From: a virus
Length of the DNA: 64,000 bases
Strand: one strand, 5' to 3'
IMG/VR virus record: IMGVR_UViG_3300024999_000048
Span: 1 to 64,000 of that record
A program made the position numbers and the translations under genes. Positions within the stretch are counted from its first letter, which is position 1, and the number at the start of each line of letters is the position of its first letter. This document shows, piece after piece, positions 1 to 64,000 of the stretch. The notes beneath the pieces are model-generated. The model was not told the DNA's origin, searched no databases, and worked only from the letters and a program-made list of their open reading frames with translations.

Positions 1-562
1 TGGATAAGGATGTTCAAGCGATTGAAATATTATTAGATGGATTAACAAAAGCACATTTGAAGAATTATGATTTTAGCCTATATGATTCAAATACTTTTAT
101 TGATATTGATTATGTTTACAATGAGCATGTAAAACAAATTGAAGAATTGGAGGCATATTGTCGTGGTTTATAAATTCAAGCAAGCAATTGTAAATGGTGA
201 TCAATATATTTATGGATTTGGATTTTATTTGAGTATTGTGAAGTGGTATAAGTAATCCCATTAATTCATTAATAACAAGAAAGGTTGTGTAGTTGATGGA
301 ATTAGGTGATAAAGTTAAAATCAGAAATGGTATGCTTAGAGGAGTAATTGTCGAGATACAAAAATCCATGAAAGGTAGAAAGATATTTGTAGTTCAAATT
401 ACTAAAAATGTTAGTAATGGATATTGGGAAGAGGAATTAGAGAAAATTATTTGACCCAACGAAACTATTAATTTATACCATATTATGGATTTAGAAACCC
501 TTATAACAGTAGTGTTTCAGGGTTTGACGAATTTAAAAATTAGAAGAAAGAAGGAAATTATT

Positions 563-874
563 ATGAAAAAGTCAGATTTGAAAACGGGAATGAGATTTAA
601 AACTAGAGATGGCGAATTATATTTGGTTTTAAAAGATTGTGAAACATATTTAGGAAATCACACTTGTTTTGTAAATTTTAATGGAAGAGGATTTAATTTT
701 GATGATAATTATACCGAGGAATTAACACTTGTACAACTAAATGAAGTAGAAGAAGATGGTTATGGCGATGTCATGGAAATTTATACTACGGAAAGAGGAT
801 TTGTTAATGGTTGCACATTAGATCCTAAAGATTTAAAGTTAATTTGGAAAAGAAATGAAGCTGAATCTAAGTAG
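563..874 (+). CDS. Phage hypothetical protein (MKKSDLKTGM... type)
   Basis: ATG at 563 follows an AAGGA RBS; bounded by palindromic sites at 455 and 872. Confidence 0.6.
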   Translation: MKKSDLKTGMRFKTRDGELYLVLKDCETYLGNHTCFVNFNGRGFNFDDNYTEELTLVQLNEVEEDGYGDVMEIYTTERGFVNGCTLDPKDLKLIWKRNEAESK

Positions 875-1627
875 CACGAAAAGCAAGTTTAATTGATTTA
901 AAACAAGAAAGGAAATGATAAATTATGAAAACTATTTTAAAAGAAGGAACAGATTTTAAATGGATTAAGGTAAAAAATAGGCATGGTTATGAATTCCCTT
1001 GTCCTAAGTTATTAGATGGGAATAAATTACTACGTATAAGTGATCCATCTTTTAATTCAGTGGTTTATCACAGAGATAATGAAAATACACTAAAATTGGT
1101 ATTGATTAAAAATGGACAATATGAAGTCAATGGAAGACTATCAAACTTTTGGTATTGGTACGAATTAGATGAAAATCTTCAAATAACAGAAGAGAAAAAT
1201 GGTTATGGTAATTTCTTCGAACCTTTAAAACCTTTTGATGTTAAAATTAAATATGAAATAAGTCAATGAAAGCAAAACTTAAATGTATTCTAAATCAAAA
1301 AGAGAAAGAGGTAATTAATTATGGAAAATATTAATAAAGCATTAGTAGATATTAAAAGCCAAACTGGTCTGGAAATTAAGAACGAAAGCAGAGAAGGTAT
1401 TCCCTTATTCAATGTTCCAAACAGACAACCATTTAAATTTAATTTAGAAATTAGTTATAATTCAATTAGAGGACAAGGAAGTTTTGAACTGCATTTTCCA
1501 TCTCTATATGTCAAAGCAAATGACGTAAGAGAATTTTCTAACCAAGTAAATTTACTAACTTTCTTGATTGAGGATTTAAACAAAGCACTTAAAAAAGATT
1601 TCAGTAATGAATGGGTATTGCAATAAC

Positions 1628-1702
1628 ACTGGTCTGAGCCAGTATAAAACGCCTTAAGCTCAGAGCGTTAGCAGGGTTGATAATAATCCTGCTAGGTGGT
1701 AT
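1628..1702 (+). ncRNA. Pistol self-cleaving ribozyme
   Basis: P1 ACTGG(1628-32)/CCAGT(1639-43); loop TCTGAG pairs with CTCAGA(1659-64) as the pseudoknot; conserved ATAAA linker, TTAAG and GCG; P3 TTAGCAGGGTT/AATCCTGCTAG; G1696-T1697 cleavage dinucleotide; P2 GCC/GGT. Confidence 0.88.
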
Positions 1703-1956
1703 CAAAAAAGAAAGGATGATTAAAATGTATTATAAAAACGAGTGGAAAATGATTTTATTAACAGGAGCAGGGAAGGAGGAACAAGAAGAACAAATAGTTG
1801 AAGGAGAATTAGTTCAAGAAGGAAATGATATTTTATTTAAAAGCAGAGAACTTAATATTGTCTATGATAAAAATATATGGCATAAACTTAATGAAGTATC
1901 TAATGAATGGAATAAGTTTATTTATCTATATGTTGAAAAGGATAATTATAGACAGT

Positions 1957-1982
1957 TCCATTAAAAAGTAAAACTTATGGGA
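1957..1982. repeat. Palindromic boundary site TCCATTAAAA-AGTAAA-ACTTATGGGA
   Basis: Contains the stop codon of the upstream ORF; right arm identical to that of the 39667 site. Confidence 0.75.
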
Positions 1983-2131
1983 AAAATAATTTTATTTGAT
2001 TTTGTTCTTAGAATACATTACAATATTTGGTGTATTCTATAGAGTGAGAACTCTAAAATTATAAAGGAGGGTAGAGAGGAAAACTTAATATAGTTAAATA
2101 ATAATAAATAAAAGAGGAGAGATATTAGAAA

Positions 2132-3031
2132 TTGGCAACAATAAAACAATTGGAAGCAATAGATAGACTAAGAAAAGAAAAGTTTGCAAGAGAACATAAA
2201 ATTATAAACGGAGTTGACCATAAATTTTGTAATAAACATCACATTTATTTTCCAGAAGAAGATATATGGTTTCCATCAACATTAGAATTTTTTCATAACA
2301 GCAACAAAAATAAAACGGATGGTTTGCATCCTTGGTGTAAAAGATGTGCAAGCGACAAATCTAGCATTAATTATCTAGAAAATAGAGAAAGAAGTGATTT
2401 AGCTCATAAAAAATATGAAGGGTCTGAAAAACATAAAGCATGGTCTGCTAGAAATTATCAAATGTTTAAAGATAAGCAATCACAATGGAGAAAAGATAAT
2501 CCAGAAAAATGTAGGGAATATTCTAAACAACATAGAATACATGATATTACAGAGGCTGAATGGAAGAAAGAATTAGAAGTATTTAATTATGAATGTGCAT
2601 ATTGTGGAATCAGTGAAGAAGAAAGTATAAAAATACTAAAACAAAGACTTCATAAAGATCATGGAGACCATCTAGGAGCAAATGATTTAAGAAATAGCAT
2701 CCCTGCATGTAGAAGTTGTAATAGTAAAAAACATCAGGATGACATAGATGATTGGTATAAGAATAGAAAATTTTATACCGAAGAAAGATATAATAAAATT
2801 ATCTGGTGGCTCACAGAAGGATATAAAGATTACATAGAAGACAAACCACCGTATAGAATAATTAGGAAACAAAATGAGGGTAGAAAAGATTTTCATTGGG
2901 AGTTATGGACTGTTGATGAAATGAGGAATATGATGGAATGTATTGATATTAAAGGTAAAAGAAAAGAAATAATAAAAGATATTGAAGGAGGTATTTTAGA
3001 TGAATACTTAATGCAAGAAACGGCTAAATAA
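2132..3031 (+). CDS. HNH endonuclease with N-terminal Zn-binding region
   Basis: CAYCG...HKDH...N..PACRSCNSKK HNH motif; N-terminal C..H and CKRC; paralog of 50973..51740. Confidence 0.8.
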   Translation: MATIKQLEAIDRLRKEKFAREHKIINGVDHKFCNKHHIYFPEEDIWFPSTLEFFHNSNKNKTDGLHPWCKRCASDKSSINYLENRERSDLAHKKYEGSEKHKAWSARNYQMFKDKQSQWRKDNPEKCREYSKQHRIHDITEAEWKKELEVFNYECAYCGISEEESIKILKQRLHKDHGDHLGANDLRNSIPACRSCNSKKHQDDIDDWYKNRKFYTEERYNKIIWWLTEGYKDYIEDKPPYRIIRKQNEGRKDFHWELWTVDEMRNMMECIDIKGKRKEIIKDIEGGILDEYLMQETAK

Positions 3032-3071
3032 TAAAAACCTTGATCACATATAATAATAGTAGTGGTTAAGG

Positions 3072-3397
3072 TTGGGTAGTTTTAAGGCATGAAAATCCAT
3101 TGCCACGACTACATGGTCAGAACATTTATAACAGAACTCAATATTATTTACATGAGATTTTCAAACGACCGAATAACGGACATTAGAGCGTTACGCAATT
3201 ATGCGAAATGAGATTAAGTATTCCCCGTATTTGGTGAAAAACGTTGCTATAACCTAACTGTACGTTATTCGTATAGTTAGAGTCCTAAGTAACAGTCTGT
3301 GACTTTAAAGACGCAGGGAGCGACTTTTAACGCTACCCAATATTGGGGAACGTCTTTAATAATTTAATAAATGCTTCGTATGTATTACAGATGAAGT
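3072..3397 (+). ncRNA. Candidate structured non-coding RNA, family unassigned (strand not certain)
   Basis: ORF-poor, relatively GC-rich segment with multiple helices: TTCCCCGTATTTGGT/ACCCAATATTGGGGAA, CTAACTGTACG/CGTATAGTTAG, TTAAAGACG/CGTCTTTAA, CGCA/TGCG, GGTC/GACC. Confidence 0.5.
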
Positions 3398-3643
3398 AAA
3401 ATAAAATCAAAGGATGTGAATAACAATGACAAAAGAACAAATCAAACATTCTTGTTGGAATTGCTTGCTCCTTAACCTAGATAAAGCAGAATACAAATCC
3501 TGTATCAAAGGCCACAAACTAAAATTAATCTTCAATGTAAACGAATGCTCAGATTGGGATGGTTAATATCGATACCCAAAATATGGTATAACAGTCGCAC
3601 CATCCTTTATCTAACTTTATTTTTATATTTATACTAAACTCTA

Positions 3644-3672
3644 TTGTAATCTTGTTCCAATATTGATATACT
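3644..3672 (+). promoter_or_regulatory. SigmaA-type promoter
   Basis: TTGTAA-17 nt-TATACT with extended TG, upstream of ORF 3713. Confidence 0.5.
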
Positions 3673-6651
3673 AGTATTAATAAAGAAATAAAAATAAAAA
3701 GGAAGTGATAAAATGGAAGTTGAAGAGAGAATTAAAAACAGTATCAACATTGAGTTCAGAGATTTTAATGGAAACAAACATCTTTATTACAATGAAGAAA
3801 CGCCGTCTGAACAAATTAACTTTATTGGTTTTAGTATTGGAAACTTCATAAAATCATTAGGTTGGCCTAATGACACTGTAAAAGAAATATTGAAAAGTAT
3901 TGATGAAAATAGTTAAGGGATTGGATTTTTAGGGGAAGCAATTCCCTTTCTTCTTAAAAATTTGTATATTGCATAAATTAGATCATAAATAAATTTTAAA
4001 TAAAAGGAGAAAATACATATGAAAATCGGAACAAACGTCACAATCAAATTAAATCTAATTCCTAATCAAATCTACGGAGGAGCAATATTTGTGCCTGAAA
4101 TGGAAGAATTTTGTGGTAGAAGTGCAGTTATCACAGAGATATTATTTCCTGTTGTAAATGAAGGTGAAAGTAAATTTAGTTATGGATTAGGTATTGATAT
4201 GAACAAGGAATTTGAATTTACTGATGAGATGTTGGATGTTGTGGAATTGGGTAAAGTAGCATAGAGATTAGTTATTTGAAGGAGGAATATATAATGAAAA
4301 AAGTTGATCCAATGACAGCTTTAAATGCAATATTCTTTGAAAACAAAAGAGTATACGTAGAACACAATGTAAACTGTCTTAATTACTCAAGAGAATTTAA
4401 ATTAGGTAAAAATATTGGAATAATGTCTGAGATACCAGTAACGGTTTTAATTCATGGTAATTGGTTTATTGTAGGATAATTTAAAAGGCAGATTTCCTAG
4501 TATTGTAAGAAAGAAAGAAAGGATGATTAAAATGGAAAATTACACTCCTGAAAAACACGGAATAGTAACAGCAATTAGACTTTTCTATGAAAATGACAGA
4601 CAACCAATGGCAGAATTAGCTTTTTGTTTTGGTGGTACGGATATTATCGAATGGACAAATGTTAGTCAAAGAGAAAAATATAGTAAAGGAATTAACGGTT
4701 ATACTTTTTTCTTTGATGAAAGACAGCAGAATAGTTTTGAAAGTTTTAAAAAATAATTAAAATTTGAAAGGATGGATTAAAAATGAAAATTTATAAATTA
4801 TATAGAATTGATGGATTTTCAGGTGATTCATATTATTGTATTCCTAATGAAATAACATTAGGTTATTATGTTTCAAGAGAAAAAGCAGAAGCACATCCAG
4901 AATATCAACTATGGCTTAAAAAAGAGCAAGAGCAAAATAAGCTATATGAGAAGATTAAAGGACTATCAGATGAACAAATTGAAAATACATTATCGTCTGA
5001 AGAATTAGATATACTCAACGAAAATGACAGTTATCATAGTGAACCAAATTATGTTGGAATAATAGAGATTGATGTTATAGATTAGAATTACTTTAAAATA
5101 TAACTTTTATCTGAAATTATTATAAACAAGAAAGGATGATTAAAATGTCAGTATTAATTTGTAGTACAATTTATGGTGGTTGTGGGTATGTTGGCAGTAA
5201 TAGAGATTTTTCAAGTAGTGATGATGGAGATTTTGTATTTTGCCCTGCTTGTGGCGAAGACCATGCTTTTCAAATTCTCAAACAAAATATTAATGGATTG
5301 ACAAATGAAAATAATTATGAAAAAGCAAAAGAATTAATGATAGGTTATTATAAAGAAACTCCAAGAAAAATATTTAATACTGCTCTAGAAGTTTCGGTTG
5401 CCGGATACAACGAAATACTTTATGAAAATGAGTTTTATCAAATAGTTGGTGGAAGAGATACTACTTTATTTGTAAGAGGAGAAGGTAGTAGAAGTGAACC
5501 AAGTGAAATTGATGTTAGTAAAGTAGAACAGTTTATAAGTTCAATACGTTAAAAGAAGGAAGATTAAATATGAAAAACATTGATGAACTAAGTGAAGAAT
5601 ATCGCAGAGCATGTAAACAAGAAATGATGAATGATTTAGTCAAAGAGTTTAATCTACTATTAGTTAATGAAAATGTTTCTGGAGAAAAGATAAGTTTGAC
5701 TTTTCAAATGTTAATGAATACTATTAAAATTTCTCAAATGAGTTAAATTATAATTTTAAAAAAGAAAGGATTGATAATCTAAATGTATAAAGAAAATGAT
5801 AAAGTTATGGTCACATGTAAAGAGATTAGTAGTAAAGATGAGTTGGCCTATATTGCTTCAAGAACTCCCTTTGGTGCATATGAAGTGACATTACTAATGG
5901 ATCATAAGCCTAGTAGTGGATTTGATCCTGTTAGAGTTTTTAGCATAGAACAAATGCGCTTTGCTACTAAGCAGGAAGTTACTGATAATGTAAGAGAGTG
6001 GGAAGTGAGACATAATTATAAGTTAGGAGGAATGATTTAAGATGTCAAAATGTAAATACTGTGTGATTTTACCATTAAGAATAGGTAAAGCAAAAGAAGT
6101 TCTAGGGGATAGGGTTTTTCATTGTATTGTCAATAATGACAAAGTAGAAATTTTAGATGATAATTCAGAAAGAAAAATTCATGAGATGGAATTAAATGAA
6201 GTTAAGTTTGTGGATTATACTGATGTCTACTATAAAGATGATGTAACTATGTGGTTAAGATAGGCATTAAAATCACTCTTTGGTCGGATTACAAATTAAG
6301 AAAGAAGGAATAAAAATGAACAACAAAAATTTTAAATATCTATATATCATATCTTCTTATGCTGGTGATAGAGGAAACGTTGAGCAAGGTATATATAAAA
6401 TGAATTTAAATACTGAAGAGATGAGAAAAGCATGTGATGAAGATTTTCAAAAAAATTATCCTGAAGTAATAGTTGGTATGCATTTGTGTTCATCGATAGT
6501 TATTGAAATAAAAGATATCGGAATTGATGCGTTCATTAAAAATGGAGATGAATGCTGTAACAAATACCAACAAGAGCAAAAGGATATTGAAAAACGTGAA
6601 TTAGCCGAACTTGAAAGATTACAAAAGAAATACAACCAATAATAGAGAACT

Positions 6652-6703
6652 ATATTTCCCCACTAAATCCATAAAAATAAATGGATATTTGTGAGGGAAA
6701 TAT
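6652..6703 (+). terminator. Long hairpin, possible terminator
   Basis: ATATTTCCCCAC...GTGAGGGAAATAT followed by T-rich sequence, after ORF 6280..6642. Confidence 0.45.
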
Positions 6704-6714
6704 TTATTTTTATA

Positions 6715-6743
6715 TTGTATTACATACAGCACTATGATATAAT
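6715..6743 (+). promoter_or_regulatory. SigmaA-type promoter
   Basis: TTGTAT-17 nt-TATAAT with extended TG. Confidence 0.6.
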
Positions 6744-6766
6744 TATATCAATCAATACAAAAGGAG

Positions 6767-6961
6767 TTGTTACATATGAGTGAAAATCCATATCAAGCAA
6801 ATGGTTATGAAAGCCGTAAACATTATTTGCAATGTATGTCTGAAGACTACGCAGTACCTTTAGAAATTGTTTATTCCCTTGCAGATATGCTTGGGCCTAG
6901 CGAAGATTTTGATGGCTTGGTCAATGCTTTAGAAGATGCTGAAGGAGAATTTGAAGAGTAG
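6767..6961 (+). CDS. Small acidic phage hypothetical protein
   Basis: YQANGYESRKHYL...EDFDGLV; distant paralog at 35247 (YQSKGYQNRKEFI). Confidence 0.55.
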   Translation: MLHMSENPYQANGYESRKHYLQCMSEDYAVPLEIVYSLADMLGPSEDFDGLVNALEDAEGEFEE

Positions 6962-7031
6962 GTAAGCTAAAACATAAGGGAGTTTAACAAACTCCCTTAA
7001 TATTAAAATAAATTTAAAGGAGTCGATCTAA

Positions 7032-8381
7032 ATGTCAAACTTTAATTTCAAAAATCTATTCTCTGAAACAGTAATACATAACGATGAATATGTCTCAAAC
7101 AAACATTTTTTAATCAAAAAATCTCTTCTAAAGAAATCTCAACTTGAATTCATAAACCAATTTCCTCTCGACACTCAATTAATTAATTCCTTATCTCAGA
7201 CTCTTAAAAATGAATCCAGAAAACCAATAATTACTGAATTTATCCCTCAATCAATCCTAGAAGATACCGAATATAACATACTCATAATGGAGTTAGACAG
7301 AGGATATAAGCCTTATAATGAGTCTACATCTAAAATATATCCTGCAATCAAAGAAGAATATTATAACTTCATTCAATCTCTCAATTGTAAAATATGCATT
7401 GTTAACAATTATCAAGTAAATACTTTAGCAATTTATAATAATCAAAATGAATTTGTTGGAATATTATTACCAATCAAAGTAAAAGATTCAAACATTACAA
7501 ATGCTCAGAATTACAATGATTATCTCAACAATCTAAAATCAGAACAAGAATCTAAGAAATTATCAAAATTAAACTCCAAGAAATGTTTATATATCAAAGA
7601 TAATAAGGCAGTAGTTAGAAATAAAGAATTAACCTGCATTGCTGATATTATCAATGATGAGGCATATAAAAACCTTTACATTGAGAAAACTACTAAACAA
7701 GATGCAGGAGTTTATATTGATCTTGGAATTGTTCATGTTTATATCAGATCAATTACAGGAGATGCTTCTCATGAAGATATTAAATATTATTTAAACAATG
7801 TCACCAATTATAATTTAGAAATGGCATTGTCAAATATTAATGAACGTAAAAACAACAATCAATTCATCAATGTTGCAGATATTAAACTCATTGAACTATC
7901 TGGAGCCATTAAACAAGAAGTGCAAGGACTAATTGATTATCGCCAAGAGTGGTGTGACAGAAAAACTAAAGAAGAACAAGAAAAGAAATCTAAGCAAGAA
8001 CAGGAGGATAGGGAGTATACTAATTCTAAAAACAAGATTGTTAATGAATTAGTATCTCAAGCAGAACAAACAATCATTAATAATCAGAAAGTTAATAACA
8101 AAGAGATCACTGTTTATAAGTCAAGATATGAGAGTAATGATACCAGTTTAATTCTTCATATGATGAAATTATATGATATCAAAGTGCCATTAAAAACTCA
8201 GGGATGGATTAATAAAGTGTTAGCAAGTATATTTTATGATGTAGAAGAGGGCAATGTTAGTTATTCATATTATAAATCTTCTGCTAATAGCAATGTGTTT
8301 AGGAAATATTTGAATGAGTTTGTTGGTAAGATTCAGGATAAGTATGATTATAAATCAAGAAAGAAGGAATCGTTATGTTAA
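7032..8381 (+). CDS. Large hypothetical protein
   Basis: 449-aa ORF with AAGGAG RBS; no recognised motif. Confidence 0.6.
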   Translation: MSNFNFKNLFSETVIHNDEYVSNKHFLIKKSLLKKSQLEFINQFPLDTQLINSLSQTLKNESRKPIITEFIPQSILEDTEYNILIMELDRGYKPYNESTSKIYPAIKEEYYNFIQSLNCKICIVNNYQVNTLAIYNNQNEFVGILLPIKVKDSNITNAQNYNDYLNNLKSEQESKKLSKLNSKKCLYIKDNKAVVRNKELTCIADIINDEAYKNLYIEKTTKQDAGVYIDLGIVHVYIRSITGDASHEDIKYYLNNVTNYNLEMALSNINERKNNNQFINVADIKLIELSGAIKQEVQGLIDYRQEWCDRKTKEEQEKKSKQEQEDREYTNSKNKIVNELVSQAEQTIINNQKVNNKEITVYKSRYESNDTSLILHMMKLYDIKVPLKTQGWINKVLASIFYDVEEGNVSYSYYKSSANSNVFRKYLNEFVGKIQDKYDYKSRKKESLC

Positions 8382-8990
8382 ATTTACAAGAGGTTCTTAT
8401 TCATCTAGTTAAAAATTCAATTACTTATAAGGACATAACAAATGAAATTGAAGTCAGAGAATTTTCAAAAGGTATGAAAAAGGTTGATGCCAGATTATCA
8501 AAATATACTAAATCTGAACTCCATGAAATTGCATACGCTACAAATACACATGCGTTTAATATGCGTTATTGATCCTAAGAAGATTTAAGCCACTTCTGAC
8601 AGGTCATCATAAGCAAATTAAAATTTAGGAGGAATAAAAAATGAATAGAGAACAAGAAATACTTGAACAATTAACAAAGTTGACAGATGAATTTAATATG
8701 TTGTCATGTGGAGTTAACAGTGGGAAAGGTTGTGACAATTGCCAGAAGAAAAAAATATGTGATGCTATTACAGAATTAGGTGATGCTATTATGGATTTTA
8801 AATATAAATAAGACTGGTATTTAATTGAGAAAGGAGTTATACATGACAAAGAAAGAAAATAGTGATTGCTTAATTATAGCTATTGGTGCGGTATCTTTAT
8901 TTTTTATTATTGGAATATTAATATACTATTAAATCTTTAAAACTAGTGTTTTAAATGCTTAAAATTTAAGAATGAAAGAAGGAAAATAAA

Positions 8991-9998
8991 ATGTTAGAAA
9001 TTCAAAGATTTGAATCAAGTATATCCTCAAAATTCGGAGATCGTGTCCACCTAAATTTAAATGATTATGCTGAACCAAATAGCATCAAATGCAAAATGGC
9101 AAACATTGGAGAAGAAATTATTCCAGATATGTTCGCTTATGATGGAAGTCCTTATTTTCCTTATGAAACTTTTATGAAGTATTCTAATGGAAATCACTAT
9201 GCTAGGGTCTATGTTGAGGTAGAATATAAATCTAAAGAACTTGATTTAGATTCTACTATTTTTAATACTGCAAATGGCATAAACAGTTATATCACAAATT
9301 TAGAAACTTTACATCGTATTATGGATATCAGGTATATAGCAAAAAACAAGAAAAATATAAAATTAAATGAATTTGTTTGGAGAGGAACTTTAAAATTTGA
9401 TCAATTTGGTCAGACAATGTTTATATATGATCAAGAATTTTCTAAAGATACTCCTGATTGGGTTAAGAATGGAACGGTAGATCCAGAAACTTTTGGTTGT
9501 TATTGCGAAAGACGGTCAGGAACTTTTAAGAATATACCGGATCAAGATGATATTTGTCCTGAGTGTGGAAACAAATGGACTATAGGCAATATTGTTGATT
9601 ATGTAACTATTGAACAAAAAGATTATAAACAAATACCATACCATAAATATTGCTTAAAAATTCACAACAATAAGAAACAATTGAAAGAGTTTCAAGATGT
9701 CTTTAAAGATGCATATAACTTAAATGAATTAAAATTCAATGCAATACCAAATGAATATTGTTCATGTGATAAATGTGCATCTTGGTTTATTGTATCAACT
9801 CCAGACGGTGACATAAAAATTGGTTGGAGAAAAAGAGTTATTAATATTGAATGGATGGATAGTTATAAAAAGTTTAAGGAGACTTTTAACTCTGAAGAGA
9901 CTACTACATTTATTGGATATGTTCAAAGAGGTATTCACGCATGGGGTGTAGAAAAGGCAAAGGAATATTTAAAAAGAGCAAAAGAATCTATAGTTTAA
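8991..9998 (+). CDS. Phage hypothetical protein with Cys motifs (IGWRKRVINI motif)
   Basis: 335-aa ORF with CPECG and PNEYC..C..C..WF motifs. Confidence 0.55.
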   Translation: MLEIQRFESSISSKFGDRVHLNLNDYAEPNSIKCKMANIGEEIIPDMFAYDGSPYFPYETFMKYSNGNHYARVYVEVEYKSKELDLDSTIFNTANGINSYITNLETLHRIMDIRYIAKNKKNIKLNEFVWRGTLKFDQFGQTMFIYDQEFSKDTPDWVKNGTVDPETFGCYCERRSGTFKNIPDQDDICPECGNKWTIGNIVDYVTIEQKDYKQIPYHKYCLKIHNNKKQLKEFQDVFKDAYNLNELKFNAIPNEYCSCDKCASWFIVSTPDGDIKIGWRKRVINIEWMDSYKKFKETFNSEETTTFIGYVQRGIHAWGVEKAKEYLKRAKESIV

Positions 9999-12001
9999 AT
10001 AAAATTTGAAAGGATTGATTAAATAATGAAAATTCAAGACTTCATTAACAGAGGAATAAGGGTTATAAATGATATGAATGAACTTAGAATCCCAAGCAGA
10101 GCCTCAATTCCATTTTCTAATGGATGGGTAGCAAGTATTGTAACAACAGATAATGGTTATTCGGTAGCAGTATGTGATTATAATGGTTATTTCAATTGGG
10201 GTATTTTAAACAGTTATGGAGCAGAGCGAGGAAAATTTCAATGCAAAACAGAAGATGAAGTTTGTAATGCGTTAGCAATTATAGAATCTTTACCAAATTA
10301 AAAGGTATTGAGATAATGAGTGGCGAATTATGTATTTGGATTATTTAACTACAAAGGAGTCAAATAATGCATTGGAAATCCGGCATAACATCATGGAAAG
10401 ATCCTTATACTAATGAATTTGTCACTCGAAAAGAATATGGAAAACTATCTAAAAGAGCGTCAGTTAATGGATTCTCTGCTCCTGAATATTTAATCTCTAA
10501 GGGTTATTTTAAAGATAGGTATCATTATTATAGACTTAAAGATAAAATTTTTTTAGATAGGTAAAATTGAAAGGAATGATTAAAATGTCAAGACAATTAG
10601 TTATTATTGAAAATGAAGGAAGACCAGACATAGTGAATGATGCTAAAAATATAGTAATTTGCACAAACAATACTAAGGATGGTAAGTTTAAGAGATATAC
10701 TATTTATATTGATGAAAATGGTGTGGCTCAATTAGAATGTTTAGGCAATTACGAACAAGACGAAGAAGAAGATAATGAGTATCGTGAAGAATTTTCTAAA
10801 CAACATAAAGACGTAACATTTTACGTTGTTAATTATAAATTAAAGCAATTTATAGAATCAAAAGGTTTATTTCCAATAATAGATGATAAATCCGAAGATG
10901 ATGGTACTTGTCATAATCTTAGAACTGAAAACTGTTTTTGGAGATATATTAAGAATCAAGAATTAGATATTGTAATAAATGAGTGGAAGTCATTATATTA
11001 TTAAATAAAATGAGTTAAAATAACAAAGGGATATAATCCTTGGAACCATGCAACTTATCCTATTATTAAATTAAAAGGAGTGTTTATAAAATGAAAGCAG
11101 ATGATTATTGCGGAGCTAAAAATTGTAAGTGCAGAGCAGATGAATATGATATTGATTATTATGATCGTGTTAGAAAAACAGAAACCAATATTCCTATATA
11201 CAACATTAGTGTTATGGAATGGAATTCAATGTCTTCCGAACAGCAAGAGGAGTACATAATAACCAATGACATAGAAGTAGAATATTCTACTGATATCTCT
11301 GATACTTTATCAAGAGGTTTCGGACATTTGGATCAATGGGGATTCTGGGAATATCAATGTAAACGTATTTAATAATTATTGGGAGGCGCATCTATGGCAC
11401 GAGGTGGAATAAGAGAATTAATGTATAAATCCCCAGAAGAACAAAAGGCAGAAGATGAATATATTCAGAAATATCTTAAAGATGATTGGTTTTATCAATA
11501 CTTTCCTTTTATTGTAGGTGTGGTGGGAATTGGATTTATATTGCTTATGGCATATCTAAAAAGAAATTTTTAAATTAAAATGACGATTTCATACCTATTT
11601 TGTAGTGAAAGGATGATGTTAAAATGGCAAAATGGAATTATAAACTCGAAGAAGAAGGATTGAAATTACGAGAATTAACATTTGCGTCAAAAGAAGCAGA
11701 AACAATTGAACAAATTGAGGTATGTTGTAGATCATTATTGAAACAATTAACCAATAAAGATAAGGAGTATCATGAAGAGAAAATTGAAGACTTATTAAAC
11801 TTAATTGCAGGAGAAGCAGATATTATTAGAAATAATCCAGATGAAATTACTAAGGAATGGGATTTTAAAGATATAGAGGAATTAGTTAATTCGAGACTAT
11901 CTGAATTCTATGATATTTGTGACGATTGTAGATGTTGGGTGCAAATGTAGTTTAAATCAAAGATAGATTTGATCGTATTTTTATGAAGGAGGTAAACATA
12001 A

Positions 12002-12247
12002 ATGTTTGAAAATGGACAAAAGGTAATGTTAAAAACATATGAAGAGTTAGCTGAACAATTTGGGGGTTGGTGGAGAGGATGATTTATATGACATAATGAC
12101 AGATCCACCTATACCTGTTGAAATGGACATTTATCTAGGCACAAAGGTAACTATCAGAGAGAAAGCAAAAATTATGATGCTTATCTTATTGAAGAAGACG
12201 AAGAGGGATGGGCGTTCCCATCAGTAGCGTTTGTAAATGAAGAATAG
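12002..12247 (+). pseudogene. Frameshifted hypothetical gene
   Basis: AGGAGG RBS and ATG at 12002; coding-like frames switch at a G-run (~12062) and an A-run (~12168). Confidence 0.5.
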
Positions 12248-12269
12248 AAATTTTTAGGAGGAAATTGTA

Positions 12270-12558
12270 ATGAAAGAAGGATTAGAAAGATTTATCGAGG
12301 ATAATTATTCAAATATATTAAGAGAATATATTCAATTTTTAAGAAGGGACGTTATCCCTAAAGTTGGAACTACAGTTGAATTAAGAAAAAAAAGGACATT
12401 GTGGACGATCTATTGGAAGTGTAGTCAAGATAAGGGAAGTTATCTTAACTGGTTGGCACCATATTGTACTTGATAGCGATTATGGTAAAGGTTTGGGTTC
12501 TGGTATATCAATTGAAGATTGGTGGAAAGAGATATTTATTGTTGATGAAGTCCTATGA
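12270..12558 (+). pseudogene. Frameshifted hypothetical gene
   Basis: Frame change at the A8 run 12386-12393; the other frame reads GHCGRSIGSVVKIREVIL...DEVL to TGA 12558, which lies inside a palindromic site. Confidence 0.6.
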
Positions 12559-12599
12559 AACAGGAATTCAGTATAAAGTAAAGAAAGAAGGTTTTTAGT

Positions 12600-12794
12600 A
12601 TGGGAATCACATCAGAATACAATGATAAATTAAAATCCTGCCCATTCTGTAAAGGAGTATCACATTTAACCCATGTAGAATTTAATGATGGAGATGTTTG
12701 GTATAATCCTAATTGTTCTAAATGTTTTGGTGGTTGGAATGAAAACTTTGAAACTAAGGAAGAAGCAATTGAAGCGTGGAATAAAAGAGTTTAA
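12600..12794 (+). CDS. Lar-family restriction alleviation-like Zn-ribbon protein
   Basis: LKSCPFC...C..C...TKEEAIEAWNKR signature. Confidence 0.7.
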   Translation: MGITSEYNDKLKSCPFCKGVSHLTHVEFNDGDVWYNPNCSKCFGGWNENFETKEEAIEAWNKRV

Positions 12795-12809
12795 AAGGAG
12801 GAAAAGAAA

Positions 12810-13151
12810 ATGTCTCAATGTTTAAGATGTGGACATTGTTGTAAAGGTTATTTATGTTTTGTGCTAAAATATGAATCAAGTAACTTATCTCCTGATTTTC
12901 TGGAAACTATAAACGAAGATCATTTAGAGGATTATATAATTGACAACATAGAAGAACAAGGGGCTATTTGTAAATGGTTGACTGTAGATGAGCAAGGACT
13001 ACATAGTTGTTCTGCTTATGAAAGAAGGTCTAGTATGTGTAGAGATCATAATTCTTTGATTGGGATATGTAGAGTTGGTCAGGCGTATTGGAATGACAAA
13101 GAGGATATTCCTGAAGAAATTAGAAGCATATTAGGAGAAAGAGGGAAATAA
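12810..13151 (+). CDS. YkgJ/CxxCxxCC-family metal-binding protein
   Basis: CLRCGHCC...CKWL...CSAYERR..MCR pattern. Confidence 0.7.
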   Translation: MSQCLRCGHCCKGYLCFVLKYESSNLSPDFLETINEDHLEDYIIDNIEEQGAICKWLTVDEQGLHSCSAYERRSSMCRDHNSLIGICRVGQAYWNDKEDIPEEIRSILGERGK

Positions 13152-14253
13152 TATGAAATTAATTGATATCGCAAATAAAATTGATAAATCTAACAAGAAT
13201 GAATCTTATGTGGATATAGAAAATTTTAGTTCAGAGTTTGACTTCGAATTTGGATTTAACCTACAACAAGATAGGATTAAAGCCTACTGGATTGGAAATT
13301 GGTACTGCACAGACTCCTATGTAGGTTATAGAATGTATTTCTTAGATAATGAACCAGTCGCAGTCTCTACTCAAGCAGGAAGAAAAAGTGATGAGGAATT
13401 CGAATGGTTTAGTAAGGAGTTAGCTTCGAAAGTTAAGGATTATTTAATATCTCTTATGTCAAATGAATTGCACATTAAACTATGTGATATTAATGATGAT
13501 ATAGGAGATAGTTTTAAAATTTCGTTTAATGGTGAAATATTGAATCCAAAAAGAGCAACTTATAATGGTGAACCAATTGAAATATTAGAAAGAATAAAAG
13601 ATAATCCAGATTGGGATATTGATGAGTTATTAACAGTTAAATTACCTAATGGTAAAGTAACAATTTTGAATGTGAATGATTTAGATTTTAAGTTTAACTT
13701 AATGGAAGGAGAAAATGTAAAATGAGTAAAGTAAATATGAGAGTAGAATTTGAATCAACCCCAGTTAGGCATCTTGCCATTCAATGTCCGGAGTGTAAAA
13801 ATTGGTTTTATGGTTATGATATTAGTGATAGCGAATCAAGATATGAACATCAATTACAATTTATGATTTGTTCTTGTCCTAAGTGTAATCATGATTTTGA
13901 ATGCAAAGATGTAAATATTGAAGAATGTGGTCATCCAGAAGTCTATAGAGGTGTTCTTAAAAAGAAAGTTGAAGTTGAATGGATTTAAAACTTAAAAGAG
14001 AGGAGTTGATTTAATTGAATATGTCTTGCTTTTTTGGATTTCATAATTGGAAATATGATACTAAAGGAATCGTAAGCAATGGAAGTGAAGTGTGTCAATT
14101 TTATCGTTGTACAAAGTGTCCAATGGTAAAAGAAATTGATACTAGGCCAGGATTAACAAATGGATCATACAAAACATATCATAAAAACAAACCAAGATAA
14201 AATAAATTATCGTTATGAGAGGATGTGGTTAATTTGATTGTATTAAGTCTTGT

Positions 14254-15033
14254 TTGCATAAATATAATAAATTGAGGAGATGTATTAACGTAGAAGATTT
14301 AACTGGAAAAGTATTTGGTAAATTAAAGGTGATTGAAAGAGATTACACTAAAAAACACAAGACAGCAGAATACTATAGGTGTGAGTGCAAATGTGGAAAT
14401 AAAAACTATATAGTTACAGCCAAACGATTAATAGAAGGTAGAAGATCATGTGGTTGTATAAGAAAATTTAAAGGATTCAACGATTATAAAGTAAATGGAG
14501 AAACCACAACAATTTATTTTACAAATAAGATGGATGAAATAATTATGGAGGGTTATATAGATACAGAGGACTTACCTAAACTTATAGAACAGAATTTACC
14601 TTGGAGTGCCGGATGGGATCATTGTATTCAAGATTATTACGCAAAAGCCACGGAATATTACACAGACGACGATGGAAAAAGAAAAGCCATATTGCATTGT
14701 TTACATAGAGAAGTAACTAACGCAGAGAAGGGTACTCATGTTGATCATATAGAACATAAGCTTCATAGTTCTCTTGATAATAGAAAAATAAATTTAAGGG
14801 TTACTATACATGAGAAAAATAGCAAAAATAGAAAGAGTAAAAGCTCAAATAATAAGAGTGGGTTTAGAAATGTTTTTTGGGATTCAACTGACGAGAGATG
14901 GTTGGTTATGCTTCAAGTAAATAAAAAACAAACATGTTTTGGCAGGTTTAAATTTGAAGACTTAGATAAAGCAGGTATACGTGCGGAAGAAGCAAGGCAA
15001 GAGATATACAAAGAATTTGCAGGATTAAATTAA
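14254..15033 (+). CDS. HNH-AP2 type homing endonuclease-like protein
   Basis: N-terminal DLTGKVFGKLKV..CECKCG..SCGC, central VDHI..LDNRK.NLR, C-terminal AP2-like KSGFRNV.W...W...FG.F. Confidence 0.75.
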   Translation: MHKYNKLRRCINVEDLTGKVFGKLKVIERDYTKKHKTAEYYRCECKCGNKNYIVTAKRLIEGRRSCGCIRKFKGFNDYKVNGETTTIYFTNKMDEIIMEGYIDTEDLPKLIEQNLPWSAGWDHCIQDYYAKATEYYTDDDGKRKAILHCLHREVTNAEKGTHVDHIEHKLHSSLDNRKINLRVTIHEKNSKNRKSKSSNNKSGFRNVFWDSTDERWLVMLQVNKKQTCFGRFKFEDLDKAGIRAEEARQEIYKEFAGLN

Positions 15034-15059
15034 TATATAATATTAATACATATTTTATA

Positions 15060-15092
15060 ATCAGTTACTATAGTATATAATAGTAACTGATT
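15060..15092 (+). terminator. Hairpin
   Basis: ATCAGTTACTAT...ATAGTAACTGAT perfect 12-bp inverted repeat after the HNH-AP2 gene. Confidence 0.45.
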
Positions 15093-15469
15093 ATATCCAA
15101 ACAAATAACAAATTTATCCTATAATTTGAAAAGAAATAGTAAGGAGAGTGTACATATGAGAGATGTAGAAACCATAATCAAAAACAGAAATAATTTAAAA
15201 GAAGCTACTCGTAAAATTAAAATTAGAGTATCAGAAATAAAAGGAAATACAAAGTATTGGAAAGAGATGTCGATGGAAAATCAGATTATTTGTGATAAAT
15301 TGGAAAGGTTGAAAATTCATTATCTTAACCAAATGAGAGCGTTAAATTTTGTACTAAATGAAGATGATAAGTTAGAAACTTATAAATATGATACTATTTT
15401 TGCTGGATTCGATGAACTTTTCGCCGATCTTAATGTAAGATGAAGTAATAAATAATATTCCAAAATACA

Positions 15470-15498
15470 TTGACTTGTACTAATATATTGACTATAAT
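15470..15498 (+). promoter_or_regulatory. SigmaA-type promoter of the helicase gene
   Basis: TTGACT-17 nt-TATAAT. Confidence 0.7.
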
Positions 15499-15556
15499 AA
15501 GACTATCAAAAGGTGGTTATATTATAGTCAAATATATTTTAAGGAGTGTTCACAAA

Positions 15557-17800
15557 ATGAAAGATATTAAACTTTATCCTCACAATCAAGAAACTTACGA
15601 TAAGATCCAAGAACTATGGAAAATTGAAAACAAAGTTGCAGCAGTTCAGGCCACAGGCACAGGCAAATCATATTTGATACTAAAGTGTGTCTATAACGCT
15701 CCTGAAGCAAACAAGGTCATTCTAGCCCCTTCTAATTACATATTGGAGCAAATAGAAAAAGAAGCTGGAGAACAATTACCAAACACTAAATTACTGACCT
15801 ATTCTAAATTATCATTCATGAATGATGCAGAAATCGAATCTTTAAATATTAGTTATATTTTTCTTGATGAATTTCATAGATGCGGAGCTGAGCAATGGGG
15901 AGATGGAGTTCAAAGATTATTAAATACATTCCCTAATGCAAAAGTATTAGGTACTTCTGCCACTCATATTAGATTCCTAGACAATGCTAGAAATATGGGA
16001 GAAGAATTATTCAATGGAAATATTGTTAATAATTTAAGTCTTGCCGAAGCAATTGTAAAGAAAATATTACCCATGCCTAAGTATATCAGTGCATTATACA
16101 CATTTGACGATGAGGTAAATAATCTTAAAACTAAAGTAGAAAACAGTAAGAATGATGAAGAATCAAAAAAACAAATGCTAAAAGAAATTGAAACAATGAA
16201 GAATAAATTAAATAAAAGTAAAGGAATACCTAATATTCTAAAGAAACATTTATCTAAAAATTATAATGGTAAATTTATTATATTCTGTAAAGACAAAGTT
16301 CATTTAGATGAAATGAAAGAAACTGTTGTAGAATGGTTTAAGCAATCAAAAGTTACAAAAGAAGTTAATGTTTATTCTGTTTATAGCAATTATGAATATG
16401 GTAATGCAGAAGTTGAGGCTTTTATTGAGAATAAAAATCCTAAATCAGTTAAGCTTTTATTTAGCATTGAAATGTTCAATGAAGGAATTCATATTGAGGA
16501 TGTGACAGGGGTTATTTTATTAAGACCTACTGTATCACCTATTATTTACTATCAGCAAATTGGAAGAGCTATGCAAGCTGGAAAGAATAACACACCAGTT
16601 ATATTTGACTTGGTTAATAATTTTGATAATATCGGTGCTAAGAATTTTGTTGAAGATTTGGAGAAGGAAGTTAAGAAAGAAAACGATAAGTTAGATAAAG
16701 ACGATGATAAAAATGATGGTGAAGAGAAAAGGTATATTGATATTTCTGAGTTTATGATTTTTGATGAAACTCTTGAAGCTATGGATTTATTTAGTAAAAT
16801 TGAAGAAAACTTAATTGATAATTGGGATGCTAGATATGAACAATTAGAAGATTTTATTTCTAAAAATGGGCATAGTGATGTATCTAGAAATTATAAAGAT
16901 TTTATTTTTTATTGTTGGGTTAGAACACAGCGACAATCTTACAAACAAGGAATACTCAATATTGATAAAATTAAAAAACTTGATAATCTAGGTTTTATAT
17001 GGAATGTTCTTGAATATAACTGGGAAAATATGTACAATCAATTAGAAGAATTCTTCGTCAATAATAAACATAGTAATGTTGTAGTGGTTAATAAAAATGC
17101 ATTGGGTATTTGGGTAGCTAGGCAAAGATTAATTTTTAAAAGTGGTTCAATGAGTATTGAAAGAATAGAAAAATTAAATATGTTGAATTTTAGATGGAGT
17201 ATAGATGAAAATGAAGAATGGGAGAAATCATATGTTTTATTAAAAGATTATTATTTAAAAAATGGAAATTTATTAGTAAAACATGAAAATGAAAAACTTT
17301 ATACATGGATAATAACTCAAAAAAAAAGATATAAAAAAGGTACATTAGAAAATGAAAGGATAACTAAACTAGAAAGCATCGGTATATATTGGAATAATTT
17401 AGAGGCAAATTGGAATGAAATGTATAAGAATTTAATTGGATTTAAAAATGAATATGGAGATATGACCATACCTATAAAAGATAAAAGATTACAGATTTGG
17501 GCTTCCACACAAAGAGAAAATTTTAAAAAAGAGAAGATTTCTCAAGATAGAATAAATTTATTAAATGATATTGGATTTGTATGGAACTTAACCGACAAAT
17601 ATGATACACAATGGGATGATATGTATTGTTTACTTTCAGATTATATGAATATTTTCAAAAATTGTAAGATTAAACATACTTTTGTTTATAAAGATAAAAA
17701 TTTGGGCTTATGGGTAAGGAGGCAAAAACAACAATACAAAACTGATAAATTATCAAATGATAGGATACAAAAACTAAATGATATTGGTTTTATTTGGTGA
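15557..17800 (+). CDS. SF2 (DExH) helicase with C-terminal helicase-associated (HA) repeats
   Basis: ATGTGKS Walker A, DEFH, SAT and QQIGR motifs; about 5 repeats of W..MY..L..F...G...W...QR...RI..L..IGF.W. ATG 15557 follows AAGGAG. Confidence 0.85.
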   Translation: MKDIKLYPHNQETYDKIQELWKIENKVAAVQATGTGKSYLILKCVYNAPEANKVILAPSNYILEQIEKEAGEQLPNTKLLTYSKLSFMNDAEIESLNISYIFLDEFHRCGAEQWGDGVQRLLNTFPNAKVLGTSATHIRFLDNARNMGEELFNGNIVNNLSLAEAIVKKILPMPKYISALYTFDDEVNNLKTKVENSKNDEESKKQMLKEIETMKNKLNKSKGIPNILKKHLSKNYNGKFIIFCKDKVHLDEMKETVVEWFKQSKVTKEVNVYSVYSNYEYGNAEVEAFIENKNPKSVKLLFSIEMFNEGIHIEDVTGVILLRPTVSPIIYYQQIGRAMQAGKNNTPVIFDLVNNFDNIGAKNFVEDLEKEVKKENDKLDKDDDKNDGEEKRYIDISEFMIFDETLEAMDLFSKIEENLIDNWDARYEQLEDFISKNGHSDVSRNYKDFIFYCWVRTQRQSYKQGILNIDKIKKLDNLGFIWNVLEYNWENMYNQLEEFFVNNKHSNVVVVNKNALGIWVARQRLIFKSGSMSIERIEKLNMLNFRWSIDENEEWEKSYVLLKDYYLKNGNLLVKHENEKLYTWIITQKKRYKKGTLENERITKLESIGIYWNNLEANWNEMYKNLIGFKNEYGDMTIPIKDKRLQIWASTQRENFKKEKISQDRINLLNDIGFVWNLTDKYDTQWDDMYCLLSDYMNIFKNCKIKHTFVYKDKNLGLWVRRQKQQYKTDKLSNDRIQKLNDIGFIW

Positions 17801-17824
17801 TTTTGCTATTATCCAAATACTTAT

Positions 17825-17893
17825 AATCCTGTAACCCTACTCTCAAGCCACTTTCAAAATCTCAATACCCTATAAAAATTGCATTTTAATTGA
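17825..17893 (+). repeat. Palindromic site CCCTATAAAA-ATTGCA-TTTTAATTGA with upstream accessory arm
   Basis: AATCCTGTAACCCTACTCTCAAGCCACTTTCAAAAT ends 7 nt before the site; related to the arms at 27585, 58443 and (reverse) 481-527. Confidence 0.75.
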
Positions 17894-18200
17894 AGTTGGC
17901 ATTTTGTAATATTTATGTTAGTATAAATACAGAAATAAATTTATTAGGAGGTACATAAAAATGGCTTCAATTGCAAGAGAAAATCATATTGCTTCTATTA
18001 ACTCCTTACTCATAAAACATGGTGCTGTTTTAGACAGATATGGTACATATCGAATTGGAGATTATAAATTTGATACTAGGGCTGTAAACTTAAAAATCCA
18101 TCATGGTAAAATCAAAATCAAATCAGTTCCTATGATGAAAGTTACTTTAGAATCTCTAGAAAGACTATTAAAAAATTTATGCAAAGGAGATTGAAAGCTG

Positions 18201-18744
18201 ATGAATCAAACAATATCTAAATACAATGGTTTAACATTCAATGATTCAATTGCAAGAAAATTCTCAAGAAGAGAAAATAATAATTGCTACACATACGCCA
18301 TTAATCAACTTAATAACCCATACACCAATAAACCTTATAGAGATTATGATTATTGTCAACCAGGATACTTAGGAGGAAAAGGTAAAGATTCTTGGAGAGA
18401 TTACGAAGATATAGAAATAACAAGCAAAGAGATACTTAATTCTGCAAGGAGAGATTTAAGACGTTTAGGTTATAAATTACTTAAGACAACATATGAAAAA
18501 TATATTGCAGATAATGATTGTTGGAAAGTCGCATTTTTGTATGGCAGATGATGATTATCATTGGTATAGACAAAATGATGATGGAACATGGTCACATAAA
18601 GTAGGCCCATATGGCGTAACAAACAAAGACAGGAGTAGAAAAGTAATATATAATCCAAAGGAGTGTAATAGAGGTAAATACACAACATTTGTAGGGTTTT
18701 ATTTAATTAAGAAGATTGAAGGAGTTGAAAATAAATGTGTTTAA
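18201..18744 (+). pseudogene. Frameshifted protein with NCY...DYHWYR...WSHK motifs (possible Cys-His hydrolase)
   Basis: Two overlapping ORFs join at the T5 run 18534-18538 (KVAF/CMADDDYHWYRQ). Confidence 0.6.
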
Positions 18745-18860
18745 TAAATGCTTCGAAACAATGGATTAAATCTATTATCCAATTACATTTTAAACGAGAA
18801 CGATTTTCTTCTTATCATACTAAATGGAAAGATAATTATTTTACAAAGGAGATGTTTTAA

Positions 18861-19145
18861 ATGAATGAAGCAGACAAAAATCTTGAGAATTTTAAAGAAG
18901 TTCAAAAGCAATTAATCGAACTATTAAAAGAAGAAACATTAGATAATATTTAACAAAAATTAGATAATTCAGAAGATGAAGCTAAAGAATTATGGAGATG
19001 GGTGTTGAGCGCAAAAATTTACTACGATTCTATATGTCCATGGTGCGAAGGTGGCAAATATGTATTAAATCCTTCATATACTTGTGCAAATGATTTATTA
19101 ATTGTCTGTTCTGAATGTAATGGAACTGGAAAGAAGATTTTTTAG
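18861..19145 (+). pseudogene. Zn-finger hypothetical gene with in-frame TAA
   Basis: ATG 18861 after AAGGAG, TAA at 18951; the frame continues to CPWC...CSEC.G.G and TAG 19145. Confidence 0.6.
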
Positions 19146-19584
19146 GTATCAATGTATTGAACTATGTAATGAAATTCTTAGCGAAGACAATATAAATAAA
19201 AAGGAGATGTTTTAAAATGAATTTAGTTTACTGTGCAGAACTAATAATTACTCCATACGCTATAAATACGGATAAACATTTTTATGGAGCATTTGGAAAT
19301 TCGGAAACAGAAATTTCTGCAAAACATATTGTAAGATTAGCACAGAAAAAAGAAGGATGGTATCCTTTTACATTAGAAGAGATTGAAGCACAATACAATG
19401 AAACTGGGCATAAATATTTTTGTTTTAATGAATTATTATCAAGAGATTTCATTATTAAAAAAGAAGGTAAATATTATTTTACTTCTGAATTCATATCAAG
19501 AGTTTTTATGACTAGTAGAAAATAAAATTACCATTCTATTCTGTGTAAACTATAAGATAATTAATATGAAAGAGGGAAAATTAA

Positions 19585-20115
19585 ATGATTTTTATTGTAA
19601 TTGGAGCAATTATAGGTTTATGCATAGGAGTGTTTTGGGCCTTAGACGATGCAGATTCTTTATTAGGTAGAATATGTTTATTATTAGTTACAACGCCTTT
19701 AGGAGTGATTGTAGGATGTATGATGGGTGTTCTAGTTGCTTGCTTAAATGGAGGAATTCTATATTTAGTAGATGTTCAACAAGAAAGAATTTTTATTCAA
19801 GAAAAAGCCATTTATACAGCAATAGACAACCAAGGTATAGAAGGTAATTTTGCATTAGGTTGTGGAAGAGTTAGCGATACTCTTAGATATTACTATATTG
19901 TTAAAGATGATCTGGGTCAAAAAGTAGAGTCAGCAAATTCTACAGATACTCATATAGTTAATACAAAAGATATTGCAAAAATAAAAACATATAAAACTAA
20001 TTTCAAAAATAAGAAATGGGTATTAATAGGTATTAATTTTAAAGAAAGCACTGATTATATATTGGAAGTTCCAGACAATACGGTTAAGTATGATTATAAT
20101 ATTGATTTAAAGTAA
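19585..20115 (+). CDS. Membrane protein, phage hypothetical
   Basis: Hydrophobic N-terminal helices followed by the GNFALGCG.V....YYY motif. Confidence 0.55.
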   Translation: MIFIVIGAIIGLCIGVFWALDDADSLLGRICLLLVTTPLGVIVGCMMGVLVACLNGGILYLVDVQQERIFIQEKAIYTAIDNQGIEGNFALGCGRVSDTLRYYYIVKDDLGQKVESANSTDTHIVNTKDIAKIKTYKTNFKNKKWVLIGINFKESTDYILEVPDNTVKYDYNIDLK

Positions 20116-20164
20116 TAAATATTTGTTATATTTATTCTATATAGAAAGGAGGTGATCATTATAA

Positions 20165-20389
20165 ATGAGAATGAAAGGATTTTCCCTAAATGATTTAGTC
20201 CAACTATTACAGAAATACAATTGGATAAGATTGCGTCAAAAAGGCTCTCACATTACATTTCAAAACATACATACTAAAAAATCTATTACACTTACAGATC
20301 ATGGAAAGTCAAAAGAAATTTGTAGGCCACTGGTAAAAAGGATATTAAAGGAAACTGGATTACTTGAGATTGCTTATTTTGGAATGTGA
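20165..20389 (+). CDS. hicA: HicA-family mRNA interferase (no adjacent HicB)
   Basis: L...W...RQKGSH..F...H...EI...L..ILK..GL signature. Confidence 0.8.
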   Translation: MRMKGFSLNDLVQLLQKYNWIRLRQKGSHITFQNIHTKKSITLTDHGKSKEICRPLVKRILKETGLLEIAYFGM

Positions 20390-20647
20390 TACTACATAAT
20401 GTAAAAATAATTTATTAAAGAATTTGGATTGTCTTATGGTTATAAAACTAAAAAACTCTAATATAATTATTCATAAGACTAAACATATTATTATGAGAAA
20501 GAGGGTGTCATAACCATGAGAATTAAAATTGTAATCATTGCTCTAATCGTCTTATCTGTCGCGGTGTATGTTAGTGCTAATGATGTGAATACGAACACTT
20601 ACAAGGGCAATGTGGGGCTTACTGTGAAGATTTAGAAAGGAGATGTA

Positions 20648-21217
20648 TTGCAGGTGCAAACAGTAGAACCAATTAGAGACAAGAATAAAATTGAGGAAAT
20701 GAAAGTCTACTTAAAATCTCAAAGTCTTAGAGACTGGGCGTTATTTGTATTAGGAATTAACTCAGGTTTAAGAATTAGTGATTTACTAAAATTTAATTTA
20801 TCTGATGTAGTAGATTTTAATGGAAAAATAAGAGATCGTGTTTCAGTAAAGGAAAATAAAACAAGTAAAACAAAAACCTTCCCATTTAGTTCAAACGTGG
20901 TCGATGCTTTGACTGAATATATTGCTTCACTACCATCCAATCAGACAGTCTTGTTTGGGTCTAGAAAGGGAGATAAAGCAATAACTAGACAAAGAGCACA
21001 TAGTATATTGAGTGATGCAGCAAAAGCAGTAGGCATAAAAGAACAAATTTCGACACATTCTTGCAGAAAAACTATGGGTTATCAGGCTTATATGGCAGGA
21101 ATTGATATTACCAGAATCCAGTCGATTCTTAATCATTCTAGTCCAAAGGAAAGTTTACGGTATATTGGGATTACAAGGGACGAGTTGGACGACATCTATA
21201 AACAACTAAATTTGTAG
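20648..21217 (+). CDS. Tyrosine recombinase, short catalytic-domain type (VEPIRD family)
   Basis: GLRISD (R), THSCRK (HxxR), LNHSS (H) and RYIG (Y) catalytic residues all present. Confidence 0.9.
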   Translation: MQVQTVEPIRDKNKIEEMKVYLKSQSLRDWALFVLGINSGLRISDLLKFNLSDVVDFNGKIRDRVSVKENKTSKTKTFPFSSNVVDALTEYIASLPSNQTVLFGSRKGDKAITRQRAHSILSDAAKAVGIKEQISTHSCRKTMGYQAYMAGIDITRIQSILNHSSPKESLRYIGITRDELDDIYKQLNL

Positions 21218-22305
21218 GAGGATTTATCCATGAGCGAAACAGAAATAATTATCCAAGCATATATTGATGGGTTGATTGATAGTTTGAATAGTGGACATAC
21301 CGCTATTAGAATACCTTCAATATTGCAAGCGTTAAGAGAAATTCAAAATATGGCAAGAAAGGAACGTAGAATCAAATGAAAGGTTTAATAATTCCACTGT
21401 TTGAAATAGTGGATATTCAAAAAGATCAGATTAAACTATATGAAAAACAAATAAATTTGTTAGAGAAGCAAAAGGAATTTTTACTTACAAAAATTAAAGA
21501 ATTGAATGTTGAACTTTATAAACAATTAACAGAAGAGAATGGAGATGTTAAAGACGATGAAGCAATTAACAAAACGTGAAAAAATATTAAAATATTATTA
21601 GAATGGAAGGATGATAATTAATGTTTGATAAAGAAATTGAAGAATTATTCAAAAAGAGAGATGACTTATTAGATCAAATAGTTAAAAGAGCAAATAAAAG
21701 AGATGGTCAAGGAGTACATGAAATTATTTGGGAGATTTGTGATCTTTGTGATAAGTTGAAAGAAACCTGTAAACAAAATTAAATTTAGAAAGAAGGAAGC
21801 AAAATGTTAACAAAACCTGAAGATGGATGGGTTAATGTCAAGTTAGAAGGATTCTCAGAAAGAGCAAGTTATATGACAGATATTCCAAATGATTGCATGG
21901 ATGCTTTCATATATTCTTTACAAAATAATTTACCTACTGTAATTTATTTTGATGCTGAAGGATGGGACTTTCATTTAGTTGCATCATGGTATCGAAGTTA
22001 TATTGTCTTAGATAAAGATGATGTGAAAGTATTTGTAATTAAAAAAGATTTATTTGAACTTGCAAAAGAATTATATGAAGACATCAACAATAATCTTAAT
22101 GATTGGTTGAATTGGGGTTATGCTGATGATGGAGAAGAGTTAAAAGAATATAGAAAAAAACTTATTCTAAAATTAAATACATTGGGAGAAGAACTTGCAA
22201 AAAGAGAAAAGTGAAATACCAGAAAATATTGATTTTATTTGGATAGTATTTATTCAACAAATATGTTATACTAATATATAAATAATTTTAAAAGGAGATG
22301 GTAAA

Positions 22306-22962
22306 ATGTATCCATTCTCAGCGCAAGAAATTTCTCATTCACCAGAAGAAAATGACATTATTGATTCTATCATATCTCAAATAAATCAAAAACAAATTCC
22401 AAATTCCTATCCTGAACACATGTTTAATAATATTAACAAATGGAGTTTACGTGATAAATTTATTAAACAAATGGGATTTTCTCTTGTGTCTTTGGATTGG
22501 ATTGTTCCTTTATCCAAATGGATAGGGAGTAGAAAATGTTTAGAAATTATGTCTGGTACAGGATCATTAAGTTTTGCATTAAAACAACAAGGCATTGACA
22601 TAAAGGCAACAGATGATTTTTCATGGAAATCAGAACATAGTTGGAATATTGATAATAATTATTGGACTGACATTGAAAATATTGATGCTATTGATGCGGT
22701 TAAAAAGTATGGCAAAGATATTAATGTTATAATTATGTCTTGGCCTTATATGGATGATAATGCTTATAAAGTTTTACAAGCAATGAGAGAAGTAAATCCA
22801 TTTTGCATAATGATATTTATTGGTGAGGGTTATGGTGGTTGTACTGCTAGTGATGAATTCTTTGATAATATTGTAGAAATTGAAGATGAAACATTTAGTG
22901 AAGCGATTAAGGAATATAAACAATGGTGGGGAATTCATGATTATCCTCAGTTGATTAAATAA
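22306..22962 (+). CDS. Class I SAM-dependent methyltransferase-like protein
   Basis: LEIMSGTG.LS motif I, ATD, DA.DAV, IIMSWP. Confidence 0.65.
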   Translation: MYPFSAQEISHSPEENDIIDSIISQINQKQIPNSYPEHMFNNINKWSLRDKFIKQMGFSLVSLDWIVPLSKWIGSRKCLEIMSGTGSLSFALKQQGIDIKATDDFSWKSEHSWNIDNNYWTDIENIDAIDAVKKYGKDINVIIMSWPYMDDNAYKVLQAMREVNPFCIMIFIGEGYGGCTASDEFFDNIVEIEDETFSEAIKEYKQWWGIHDYPQLIK

Positions 22963-22992
22963 GAATTGAAATTAGAAGGAGAATGATTAATA

Positions 22993-24237
22993 ATGAAATT
23001 AGAAAATATCGGTTTCTATACACTAAATGACAATAGGTGCAAAAGAACAAGTGTTGACTCTCAACTTATGAGGTGTGAATTAATTTTAACAGATGCTTGT
23101 AATTTCAAATGTCCTTATTGCAGAGGACTTAGACCAGACTTAAAGGGAACAATGACATTGGAAAGAGCAAAATACATAGTTGATTTATGGACTAAAGATA
23201 ATCTCAAAAATATTAGACTATCGGGTGGAGAACCTACAGTTTGGAAAGGTTTAGTAGAACTAGTTCAATATATTAAATTAAAAGGTGTAGAACGTATTGC
23301 TATCTCAACAAATGGATACGCTGAAATGGATTTATATCATAAACTAATTGATGCAGGAGTAAATGACTTCTCAATATCTTTAGATGCCTGTTGTAGTGCC
23401 TTTGGTGACGCAATGGCAGGAGGAATTAATGGAGCATGGGATAAAGTTATTTCCAATATCAAAGAAATTTCTCAACTTACTTATGTCACTGTTGGGGTTG
23501 TAGTTACAGAAGAAACTGTAAGTGATTTAAAAAATACTATTGAGTTTGCTTCTAGTTTAGGTGTTTCGGATATTAGAATTATTTCCTCTGCTCAATACAA
23601 TCAATTGCTCGAAGTAGCAAAAACAGTATCTAAAGATGTTTATGAAAAGTATCCTATTCTTAAATATCGCATTGAGAATTTAAACAATCAAAGAAATGTA
23701 CGTGGATTACAAGAAACTGATTCTCATAGATGTGGCTTAGTCTTAGATGATATGGCGATTGCAGGAGATTATCATTTCCCTTGTATTATTTACATGCGAG
23801 AAGGTGGAAATCCTGTAGGCAAAGTTGGAGAAAATATGAGACAAGAAAGACTAGAATGGATGAAAAAACATGATACTCATAAAGACATTATATGTAAAAA
23901 TAATTGTTTGGATGTTTGTATTGATTACAATAATAAATTCACTAGATACAACATTGAGAAAACTAGATTAAGAAAAATTGATAGTTCAAATTTTGATTGG
24001 CAAAAGTGGTCAGCAGGAAGTATACATGATTTTGGTATTCCTTGTAGATTTGAAACACTTACAGAATCTTATAGTAGGGAATTATTGTCTCAATATGCAG
24101 TAGGATGGGCTTATGGAGATACATTGCCTTGTAGAGCAAAAGATAAACATATTGCTGTAATGTTTGAAAAAGATGATAATCAGTTTTGGTTTCATGTAAG
24201 AAATAGTGAGTTTATGGAGATATTTGTTAACAATTAA
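22993..24237 (+). CDS. Radical SAM enzyme
   Basis: CNFKCPYC cluster motif, SGGEPT, STNG, ISLD; extra C-terminal Cys residues. Confidence 0.85.
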   Translation: MKLENIGFYTLNDNRCKRTSVDSQLMRCELILTDACNFKCPYCRGLRPDLKGTMTLERAKYIVDLWTKDNLKNIRLSGGEPTVWKGLVELVQYIKLKGVERIAISTNGYAEMDLYHKLIDAGVNDFSISLDACCSAFGDAMAGGINGAWDKVISNIKEISQLTYVTVGVVVTEETVSDLKNTIEFASSLGVSDIRIISSAQYNQLLEVAKTVSKDVYEKYPILKYRIENLNNQRNVRGLQETDSHRCGLVLDDMAIAGDYHFPCIIYMREGGNPVGKVGENMRQERLEWMKKHDTHKDIICKNNCLDVCIDYNNKFTRYNIEKTRLRKIDSSNFDWQKWSAGSIHDFGIPCRFETLTESYSRELLSQYAVGWAYGDTLPCRAKDKHIAVMFEKDDNQFWFHVRNSEFMEIFVNN

Positions 24238-24491
24238 ATTATGAAAAAGATATGACTTTTAAATTTGTTTATGATAATGGTTTAAAAGTCACATCATAAC
24301 ATCAAACTTAGCTTTTCTGGGAATTAAGAAAGGATGATAACAAATGATTAAAATTGAAAAGATTTCTGATGATAATTTTGAGGTTCTTATTTGTGATAAG
24401 TTAAAGAGTATTTTAGATAGAGACGAGTTGCTGACATTGTTTTGGGATTTGGCAGATAAATTAGATTATGAAGTGAGAGGGAAGTGGTAAA

Positions 24492-24733
24492 ATGTTAACT
24501 GAACATGATGCTGAATTACTAAGCAAAAATCAACCACATAAATGCAATGATTATACTATCTTGATAAAGAAATTGAATGGGTAGCAGGGCCAATTTATGA
24601 CAATACATTAAATAAACAAAAGATTGAGGTAAAATTAGTCAACGATGATCCTAAGTATGAATTTCTAGTTGATGCTGTAGAATGGGAAGAACTTAAAACT
24701 TATAAGGAACAGATTGATAAATTTATGAAATAG
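24492..24733 (+). pseudogene. Frameshifted hypothetical gene
   Basis: The ATG 24492 frame stops early; a second frame (YYLDKEIEWVAG...) continues to TAG 24733. Confidence 0.45.
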
Positions 24734-27584
24734 AAAGGATGAGTAACAAACATGAAAATCGAATCAATTAATTTTACAATGGATGATGGAGTAGAATGTC
24801 CAGATTGTCATAGTACAGATACTTATCAATATGATAGAGATACTACAACTTTTAATAATGGTAGAGGAGTTGTAAATACAGGTCATTATTGCAGAGGTTG
24901 TGATAGGCGTTTTAAATTACACACTAATTTTCAGTATCAAATTACTGAGCAAGTAACTGGCTATTAAAACAACTAATAAGGAGGATTATTCAAATGTTAA
25001 AAGATACTATGCTCATGATAAAAGTATTAATAATTACAAGCATATTAATGTTTTTCAGCCTATTTATTGCACCACCAAAGATTATTGGAACATTTCTATT
25101 AATATGGGTTATAAATGTGTTTTGGATTGTAAAGTTATTATTTAGTTCTTCTGGATTAGGTATTGAAGATTTTGGTAATAGTGTTTGTGCTAAGATTGAT
25201 GAAGCAAGTGCAAATAAGAAATACTTTCAAAAAGGATTGTATTATATCACTATTCCAATGATGGCAATAGGAATGATTATGGTTGCATTAATAATATTGG
25301 CATTCTTTACTATTTTGTAATCAATTAAAACTGCGATTTGTTTGTATTTAAATTAAAAAGGAGTAATGAAAAATGTTTGATAAAATTGAAAGTCTAAATA
25401 CCATTGTTAATCTAAATTTAAATCTACACAAATTTTATATACCAGATACTTATGAGGAATATCGCAATTTGGTTGATAAATTTGAATTATGTACCATTAG
25501 AACAGACCATAAATATATATCGGAGGATCTGCCATTCTACATATTCAATAGACAAAAAGACAATGATGAATATCTTGATTTAATTTGGGATGAAGCACAA
25601 GCAAAACAATATAAACTCATAATTAGTGATGGTATTAAATATGACAATATTCAAAAATATAACATGGTAACTAAAATACAAAAGAATGGAGATTTCATAT
25701 TCGAAGCATCAGATTTAAAGATACCACTTAGGCATATGTATAGACATCCTTCATCACTATTGTCATGTACTGGAAATTTATCAGAGGGTATTCACTTGTG
25801 GCATATGTTTAACAAAAGATACGGAATTGATAAACTTATAATTAGAAGGGATTTATTGACTTTATATAATTGCGGATTATTTGACAAGTGGTTAGAGGTA
25901 ACAAAATATCCGATTCCAGTTGGTATCAAAAGTGAAAATATAGTGTTTTGGCAAATAAAGTAAAGCAAATAGAACAGCAATTTGGTTGTACTAGAAAGGA
26001 GCAAAACATAAATGCAATTAATATCTAAAACCAAAGACAATGAGAAAACAATTAAATTCACAGTTGATGAATATGAACATTTATTAAAAATCTTAGACCT
26101 TTGCACTCCGCCAGAACATCGTAATTATTTATATGAGGTAATGTCAAAAATGCATAATGATTTATACGATATGGATTTGGTATGAAGTAGGTTTGTTAGG
26201 AGGAATTTAAAAAACAATGACTGAAACAGAATTATTAATTCAAGAAACTATCATCTATTTGCTTGAAATTAAAAAAGATTATTCAAGAAGTGTCTCAATG
26301 GATGATGTAGGAAAAGTAAGGACTTTAACCAATGCTGTAGAATTATTGCACCAGTATTTAGGATTAATCAACTAAGTAAAGAAAGTAGGAGTTAAGCAAA
26401 TGAAAATCACTCAAACATTAGAAGTTTCTAAACAAGAGAAAAACATTATATACAATGCCTTAGAATCCTATATTAAATACCTCACAGAATTGCTATCAGA
26501 CAGCCCAGAAGGGGAATCTAAGACATTGATCAATGCAACTTTGACTGATACCAATAGATTGTTAAGCGAGATGTCACAGAGCATGTAAAGGAGGTTAAAA
26601 CATAATGATGTCAGGCACATGTATTTCTTGTGGGTTTTACTCACCATGTTCTGTTCTAGGTAAATTATGTGATATTCTAAATAGTGATTATCATTATTAT
26701 GTAGAAGATGAAATTGCAAATGATTGGAATAATGGTCATTGGGATGATAGTGGAGAATAAGAGAAAGAAGGAACTGCAATGAAAGTTTATATTGTAATTA
26801 AAAGTTCTGATATTCCAAATAGAGATGATTGTCCTAATAGAGAATTAGTAGAAATTGATTGTGTAAAGGCAACATTAGATGGAACATTGGAAAGAATTAA
26901 GGAATTAGCTATTTCGGGTTATCGAGGAGCAGACTACAGAGAATCTTGGTTAACTTAGATTAAATTAGTTTTATATTACAACTTAAATAAAGGAGAGAAA
27001 AGTAATGGGAGAAACACAATATGTATGTAATAATGATAATAGAATTATGTTTGACACCGAAGATAGTGAATATGGTTGTTTATGCACCTTCCCACATAAT
27101 TATGAAGTTAGTGGAAAGAAATTAAATAAATGGACAATAGCAAGTTTAGCTTTATTGGGAGCAGGGATAGCGATATCTGCCAATAAAGCTAGTAGCATGA
27201 TAGGTTCAGATGATAAATATATTGATTCTTATTATTTACCTAATTGTATTCCACAATGGATTAGGGATGAATTTGATAGAATTCTTGAATTATCAAAGGA
27301 AGAGCCTGATATTATTACAGAGGAGGAATATACAATGAAAGAATTAACATTTGAAATAACTAATATACAATCTGAAAGAGGAATTAATGGGAAAACAAAT
27401 ATTCGAGCCACATGTATCCAAGATGATATGTGGTTAGAGATTGAAATACCAAATTCTGAGCTAAATAATAAAAGTTCTGTAAAACAAAGTTTAATTATTG
27501 AACATATGAGATTATTAGAATTAGAAAAAGAACAAAACTATTATATTCAAAAAGGAAGTATAATTTAACCAATATCCAAAATAT

Positions 27585-27656
27585 CCCAACCTTACAACCC
27601 CACTCCCAAACCACTTTAAAAACTACAATTTCCGATAAAATTCGACTTTTAACGGA
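27585..27656 (+). repeat. Near-perfect palindromic site TCCGATAAAA-TTCGAC-TTTTAACGGA with accessory arm
   Basis: 9 of 10 arm positions are symmetric; CCCAACCTTACAACCCCACTCCCAAACCACTTTAAAAAC ends 7 nt before the site. Confidence 0.8.
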
Positions 27657-30600
27657 TGATGGAAAGGAAATAAATAAAATGATTTATGTAATAATTGGAT
27701 CAATGGTATTATTCATAATAGCACATATCGCAGTTGCAATTGCTCCTATAAAATTTGTAAATGCTGATGCAGGAGTATTTGATAGTATCACTAATAAAAT
27801 TACGATATATGATGATTTAAAAACTGCTAAAAGTAAATCTCATTTTAAAACAACAATATATGAGGTTCCAGAATATTTATTAGATGAGATGAATAAAATT
27901 GCAAATTCTCACAAAAAACAAAATATGAAACTGAATGATGCTTGGTGTGCTGAGAAATATTTATTAGATAATAAATGTAAGGTTGTTTATGTTAATAGAA
28001 ATTATTTTTAAATCAAATACAATTTTAATTAAGGAAGGAAATAATAATATGACATCTTTCAGATTAATTTTCAGAATTGGAGATGAATTTTTTGATACCA
28101 CAGATAATAGGTATGGTCTTGAAAAAGATTTAATATTTATTAATAGCAAAGATGATTCAGAAATAATTTCAATTGAAACCATAGAGGAGGAGTAATAATT
28201 TGCATAAATACTTTAAAGAATTAGATGAATCAGATAATATCACAGGACTTTGCAGTATTAGTTATAATAAAAATGAAAAGTTATGGGAGTATTTTTCTAA
28301 GGTATATAAAGCAGTTGAAATTACTGAAAAAGAATATGATAAGTTAAGGAGGGAATTAAGCAATGAAACAAAGAATTAATATTGATCAACTAAAAGAATT
28401 ATCACTAATTCAACAAAATAAACTTAAAGATTGGTGGAATGAGCATCAACAACAAGGAGATATATTTGTATGTCTTGAAAATGATTTTTTAAGTGGGAAA
28501 CAGTTTACATGGGACGGTAATAACAAACCATTTAATATGTCAATTCCACTTCTAAATGTTGGACAAATGTTTGAAATGTTATTAGGTTGTAGTTGCATAG
28601 ATTGCACTTTAAGATTACTTGATGAAAGAGTTAGAGGTAAAATTTATGGAATGGAATTATGTGAGGCATTGTGGATTTTGATAAAAGAATATTTGGGAAA
28701 TTAAACATGAAAGAAGGAAAATTAAAATGAGTAATTCAGAAATTATTAAATGTGATCTATGTGATTATCAATTCAAAGTATTCTCAAGACAAGAGGAAGA
28801 GCTCCATGATAGAGAATATTATCCAGTAACTAATTACTATCCTCTACCAGAAGAAAATGCTCATCTAGTTAGAAATTATATATGCGATACATGCTATAAT
28901 GATATTGGAAATGTGGTAAAACAAAGTCTTATTCAAGCAGGAGAAGAGTATTTGAATGAAGTGGAAAGTAGAAAAACTAAGAAATTGAACGAATATCTAA
29001 AATATCTCCAAAAGATAGATAAAGAATATCAAGAAGTTAAAATCTACTGTGATAACCTTAAATCTATTAATAGTATTCTTGAATTAGATAAGCAAACTAT
29101 TAAAGATTTATCTTCTATGTTTTCTAATAAATATCCACATTCTACAGGAACTTATTACTTAGAACATGCACTGGATATAGAGAAAATTACTAAACATAAT
29201 ATGAAAGAAATTAGAGATTGGGAGAAAGAGTATAATATAGAAATTGAAAAATATCCAGATGGATATGGATCTTGGAGTGTTGTTAGTAAAGAAGAATTTA
29301 AGAATGTGTTGTTGGATAGTGAAGTTGAAAATATGAATACTCGAAAGATTATTCAACTTGTTAATAGTATTTAGAGTAAAGGAGGTTGTTTTTATGAATG
29401 ATCAAGATCAAGATAATTTAAGCTTTAAAGAAAGATATGCAAAATTTAAAGATTACTATGATAATAATCTATTAGCACTTGTTGAAGATTTTAATCCTGA
29501 TATTAAGCTTCTCCCATATCAAAAAATAATTATAAATGCAATGATGGCAAAAGATAAGACTGTTTCATTCATCAATCCTTATACGGCACAGAAAAGATGG
29601 TTATCAAATATGAGATTGGAATTAATGAAATTAATGGGAATGGATTTTACAGTATTAAGTCCTAGTGGGAGAGATGATTATGAAAAAGGTGTGGTAGTTA
29701 AGGACTGTAAAGAATAAGAGGGGAGGAATAAATAATTAAATATAATTTTAATGAAAGTGACATAGAATATTTGCATGAAGTAATCGGAGTAGTATGGAAT
29801 AATAATGGAGAACCATATCTTAATGGTGTTAAATTATCAGAAGAAAATTTGTTAGATTTATTGGAAAGTGAGGTTTAAATATATGAAATTATTTATATTA
29901 GTTTATCGAATAGGAGATAAAATGTACCAAACAGTCAGAAATAATTTCAATTGAAACTATTAGATAGTTAAATATCCAATAAGTTCTTTAATTTACGGGA
30001 TTGAAAGGAGTAAATAAATTGAACAAATATGATATAAGATGGTGTGTTAAATACTTGCCTAAAACTTATACTAGCATTCTAAATATATCCCTAAACTGCA
30101 CATATAAAGAATGCAATACAGACTATAAAACTTGTAAATATATTTCAAAAGTCCCTATTTATCAACCATATGTAAAATAGTCATTTCCCAGAAAAGCATT
30201 GTTTTATTTTATTTGAGTTGATAAAAATAAAGAGGAGGGAAATAATAATGAATAAAAATGATTTAAATTTTATTAGTTTTAGAAGTGAATTAATTGAATT
30301 ATTGAGTAAATACAGATATGATATATCAGGAACAAATCTAGATGATGGATCTATGAGTATTGAGAATAATAGAAATGGTAAAATTTATACATTAAGAGAT
30401 TCATATTCAGATTATGAAGCATTAGACAATGATTACAACCCCTTGCTTACAGACTACATAATTAATATGTTTCAAGAAGAGCATATGATTCCATTTTGTA
30501 ATAATAAGATTGGAGTATTTACAAATAATCGAGATAAAGCATCTATGTTTTTTGATGATTTATATAACAAAAATAAAGAAAATGTAGAAAAGTATTGGCA

Positions 30601-31039
30601 AAGTAAAGACAATATAAGTTTAGTGTTAAAAGATGAAACTTATTACACTTGGATTAAACCAATTGATAATTCAAGAGGACATAGGTGTTTTAAGGTATTT
30701 ATAGACAAAAACTTAACATTAAATCAATTACATACTGTTGTTGTGCCAATATGTGCATATTGTACAAGAGAAAATATTACAATTATTTAGACCAAACCAA
30801 ATTTACATTTGATTCTATATGAAAGGAGTTTTAATTATGGACGAACTGAGCATTAAAAGAAAACAAAAAGAAGTAAAATACGATGAATATATGATTGAAT
30901 TAGCTTTTCAAAGAAAAGATCATCAAGCAGATATTTCTTTAGCAAAGGTAATAGAAGAATTAGAATTAGATGTAGATGAAATATTCTCCTTAGTAGATAC
31001 AATTGAGGAAGATTAAAAATTAAATTGTAAAATAAATGT

Positions 31040-31068
31040 TTGCTATTCTTTGGTTAATATGTTATAAT
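31040..31068 (+). promoter_or_regulatory. SigmaA-type promoter
   Basis: TTGCTA-17 nt-TATAAT with extended TG. Confidence 0.6.
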
Positions 31069-32670
31069 TATTAATGGAAGATATGTAAAAGAGGTGATGT
31101 ATATGAACAAAACATTATATGAATGCCCAAAATGTCGCACTTATCACAATGCAAAAGAATGGAATGATTATAATAGATTGGGTATTGAGTGTCTGGCAAC
31201 AATTAAATTACCAGAAGCAATAGATAAGAAAGTTAATTTAATTTGTCCAACTTGTAATAGAAGAATTTGTTGTGAAGATATGTGTGAAGTAATTTAATTT
31301 AATTTAATTTATGAGGAGATATTAAATATGGCAAGAAGTAAATTTATTTGGTTAGTAATCTATGAAACAGGCGAAACACAGTTTATAAAAGCACAAACAA
31401 TATTGTTCAGAATTAGTAGAGGATAGTGATTCTATTATTAATATGACTAGGATGGAATTAGCAGATTCTTATAGTTATGAAAATGCTGTGAATATACCTT
31501 TTCAAGATTAAAATTAAATAAATATTAAGGAGAGATAAATATGTGGATTAGAAGTCAAGATAAAAACAGTTTGAGAAATTATCAAGGAATTAGTGGAGAT
31601 TCCGATACAGTATGGGGTGATGCAAATAATTCTAATGATTCATATGTTTTAGGTCAATATAATACAAAAGATAGAGTAAGAGCAGTATTAGATGATATTC
31701 AATGGTGGATTGCTTATAATGAACACTATTCTCGTTTGGGAGAAAATACTTTTACTTGCCAAAATAATAGATATACAATTTATCAAATGCCAGAAAAATA
31801 AAATATTAAAGGAGAGATATTACATAATGAAAATAAATCTAACCAGAGAACAAATGCAAGCAATTAAAGATGAATCAAAATTAATCGTTGATAATGAAGA
31901 ATGGGAATATGTAGAGCAAGATGGCGAAGAAGAGGAAGATGAACATGGAAGGCATTATTCTCATATTTATATGAGAATGTCTGATAGAAAATGTTTTAGA
32001 GTAAATTTATTCTATATCAGATATGGATATAAAGATTATGGTTTTGAAAGTGATTCACAGGAGAATGTGGCTTATGAAGTAGAGAAGAAAGAGATTGTTG
32101 AATATGAATGGAGGTATGTGAGATGAAAATTGTAGCAACAAGCAATTATAATCTAGATGACTACTGTGAATATATCATAGCAGAAGGATTAAATAGTTAT
32201 TATGGAAAATTAATTTGTGATTTTCTGCAAAGTCAAGTTAGAGATGGCGATAGTGCTTGGCCTGTATTGAAGGAAGATGATTATGTCCCTTTTGTGTGGG
32301 AACCTTGATAATGCAATATTAATTAAATAAAAAGGAGAAATTGTATAATGAACTTACAAACAATGGCGCAGGAAGTAATTAAAACTTTTAATAAAATTAC
32401 TTCTATAAATAATCAAGATTATATTACAAACATATTGTCAGATTTTGCTATAAAAATGTATAATGAAGGATACAAAACTGCCAATGATGATGCTAAAAAT
32501 GTCGTTCAAGAAGTTTATCAAAAAGAAAATCAAAGAATTAATGATCAATATGGAAAAGAAGTTCAAAAAATTAATAAACAATTGCATGGTATATTGCAAG
32601 ATGTTAGAAATATAAGGTGGTGATTGTGGATTGAAATTAGTGAAAAGATTTTACAAATTAATAAAATGTG

Positions 32671-32699
32671 TTGACATATGGTTAGTGAAATGGTATAAT
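32671..32699 (+). promoter_or_regulatory. Consensus sigmaA promoter upstream of the putative replication module
   Basis: TTGACA-17 nt-TATAAT with extended TG. Confidence 0.8.
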
Positions 32700-32804
32700 T
32701 ATATGTGGTAGTAATATGGGTGAGAGGAGTTAGACATGAGCAAGAAATTAATTGTGTATGGGTTTACATAGTGTGAAAATAAAATATTAATCAATTATGA
32801 AAGG

Positions 32805-33059
32805 ATGATTAATTTAATGCCATCGCAAACAAATATACAACAAACAAATGCAAATAGTATATTGCAAAAAGATTATTGTATTATGTCATTGCAACTTGCC
32901 AGAATATTAATGGATAAAGGTTATGAATTACATAATATAGCACCAAACAAAAGATTCCCAAATTTAAATGTATATTATTTTTATTATAATGAATTTATTG
33001 AACAAGAAGTAAAAAATTATGAACAAAATAATAAGAGAAATAAATTTATTTTTCGGTAG
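32805..33059 (+). CDS. Small protein resembling DUF5659-type phage proteins
   Basis: SLQLARILMDKGY....PN......VYYF pattern, recognised from memory only. Confidence 0.45.
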   Translation: MINLMPSQTNIQQTNANSILQKDYCIMSLQLARILMDKGYELHNIAPNKRFPNLNVYYFYYNEFIEQEVKNYEQNNKRNKFIFR

Positions 33060-33100
33060 GAGAATATTATTAACTCTTATTAAGAATTAGTCTCTCTTAT

Positions 33101-33184
33101 TACACCTAAATGGGCGTACTGAATTTGATACGCCTAAACTTAGGTATACCTTACAGGGAGCGTACTAGATTTAGTACGGGTAAA
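33101..33184. repeat. Repeat/palindrome cluster, candidate replication origin or operator
   Basis: GCGTACTGAATTTGATACGC (33114) and GCGTACTAGATTTAGTACGG (33160); TACACCTAAA, TACGCCTAAA and TACGGGTAAA at 33101, 33129 and 33175. Confidence 0.55.
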
Positions 33185-33231
33185 CTTTTACCTTATTTAT
33201 GATAAAATTTATAGAAGGATAGTGAATTAAC

Positions 33232-34734
33232 ATTAAACAAATAAACAAAGAAGTAAATAGAGAATTTTCTAAAATTCCAAATAAACTTTTCTATACTAAA
33301 GAAGAAGGAGAAAAGAGTATTTTAGAAAAAGCAGATTTCAATGAGAAAGTATTATGTGTTTTAGATTACTTGTATATGGGAACAGATAGAAGAGGAATTG
33401 TTAGATTTACAATAGACAATATGATAAAACAATGTAAATTTAAAATAAGGACTGGAGAAAAAGAATCAGTATCTCAGTTTAAAAAGATATTACATATGTT
33501 ACAAAGAGAATCTTTTATACAAACATTATTCGACGAAGAGGACATTGTAGGTAGTCCGTTAATAGAGAGTTATAAACTCAAAGATTTGATTATATGTTCG
33601 CTGACAATAGATTTTGCTAATAAATTTGTCATATTAGAAAAAGAAGAAAAAGACAAAATATATGGTTATAATGAGGAAAAGTTAAGTCATTTGAAACTTC
33701 TTTTATATTATTGCTATTTGAAATGCAGAATGTATAAACGTCCAATTGGTGATCAAATGGTTATATCGGGTGGTAGGGCTGAAATAGCATATCCAACATT
33801 TGAAATAATAAATAAAGATTTAGGTCTTACTGATGATACGATTGATAAATATAATAAAATATTAGTTGGTTTGAATATGATAAGATATAAATCAGCAGGT
33901 AACTGGTATTATAAAGATGATCCTAATAAGATAGTAAGAGAGAGTTGTAATATTTATACCTTATTTACAGATGAAGAAACAGCAAATCTAAATCTCAAAG
34001 AGGGTATTAAATATTATAAGAAACTTGATAGAAATAGTAATAAGATATTCACTGGAAGTAAGGCTTACAAAAATAATAATAAAGTGTTAAATGGAGAATT
34101 GGGGTCTATTATCAAGAAAGAGAAAAAGGGTACAGCGACAGAAAAAGATATGATTAGGAAGAATGAATTATTATATTGGATTAATGCTAATGAAGAACAA
34201 CATGGTATTCGAGCTTTATTAGATTCTAATCCTGATACATTGCTTTCTGATATCTATTATGGATTTAATAGTGATGAAAAAGCAGAAAAGTATTATAACT
34301 TAGAACACTCATTAGGACTTCTTGATACTGGCAAGGAATTTGGAATTGACTTTACGTATTATAAGTGGATAATGATGAATTATGACAAAGAAGAGCATGA
34401 CAAATTTGTGCATTGTGTTAATAATAAAAAGAAAGCTGGATTAAAGACTGAGGATATAATATATTTTGCGGATAAAACGCCAAAACATAGGGGTTTTTGT
34501 TCACAAAATAAGAAAAATTACGTAGAGAAAAAACCAGATATATTTGAAGATATGTTTGAAAATGATGAACCATACGAAGAAGAATATATAATGACTGAGG
34601 ATGACATTCAAGCAATGCATGAGATTGATGAATTAAATCGTGCAATGATACCGGACGAAGTATTGAGAATAATTGAGCAACAAGAGAATGAAGAAGACTA
34701 TGATTATGGAGACGATGAAGATTTATTTAGTTAA
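33232..34734 (+). CDS. Putative replication initiator / winged-HTH DNA-binding protein
   Basis: AYPTFEIINKDLGLT..TI.KY..IL wHTH motif and acidic tail; the frame is open upstream of 33370 and includes FSKIPNKLF, suggesting a start at ATT 33232. Confidence 0.55.
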   Translation: MKQINKEVNREFSKIPNKLFYTKEEGEKSILEKADFNEKVLCVLDYLYMGTDRRGIVRFTIDNMIKQCKFKIRTGEKESVSQFKKILHMLQRESFIQTLFDEEDIVGSPLIESYKLKDLIICSLTIDFANKFVILEKEEKDKIYGYNEEKLSHLKLLLYYCYLKCRMYKRPIGDQMVISGGRAEIAYPTFEIINKDLGLTDDTIDKYNKILVGLNMIRYKSAGNWYYKDDPNKIVRESCNIYTLFTDEETANLNLKEGIKYYKKLDRNSNKIFTGSKAYKNNNKVLNGELGSIIKKEKKGTATEKDMIRKNELLYWINANEEQHGIRALLDSNPDTLLSDIYYGFNSDEKAEKYYNLEHSLGLLDTGKEFGIDFTYYKWIMMNYDKEEHDKFVHCVNNKKKAGLKTEDIIYFADKTPKHRGFCSQNKKNYVEKKPDIFEDMFENDEPYEEEYIMTEDDIQAMHEIDELNRAMIPDEVLRIIEQQENEEDYDYGDDEDLFS

Positions 34735-34747
34735 AAATTAGTTAATA

Positions 34748-34771
34748 TAGGGGCGGCTATTCCGTCCCTAA
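34748..34771 (+). terminator. GC-rich hairpin
   Basis: TAGGGGCGG-CTATT-CCGTCCCTA just after the putative initiator gene. Confidence 0.45.
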
Positions 34772-37399
34772 TTGTAAAGGAGAGATTATAAAAATGTATG
34801 AACTAACAAATAAAGACGAGGCATTATTAGATTGTGCTTTAGGTTTAATGAATAATGGAATGGAATGCAGTGATTGTATATTAAATTCATGGGAAGATTG
34901 CGTAAGTAGAATCTTCAAAGATGATGTAAGAGAATTATTAACTAAGATGAAAATAATGGATAAGAAATGGAGAATGCTAAAAATGAATGAAGATTGTTAT
35001 AAAGTATATGACAATAAAGAGATTAGTCAAATTATAGTCGAGATAAAATTTGATGCAAATATAGAAAGATCAGCTTTTGTGCCAGTAGCGAAATATGATT
35101 ATGAGTTTAGTGAAGGTGAAGTATATTTATGTTATGCGGAAGAACGTAAATTTTATAAGAAATATAATACGTGGAAGAAAGCAGTAGAGAGAAAATTCAA
35201 ATTATTTATTCCAGATGATATAAAGGAGGGGGAGGAGATTAAATAAATGACAAAAGACATAAACAAAATCTATCAATCAAAAGGTTATCAGAATCGCAAA
35301 GAATTCATTGAAAGTTTAGTGGAAGATGTTGATATTCCTTTGAAAAATGCATTGGATATTCTAGATAATAAATATTTCGATGAATTGGTTTGGTTGCTGA
35401 GCCATGAGATTGATGAGAAAGTTGAGGAGAGTGAACAATGACTAAAAATATATCAAATTACACAAGAAAACAAAATATTAAAGAGTTAGTTGACAAAATC
35501 ATAACTAAAACATTTGATATAATCCTTTACCCCTTACGTCTAGCATATAAAAAATATGATGGTTCTGATTTACAATCCAGAAGAAAAGTTAAGAAAGCCT
35601 ATGGTAAATTGATAAATAATATTTATAGAATTTTATTAAATGAAGGCTGTGTTTATGTCACTGATTTTTATGTCGGTCAAGAAAATGGTTCTTATGATAT
35701 TATTTCGATAGGTGAGGAATTTGTTTTGCTACATCATACAAAGAAAACTGCAAAGGTTATTTTTGATGAGATAGAAGATATTTTAAGAGGTGATGAAAGT
35801 TTAGTAGTTGATGATTATAGTGTTGGTGATTTGTTTAAGTATGGCTATTTTAAGGAAGATGGTAGAGTTATTAAGGCAAGTATGAAAATTTTTATATAAG
35901 GAGGAGATGTAAATAAATGTTAGAGTTTTATAAAATTAAGAGTCCATTTGATGGAGATGAACAATATAGTTCTGGCCTCAGAAATGGATATATCCACAAA
36001 TCCAAGAAAGGTAAAACATGGAATTCTATTGGTCATGTAAAAAGTCATTTGTCTATGACTCAGAGATTTGATAGTAAAGCATTTGAATTGTTTTATGATT
36101 CATGGTTGATTGTAAGAATCACATTGGAAGGAATGGAGGATTTAGGAACTGTCAAGGAGTTTAGAGAAAAGAATGGATGTTGGATGGGGTAAAATTGTGA
36201 AATATTTTACATTAATTTTATAGGCTGAAATAGGAGTGATATTTTGAGTTACACCTACAACGAGAAAGAAATAAAAACTAAAGAAGATGCAATTAATATT
36301 TTAGAAGAAATTAGAGCATATCAAGAATTAGAAGGATTTCCATTTGATTTTGGTAATGGATTAATTCAAAACGATTTGTCTTATGGTACAGAACATGTTT
36401 ATTGGAAAATGGATGCTCAAGTTTTAGAGGATATAATTGAAGATTGGGAAGAAGATATTGAATGGGCAAACTGGTTAAAATCTCAATCAAAGAAGAAATA
36501 TAAGAAACAAAAACTAAACAGGTATTATAGAAAAACAATTGATAAGAGAAAATTAATCAAATTATCTAAAACTTCATGGTGGATAGTATATTACAATGAA
36601 AAAGAAAACAGATATATTCGATGCTATTATAGTGGTAGGAAAAGTTATGCAAAATGGTGTTCTGATAAAACGGTAAGGAATAGCAATGATTTTTCGTTAA
36701 TAGGAGCTGGATATAGGAAATGTTTTAATTATTGGTATACTGTGTTTTAAGAGAATAATCAAAATAAAATGTATGATTTATTCTATGTTAAGGAGGTGAA
36801 AACAATGAAACAAACATTAGGTAATTTATTAGATAATATAACTAAAATACTTTATGAACATAATTCAGAAATAATGTTATTAAACGACAATATTCCAGAA
36901 GATGAATATGATGTAGAAGCTTTAAATATTGTATTAAAGATTTTTGAATGTGACAATGCTACAGAGGTTAAAAATATTGTTACTGATACATTTGTTGAAT
37001 ATTTTGGTGAAGGTGCTGTAACAAGAGAACAGGATTATACTAATATTGCAAAAGAAATTTGGATCTTGTGGGAAGATTATATTAATTATAATATGAGCAA
37101 GTAAAAATAAGAGAAAAGAGGAAATAAAATGAGTAATGGTTGGATTAAAAATTTATCATCTGAAGATTTCTATTTTATTCAATTTAACAATTATCTAGGT
37201 TGGGATAAAATAAATGAAAAAACTCCTTATTATGTTTTATTAGAAACTATAAAAGGAAAAAATAAATCATCTCAGGATATAGGAGTTAAATTTGATGATA
37301 TTTCACATGGTAATTTCTATTGGAAAGGGTAATTGGATGGATGATTTTGAAGAGTTTAGGATTGAATGTGATAATAAGAGAAACGGGAGGGATAAATAA

Positions 37400-37780
37400 A
37401 TGAGCAGGGAAATAAAATTTAGAGCATGAGAACCATTAAATAAAAATATGATATATTTTGATGGTTTTATTCCATTCCAAATAGGAGAGAGATATGTTGA
37501 GGGAGCTTTAAGTTCACAGAATCAAGAGAAAAGATATTTAACAACCATGAATTTCGATGCTATTGAAATGATGGAATATGTAGGATTAAAGGATAAAAAT
37601 GGTAAGGAAATGTACGAGGGAGATATCTTACATATCGAAGGAAGAGATATCTCTCAACTTTTATATTTTGAAGATTCAGCATTTCAAACAGATGAATTTT
37701 TATTATTTGATGTAAAACTATTAAGAACTATAAAAGTCGTTGGTAATATTTACGAGAATTCAGAATTGTTAGATAGGTGA
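37400..37780 (+). pseudogene. YopX-family protein with TGA at the conserved Trp
   Basis: MSREIKFRA*(TGA 37427)EP... continues in frame into MEYVGLKDKNGKEMYEGDIL...VVGNIYEN.ELL. Confidence 0.8.
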
Positions 37781-38389
37781 GGTTATTGGCAATAAATATG
37801 ATAATATTAATTTGTTGGAAGGAGTAGAGTAAATAAATAATGATAAAACAAGATAAAATAAATTTCATTAAAGAATGGTATACATTTAGAGAATATATGT
37901 GTAAAAAATACAATGATATTTGTACAGAATGTCAATTGTATGAATCTAGTGATGGATGGTCTAATGAAAATGGAGAATATAAATATAGTCATAATTGTAA
38001 ATATGATTTTGAACAAGGTTTTGCAGAAGAAATAATTGAATTGATGGAAAATAAATAAAAAGAAAAGAGGTAATTAATATGATCGAACAAGATATGATGA
38101 TTTTACAATTTGTAATGCCATATGATAAAATTTTAAAAGATGAAAACGCTTATTGGGAAGAAGATACCCAAACTATGTATTCATCTGAGAGATACTTGGG
38201 ATTAAGAGAATTTAATAAACATGGGTTTAGAGTTTTGCAATTTGTACCTAATCGTTATGAAAATCATAAAGCAGAATGGGTTCTAGTAGAAAAATTTGAA
38301 TAAAATTACATTGTTTGGGTTTGCACAAATAAAAGACAAATATTAAAGGTTATATATAAATAATAAAATAAATGGAGGAATAATAATTA

Positions 38390-39073
38390 ATGGCAAAAGT
38401 TAAAAAGGATAAGAATGGTCTAGTGGTAACTTATGATAAAGATAGAGCATCAATTTTGCAAGGAGATTCATGGGTATTCACCGATAGTTTAAATTTAGCA
38501 GAAGTTTTAGGAACAGAGAGAAAAGTAATAGTCACCAAAATAAAAGATGTTTTAAAATTTTATAAATTGAGTAGCGAGAACCACATCCCAGAAATTTATG
38601 AAATTGCGTATTATGTTAACTCACAAAACAAGAAACAACCTTACTACAAAATGTCTAAGTGGTTTACTATTGAGGTGTTAAAAAAGTGTAATCGAAAGAA
38701 TAGTTATTTAGCCAAAAAAGAATTAGAGAGAATAGGAGTTTATGATGTTAGAGATTTACCAAAAATAATCTCAGAGAATATGTTTTATAATATATTAACG
38801 GGACTATTTCCTAAATTAAAAATACATAGACAACACAAAGTTGAAAATTGTTTTGTTGATTTTTATATAGAAGACATAAAATTGTTTGTTGAATTTGACG
38901 AAGATTACCACAAAAATAAGTTACAAAATAATGCTGATAAAATAAGGGAAATAAAAATATTAAATTATAATGACAATAGTATTATTCGAGTAGATAAAAA
39001 TGATATATATGATGGATTAAGGAAAATAATATTAATAGTTAGTGATACGTTAGGCTTAAATAATGCAATATAA
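38390..39073 (+). CDS. Rha-like N-terminal domain fused to a DUF559/Vsr-like endonuclease domain
   Basis: DSLNLAEVLG...Y.NSQNKKQPYY; C-terminal RQHKV....VDFY....VEFDE.YH....D.IRE. Confidence 0.7.
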   Translation: MAKVKKDKNGLVVTYDKDRASILQGDSWVFTDSLNLAEVLGTERKVIVTKIKDVLKFYKLSSENHIPEIYEIAYYVNSQNKKQPYYKMSKWFTIEVLKKCNRKNSYLAKKELERIGVYDVRDLPKIISENMFYNILTGLFPKLKIHRQHKVENCFVDFYIEDIKLFVEFDEDYHKNKLQNNADKIREIKILNYNDNSIIRVDKNDIYDGLRKIILIVSDTLGLNNAI

Positions 39074-39090
39074 AGGAGTTTTATAAAATT

Positions 39091-39657
39091 ATGTACATAA
39101 ATAGTAATAAGATATCAGTTGAAACGGGATTAAGTCATGAAATAATAGAATTTACAATCAAAGATGTTGTGAACTCTTATAATCTTAATTCAGAAATTAT
39201 CAAAGATTTTACCTATTTCAACTATCAGAAATTAGAAGACGGAAGTTACGATTTAACAAAAGATTTAATGGTATTGCTAATTTTTAATCTTCCTGAGACA
39301 GAAAAAATTATGGAATATAGAAAGTTATATATCGCCAAATTCAATGAAACATCCAAAAAACTACTTAATAATAAAGAAAAGCTGGAACTTGACATTACCT
39401 TTACAAATCTCGTATATTCAACTTTGTATGGATATGATGCCTATAAATTAAGAATGATACATAATTTGCCCAAAGGTGAAAATATAAGACCTTGGCTATC
39501 AGATGAAGACGTTAAGGTTGTTGATAAAATGGAACAAGAAGTTGGCACTCTGATTTCTTATGGAATCGAGTTGAAGGTGATTAGGTCTATGATTAGTAAG
39601 AAACATGGTGGAAGTGATAAGAGAGAATTAGTTTTGTTGAATGAGAAAAGGAAGTAA
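39091..39657 (+). CDS. Degenerate Rha-like regulatory protein
   Basis: INS..IS.ETG..H..I...I and Y.LTKD...L....YIAKFN Rha-like pattern. Confidence 0.5.
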   Translation: MYINSNKISVETGLSHEIIEFTIKDVVNSYNLNSEIIKDFTYFNYQKLEDGSYDLTKDLMVLLIFNLPETEKIMEYRKLYIAKFNETSKKLLNNKEKLELDITFTNLVYSTLYGYDAYKLRMIHNLPKGENIRPWLSDEDVKVVDKMEQEVGTLISYGIELKVIRSMISKKHGGSDKRELVLLNEKRK

Positions 39658-42600
39658 ATTTTCGAATACTTTGAAATCCAGAACTTATGGGATAATTATA
39701 AAACAATAAATAAATTTATACAGTCTATTGATTTTTGTATTGATAGACTGTATAATAGTATCAAGGAGTAAGTCAAAGGAGCGTGTTGCATTTATGAAAG
39801 TTAAAATCACAAAAGATGGCGACAATGACAAAATGGTTATACTAAATGTTTTAGATTGGAGTGCAATGAATATTAGTGACTTGATAGGCAAAAAGATTGT
39901 GAATATAGTCCTTGACAATAAGTATGAAGAAACTACTTTAGAATTGGAGTAATTCCATAAGTTTATATTTTCATGCTATCGTGAAAGGAAGGAATATCCT
40001 AAGAAAGTATATTTGGAAGATGCGTTACTTCATAATCGCATGTTAGAATTTTTAAAGTTGCTTTAAATTATATTGAAAAGGGTGATAAAAAATGGAACAA
40101 TTATTAGATGCCACAATTATTTTAGATGCAGAATTAACACCCGAACAATTGGATGCGGTAATACAATCACTAAAGGATGATTCGGTAAAACTACTCAAAG
40201 AATTAGAACTGATGAGAGAGAAAAAGAAATTAATATGGGGTTACTAAATATAATCCCATATTTTCATTCGAAATGTTGCTTTTAAGCTATAAAATATAAT
40301 TGAAAAGGAAAGTGTAAAAATGAGATATTTTGAAGTAATAATGAAAAGCGGAGAAAAGAATCATCTTTCATATGATGCAGTAGAAATTCAAAGAGATGGA
40401 ATATCAGAAATTATTAAAGAAATTGATAGGAATGATTTTTTGAGAGAAAAAGAAGGAATATGTGAAGAATTGTTGTGCCATTCATGCGAAGAAAATAAAT
40501 GCAGTATTATTTAATACGAAAAATACATTTAAATGAAAGGGGTGTAAGGCAATGATTAAAATTTGTACAGCATGTGGTCAAGAAATAGACACAAAAGAAC
40601 AACCATATTTCAAAATTGGTAGTAAATATATCTGTGATGATACTGTTAATGTAGATTGTTGTACTATTTTCTTGAGTTGGCACAGAAAGAACGAAGATAA
40701 GACTGAATAAGTTGGCACTTTTATTCCAATTAAAATGAGAAAAGGAGATACATAATGGAAACAATTAGACAAACAATTCTAATTAATAAACCTAAAATTC
40801 TTAACAATAAAGAACATTCATTTTATGATTGGGGAAATTATATCAAAGAATATGTTGATGTATTAGAAAAACAACTTTGCGAATTATTTTCTAATGCTCA
40901 TAAATATTTCTGTGATAAAGAGAGTAAATTAGTTGGAAGAGATAGTTGGTTAGGGAATCATATCAGACCAAACAAACAATTGTATATTTATGATTTCTGG
41001 GAAATGGAAAATATCGAAGAATTTAGTTTTGGATTTAATTCAACTAGAGGCAAGGATATCGGTAAATTAGTTGTGGATATTAAGTGGGTGTAAATATTTT
41101 GAATATTAAGGAGGTTAATATTATGCATGGAATTTGTAAAGAGTGTGGATTTGAGGGAGATTGTATCAGTGCGGAAAATGATTTATGCGCCGAATGTAAT
41201 GAAGATATTAGACAATGTGAAATTTGTAAATTCCCATGTCGCACTATAGAAGAACAAACTAGAAAAATTGGTTTGAAATCATGCTTGAATTGTAGTTGGG
41301 AAGGTTGTACTAGTTATGGGCTTGATGAAAAGATTTGTGATATATTTAATGCAAAAGATAGTTTGAAATGATGTTTTCCTAGTATTTTAGAAAAGGAGTG
41401 ATAATTTATGTCAAGAAAAGAGAATTATTATGCAACTACTGTCCAAAGATATTTACCTAAAGCACAAGAAATTTGGAAAGATTATAAAGTTTCACATCAG
41501 TTTATTATTATTTGTAAAACTAACTCAATTGCTAATGCCAACAAAATTGCTCAAGATTTTGGGTTTGAGAAGAATACATTTAAAAGTGATGTAACACGTA
41601 ATTATATTAGAGCAGAAGAAATTAAATCTTTAGAAGAATCAAAGTCAAAATTTATTATTCGTCCTATACAAGCATGGGAAAATGAATCTAAAGATATTAT
41701 GGAAGTATTGTAAAAGGAGGATATTAATAATTTTGATCCCTTAAAAGAATCGTTTGATAGGTAGGGGTAAATTAATGTTTAAAAGATGCTCTAATTGCAA
41801 ACATAAAACCGTAGGAGAAGATAAAGAACCTTGTATTAGTTGTAGATGTAATTGGGTGGCTGAACCAATTGATAAGAATGATTGTTATACTATTATCACA
41901 CATTTCGGAGATTTAAAAGGTAATGCATATATAGATAAGGATTTATATTGTGAAACGCAAGGATGCCATAGTAAACAATTTGTAATAAATTGGGATGATG
42001 GATCTATCACTATTAATTGTAGTTCTGGTTTAGCTTGGATTAATAGAACAACTCTACAATTAGTACAATATCCTCATCATTAAAATTATCCTACGAACTC
42101 ATACTTTCATCGTATGTCAATTATGGGTTTGAAAATCAAAGCATTTGGAAGTATAATTAAGTATTAACAAGTATGAGGGAGGTAAATTTATGATAACTGC
42201 AATAAAATTATCAAAAGAAGAAGTTTATACCGTTATTTGTAATCATTTTCAAATAAAAGGTCATATGGTTGCAGGAATTGAATCAAAAACAAAATTATTC
42301 AAAGGATTATACGAATTAAAAGTTATGTTAGTTAATGGGAATTATTTTATTTTAACAAAAGATGAGGCTTTTACCATAGTATGTGAATATTATCAAAGTA
42401 AAGGATATAAAGTTAATGGAATTTATATCTTAAATAATGGAGACTCTTTTGAACTGGTTACTCGTTAAATAACACGAAAGGTAGGTTTTAAGTTATGTTT
42501 GGCTACAATTATAAATACAAATATATCTATTTTTTAAAGATAAAAGAGTCCAAGATACAGCAGATTTAGTAGCTACAAGACTAGAAGAGAGTGAGAGATA

Positions 42601-42994
42601 CTATATTCACAAATGCAGAGGTGGAGAGTTTAGAACAGGAGATATAGTCTCTAAAGATGAGTTTGTAAAGATGTTGGTGTTAGTAACTAGACCAATTGTG
42701 TTGAGTGACAGTTATATCGATTTGGAATTATAGGAGGTAAAACATGAGTAAAAAGTTAGTATTTATTAAAACAAAAGCTGAGATATTTTGTCCATTCTGC
42801 AAAGAAAATAATTGGTGGGATTATGATCATATACAAATAAAACAAGGAAAATACAGTGGCGATTACACTCTGCTTACTAAAATTGAATGTCAGTGCGGAT
42901 ACTGTGCAATGTTTAGAGATGATTGTTTAGAGTGCCTGAATTGAAATGTATCAAGTAGTTTGTTACATTTAAAGAAGAAAGTGGTTGATTAGAC

Positions 42995-43423
42995 ATGAAT
43001 TTAGAACAAGCAATTTCTATAGCATCATTAGCTCATGCAGGACAATTAGACAAAGGTGGAGAACCTTATATTTTACATCCACTCAGAGTTATGATGAAAC
43101 TTAAAGATGAGAAACAAAGAATTGTTGCTGTATTACATGATGTTATAGAAGATACAAAAGTAACGATTCAAGATTTATTAGATCAAGGATTGGATTGTGA
43201 CTTGGCAAATATTGTTTTGATTTTAACCAGACGTAAAGATGAGAATTATGATGAATATATAAATCGTATATGTTATGATGAACTTGCGATGAGAGTAAAA
43301 TTAGCAGATTTAAATGACAATATGGATATGTCTAGAATTGATATTTTAACAAAAAAAGATTATCAACGTTTGGCTAAATATCGTGTAGCTAGAAGTATAT
43401 TGGAGAATATTTTGTTTGGATAG
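42995..43423 (+). CDS. Stand-alone HD hydrolase of the RelA/SpoT HD (small alarmone hydrolase-like) type
   Basis: AH.GQ.DKGG.PYILHP..V...A.LHDVIED...VKLADL.DN. Confidence 0.8.
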   Translation: MNLEQAISIASLAHAGQLDKGGEPYILHPLRVMMKLKDEKQRIVAVLHDVIEDTKVTIQDLLDQGLDCDLANIVLILTRRKDENYDEYINRICYDELAMRVKLADLNDNMDMSRIDILTKKDYQRLAKYRVARSILENILFG

Positions 43424-46400
43424 TTCCGAGGAAACAAAAGATTTAATTGAAATTGGAGGAGGAATAAACATATGAAATCATGGAATGAAGTTAAACCTAA
43501 TATGGTAGTTTATATTAAAGATCCAATCGAAGTCTATGAAGATGAAACTGCAATTGGAAGTACAAAAGCGTTTCAAAAAGCTCAGATTAATGTGTGTGAT
43601 AATGAGAGTGTAGAAGTAATTATTGATGGTGGGCAATTTGATGGTTATGATTTCTATTGGTATATCAAAACAGATAAACCTGAAGAATTATTAACAAAGG
43701 AAGAATATAATTTGCTAAATATTAGCGAAAAGAAGATTTGGATTGAACTTCAAAAGTATTTAAAGAAAATTGATGCGCTTAAAGAAAAATCGGAAGATAT
43801 TTTGGAAATTAAGAGATTAATTGAGAAAAATCAATAGAACGAAAGTAGAGTTTAAAAAGAAAGGGTGATAATTATTTTAAAAATTACTTTTACTCTAAAT
43901 ATACCTTGGATCACAGGAGAACCTGCTGGAACAATTATATCAATTGAGCAACATACACAAAGAGAAGTTAATCAATGGGTTAAACATCATAAAAAGCATT
44001 GTGGTCTAGATGTTATAAGTATTACTGGCGAAGCTACGGATACATTAAAAGATTCGTAACCGAATGAAATAGATAATTTAATTGAAAAGAGAAAGGTGAT
44101 AGATTATGAATAAAAGTCTGAATATTATTGTTGACACAACCTGTTTTGATGATTACAAGTCAATGATAGAATTAGTAATTATCAATATGTTCGCAGAGAT
44201 AAATGAAAAGTTGTCCAGAGGTGACGAAATAAGCAGAGAGGATAAGAACGCAATTCTTATTATGTTTCAAGTAGTGCATGAAGATTGTAAATGCATAAAG
44301 AAAATTAACATTAATGAGGATGAACGTAGTTATGAAGGCTCTATACAAGAATTAGTAAACCTAGCTTCTGCAAGTGGAATTATGAGTCACTTTGAGAAAT
44401 TGATAAAACAGTATGTTAATGTTTTTGGCAAATCAGGTGAGATATTAAAAATCACAATATGCAACTTTGAAGACAGCAAATATAAAGATAAATTAAAGTA
44501 TCAATTAAAAAAATACTTCGACAATGAATTGATTGAATTAAAATGGAAATAAAACAGTGATTTTAAAGTATTTATATGTTTGAAAAACGGAGCATTACGG
44601 AGCAAATGGAAGCATGGAGGAGATAGAAAATGGATAGTAAATTACAAAGATTAAATTCTCTAAATTATCAAGCGTCAAAACTTTTAGAATCATATTCTGA
44701 TATTTTTATTGAGAATTATGGATTAGCAATTGAATTTGGAAATGTTTTGGTCACAATTAATACTTTGATTGAAAAAGAAGAAATTGAATAGGCATGGCAA
44801 TTTCGATGAATAGGAGAATTAAATAAAATGAAATTATTAATGTGTAAAAACTGTGGAGACGTTTTTAGTCTTGATTATCAAGAAAAACATTGTAAATGCA
44901 AAGGTATAAAAGGTAAATATTTAGATGATTTGAATGCCGAATATTATGGAGATGATGCAATCCCGTTAGGTTTTGCAAATAATAGTATATCTTTTGCTAT
45001 TAATAATCAACCATTGAATGGTATGGGATATAATTTTAATGCTTTTGTTATTCCTAAAGAATGTGATACTTTTATTAAAAAGTAAGTTTAATATAATAAA
45101 CAAATTTACTTGAAAGCGAGGAAATATAATGGCTGGATGTGGAATAAGACGATGTTGTGAAAATTGCAATAATCAAGTAGAAGTTAAGAAATATGTTTAT
45201 TATTGTAAATTCGGAGAAAAAGTATTTCAGGAATGTCAAGTGGAGTATCCAGAAGATTTAAAAGCAGGGAAACTTTATGATCCAATGCTAAAAGATTTAG
45301 TTTTGAAAAAAGATTGTTTCGTATTATTGGAAGGTTATTAGGAATAGGTAGGAGGATATCAGAATGAATATATGTGAAAAGTTAATTTGTCATTCTTGTG
45401 AAGAAAATAAGTGTGACATAAAGGAATTTGCTAAGTTAAATGGTATTTCAGAAGATATGGCAAAAGAGATTCTTGAAGAATATCATGCAGACCAAGAAGC
45501 TCAAATGCAAGAAGTATATGAGGATATTATAAGATCATCTCGTTAAAGGCATAAACCTTAAATCTGTTATGAAGGAGGGTAAAAGGTGTGTTTTCTACTA
45601 ATGAAGATGTAACAATCCATGATTCTGATTTTGAATTTTATTTAAAAGGCAAACCTACTGGTGAATATGCGAGAGGTAGAGTTATTAAGAAAGATGGAAG
45701 TATATATCATGTAAAACTATATTGTAATGGCGAAGTCTATGCGGTGATAGAAAAATTCTTATATAGAGCATGGTAATAAAACAACCATTCTATAGACTTT
45801 ATTACTGGAAAATCATAGTAATATCAAGTATAATTAGCATGAGAGGTGTAAATCATGCAAGATATTATCAATACTATTAAAATATCAAATAATCCCAAAG
45901 AAGTAAAACAAATTTTAAAATCATTGAAAATTAAAGAAGTGATTAAAGTAGCGAATGGTTTGAATGTTAAGATTAGAGGCAATGAGAATAAAACAGAGAT
46001 TATTAGTAATATTATTTTGGAAATTATGAAATAGAAAGGTTGTTAATGATATGCAAGTAGAAATTATTCACACAAATGAAACTGGGCAATGGCAATGGGC
46101 AGTACAATTTGCCGGAACAGATATGTGGTTAAATGCTTTTGAGACGAATGAATTGGCAGTAGAATATTGTGAAATTAACGGTTATATAATTAAGGATAAG
46201 GAGTGAATAATATTTGAAACTAAATATTAGGCAAGTAGGTCTATGGTGGAAATGGAATGAATATTGCAACAATTGTGGTAAACAAATCAGAGATGACAGT
46301 TTTTCATCAAGTGTCAAACCTGACGAGGATAAGACTGATTATTGTTTAGAATGTTTAAATAAAATTCATAATGGTATTGTTGACAAGTCTTGAGTATAAA

Positions 46401-46426
46401 TGCAAAAATAAAATTTATTAATGTGG

Positions 46427-46456
46427 TTGACTTATGAATTAATGGTATGGTAGAAT
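46427..46456 (+). promoter_or_regulatory. SigmaA-type promoter
   Basis: TTGACT-18 nt-TAGAAT with extended TG. Confidence 0.55.
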
Positions 46457-46894
46457 AGGGTAAGAATAAATTTTGAGAGGCGGAGCAAAGATGGGATATG
46501 GAAGAATTCAGTCTCTATCAGAGATAGAATTACATCAAGCATTTGACGAGATTGTGAAATACAACAATGGAGGATTTCTTGCAGAAGATGCACTTGTGAG
46601 ACAAATTAGGAATGAATTTGCTAAAGAAATGGGTAGCGAATCTTTAGATATGGGATGTATTCATGCTTGTAATGAAATTACATTTGAGATTGCTAAAAGA
46701 CATTATGATCCAAAAGGTAAAGAATATCGTGTATATTATAAAGACCACGCAAATACAACGTGGCCTGAGTGGTTTGATTTTGCTGGATCTACAATAGAGG
46801 AAGCAGAAGAAGTTAAGTCAAGAATTGAAGAGGTTGAAACTGTTTATGATGTAGAGATTAGATGCGTCTAGTCTCATCTCTATAAAATTGAGAG

Positions 46895-47083
46895 GTGGAA
46901 TTATCAATGAACTCAAATGAAAAGTATTATGAATTTCTTGACAATCTAAGAGAAAGTGGAGTAACCAATATGTTTGGTGCAACGGAATATTTAATGGAAG
47001 CATTTTCTGATTTATTAGAAGTTAAAGCAAGGGAAATATTGAGAAGTTGGATGAAGACTTTTTCAGATAGGCATCCAGAATAA
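46895..47083 (+). CDS. Small phage protein (LRESG.TNMF motif, DUF5049-like)
   Basis: FLD.LRESG.TNMFGA..YL motif. Confidence 0.5.
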   Translation: MELSMNSNEKYYEFLDNLRESGVTNMFGATEYLMEAFSDLLEVKAREILRSWMKTFSDRHPE

Positions 47084-47960
47084 AATCATCAAGGATGAAC
47101 TTTAAAGAAATTAGAAGGGAATGATTTAATTATGCTTCAAATGTATAAGGGATTTTATTATAATGGAGATTATGCGATATATGGTGATGTATGGAATAAA
47201 GTACCTAATAATTTTTTTGGTTCAGGTATAGCCAGAAAAGTATTATATGAAATTGACAAATATTATGAGTATTTAGATAAAGAAAAATATATAGACTTTA
47301 AAGATTATATTGATAAAAATATTGATGATTTAAATTATAAATTAAACAACATAGATATCCTAATTGAAGATGGTTTAGATATTGGTGGAGTTTCTATGAT
47401 TATTCAATTGGTAAATGGCACTTCATTAATTATTAATACAAGTGAATGGGGATCTATCAAAAGACTTTAAGAATAATGTGATACCTTTTGAAAGAAGATT
47501 AGAAAGGATGTGATAAATCATGAAAACATATATGACAATTTTTATCCCAGAATTAGAAATTATGAAAACAGTTAGCAAAGACATTATTAAAATTGATTTA
47601 GATAATCCATTTAAAGTAAGTGGTAAGAAAGATAATTATTATAAAGTTGATCCTTATTTATATTCTAATAATGGTCATATTATTGATGCAATAAATGAAA
47701 AACAGTTGAAAAATTTAAACCACTATGAAAGTGTAATTATTGTTAATGGTGAATATTTATCAGATATATTAGAATTAGAATTTAATACTCTGTATCATCA
47801 GTTAAATAATATCGGAGTTATAGTAACTTATACAGGTGATTGTGATGAATATGACGGTGAGCAAATTGCAGTTAGTAAAATGATTGCTTATGCAAGTGAA
47901 TTAAAGGCGATTTGCGAGAAGATAATTTAAGGTATTTAAAGAAAGAGGAGACACATAAAA

Positions 47961-48611
47961 ATGGATGAACGTACAACCATGGAACATGAAAGTTTTGCAA
48001 TGTTAGGTCTTACAAGGAGTTCATGCAGTTTTAGTCAAAATCTATTTGGGAGTTCTATTCAACATAGTCATACTATTAAACTCAAAATTGCTCCTGCTAA
48101 AATTGATAGAATGCTGAATAGGGATTGGTTTCACGCTAACACAAAACCTTATATTGAAGTTGAGATGTCATACTCACAATTTGCTGAAGCAATTACATCA
48201 ATGAATGTGGGAGATGGCGTACCAGTTACACTCAGACGGTTAAATGGTAAAACGATTGAAGACTGCCCACAATTTGATAAACGGCAAGAATTTGAGAAAG
48301 AGTTTGAAAAGGAAATGCAAAAAATCGGAAAGTCACTTAGGATTTTAACTGAACAAGCTGAAGCATTATTAAGTGAGAAAAAACCACCAACAAAAGCAGA
48401 TAAAGAAGCTATTCTTAAAGGAATTAAGATGTTACAGCAAGAGATTGAAAGCAATGTTCCTTTTATTCAAAGTAGTTTCAATGAGCAGATGGATAAAACT
48501 ATTCTTGAAGCAAAAGGTGAATTTGAAGGTTTTGTAATGCATAAAGTAATTTCTACAGGATTAGAAGGGTTACAAAAAGAATTTAAAATGCTTGGAAATA
48601 ATGAGGAATAA
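47961..48611 (+). CDS. Phage hypothetical protein
   Basis: LFGS.I.H...IEV.MS..QFA..ITS.N.G.GVPVT motif and coiled-coil C-terminus. Confidence 0.55.
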   Translation: MDERTTMEHESFAMLGLTRSSCSFSQNLFGSSIQHSHTIKLKIAPAKIDRMLNRDWFHANTKPYIEVEMSYSQFAEAITSMNVGDGVPVTLRRLNGKTIEDCPQFDKRQEFEKEFEKEMQKIGKSLRILTEQAEALLSEKKPPTKADKEAILKGIKMLQQEIESNVPFIQSSFNEQMDKTILEAKGEFEGFVMHKVISTGLEGLQKEFKMLGNNEE

Positions 48612-50972
48612 TCAAATCATATTATTCTTCAAATGGAATTAGAGGAGGAAGTAAAATGTATAAATATATTGGTGAACCTAAAACTGAATCTGAGCAAGAA
48701 GTTATGTGGAAAACAGCAGCAATATTAAGAAGTTTTATGTCTTTAGAAGATTCAGAACAACTAGAAAAGAAATTTATATTATATAGAGATGAACACTCTG
48801 CAAACAATGAAGAGTTTGAACCTTGGTATGTTTGGTTTATGAAGCAAATTGATATTAATGTGACGATGAAAATTTAATATTAGTACGTTGAAAGTGTGGA
48901 TTGATGGGATATTAGAAAGGAATGAATAATATGAAATTTATTGCTAATGTTTTAGTTAAAATTGAAGTTGAAGCAGATACAGAAGAATTTGCAAAAGAAT
49001 TATTATCCGAACAATTAGTTAATCTTAATATTGGTTCTTTAGGTTATCATGCTGATCATGAAGATTATTCATTACAAACTATTGGGAGAAGAGTAATGAG
49101 TATACAAAATGACAATGTAAGATTTGTGCTAAAAGCAAAAGATTCTGGACTGTATTTAAAATCAAGTGAACATGGAATCAATTCCTATACAGATAATATT
49201 AGTTTAGCTTTTGTGTGGAAATGTAACACTAGTATTTCTGAATTAAAAATTGATGAAGATATGTATGAAATATTTGTAATTTAGTATTAAAAGGAGTTGA
49301 AAACAATGGCATCAATCACTCTTAAAAACATAGCAGAGCATATTATGCTAGGAAATGCTAAAACAAGTGAAGAATTTAATGAAAAGATTAAAGGCCAATG
49401 GGAATACAGGAGCAGTAAAAGTATTTCTGATGTTAATTTGGCTGTAGAAAATGGATTAAAATTAGGTAAAGGTAAGGTAGAAAGAGAAATTGAATGTATT
49501 GCTATGTACTTGGAGAGTGTTTTGAAGAAGGTTAAGGTTGTAAAGAAAGAAAAAGTTAGTAAGAAGGAGAGTGTTAAAGATGTTGAAATTTAAATGGAAA
49601 GATGGATTATATTTGACGGTAGTAAAAGAAGAAACAGGATTTCATATTTCAGTTATCAACAATGATAATGAAGAGGTAGATGGTTATATTAATCCCTTTT
49701 CAACTTTTAAAGATGCTAAAACAGCATGTGAAATTTTGTCTAGTGAAATATGTTAATAATTTAAAGGAGATGATTAATATATGAATTATCCAGAAGCATG
49801 GGATGAATTAAGAGATAAACTTTATAAAACTAGACAATCTTTAAACGGATTGGTAAGAGAAATAGAATATCCTGCTCTTGATAATTATAAACGGCTAAGT
49901 AGTAAAAGAGAAGGTATTGATTTAGCAATAGGCTATATGATTGATATCGAGAAAATTATTGGAAAGTAAATTTAAATTATTAGGAGGAATTAAAAAATGG
50001 AAAAGACAAGAATTATTGAATACAAGTATGATGAAAACGACATTAAGACTATTAGAACAAAGTTAATTGATTTTTATATATGATTAGTAATAAAAATTCA
50101 GAGGCAGAAATAATAGAAGATAGGATTAGAGAGTTAATGGATGAATATTTTGATTTATAAACCACTTCAACATCTAGTTTTATTCTAAGAAAGGAAATGA
50201 TATAATGGCATTATTCACTAATCAACCAATGTTTTGTCCAATTTGTGGAGTACAATTTATGTATGATTTTAATTATCATGGCATTCCTGTTTGTGATAAA
50301 GAATGTTGGGAAGAATATCAAAGGAGAAAGTCTTTAAGTATAATGGGTGAGAAATATTATGTAAAGGTTAATTAAAGGAGAGTGCTAAACGTTGGAAAAT
50401 GAGTATGTTTTGGTATATGAACACAAAGGTGTTGATATTTACACTTTAAAAATAGCAAACCCATCTAAAGGAGATAGTTTTAAATATTTTACTTTTAATA
50501 AAACTATTCTAGGGAAACAAGAATTTGATACTATCCAAGAAGTAATAGATGCTATTGACAGGTAATTTATAATACTATGAATCGAGGATTTGAAGGCAAA
50601 TAAAATGTATTAGGAGTTTTATTATGAAGTCATTTAGTGATTTTAAGAAGGAATATTTTGATAATGTGGATAATAGTCATACATTTGCAATATTTAACAA
50701 AAGCACGAATAAGTTTTTACAATACTATGAAATTGTAAAAGACAATGCAAATTATAAGTATCGTATATTTGTAATTCCGCTATCCTTTATTAGACCAGAA
50801 TCATTTGATTCTCAAATAGAAGCTGAAGAATGGATAAAACAAAAAGATGTTATTATTTCTAAAAAAGCATTTTTGTCATATAGTTTAGAAAAAATTGAAG
50901 AGTAGTCCTGCGAAACTAAGATTCTATGCCATTATCCAATATATTAATAAATAAAATAAAGGAGATTAAAAA

Positions 50973-51740
50973 TTGAGAGGACAAAAGATTCCATATCAAG
51001 AAAATCACAGAATAACCAATGAAGGAGAAATACAAAAGAAATGCAACAAACACCATATTTTATTTCCAAATGAAGATCCATGGATGTCTTGCACTGAAGA
51101 ATATTTTTATAAGACAGCTCATAATAAGAGAGATGGATTACGCCCAGATTGTAAGGAATGTACAAAAATAAACTCTTCAAAATGGTTAGATGAAAATAAA
51201 GATATTAGAAAAGTAGCGAATGCTACTTATGCACAAAAACCAAAAGTTAAAAAGAAACGACAAATTAGAGATAAAAAGAGACATTCCGATGGGTATTTTA
51301 GTAAATATCAACAAGATCATAAAGAACAGATTGGTAAATATTCTAAGTATAAACAAATGAATGCGACACACAACATAAATAAAGTCGAATGGGAATCTTG
51401 TTTAAAATATTTTGATTATAGTTGTGCGTATTGTGGACTTAAGTTAAAAGATCATTATAATATGTTTAAAGGTGAACTAAGGTGGGAGATGTTACATAAA
51501 GAGCACGTTATACATAATGGTAGTAATAGGTTAGATAATTGTGCTCCTGCATGTAAGTCGTGCAATAGTCAAAAATGGGAATTCGAGTTTGACAAATGGT
51601 ATAAAAATAATATAAACTATACTCAAGAGAGATATGATAAAATTAATCAATGGTTAAATGAAGATCATAAACTTTACATACAAGATGAGAAAACAAAGAA
51701 GAAATATAAATGGAAAGTACGTAATCCGATAAACCTTTGA
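50973..51740 (+). CDS. HNH endonuclease, paralog of 2132..3031
   Basis: CNKHH..FP.ED.W, DGL.P.CK.C, CAYCG, HKEH, N..PAC..CN..K. Confidence 0.8.
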   Translation: MRGQKIPYQENHRITNEGEIQKKCNKHHILFPNEDPWMSCTEEYFYKTAHNKRDGLRPDCKECTKINSSKWLDENKDIRKVANATYAQKPKVKKKRQIRDKKRHSDGYFSKYQQDHKEQIGKYSKYKQMNATHNINKVEWESCLKYFDYSCAYCGLKLKDHYNMFKGELRWEMLHKEHVIHNGSNRLDNCAPACKSCNSQKWEFEFDKWYKNNINYTQERYDKINQWLNEDHKLYIQDEKTKKKYKWKVRNPINL

Positions 51741-52592
51741 TTTCGATGGTTAGGAGGTAAAATTATGAGAGTTAAATTTAATAATAAAATGTATTTATGT
51801 ACAAAAGTTACGCATACTCCGTATAGCAAACTATTATTATTTACTACATTAAATGGAGTGTATACTGTTGATATGAAATCATTAGAAAATGCAGAATCTT
51901 ATTATGAAGACATTTTTATTAAAGGATATTGCGATGTCTCTGATTTTGAATATAGTAATTAATAAAATACTCAATTGATTGGAGAATATATAAATGGATT
52001 TACTATGTAATAGTATTACAAAATGTTATCATCAAAACTATAATGCAAAATTACAAATTATGACTTGTAGATGGGATTGTGCAGAAGATTGTTCTCATTG
52101 CATTAAGAATGAATCAATTTCAATGTGGAAAGAGCAACTTAAAAAAGTAGAACAATGTCCACAAAGACAAGATTCTTTGGTGGAGCAAATGTATGATCTA
52201 CATGCGATTGCTAATAAATTCGGATTATATGATGCAGCAGATTCAATTAAACGAAGATTTATGGAGAAATAATTTTAAGAAAAGGAGATAAATTATGCCA
52301 AGAAAATTTGATGTAAACAATATCAATCTACAAATTGACAACATAGATTTCTGGAGTCCTCATGAGGGAAATAAAGGTGGAATGAGAATCTATTGGAGTG
52401 CTGATATTGGATTTGGGCAATTTGATATTGTTAAACGTAGTGGAAATGACGGAGAGGACTATGATAGTCCAGAAGAAGAATTAATATTAATTGTCGATAC
52501 TGAGAGAATGGATCATGGGGATGATAAGGAATTTACTCAAAAGATTTTGAGTTTATTGGTTGAGAAGTTGAAAGTTACTGGATAAATTATAT

Positions 52593-52621
52593 TTGACTTT
52601 ATTTTACTAGTATGTTACTAT
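52593..52621 (+). promoter_or_regulatory. SigmaA-type promoter
   Basis: TTGACT-17 nt-TACTAT with extended TG. Confidence 0.5.
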
Positions 52622-52899
52622 GAATATATAAATAAAATATTAGGAGTGATACATAAAATGGCAAAAGCAGAAAAGAGATTAAAAAATATAAAAAGTGTTG
52701 AATTACATATTTGTCCCATCTGTAATAGTAAAAATATAAATAAAGTCGAGTTAAACGAGTATTATTGTATGGATTGTTGTATTGAAATACGAGATGGCAA
52801 ACCTTTCACAATTCAATATAGTGGAGAATTAGTTCCTTATTATGTAAATGAATTCATGGATTGCGGATAGAAGGATAGGAGGATAGGAGGATAAATAAA

Positions 52900-53583
52900 A
52901 TGATATTTATTAGTGGTGACACTCATGGAAGTATGGGCATGTCAAGATTTAATATGAAAAACTTCCCTCTTCAAAAAGAACTGACTAAAAACGATTATAT
53001 GATTATTACAGGTGATTTTGGTTTAGTATTTTCATTAGACAAAGAAGAGGAGTATTGGTTAAACTGGTTACATAAGAAAAATTATGTTAGTTTATGGATA
53101 GATGGAAACCATGAGAACCATTCAATGCTAGATAAGATGCCAGTCTCAATATGGAACGGTGGGAAAGTACATTTTATTAACGATAGTGTAATACATCTAA
53201 TGCGTGGACAGGTATTTAATATCAATGGAACAAAAATATTTACTTTTGGTGGAGCTGACTCAATTGATAAAGCAAATAGGACGGAGGGTAAATCATGGTG
53301 GAAAAGAGAAATGCCATCTAATGCTGAGTATGAGGAGGGTTTAGATAATTTAGATAAGTGTGACTGGAAAATCGATCTTGTTATTTCACATGATTGCTCT
53401 ACAAGAGTTTTTGAGAAACTAATGGCAGGACTATGGGTAAAGAGTTTAACTTCCATTAACAAGTATTTTGAGGTCTTAGAAGAGAAGTTAGATTATAGGC
53501 AATGGTATTTTGGACATTATCACGAGGATAGATGGATTGATGATAAACATAGGTTGATTTATCATAATGTTGAATTGTTATAA
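52900..53583 (+). CDS. Calcineurin-like metallophosphoesterase
   Basis: GDTHG, GDFG, DGNHEN, SH and FGHYH motifs. Confidence 0.9.
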   Translation: MIFISGDTHGSMGMSRFNMKNFPLQKELTKNDYMIITGDFGLVFSLDKEEEYWLNWLHKKNYVSLWIDGNHENHSMLDKMPVSIWNGGKVHFINDSVIHLMRGQVFNINGTKIFTFGGADSIDKANRTEGKSWWKREMPSNAEYEEGLDNLDKCDWKIDLVISHDCSTRVFEKLMAGLWVKSLTSINKYFEVLEEKLDYRQWYFGHYHEDRWIDDKHRLIYHNVELL

Positions 53584-53600
53584 GGAGGTAAATATAAAAT

Positions 53601-54110
53601 ATGATTAATGAATTTAAAGGCAAATACTATTTTTTATCTAATTTCTATACTGCTCCAGTAGAATATGAAGGACTATTATATCAAAATAATGAATCTGCTT
53701 TCCAATCAGCAAAGGTTATAGATATTGAAAGACGAAAACAATTCTGCAATATAGATCCTTCTACATCTAAAAGAAAAGGTAGGAATGTTACTCTAAGGCA
53801 TGATTGGGAGAAGATTAAGGATAAAGTTATGGAAGATTGTATTAGAGATAAATTTACAAGGAATGAGGAATTAAAACAGAGATTAATTAATACTGGCAAG
53901 AAAGAATTGGTTGAAGGAAATACGTGGAATGATATCTATTGGGGAATATGTCGTGGCAGAGGTAAGAATATGTTAGGTAAGATTCTTATGAAAGTTAGAG
54001 CAGAATTACAAGAGCAAGAAGTATCTGATTGTTATGGAACTTGGAATAATTTATGCGATAAAGAATATTGTTCTGGTTGGGATAGATGTAAAGAGATAAG
54101 CAAATCCTAG
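53601..54110 (+). CDS. NADAR (YbiA-like) family protein
   Basis: FLSNFY..P..Y.G..Y...E.AFQ..K...W...K...M...KF...LVEG..W.D.YWG...G.N.LG.ILM.VR. Confidence 0.9.
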   Translation: MINEFKGKYYFLSNFYTAPVEYEGLLYQNNESAFQSAKVIDIERRKQFCNIDPSTSKRKGRNVTLRHDWEKIKDKVMEDCIRDKFTRNEELKQRLINTGKKELVEGNTWNDIYWGICRGRGKNMLGKILMKVRAELQEQEVSDCYGTWNNLCDKEYCSGWDRCKEISKS

Positions 54111-54152
54111 CAAACAAATATTTTAAAGGATATTTAAGGAGGAAGATAAATT

Positions 54153-54935
54153 ATGAGTAAAGATTCATTAGGCGACCGTATGAAGGGTTACGAAAATGTT
54201 GAGCGTAAATATTTAACTAAGAGACTCCCTTGTTTGCTTAGGATTGATGGTAAGGCGTTCCACTCATTTACTAAAGGATTTCAAAAACCATTCGACAAGG
54301 TATTGATGAAAACTATGTGGGATACTGCAAAATATCTTTGTGAAAATGTTATGGGATGTAAGATTGCTTATACTCAAAGTGATGAAATTACTTTACTACT
54401 TACCGATTATGATTCTCTTACAACTCAAGCATGGTTTGATAAAAACATTCAGAAAATGGTCTCTGTTTCTGCAAGCATGGCAACATTAGCCTTTAATAAG
54501 TCATTTTTTCAAAATTTAGATATATTTATAGACGAATATGAAGACACAGAAGAAAACACAAAATTAGCTAATAAATATTTGTCAAGAATCAATACAGCAA
54601 TGTTTGATAGTCGAGCTTTTAGTATCCCAAAAGAAGAAGTTTGTAATGCTTTCGTATGGAGACAACAAGACGCTACTAGAAATTCTATTGAGATGGTAGG
54701 TAGATATCATTTTGGAGATAAGAGATTATTCAAAGTTAATAATAATCAAATTCAAGAAATGTTGTTTCAAGAAAAGGAAATTAATTTTAATGATTTGCCA
54801 ACTTATCAAAAACGTGGAGTGTGTATTATAAAAGAGCAATATGATAAAGATGGAACTATGCGTACTAGATGGGTAATTGATGAGGATATTCCTATTTTTA
54901 CACAGGATAGAGATTATATTGAGAAGTATTTGTAA
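54153..54935 (+). CDS. tRNA(His) guanylyltransferase Thg1-like protein (3'-5' polymerase)
   Basis: DRMK.YE, RIDGKAFH.FT, YTQSDEI, FD.R.F, WRQ.D..RNS motifs. Confidence 0.92.
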   Translation: MSKDSLGDRMKGYENVERKYLTKRLPCLLRIDGKAFHSFTKGFQKPFDKVLMKTMWDTAKYLCENVMGCKIAYTQSDEITLLLTDYDSLTTQAWFDKNIQKMVSVSASMATLAFNKSFFQNLDIFIDEYEDTEENTKLANKYLSRINTAMFDSRAFSIPKEEVCNAFVWRQQDATRNSIEMVGRYHFGDKRLFKVNNNQIQEMLFQEKEINFNDLPTYQKRGVCIIKEQYDKDGTMRTRWVIDEDIPIFTQDRDYIEKYL

Positions 54936-55552
54936 AAGGAGATAATAAATAATGAATATTTATATTGGTATATATGACGAAAGTAATATAGAATTTCATT
55001 GTATAAAAATTCCAGCTATTGATTATTCAGTAGCATATAAAAAATTTATTAAATATCTAAAAAATAATATTAATAGTATATTGATTGAGGACAATATTTA
55101 CATAATAGAATCATGGTTACTAAAAAGCATTTAAAATATTGTTTTCGAGGTATTTAGAGAGGAGATAAAGTAATGAAAGATAGACAATATATTGATCAAC
55201 TTTTCACCACAGATGGGTTTGAAAATGTATTAAAAGCAATAGATGCAATGCATCCAATTGTAAAAGAAATTCAAGTATTTAAACAAGGGTATGATGTTAT
55301 TATGAAGAATATTGTGTCTATCAAGATAAAGGATGAACACGCTGAACATCTTAAATGTCAGGGTTATTTCTCAGATTTTAATGGTATTGAAATTTTAGTA
55401 GTAGAGGAAAGGGATATGGAAATTAATCAAGGTAAAATTATTTATAGTGATGGAAGTAGCAAAATAATTGATATTTATAAACCTTAATGTACACAAGGAG
55501 AGGATATAATTGGCAAAATATAGTAAAAAGTCCACAATACAAGGACACAAAT

Positions 55553-55578
55553 TACGTTAAAATGTGGGTTTTAACGGA
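55553..55578. repeat. Palindromic boundary site TACGTTAAAA-TGTGGG-TTTTAACGGA
   Basis: 9 of 10 arm positions are symmetric; lies immediately upstream of the RNA ligase operon. Confidence 0.8.
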
Positions 55579-55615
55579 TGTAATAAATAAAATAAAAGAG
55601 AGGGCGTAATAAATA

Positions 55616-56920
55616 ATGAGTTATAATGGATACATAACTAAAATTAAAAATATGAGAAAACATTCTAATGCGGATAGACTTCAAGTAGGAGAGTGCTTTG
55701 GTAATTTTGTGATAGTTGGTCTAGATACAAAAGAAGGAGAGTTGGGTTGTTATTTTCCAACAGATGGTAGATTAGGAGTTGAATATTGTCAAGAAAATAA
55801 ATTACTTAGAGAAAGAGATGCTAACGGTAATCAAACAGGTGGATACATGGATGTTGAAAAACGTCAAGTAACTACAATTAATCTTAGGAAAGAAAAATCA
55901 GATGGTTTATTTATGCCATTGAAAAGTCTTGATAAATTTTGTAATATTACTGATCTTAAAGAGGGAGATACAATTACAACTCTTAATGGAGTATTGATTT
56001 GTGAAAAGTATATTCCTAAAGGTAAGAAAAGAAATAATAATCCTACGATACAAGGAAAGAAAAATAAGAAAGTAGAAAAAGATACTTTCCCATTCTTTGC
56101 TGAACATGTTGATACTTCACAGCTTGCTTATAATACGCAACAATTTAGAGAAGGTGATTTGTGTTATATCACTCTAAAAATTCACGGTACATCACAACGC
56201 ACTTCAAATGCAATCAAGGATCAGAAAAAGATTCTTCCATATTGGATACATAAGATTTTGTCGTTTACAAAAATCAAACCTAAATCCAAAAGAACTTGGG
56301 ACTATGTAACAGGTACTAGAAGAGTTATATTAAAAGATTATAATGGTGGATTCTATGGTGACAATGATTTTAGAAAACAATGGCATGATTATTTTGTAGG
56401 CAAATTACATAAAGGAGAATCAATTTATTATGAAGTCGTAGGATATACCAATGGAAATACTACAGTAATGCCAGAATGTAGCAATGCTAAAACAAAAGAT
56501 AAGAAGTTTATTAAAGAATATGGCGAAACTACTAGATTTACATATGGTTGTGGAACAGGACAAAATGATATTTATGTTTATCGTATGACAATGACAAATG
56601 AAGATGGGTTTGTAGTGGAAATGCCTTGGCATCTTGTTAAATTACGCTGTGAACAAATGGGTATTAAATATTGTCCAGAATTTGATAAGTTTGTGTTTAC
56701 AACAAAAGAAGATTTAATGGAGAGAGTTAATAAATATGTTGATGGGGCAGATCCTATTGGTAAGACGCATATTAAAGAGGGCATTGTTGTAAGAATTGAT
56801 AATAAGGAAAAGTTTTCAGCTTATAAACACAAGAGTTTTCATTTTAAAGTATTGGAAGGAATTATTAAATCTGATGATGTTTTAGATATTGAGGAGGAAA
56901 ATAGTGAATACGCTTCATGA
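55616..56920 (+). CDS. ATP-dependent RNA ligase (DRB0094/Rnl2-like, N-terminal OB-like domain)
   Basis: H.NADRL N-terminus; motif I KIHGT, III YYEVVG, IV EGIVVR, V YKHK. Confidence 0.82.
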   Translation: MSYNGYITKIKNMRKHSNADRLQVGECFGNFVIVGLDTKEGELGCYFPTDGRLGVEYCQENKLLRERDANGNQTGGYMDVEKRQVTTINLRKEKSDGLFMPLKSLDKFCNITDLKEGDTITTLNGVLICEKYIPKGKKRNNNPTIQGKKNKKVEKDTFPFFAEHVDTSQLAYNTQQFREGDLCYITLKIHGTSQRTSNAIKDQKKILPYWIHKILSFTKIKPKSKRTWDYVTGTRRVILKDYNGGFYGDNDFRKQWHDYFVGKLHKGESIYYEVVGYTNGNTTVMPECSNAKTKDKKFIKEYGETTRFTYGCGTGQNDIYVYRMTMTNEDGFVVEMPWHLVKLRCEQMGIKYCPEFDKFVFTTKEDLMERVNKYVDGADPIGKTHIKEGIVVRIDNKEKFSAYKHKSFHFKVLEGIIKSDDVLDIEEENSEYAS

Positions 56921-57536
56921 ATTAATCAATAATCCTGAAGTATTAAATATCTATCAATATGGCAGTAGGGTATATAGTTGCTTCACAAATGAATCAGATT
57001 ATGATTATGTAATTGTCGTTACGGACGACTATAAAGAATTTGTAGATAATATAGAATTAGGTGACAATCATTTTAATTTTTATAAGCTATCACAATGGAA
57101 AGATATGATTATTAGGAACACAATTGAAACTCTTGAATGTCTATTTGTAGATGAGAAATTTATTATCAAGGAGTCTGTGAAATTTGATATTATAATCAAT
57201 CAAGTTGAGTTAAGAAAATCAATATCTAAAGTATGTTCTAACTCCTATGACAAATGTAGAAAGAAGTTAATAATTGAGAAAGATTTTGCTCCTTATATTG
57301 CTAAGAAAAGTCTTTGGCATTGTATCAGAATATTATTATTTGGCATTCAATGTGCTAAGTATGGAAAGATTGTGGATTATTCTGAAGCAAATAAATATTA
57401 TAATGATATTGTGCTAAATGAAAGCAGTGAATGGGAATATTATAAATCTAATTGGCATGTGTTCTGTAATAATTTGAGAACTGAATTCAGAAAGTATTCA
57501 GAGAAAGAGTGGATCAAGTGGAAAGAAACAAATTAA
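56889..57536 (+). CDS. Pol-beta superfamily nucleotidyltransferase
   Basis: YGSRVY......SDYDY motif; likely GTG start at 56904. Confidence 0.75.
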   Translation: MRRKIVNTLHELINNPEVLNIYQYGSRVYSCFTNESDYDYVIVVTDDYKEFVDNIELGDNHFNFYKLSQWKDMIIRNTIETLECLFVDEKFIIKESVKFDIIINQVELRKSISKVCSNSYDKCRKKLIIEKDFAPYIAKKSLWHCIRILLFGIQCAKYGKIVDYSEANKYYNDIVLNESSEWEYYKSNWHVFCNNLRTEFRKYSEKEWIKWKETN

Positions 57537-58441
57537 TCATGATGATTGGAATTGTGGCGAGTGGGAAATCATTTTATGCTCAAGAATTAGCACAAAAAGA
57601 AAATGCGGTTATACATTCTTCTGACCAATTAAGAATTGAGTTGTTTGGTGATGTTAATTTTCAGGATAAGAATGGAGAATTATTTGTAGAGTTACACAGA
57701 AGGATTAAAAGTGATTTAAATAAAGGTAAAAATGTACTGTATGACGCTACCAATCTTAATTATAAGAAGCGTAAAGCGTTTCTTGAAGAATTAAAAAAGA
57801 TTGATTGCGTTAAAGAATGTTACTTAGTGGCTACCCCTTATGAGAAATGCTTAGAACAAAACAGACAAAGAGAAAGAAAAGTTCCTGAATTTGTTTTGGA
57901 TAGGATGTATAAGAGTATATTTATACCACAGTTTTATGAAGGGTGGTCGGATATACATATTATATGGAATACAAAGGGCTATAATTTTGATACTAATGAA
58001 TTATTTAATGGTGAAAATGGATTGAATAAAATTGACCAACACAATCCATTTCACACTTTAACTATTGGAAAACATTGTTTAAAATGCTTTCAGATTTGTG
58101 AAGAATTACTTGATGATTTTGAATTAAATATGGCAGCTATGTACCATGACATTGGAAAGAGATATACTAAAGCATTTAAAAACTCTAAGGGTGAAGATAC
58201 TGACACTGCACATTACTATAATCATAATAATGTTTCTGCATATGATAGTCTATTCATTTTTAATAAGCAAGATTTTGATATTGAAACAATTTTACTGATT
58301 ACAAATTACATACAATGGCATATGCAACCTTTCTTCAATAAAGATTCGGAAAAAGCAAAAAATAAGTTTATTAATTTAGTTGGTCAAGAATTTTATGATA
58401 AATTGTTAATTTTGCATGAAGCTGATGTATTGGCAAAATAA
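57509..58441 (+). CDS. Polynucleotide kinase (AAA_33) fused to an HD domain
   Basis: GIVASGKS P-loop, SSD.LR, DATN, R.R.VP; H..TI..H, YHDIGK, H.AD. Confidence 0.85.
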   Translation: MDQVERNKLIMMIGIVASGKSFYAQELAQKENAVIHSSDQLRIELFGDVNFQDKNGELFVELHRRIKSDLNKGKNVLYDATNLNYKKRKAFLEELKKIDCVKECYLVATPYEKCLEQNRQRERKVPEFVLDRMYKSIFIPQFYEGWSDIHIIWNTKGYNFDTNELFNGENGLNKIDQHNPFHTLTIGKHCLKCFQICEELLDDFELNMAAMYHDIGKRYTKAFKNSKGEDTDTAHYYNHNNVSAYDSLFIFNKQDFDIETILLITNYIQWHMQPFFNKDSEKAKNKFINLVGQEFYDKLLILHEADVLAK

Positions 58442-58442
58442 T

Positions 58443-58523
58443 CCAACCTTATAACCCTACTGTAACAAGGGTTTCAAAATCAACGATTCCCATTTTGTCC
58501 CATAAAAATCAAATTTTATGCTT
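58443..58523 (+). repeat. Palindromic site TCCCATAAAA-ATCAAA-TTTTATGCTT with accessory arm
   Basis: CCAACCTTATAACCCTACTGTAACAAGGGTTTCAAAAT, then 7 nt, then a partial arm TCCCATTTTG, then the full site at 58498. Confidence 0.75.
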
Positions 58524-58546
58524 TTTGGAAATTATAAAATAAATAC

Positions 58547-58576
58547 TTGACTTATTATAACTTAATATGATATACT
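58547..58576 (+). promoter_or_regulatory. SigmaA-type promoter
   Basis: TTGACT-18 nt-TATACT with extended TG. Confidence 0.6.
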
Positions 58577-58608
58577 AAATTGAGAAATAATGTTTAAGGA
58601 GATGTAAA

Positions 58609-59508
58609 ATGGTTAAAAATATTAAATGCTTAGAGAGTTCAGAAGGTAATGTTTGGAAATACATATTTGACTTTGGAGATGCTATTGCCGAGGCCGTACT
58701 TTATCGCTATGGAACATTCGAAGAACGAACTGTAATATGTTGCTCTGTGCAGTCTGGATGCCCTGTAGGATGCCAATTCTGCGGTACTGGTAAGCATTTT
58801 GTTCGTAATCTTACTGTAGATGAGATTGTTGGTCAAATTGAATATATACTTAAGGACAAGAATATAGAATCTATTAATACCACTTGTGAAAAGTTTCAAA
58901 TTATGTTTATGAGTATGGGCGAACCAATGCTTAACTGGTATAATGTGAAATATAGTATTCTCCAAATGTATCATGGTTTAAGATGGGGAAATGCTCAATA
59001 TTTGATTTCTACCATTGGAGTAAATGATGATGAGGTTTTTGGTGGATTAATTGAATTATCTAAAGCTGTTCCAAACGTAGGTCTACAATTCTCTATTCAT
59101 CGTGGTTATGAAACAATGAGAGATATCTTAATTCCATTTAAAAATAAAATGAGTTTGAGAAAATTACGTGATGCTGGTATCATATGGTCTGAAGCTACAG
59201 GTAGAAAGGTATTTCTTAATTATTGTGTAACTGATGAGAATTCTTCATTAGATGAACTTGGAAGATTAAAAGATTTATTTACTTCACATAGATTCAATTT
59301 TACATTTAGCACAGTTTGTACAGCAGATGAAACTATGAAACAAGTTGGAATTAGAGATTTAAGTAAGATAGAAAAGGTGGCAGAATCATTTAGTATTGAT
59401 GGATATAATACAAGAGTATTTAATCCTGCAGGTCAAGATGACATTGGAGGTGGTTGTGGTCAATTGTGGTATGTTCAAGAATGGTTAAGTAAATATGAAA
59501 ATAAATAA
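58609..59508 (+). CDS. RlmN/Cfr-family radical SAM RNA methyltransferase-like protein
   Basis: SVQSGCPVGCQFCGTG, FMSMGEP, DIGGGCGQL. Confidence 0.85.
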   Translation: MVKNIKCLESSEGNVWKYIFDFGDAIAEAVLYRYGTFEERTVICCSVQSGCPVGCQFCGTGKHFVRNLTVDEIVGQIEYILKDKNIESINTTCEKFQIMFMSMGEPMLNWYNVKYSILQMYHGLRWGNAQYLISTIGVNDDEVFGGLIELSKAVPNVGLQFSIHRGYETMRDILIPFKNKMSLRKLRDAGIIWSEATGRKVFLNYCVTDENSSLDELGRLKDLFTSHRFNFTFSTVCTADETMKQVGIRDLSKIEKVAESFSIDGYNTRVFNPAGQDDIGGGCGQLWYVQEWLSKYENK

Positions 59509-59526
59509 ATTATAGAAGGTGATAAA

Positions 59527-60357
59527 TTGATTTGGTTAAACGACACGTTATTAGATTTCACCACATTCCCAAATGGGGAAACAAAAATCAATGAACAACA
59601 AATTAATAAAATTTTAGGAGGTGTTAATAATTCATTAACTACATTTAAATATCAATCAGATGCAGATTTGATTAAGTTATTATTCCTAAAGAAATACCTA
59701 GATCAATTAAAAGTAAAATCTGATCTACATATTATGTACATGCCATATAGTAGAATGGATAGATCGGAAGGAGGTTCAGCATTCACACTAAAATATATTG
59801 CAGAATTTATTAATGGTTTAGGATTTGATTATATTCACGTATTAGAACCACATTCTAATGTAACTCCTGCATTATTAAATAATTGTAAAACTAGATTCTT
59901 GTCTGTTGATATATTTTATGATATTAAAGACAAAATTAATTTCAATAATGATACTGATTATGTGTATTATCCTGATGCCGGAGCAGAGAAACGTTATAGT
60001 AAAATGATTGCTGTTCCTAATCAATTAGTAGGATTTAAACACAGAGATTTTAAAACAGGTAAAATTACTAGTCTTCAAGTTTTTGGAGATGTTAAGAAAA
60101 AAGGATTTAAAGTGGTTATGGTAGATGACTTGAGTAGTTACGGAGGTACATTTATCTTAGGAGCAAAACAACTTAGAGAGCTTGGTGCTTCAGAGATTTA
60201 TCTTGTTGTTGGACATTGTGAAGAATCAATTTATAAAGGTGATATATTTAAGACAGATTTAATTGATAAAGTTTTCACTACTGATACTATTATGAATGAA
60301 TCTTTAAATAATAAAATTGAAGTATATAAAATTATGAATAAGAAAGAGGCAAAATAA
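59527..60357 (+). CDS. PRPP synthetase-like protein (candidate Adps of NARP1)
   Basis: FPNGE, YMPYSRMDR, YPDAGA.KRY, K.RDF.TG.I, VDDL.SYGGTF. Confidence 0.85.
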   Translation: MIWLNDTLLDFTTFPNGETKINEQQINKILGGVNNSLTTFKYQSDADLIKLLFLKKYLDQLKVKSDLHIMYMPYSRMDRSEGGSAFTLKYIAEFINGLGFDYIHVLEPHSNVTPALLNNCKTRFLSVDIFYDIKDKINFNNDTDYVYYPDAGAEKRYSKMIAVPNQLVGFKHRDFKTGKITSLQVFGDVKKKGFKVVMVDDLSSYGGTFILGAKQLRELGASEIYLVVGHCEESIYKGDIFKTDLIDKVFTTDTIMNESLNNKIEVYKIMNKKEAK

Positions 60358-60358
60358 T

Positions 60359-62068
60359 ATGAAAACAAATCCATTGTTAATGACAGATGCTTATAAAATT
60401 AGCCACCTCATTATGAGTGAAAAAGGTACAGAGAAAATCTATTCTACATTTACACCAAGACATTCAAGAATTGAAGGAATTAATGAAGTAGTATTCTTTG
60501 GATTACAAGGATTTATCAAGGATTATTTAATTGAAAATTTCAATGAAAATTTCTTCAATATGGATAAAGGAACTGTAATTGCAGATTATAAAAGAATCAT
60601 TAAGAATTCATTAGGAGATAATTGTGCTGATACTTCTCATATCGAAGCATTACATGATCTAGGATATTTACCTATTAAAATTAAAGCGGTAAAAGAAGGT
60701 ACCCTTATTCCAATGAAAGTTCCTGTATTTACAATTGAAAATACTCAAAAAGAATTCTATTGGTTGACAAATTTTTTAGAAACATTGATTTCTGCAAATA
60801 TGTGGAAAGTAATTACTGCTACAACAATTGTAAAGAAATATAGAGATATTTGTGAAAAATGGGCTGAGAAAACATGTGATAGTAAAGATCATATTCAATG
60901 GCAATGTCATAATTTTAGTTATAGAGGAATGAGTGGTCATGAAGATGCAGTTACTACAGGTGCAGGACATTTGCTGTATTTTACTGGAACAGATACTTTG
61001 CCAAGTATTCAGTATTTAGAACAATATTATGGCGCGAATGTAGAGAATGACCTTATTGGTGCAAGCGTTCTCGCCACGGAACATAGTATTCAATGTGGAT
61101 ATCAAGACGATCTGAGATATTTTAAGAGAATGATTACAGAAGTGGCTCCTAGCGGTATTGTTAGTATAGTTAGTGATGGATACGATTATTTCAATGTTCT
61201 TGGTAATATTTTACCTACACTAAAAGATGATATTATGAGTAGAGATGGTAAGACCGTCATTCGTCCTGACAGTGGCTCTCCAGTGAAAATTATTTGTGGG
61301 AATGTGATTGTTGAAGATTTAACCAATGAAGAATATTGTGATAATCTGGAAGATTGCAAGGAAATTATGTTGGAGAGAATGGTTGACGATATAAGAAATT
61401 ATACACCTCATGGAGAACATGGTATTTCTAGGCAAGATGCTATTTTTAAATTTCAAGATAAGCATTATGAAATTGTTATTGAAATTGATTGGAATAGACA
61501 TGACAAACAATATTATTATATTGATGGTGCTAATGTTTACATTTGTAAGGAAGCAGAGTTAACCTTAGAGCAAAAAGGTTCTGTAGAATCTCTGTGGGAT
61601 ACCTTTGGAGGTACTATTAATAGTAAAGGATATAAGGTATTAGATAGTCATATCGGAATTATTTATGGCGATAGCATTAGTCCAGAAATTGCTGAAGAAA
61701 CTTTCAAACAATTAGAAGCAAAAGGATTCTCTTCTGAAAACATCGTATATGGAGTTGGAAGTTATTCTTTGGGTTATCACACCAGAGATACATTTTCGAT
61801 GGCTTTAAAGGCCACTTACACGGTTATTGATGGAAAAGAGAAATTCATCTTTAAAGATCCTAAAACTGATATTGGTGGAATTAAAAAATCTCAAAGAGGT
61901 ATGGTTTCTGTGTTACAAGATCCTGATGATGGAGAAATATTTCTTATAGACAGATTAAATGCAGAGAAAAGAGATAATTATAATGGTCGTGATTTACTTG
62001 AAGATGTATTTATTGATGGGAAATTAGTAAGAGATGAAAGTTTAGCGGAAATTAGAGCAAGAGTTTAA
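60359..62068 (+). CDS. Nicotinamide phosphoribosyltransferase-like protein (candidate Namat of NARP1)
   Basis: TDAYK.SH, FFGLQ, F..RG, F.GTDT, ATEHS, SIVSD.YD, IRPDSG, IYGDSI, TRDT, KDP.TD. Confidence 0.9.
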   Translation: MKTNPLLMTDAYKISHLIMSEKGTEKIYSTFTPRHSRIEGINEVVFFGLQGFIKDYLIENFNENFFNMDKGTVIADYKRIIKNSLGDNCADTSHIEALHDLGYLPIKIKAVKEGTLIPMKVPVFTIENTQKEFYWLTNFLETLISANMWKVITATTIVKKYRDICEKWAEKTCDSKDHIQWQCHNFSYRGMSGHEDAVTTGAGHLLYFTGTDTLPSIQYLEQYYGANVENDLIGASVLATEHSIQCGYQDDLRYFKRMITEVAPSGIVSIVSDGYDYFNVLGNILPTLKDDIMSRDGKTVIRPDSGSPVKIICGNVIVEDLTNEEYCDNLEDCKEIMLERMVDDIRNYTPHGEHGISRQDAIFKFQDKHYEIVIEIDWNRHDKQYYYIDGANVYICKEAELTLEQKGSVESLWDTFGGTINSKGYKVLDSHIGIIYGDSISPEIAEETFKQLEAKGFSSENIVYGVGSYSLGYHTRDTFSMALKATYTVIDGKEKFIFKDPKTDIGGIKKSQRGMVSVLQDPDDGEIFLIDRLNAEKRDNYNGRDLLEDVFIDGKLVRDESLAEIRARV

Positions 62069-62083
62069 AATAAGAGGATAAGA

Positions 62084-62133
62084 TTGGATTCTGAAAGTAT
62101 ATTAATATTTTGCTTTCAGAATCTAAAATCCAA
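62084..62133 (+). terminator. Long hairpin after the NAMPT-like gene
   Basis: GATTCTGAAAG...CTTTCAGAATC inverted repeat. Confidence 0.5.
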
Positions 62134-63186
62134 ATATTAAGGAGGCCAATACCTATGGAAGAACTTGATATCTTTAGTGTTAGCATGAAGAAAATAGAAG
62201 GAACTAAAAATTATTAATCAAGGGGATTTAAATTTTATGAATTGGAATATTAATTTTTGTTCGAAGAAAGAGGATTTTGATTATTGTCAAAATAATTGCA
62301 ATAAAACATGTCCTACTGTATCAAATTTCTGGTATGGGCATATTATAAATCCATTAATTAATTTATGGATGACTATCCAAAACAGATTTACTAAATGTGA
62401 TAAATTACCTACTAAATGTTCGTTTTTGTTTTGTAAAAAGTATTGTTCTTTACATAGGAGATGCAAGTGAAAATACGAAAGAAGGTAAACAATATGTTTT
62501 ACGTCAAAAGCAAGAAACCTGAATCATGTTGTGATGAAGTATCAGGAACTCGTACAAAGAAAATAGTTTATGATATTCAATATAAGCGTGGTTATCCATT
62601 CTTTACTTTTTATGAGAACGGACAATGGATTACTAGAAGTGCAAAATATTATGAACCAGTAATTCAATCATAGAGTTATTTAGAAGGAATTCATAAAGGA
62701 GAATTGATTTCATGAAAGATATTTTTAATTTTGAATTAGATGAAAAGAATAAAAAGCGTTTTTCTCATTGTGATTTTGTATTCAAAGCAGAGAAGGAAAA
62801 TGATGGAAAATATAAAGTTACTTGGATTGAAGATGGAGAATTAGAGCAGTCATCTATAGAAGAAAAGAGAATGAAACATGGATTAGATGAAGGTTATTGG
62901 GTTATAAAACAAGACTAATTAAAAGAAAGGATAATAAATATGAAAGAAATACCAAATTGTAGAATATGTCAATTAAAATGTTGTGGATGCGAAAGTTATG
63001 ACACTTGCTTAATGCGTAAAGGTGAGAATGGTCATAAAATAGAAGATTGCACATTAATGGCTAGTAAATATTATTTGCTTACTGAGTATTTAAGTTATGA
63101 GAAAGGTTTAAATATGAGATTATGTAATTACGATGTGGTGTGTAAAAGTTTAGTGGAAGCATGGAATTAGGAAGGAGAAATGTAAT

Positions 63187-63519
63187 ATGGAAGATGAAAT
63201 AGTGGAGTATTTTATTGTTAATAGTGAATTAAATATGTCTGCTGGTAAGGTGTGCGCTCAAATAGGCCATGTGGCGACGATAATTGCAGTAGATTATTGT
63301 GATCAAGATATCTTTTGGAAGTGGTATCAAAAAGATCAGAAGAAAATAATTTTACGTGGTGAACAAAAGGATTTAGAGAAATTAATTGATGCAGGATTCT
63401 ATTATATTAGAGATAATGGGTGCAATGAAGTAGAAAAAGGGTCATTGACCTGTGTAGGACTTGAACCTATGTTAAAAAGTGAAGCACAGAAATTTGTGAA
63501 GAGATTACAATTGTATTAG
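63187..63519 (+). CDS. Peptidyl-tRNA hydrolase, PTH2 family
   Basis: L.MS.GK..AQ.GH, W...QKKI.L, IRD.G..EV..GS.T..G..P. Confidence 0.85.
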   Translation: MEDEIVEYFIVNSELNMSAGKVCAQIGHVATIIAVDYCDQDIFWKWYQKDQKKIILRGEQKDLEKLIDAGFYYIRDNGCNEVEKGSLTCVGLEPMLKSEAQKFVKRLQLY

Positions 63520-64000
63520 ATTCCCAGAAAAGAATAGTTTTAAAGGCAAGAAAGGACAACAAAAATGTTTAAATTAGAATTGTCAAAAGTTTCAGGGATT
63601 TTAGTTAAGCAATCAAATATATTTGAGTGCGATTTAAAAACTGCTTGGGAAAAGTGGATGCATCCTGCTATTACGGAACAGTTTACATATGAAGAAGTTA
63701 AATTGTTTATAGAGGGGAATAAAAGTAAGTGTAATAAGTATTAATTAATTTTAAAGAGGAGATTATATGCATAAAATAAAAGGATATTGGAGTAAATTTG
63801 TTTTAATTCAAATGATAGCAATAATACTTTTGTCTATAATTGGATTACCTAAAAGTAATTCCAGTATTTATTGGTGGATGGGAGTTACTTTGATTGATAT
63901 GATTGCTACTCATCCTGTATTTTATGAAGAGGAGTAAGATAATAATGGATGATGATATTATTGAATTTGAACCAGAAACTAAAATACCGTTATGGGGAAG

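What the first reader, a model, noticed from the sequence alone, without database searches (positions are those of the whole stretch)
1628..1702. Pistol ribozyme between two phage genes
Seen: full pistol architecture, with P1, a 6-bp pseudoknot TCTGAG/CTCAGA, ATAAA, TTAAG, GCG, an 11-bp P3, the GT site at 1696-1697 and a short P2. It begins 2 nt after a stop codon, and the predicted cut lies about 15 nt upstream of the next RBS (GAAAGGA). Known: pistol ribozymes leave 2',3'-cyclic phosphate and 5'-OH ends. Inference: it processes the polycistronic early mRNA, and those ends are the substrates of the PNK-HD and ligase encoded at 55.6-58.4 kb.
Basis: partly seen in the sequence, partly recalled or inferred. 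Interest (0 to 1): 0.72.

Follow-up and report, generated by a model that had tools for sequence, protein, structure and literature searches.

The report
Pistol self-cleaving ribozyme in phage operon
A clear example of the known pistol self-cleaving ribozyme sits between two small genes of an uncultivated large phage, which is the usual setting for this RNA class, and nothing links it to the phage's RNA-repair genes 54 kb away.

Summary
Rfam's Pistol model (RF02679) matches window 1628-1701 (+) over its full length at 60.1 bits (cut-off 34.5, E 1.9e-8). It is the only significant RNA-family match in the window and the only pistol in the 121-kb virus record. P1, the 6-bp pseudoknot, P3, a short P2, the catalytic-core nucleotides and the G1696|U1697 junction are all present. 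Three related viral contigs carry the same ribozyme at 88-96% identity with mostly structure-preserving changes, although the genes on both sides differ. The layout (stop codon, 1 nt, ribozyme, 13 nt, RBS) is typical: in 60 of 82 viral pistols a same-strand ORF ends within 30 nt upstream, against 8% of random positions.

The most likely function is co-transcriptional self-cleavage of a co-directional polycistronic phage transcript, leaving the folded ribozyme as the 3' end of the upstream mRNA and a short leader on the downstream one. That function is inferred, not shown.

The PNK-HD and RNA-ligase genes do exist at 55.6-58.4 kb. They sit in what looks like a tRNA-repair cluster, and only 5 of 50 other large pistol-bearing viral records carry a homologue of either gene.

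Verdict: a new member of a known class in its known phage context, of low novelty.

The parts
1628..1701 (+). Pistol self-cleaving ribozyme, full Rfam model
   Evidence: RF02679, 60.1 bits (cut-off 34.5), E 1.9e-8, model 1-68/68; same hit, E 8.7e-12 for the single record.
1628..1643 (+). P1 hairpin: 1628-1632 pairs with 1639-1643 (5 bp). Its loop 1633-1638 is the 5' strand of the pseudoknot.
   Evidence: In alignment A1 of 82 viral pistols, P1 is 99.5% paired and 4 of 5 pairs show changes on both sides.
1659..1664 (+). 3' strand of the 6-bp pseudoknot (CUCAGA), pairing with UCUGAG at 1633-1638
   Evidence: Sequence gives 6 of 6 Watson-Crick pairs. The MFE fold finds this helix. Across the class it is 95.9% paired, and 3 of 6 pairs show changes on both sides. 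The Rfam model does not score this pairing, so it is independent support.
1644..1667 (+). Conserved core: AUAAAA linker 1644-1649; P2 5' strand 1650-1653; UUA 1654-1656; A1657 (purine 32); G1658-C1666 pair (G33-C41); G1665 (G40, general base); G1667 (G42)
   Evidence: The window matches every upper-case consensus position in the alignment. The numbering is mapped from the env25 description in passages of review PMC6154101. These columns are invariant in A1, partly because the search pattern fixed them.
1668..1695 (+). P3 hairpin: 8 bp in the model, extendable to 11-12 bp, loop around 1679-1684
   Evidence: Differences among the four relatives fall in the loop or are a C-to-U change giving a wobble pair.
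1696..1697 (+). Predicted scissile G|U junction between P3 and P2. Cleavage would leave 2',3'-cyclic phosphate on G1696 and 5'-OH on U1697.
   Evidence: The position follows from the model alignment. The cleavage site is defined as the 2-nt GU junction linking P3 and P2 in PMC4604425, section 5. Cleavage itself was not tested.
1698..1701 (+). P2 3' strand (GGUA), pairing with CGCC at 1650-1653. Three standard pairs plus an outer C x A mismatch.
   Evidence: the NC line flags the outer pair. In relatives L032 and L042, G1651 is replaced by A, turning the G.U pair into A-U.
1624..1709 (+). Conserved island shared with three related viral contigs, running from the upstream stop codon to just before the RBS
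   Evidence: (A2): 67 of 75 positions in 1628-1702 are invariant in all four sequences, against 9 of 68 in the preceding 68 nt and 12 of 68 in the following 68 nt; blastn identity 96%, 88% and 90%; metagenome contigs match only 1628-1709 and run on unlike, with loose ends at 1628 and 1709.
1321..1626 (+). Upstream ORF, 101 aa, no known family. Its RBS-like GAAAGAGG precedes the ATG by about 9 nt, and its stop TAA is at 1624-1626.
   Evidence: No Pfam or PHROG match. One weak relative in viral contigs.
1710..1964 (+). Downstream RBS GAAAGGA (1710-1716) and a 79-aa ORF from ATG 1725, no known family
   Evidence: No Pfam or PHROG match. No relative found in viral contigs.

Best explanation
Window 1628-1701 encodes a genuine pistol-class self-cleaving ribozyme. 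It lies in the 98-nt spacer between two small same-strand genes of a large (about 165 kb by estimate), low-GC, uncultivated phage.

As the long co-directional transcript is made, the RNA folds into P1, the pseudoknot, P3 and P2. G1665 activates the 2'-OH of G1696, and the chain breaks between G1696 and U1697. Nearly the whole ribozyme (69 nt) stays as a compact, 2',3'-cyclic-phosphate-capped 3' end on the upstream mRNA, one nucleotide past its stop codon. The downstream mRNA starts with a 5'-OH and a short A-rich leader, 13 nt before its RBS. The two cistrons are thereby physically uncoupled and can differ in stability and translation.

Shown here: the motif, its structure, its conservation and its typical placement. 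Inferred: cleavage in vivo, the polycistronic transcript, and the consequences for expression.
For: - Full-length Rfam match well above the cut-off, and the only significant RNA-family hit in 64 kb.
- All catalytic-core residues and the strictly 2-nt GU junction are present.
- The pseudoknot, which the model does not score as pairing, is 6 of 6 complementary.
- In 82 viral pistols, P1 and the pseudoknot covary. Covariation score 0.729 against 0.153 in shuffles, with 0 of 500 shuffles as high; sliding the partners gives 34-45% paired against 98.7%.
- Three related contigs keep the ribozyme at 88-96% identity while the flanking ORFs are unrelated. Their differences are in the P3 loop, or give G.U wobbles, or convert G.U to A-U in P2.
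- All ORFs of 120 aa or more are on the + strand except one that lies inside a + strand ORF. No promoter or terminator signal exceeds shuffles near the site.
- The placement is class-typical. An upstream same-strand ORF ends within 30 nt in 60 of 82 (8.4% of 1040 random positions). An SD-preceded start lies within 60 nt of the cut in 36 of 82 (21% of random positions). A gene start on the opposite strand lies that close in only 5 of 82.
Against: - No cleavage assay and no RNA data exist for this sequence.
- P2 is weak: three standard pairs, one of them G.U, with the outer pair C x A.
- The A-rich linker is one nucleotide shorter than the consensus, although about a dozen of the 82 aligned pistols share this length.
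- Relative L025 has a G-to-U change that breaks one pseudoknot pair.
- The transcript structure is unknown, and the promoter/terminator scan is only a crude sigma-70 and intrinsic-terminator consensus.
- Closeness to flanking genes is partly what any intergenic element in a tightly packed phage genome would show.
- The host, and therefore the fate of a 5'-OH mRNA, is unknown.
Confidence: 0.8

Rival explanations
1. One reading: the 2',3'-cyclic phosphate and 5'-OH ends made by the ribozyme are the intended substrates of the phage PNK-HD and RNA ligase at 55.6-58.4 kb, for example to re-join or circularise the processed RNAs.
For: The enzymes are real. 57509-58441 is a P-loop kinase (AAA_33, 3.6e-20) plus an HD domain. 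Its kinase part matches solved 171-residue kinase domains 4gp7/4jst at about 5e-11. 55616-56920 matches PHROG 968 'RNA ligase' at 5e-73. From established end-healing and sealing chemistry (recalled), such a set can repair any 2',3'>P / 5'-OH break.
Against: The genes are 54 kb from the ribozyme. They are embedded with a Thg1-like enzyme (2.5e-96), a nucleotidyltransferase and a metallophosphoesterase, which points to tRNA repair. Among 50 other large pistol-bearing viral records, a ligase homologue occurs in 5, a PNK-HD homologue in 5, and both in 3; among the 25 that are at least 90% complete, 3 each. RtcB occurs in 3 of 50 and PF09414 in 14 of 50. Taken together, 35 of 50 records, and 17 of the 25 near-complete ones, carry none of these. 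Resealing would regenerate a self-cleaving site. No matched control set of pistol-free phages was examined, so enrichment cannot be excluded; what is shown is only that pistols do not depend on a phage-encoded ligase.
Confidence: 0.06
2. Mosaic-junction module. Besides cutting RNA, the roughly 85-bp conserved ribozyme DNA is a boundary at which related phages exchange neighbouring gene cassettes. The short homology serves as a recombination point, or the ribozyme travels with incoming cassettes and insulates their expression.
For: In the window, L025, L032 and L042 the ribozyme is 88-96% identical, including the class-variable P3 stem and loop, while the ORFs on both sides are unrelated. Metagenome contigs from other runs align only to 1628-1709 and diverge exactly at 1628 and 1709 (tables 7 and 8; X5 and X6 look like one data set). 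Among 34 pairs of viral pistols at 85% identity or more, both 250-nt flanks are shared in 11, one flank in 11 and neither in 12.
Against: The pairs are not independent: 6 of the 12 'neither' pairs come from this one group. There is one pistol per genome here, so there is no flanking-repeat arrangement for cassette excision. Purifying selection on a functional RNA in a fast-turnover accessory region gives the same picture without any recombination role. Other short conserved islands also exist nearby (window 1-256 and 3439-3566).
Confidence: 0.2
3. Translation-sensitive cleavage. Because P1 starts within about 2 nt of the upstream stop codon, a terminating ribosome would cover and unfold P1 and the 5' pseudoknot strand. 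Cutting would then depend on how heavily the upstream ORF is translated.
For: The stop codon lies within -2 to +2 nt of the first P1 nucleotide in 35 of 82 viral pistols (31 TAA, 4 TAG). The upstream gap is smaller than the downstream gap minus 14 nt in 44 cases against 16 (p = 4e-4). In the 32 compact cases the median gaps are 1 nt upstream and 27 nt downstream. The window has a 1-nt gap. That a ribosome covers roughly a dozen nucleotides 3' of the stop codon is recalled knowledge.
Against: Genome compaction alone, with the conserved first A reused as the last base of TAA, could give this spacing. There is no kinetic or ribosome-profiling evidence. The ORF calls are crude (40 codons or more, any start).
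Confidence: 0.15
4. Chance resemblance, or a decayed and inactive relic.
For: P2 is weak and the linker is 1 nt short. Activity is untested. A passage in PMC8782182 notes that many computationally predicted ribozyme candidates did not cleave.
Against: The score is 25 bits above the curated cut-off with E 1.9e-8. The pseudoknot is perfect. The catalytic residues are intact. Relatives keep the element under structure-preserving substitution while their flanks are replaced.
Confidence: 0.03

Closest known systems
Pistol ribozyme class (Rfam RF02679). Described in Harris et al. 2015 (PMC4604425, passages and section 5 read). Weinberg et al. 2015 was seen only as cited there. env25 structures 5K7C/5KTJ as described in review PMC6154101 (passages read).
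   Same: Full architecture (P1, 6-bp pseudoknot, P2, P3), conserved core, 2-nt GU cleavage junction, location next to phage genes, low-GC setting.
   Different: Only instance-level details differ: P1 reads UGG/CCA instead of the commoner UCG/CGA, the A-rich linker is 1 nt shorter, P3 is long (11-12 bp), and P2 is 3 bp plus a mismatch. The source is a groundwater-type metagenomic phage, not a cultured Firmicute.
Bacterial and phage hammerhead and twister ribozymes proposed to process mRNAs (review PMC6765202, passage read)
   Same: Small self-cleaving RNAs near phage genes, suggested to split polycistronic transcripts into parts with different stability or translation.
   Different: Different folds. 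Their function is likewise only suggested. The review passage calls most genomic ribozymes functional orphans.
glmS ribozyme (recalled: cleavage leaves a 5'-OH mRNA that RNase J1 degrades in Bacillus)
   Same: A ribozyme cut upstream of a coding region leaves a 5'-OH on the downstream mRNA, which can set its lifetime.
   Different: glmS needs a metabolite cofactor and sits in a 5' UTR. Pistol has no known ligand and here sits between two cistrons. Whether the 5'-OH stabilises or destabilises the downstream mRNA depends on the unknown host.
Phage heal-and-seal RNA repair, T4 Pnkp with Rnl1 (recalled), as the comparison for the cluster at 52.9-58.4 kb
   Same: Kinase plus phosphatase plus ATP-dependent RNA ligase, acting on 2',3'>P / 5'-OH ends.
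   Different: The known role is repair of host-nuclease-cut tRNA. Here the phosphatase is an HD domain, the cluster adds Thg1-like and nucleotidyltransferase genes, and no link to the ribozyme was found.

Membership tests
Pistol ribozyme (RF02679) | Covariance-model score at or above Rfam's gathering cut-off over the whole model | tested here: met
   60.1 bits against 34.5, model positions 1-68 of 68.
Pistol ribozyme (RF02679) | [quoted passage not shown] | tested here: met
   P1 has 5 bp, and 1633-1638 pairs with 1659-1664 at 6 of 6. One search shows class-wide covariation in both helices.
Pistol ribozyme (RF02679) | P3 hairpin and P2 helix flanking a junction of exactly 2 nt (usually GU) that holds the scissile bond | tested here: met
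   P3 has 8 of 8 pairs, the junction is G1696-U1697, and P2 has 3 of 4 standard pairs with the outer pair C x A. The junction-length rule comes from PMC4604425 section 5.
Pistol ribozyme (RF02679) | Highly conserved core nucleotides, including purine 32, the G33-C41 pair, G40 and G42 | tested here: met
   The alignment matches every upper-case consensus position: A1657, G1658-C1666, G1665 and G1667. Roles are taken from passages of PMC6154101. The published list of '10 highly conserved nucleotides' is in a figure I could not see.
Pistol ribozyme (RF02679) | Mg2+-dependent self-cleavage giving 2',3'-cyclic phosphate and 5'-OH ends | not testable with these tools
   Needs a bench assay.
   PNK kinase plus HD at 57509-58441, and RNA ligase (PHROG 968) at 55616-56920.
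   5 of 50 records each, and both in 3 of 50; no ligase-like gene of three kinds in 35 of 50 records. No pistol-free control set was examined.
   Needs biochemistry or co-expression.

The most novel reading that the evidence does not exclude
Pistol ribozymes in phages may be portable junction modules. On this reading they are placed flush against the stop codon of one cassette and a fixed short distance before the next RBS. They would insulate the expression of freshly acquired accessory genes by cutting the transcript, and their conserved roughly 85-bp DNA would be the homology at which related phages swap the cassettes on either side. The window's ribozyme, shared at 88-96% identity by four phages with unrelated neighbours and with homology ending exactly at its borders, would be one such junction.
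Probability: 0.2. Interest if true: 0.55.

Novelty: new member of a known kind. Interest (0 to 1): 0.27.

Why it matters
In itself this is one more pistol ribozyme in the setting where the class was discovered. It confirms that the first-stage reader can recognise the motif by eye and adds an instance from an uncultivated large phage.

The biological role of pistol ribozymes is still open; a passage in review PMC6765202 calls most genomic ribozymes functional orphans. Two regularities seen here across viral contigs give concrete, testable handles on that question:
- The ribozyme abuts the upstream stop codon (35 of 82 within 2 nt).
- It often survives as an island while its neighbouring genes are replaced.

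The proposed coupling to phage RNA repair would have been interesting, but it finds no support.

Tried and rejected
- **Close relatives among deposited phages.** Megablast of window 1-5000 found no match. A tblastn search with the 776-aa helicase found only matches below 31% identity.
- **Relatives through flanking proteins.** The upstream ORF gave one weak 22-residue match; the downstream ORF gave none.
- **RNA evidence.** No RNA holder is listed among the 11 runs that hold window 1000-2600, so expression and RNA ends could not be examined. The laid runs are DNA contigs only.
- **Host or prophage relatives.** A 16-nt stretch of P3 matched 112 places in genome contigs. None of the 112 carries the pistol core pattern next to it, so these are chance matches.
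- **Shared genome layout with G022 and G007.** These records have a pistol 1.6-1.9 kb from the contig start and a ligase at about 53 kb, like the window. Only 1 of 158 window ORFs (the ligase) has a hit in either, so the resemblance is coincidental. G022 and G007 are 97% identical to each other.
- **Promoter and terminator scan of 1-8000.** 47 promoter-like sites against 52 expected. Of 5 terminator-like sites (1.8 expected), none lies near the ribozyme.
- **My first rule-based parser of P2 and P3.** It was too strict, parsing 87 of 113 pattern instances. The positional statistics therefore rest on the parsed subset.
- **Pfam on the neighbours of the related ribozymes.** Nothing passed a cut-off in 18 proteins, so no shared neighbour family was found.
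- **Other ribozymes or RNA families.** None in the window at E<=0.5 except a chance snoR22 row. None in the rest of the record. No tRNAs.
- **Lihanova and Weinberg 2021 on pistol cleavage and ligation.** The paper is not held. Only its title was seen, in a reference list.
- **Literature listings.** Searches for 'pistol ribozyme' with 'stop codon' and for pistol with RNA ligase and polynucleotide kinase listed only methods and synthetic-biology papers. Only the listings were read. Weinberg et al. 2015 and its supplements were not seen and may describe gene contexts.

Full report
**What is there**

A covariance-model scan of the whole 64-kb window against all 4227 Rfam families returns one match at curated thresholds. 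It is the Pistol ribozyme (RF02679) at 1628-1701 on the + strand, at 60.1 bits against a cut-off of 34.5 (E 1.9e-8), covering model positions 1-68 of 68. A permissive rescan at E<=0.5 adds only a chance sub-threshold snoRNA row.

The window is bases 1-64000 of a 121,089-bp linear IMG/VR virus record estimated to be 72% complete. That record holds exactly one pistol. Its remainder has no other Rfam family and no tRNA genes.

**Anatomy, from the sequence and the model alignment**

- P1: 1628-1632 with 1639-1643, 5 bp.
- Pseudoknot: P1 loop UCUGAG (1633-1638) with CUCAGA (1659-1664), 6 of 6 Watson-Crick pairs. The Rfam model does not encode this pairing, so it is independent support. The plain MFE fold also picks out this helix and a 12-bp P3 (-25.7 kcal/mol, z = -2.4).
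- A-rich linker AUAAAA: 1644-1649, one nucleotide shorter than the consensus.
- P2: CGCC (1650-1653) with GGUA (1698-1701). Three standard pairs, one of them G.U, and an outer C x A.
- Core: UUA-A-G ... GAGCG (1654-1667).
- P3: 1668-1695.
- Two-nucleotide junction: G1696-U1697.

A review's description of the env25 structure (passages of PMC6154101) names the key residues: purine 32, the G33-C41 pair, the general base G40, G42, and the G53-U54 scissile step. These map to A1657, G1658-C1666, G1665, G1667 and G1696|U1697, and all are present. Harris et al. 2015 (PMC4604425, section 5) define the cleavage site as the GU junction linking P3 and P2, whose length is strictly conserved.

The model ends at 1701 rather than 1702.

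**More than chance, and under selection**

Of the 50 largest such records, 49 hold a match above Rfam's cut-off, with 58 matches in all.

I parsed 85 unique ribozymes with a strict rule. I then dropped four of unusual parsed length (L055, L067, L085:286-377 and L117), added the window's ribozyme, and aligned the resulting 82 (A1).

On A1 the named structure is 98.7% paired against 68.1% in shuffles. The covariation score is 0.729 against 0.153, and 0 of 500 shuffles reach it. Sliding the partners gives 34-45% paired. My parser required P2 and P3 pairing, so only P1 and the pseudoknot are unbiased tests. P1 is 99.5% paired, with 4 of 5 pairs changed on both sides. The pseudoknot is 95.9% paired, with 3 of 6 pairs changed on both sides.

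**Close relatives**

Three viral contigs (L025, L032, L042) carry the same ribozyme at 96%, 88% and 90% blastn identity. In the four-way alignment:

| Region | Positions invariant in all four |
|---|---|
| 1628-1702 (ribozyme) | 67 of 75 |
| preceding 68 nt | 9 of 68 |
| following 68 nt | 12 of 68 |

Most of the differences lie in the P3 loop, create G.U wobbles in P1 or P3, or turn the P2 G.U pair into A-U. One change in L025 breaks a pseudoknot pair.

The ORFs immediately upstream and downstream are different and unalignable in all four phages. None has a Pfam family above cut-off.

DNA contigs from other metagenome runs tell the same story. Several distinct contigs align only to 1628-1709, 1639-1709 or 1652-1702 and run on unlike. 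Their loose ends fall at 1628 and 1709, and the loose letters there equal L025's flanks (tables 7 and 8, compared). X5 and X6 are probably one data set filed twice.

The ribozyme is therefore a conserved island in a mosaic accessory-gene region.

**Context**

All 44 ORFs of 120 aa or more lie on the + strand except one that lies inside a + strand ORF. GC content is 26-30%.

The upstream ORF (1321-1626, 101 aa) has its own RBS and ends with TAA at 1624-1626, one nucleotide before P1. The downstream RBS GAAAGGA (1710-1716) starts 13 nt after the cut, and ATG 1725 opens a 79-aa ORF. Neither ORF matches Pfam or PHROGs. A crude promoter/terminator scan shows nothing above shuffles near the site.

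The rest of the record encodes replication and nucleotide-metabolism functions: DnaB-like helicase, primase, NAD-dependent DNA ligase, methyltransferase and Sak4-like protein. No structural genes appear among ORFs of 220 aa or more. An early or middle transcription arm is therefore plausible but not shown.

**The layout is class-typical**

The counts below come from the 82 aligned pistols and crude ORF calls.

| Measure | Result | Comparison |
|---|---|---|
| Same-strand ORF (40 codons or more) ends within 30 nt upstream of P1 | 60 of 82, median gap 4 nt | 8.4% of 1040 random same-strand positions |
| Stop codon within -2 to +2 nt of the first P1 base | 35 of 82 (31 TAA, 4 TAG) | no control run |
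| SD-preceded start within 60 nt of the cut | 36 of 82 | 21% of the same random positions |
| Gene start that close on the opposite strand | 5 of 82 | no control run |

The ribozyme also sits nearer its upstream neighbour than its downstream one, after allowing 14 nt for the RBS, in 44 cases against 16 (p = 4e-4). Part of this is simply what a 70-nt element in a compact genome must show. The flush contact with the stop codon is more specific.

**How it most likely works**

The motif and its conservation are shown. The rest is inference.

As the long co-directional transcript emerges, the ribozyme folds and cuts between G1696 and U1697. From passages of PMC4604425, the reaction proceeds by attack of the 2'-oxygen on the adjacent phosphorus, at about 10 per minute at physiological Mg2+ for a Lysinibacillus example.

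The upstream mRNA keeps the complete ORF plus a compact 69-nt ribozyme fold ending in a 2',3'-cyclic phosphate. That should hinder 3' exonucleases (inference). The downstream mRNA begins with a 5'-OH and a short, unstructured A-rich leader. The two cistrons thereby become separate molecules with separate fates.

Whether the 5'-OH stabilises or destabilises the downstream message depends on the host's RNases. From recall, RNase J1 degrades the 5'-OH product of the glmS ribozyme in Bacillus. The host here is unknown. That self-cleaving ribozymes may process polycistronic transcripts has been suggested in print for hammerhead and twister ribozymes (PMC6765202 passage).

**The RNA-repair link**

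The enzymes exist:

| Coordinates | Identification |
|---|---|
| 52900-53583 | metallophosphoesterase |
| 54153-54935 | Thg1-like enzyme (PHROG 4717, 2.5e-96) |
| 55616-56920 | RNA ligase (PHROG 968, 5e-73; weak PF09414 and PHA02142 OB-fold matches) |
| 56889-57536 | nucleotidyltransferase |
| 57509-58441 | P-loop kinase plus HD domain; kinase part matches PDB 4gp7/4jst at about 5e-11 |

From recall, those PDB entries are the kinase domain of Clostridium thermocellum Pnkp, although the search table names them 'Metallophosphoesterase'.

Chemically such a set can heal and seal any 2',3'>P / 5'-OH break. But its composition points to tRNA repair, it lies 54 kb from the ribozyme, and re-joining would only recreate a self-cleaving site.

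| Gene sought in the 50 other large pistol-bearing records | Records with a match |
|---|---|
| Homologue of this ligase | 5 (G005, G007, G022, G026, G037) |
| Homologue of the PNK-HD | 5 (G007, G013, G026, G034, G037) |
| Both | 3 |
| RtcB (PF01139) | 3 |
| PF09414 at E<=1e-3 | 14 (11 over cut-off) |
| Any of the three ligase kinds | 15 |

Among the 25 records at least 90% complete, the ligase and the PNK-HD each occur in 3, and 17 have no ligase-like gene of any of the three kinds. Pistols therefore do not need a phage-encoded ligase. I had no pistol-free control set, so a mild enrichment cannot be excluded. The three closest relatives are fragments that do not cover the relevant region.

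**A bolder reading that the data allow**

Among 34 pairs of viral pistols at 85% identity or more, both 250-nt flanks are shared in 11, one flank in 11 and neither in 12. Six of the 12 come from the window's own group, and at least three other groups show the pattern.

Together with the exact homology breakpoints at 1628 and 1709, this is compatible with pistols acting as junction modules at which accessory cassettes are exchanged. It is equally what purifying selection on a functional RNA in a fast-changing region would give.

**Comparison with what is known, and verdict**

All sequence-testable defining features of the pistol class are met. Catalysis cannot be tested here. [quoted passage not shown]

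This is a new member of a known kind in its known setting. Its interest is low, apart from the two class-wide regularities noted above. Listings from three literature searches did not show those regularities described. However, I read only listings and selected passages, and I could not see Weinberg et al. 2015 or its supplements.

Noticed in passing
window 52900-62068: A probable tRNA/RNA-repair cluster: metallophosphoesterase, PHROG 1017 protein, Thg1-like enzyme, RNA ligase, nucleotidyltransferase and PNK-HD. It is followed by a radical-SAM protein, a PRPP-synthetase-like protein and a NAMPT-family nicotinamide phosphoribosyltransferase, which suggests NAD salvage. The 121-kb record has no tRNA genes.
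   Followed up: partly
window 2132-3031, 50973-51740 and 38390-39073; L127 817-1719: Several HNH-type and DUF559-type endonuclease ORFs are scattered through the record, one of them 430 nt downstream of the ribozyme. The three related contigs show no such family next to their ribozymes.
   Followed up: partly
window 1-256 and 3426-3566; L025 1456-1711 and 3594-3764; L032 3684-3860: Other short conserved islands are shared with the related contigs: 98% identity over window 1-256, and a 46-aa Cys-rich ORF (CWNC...C...C) conserved at about 75% amino-acid identity. The genes between them differ.
   Followed up: no
L012/L013/L065 (one 16.7-kb viral contig); also L017, L039, L057, L085, L091: Some viral contigs carry two or three pistols on the same strand, spaced about 0.6-2.2 kb apart. 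L012 has three, at 1219, 2501 and 3584. In one search, 8 of 50 large records have two matches.
   Followed up: no
G022:C1:1632-1705, G007:C1:1907-1980, G021:C1:1621-1724, G011, G041, G026, G042, G043: 8 of 58 pistol matches in large viral records lie within about 3.5 kb of a contig end, roughly twice what uniform placement would give. G022 and G007 are 97% identical and start 279 nt apart, which may mark a real genome end close to a pistol.
   Followed up: partly
window 15470-17800: A 776-aa SF2 helicase with five copies of the 'helicase associated' HA domain at its C-terminus (Pfam HA, 7e-74, 5 stretches). Its best match among deposited phages has 30% identity.
   Followed up: no
G026:C1:69879-70391: A PF09414 RNA-ligase match in another pistol-bearing record contains two in-frame TGA codons. 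This could be a broken gene or TGA recoding in that phage.
   Followed up: no
L127 3517-4320 and 7566-8582 (G000 67.5-72.6 kb): A MazF-like growth-inhibitor domain protein and a protein matching an 'integrase' PHROG lie in the replication arm of the record.
   Followed up: no
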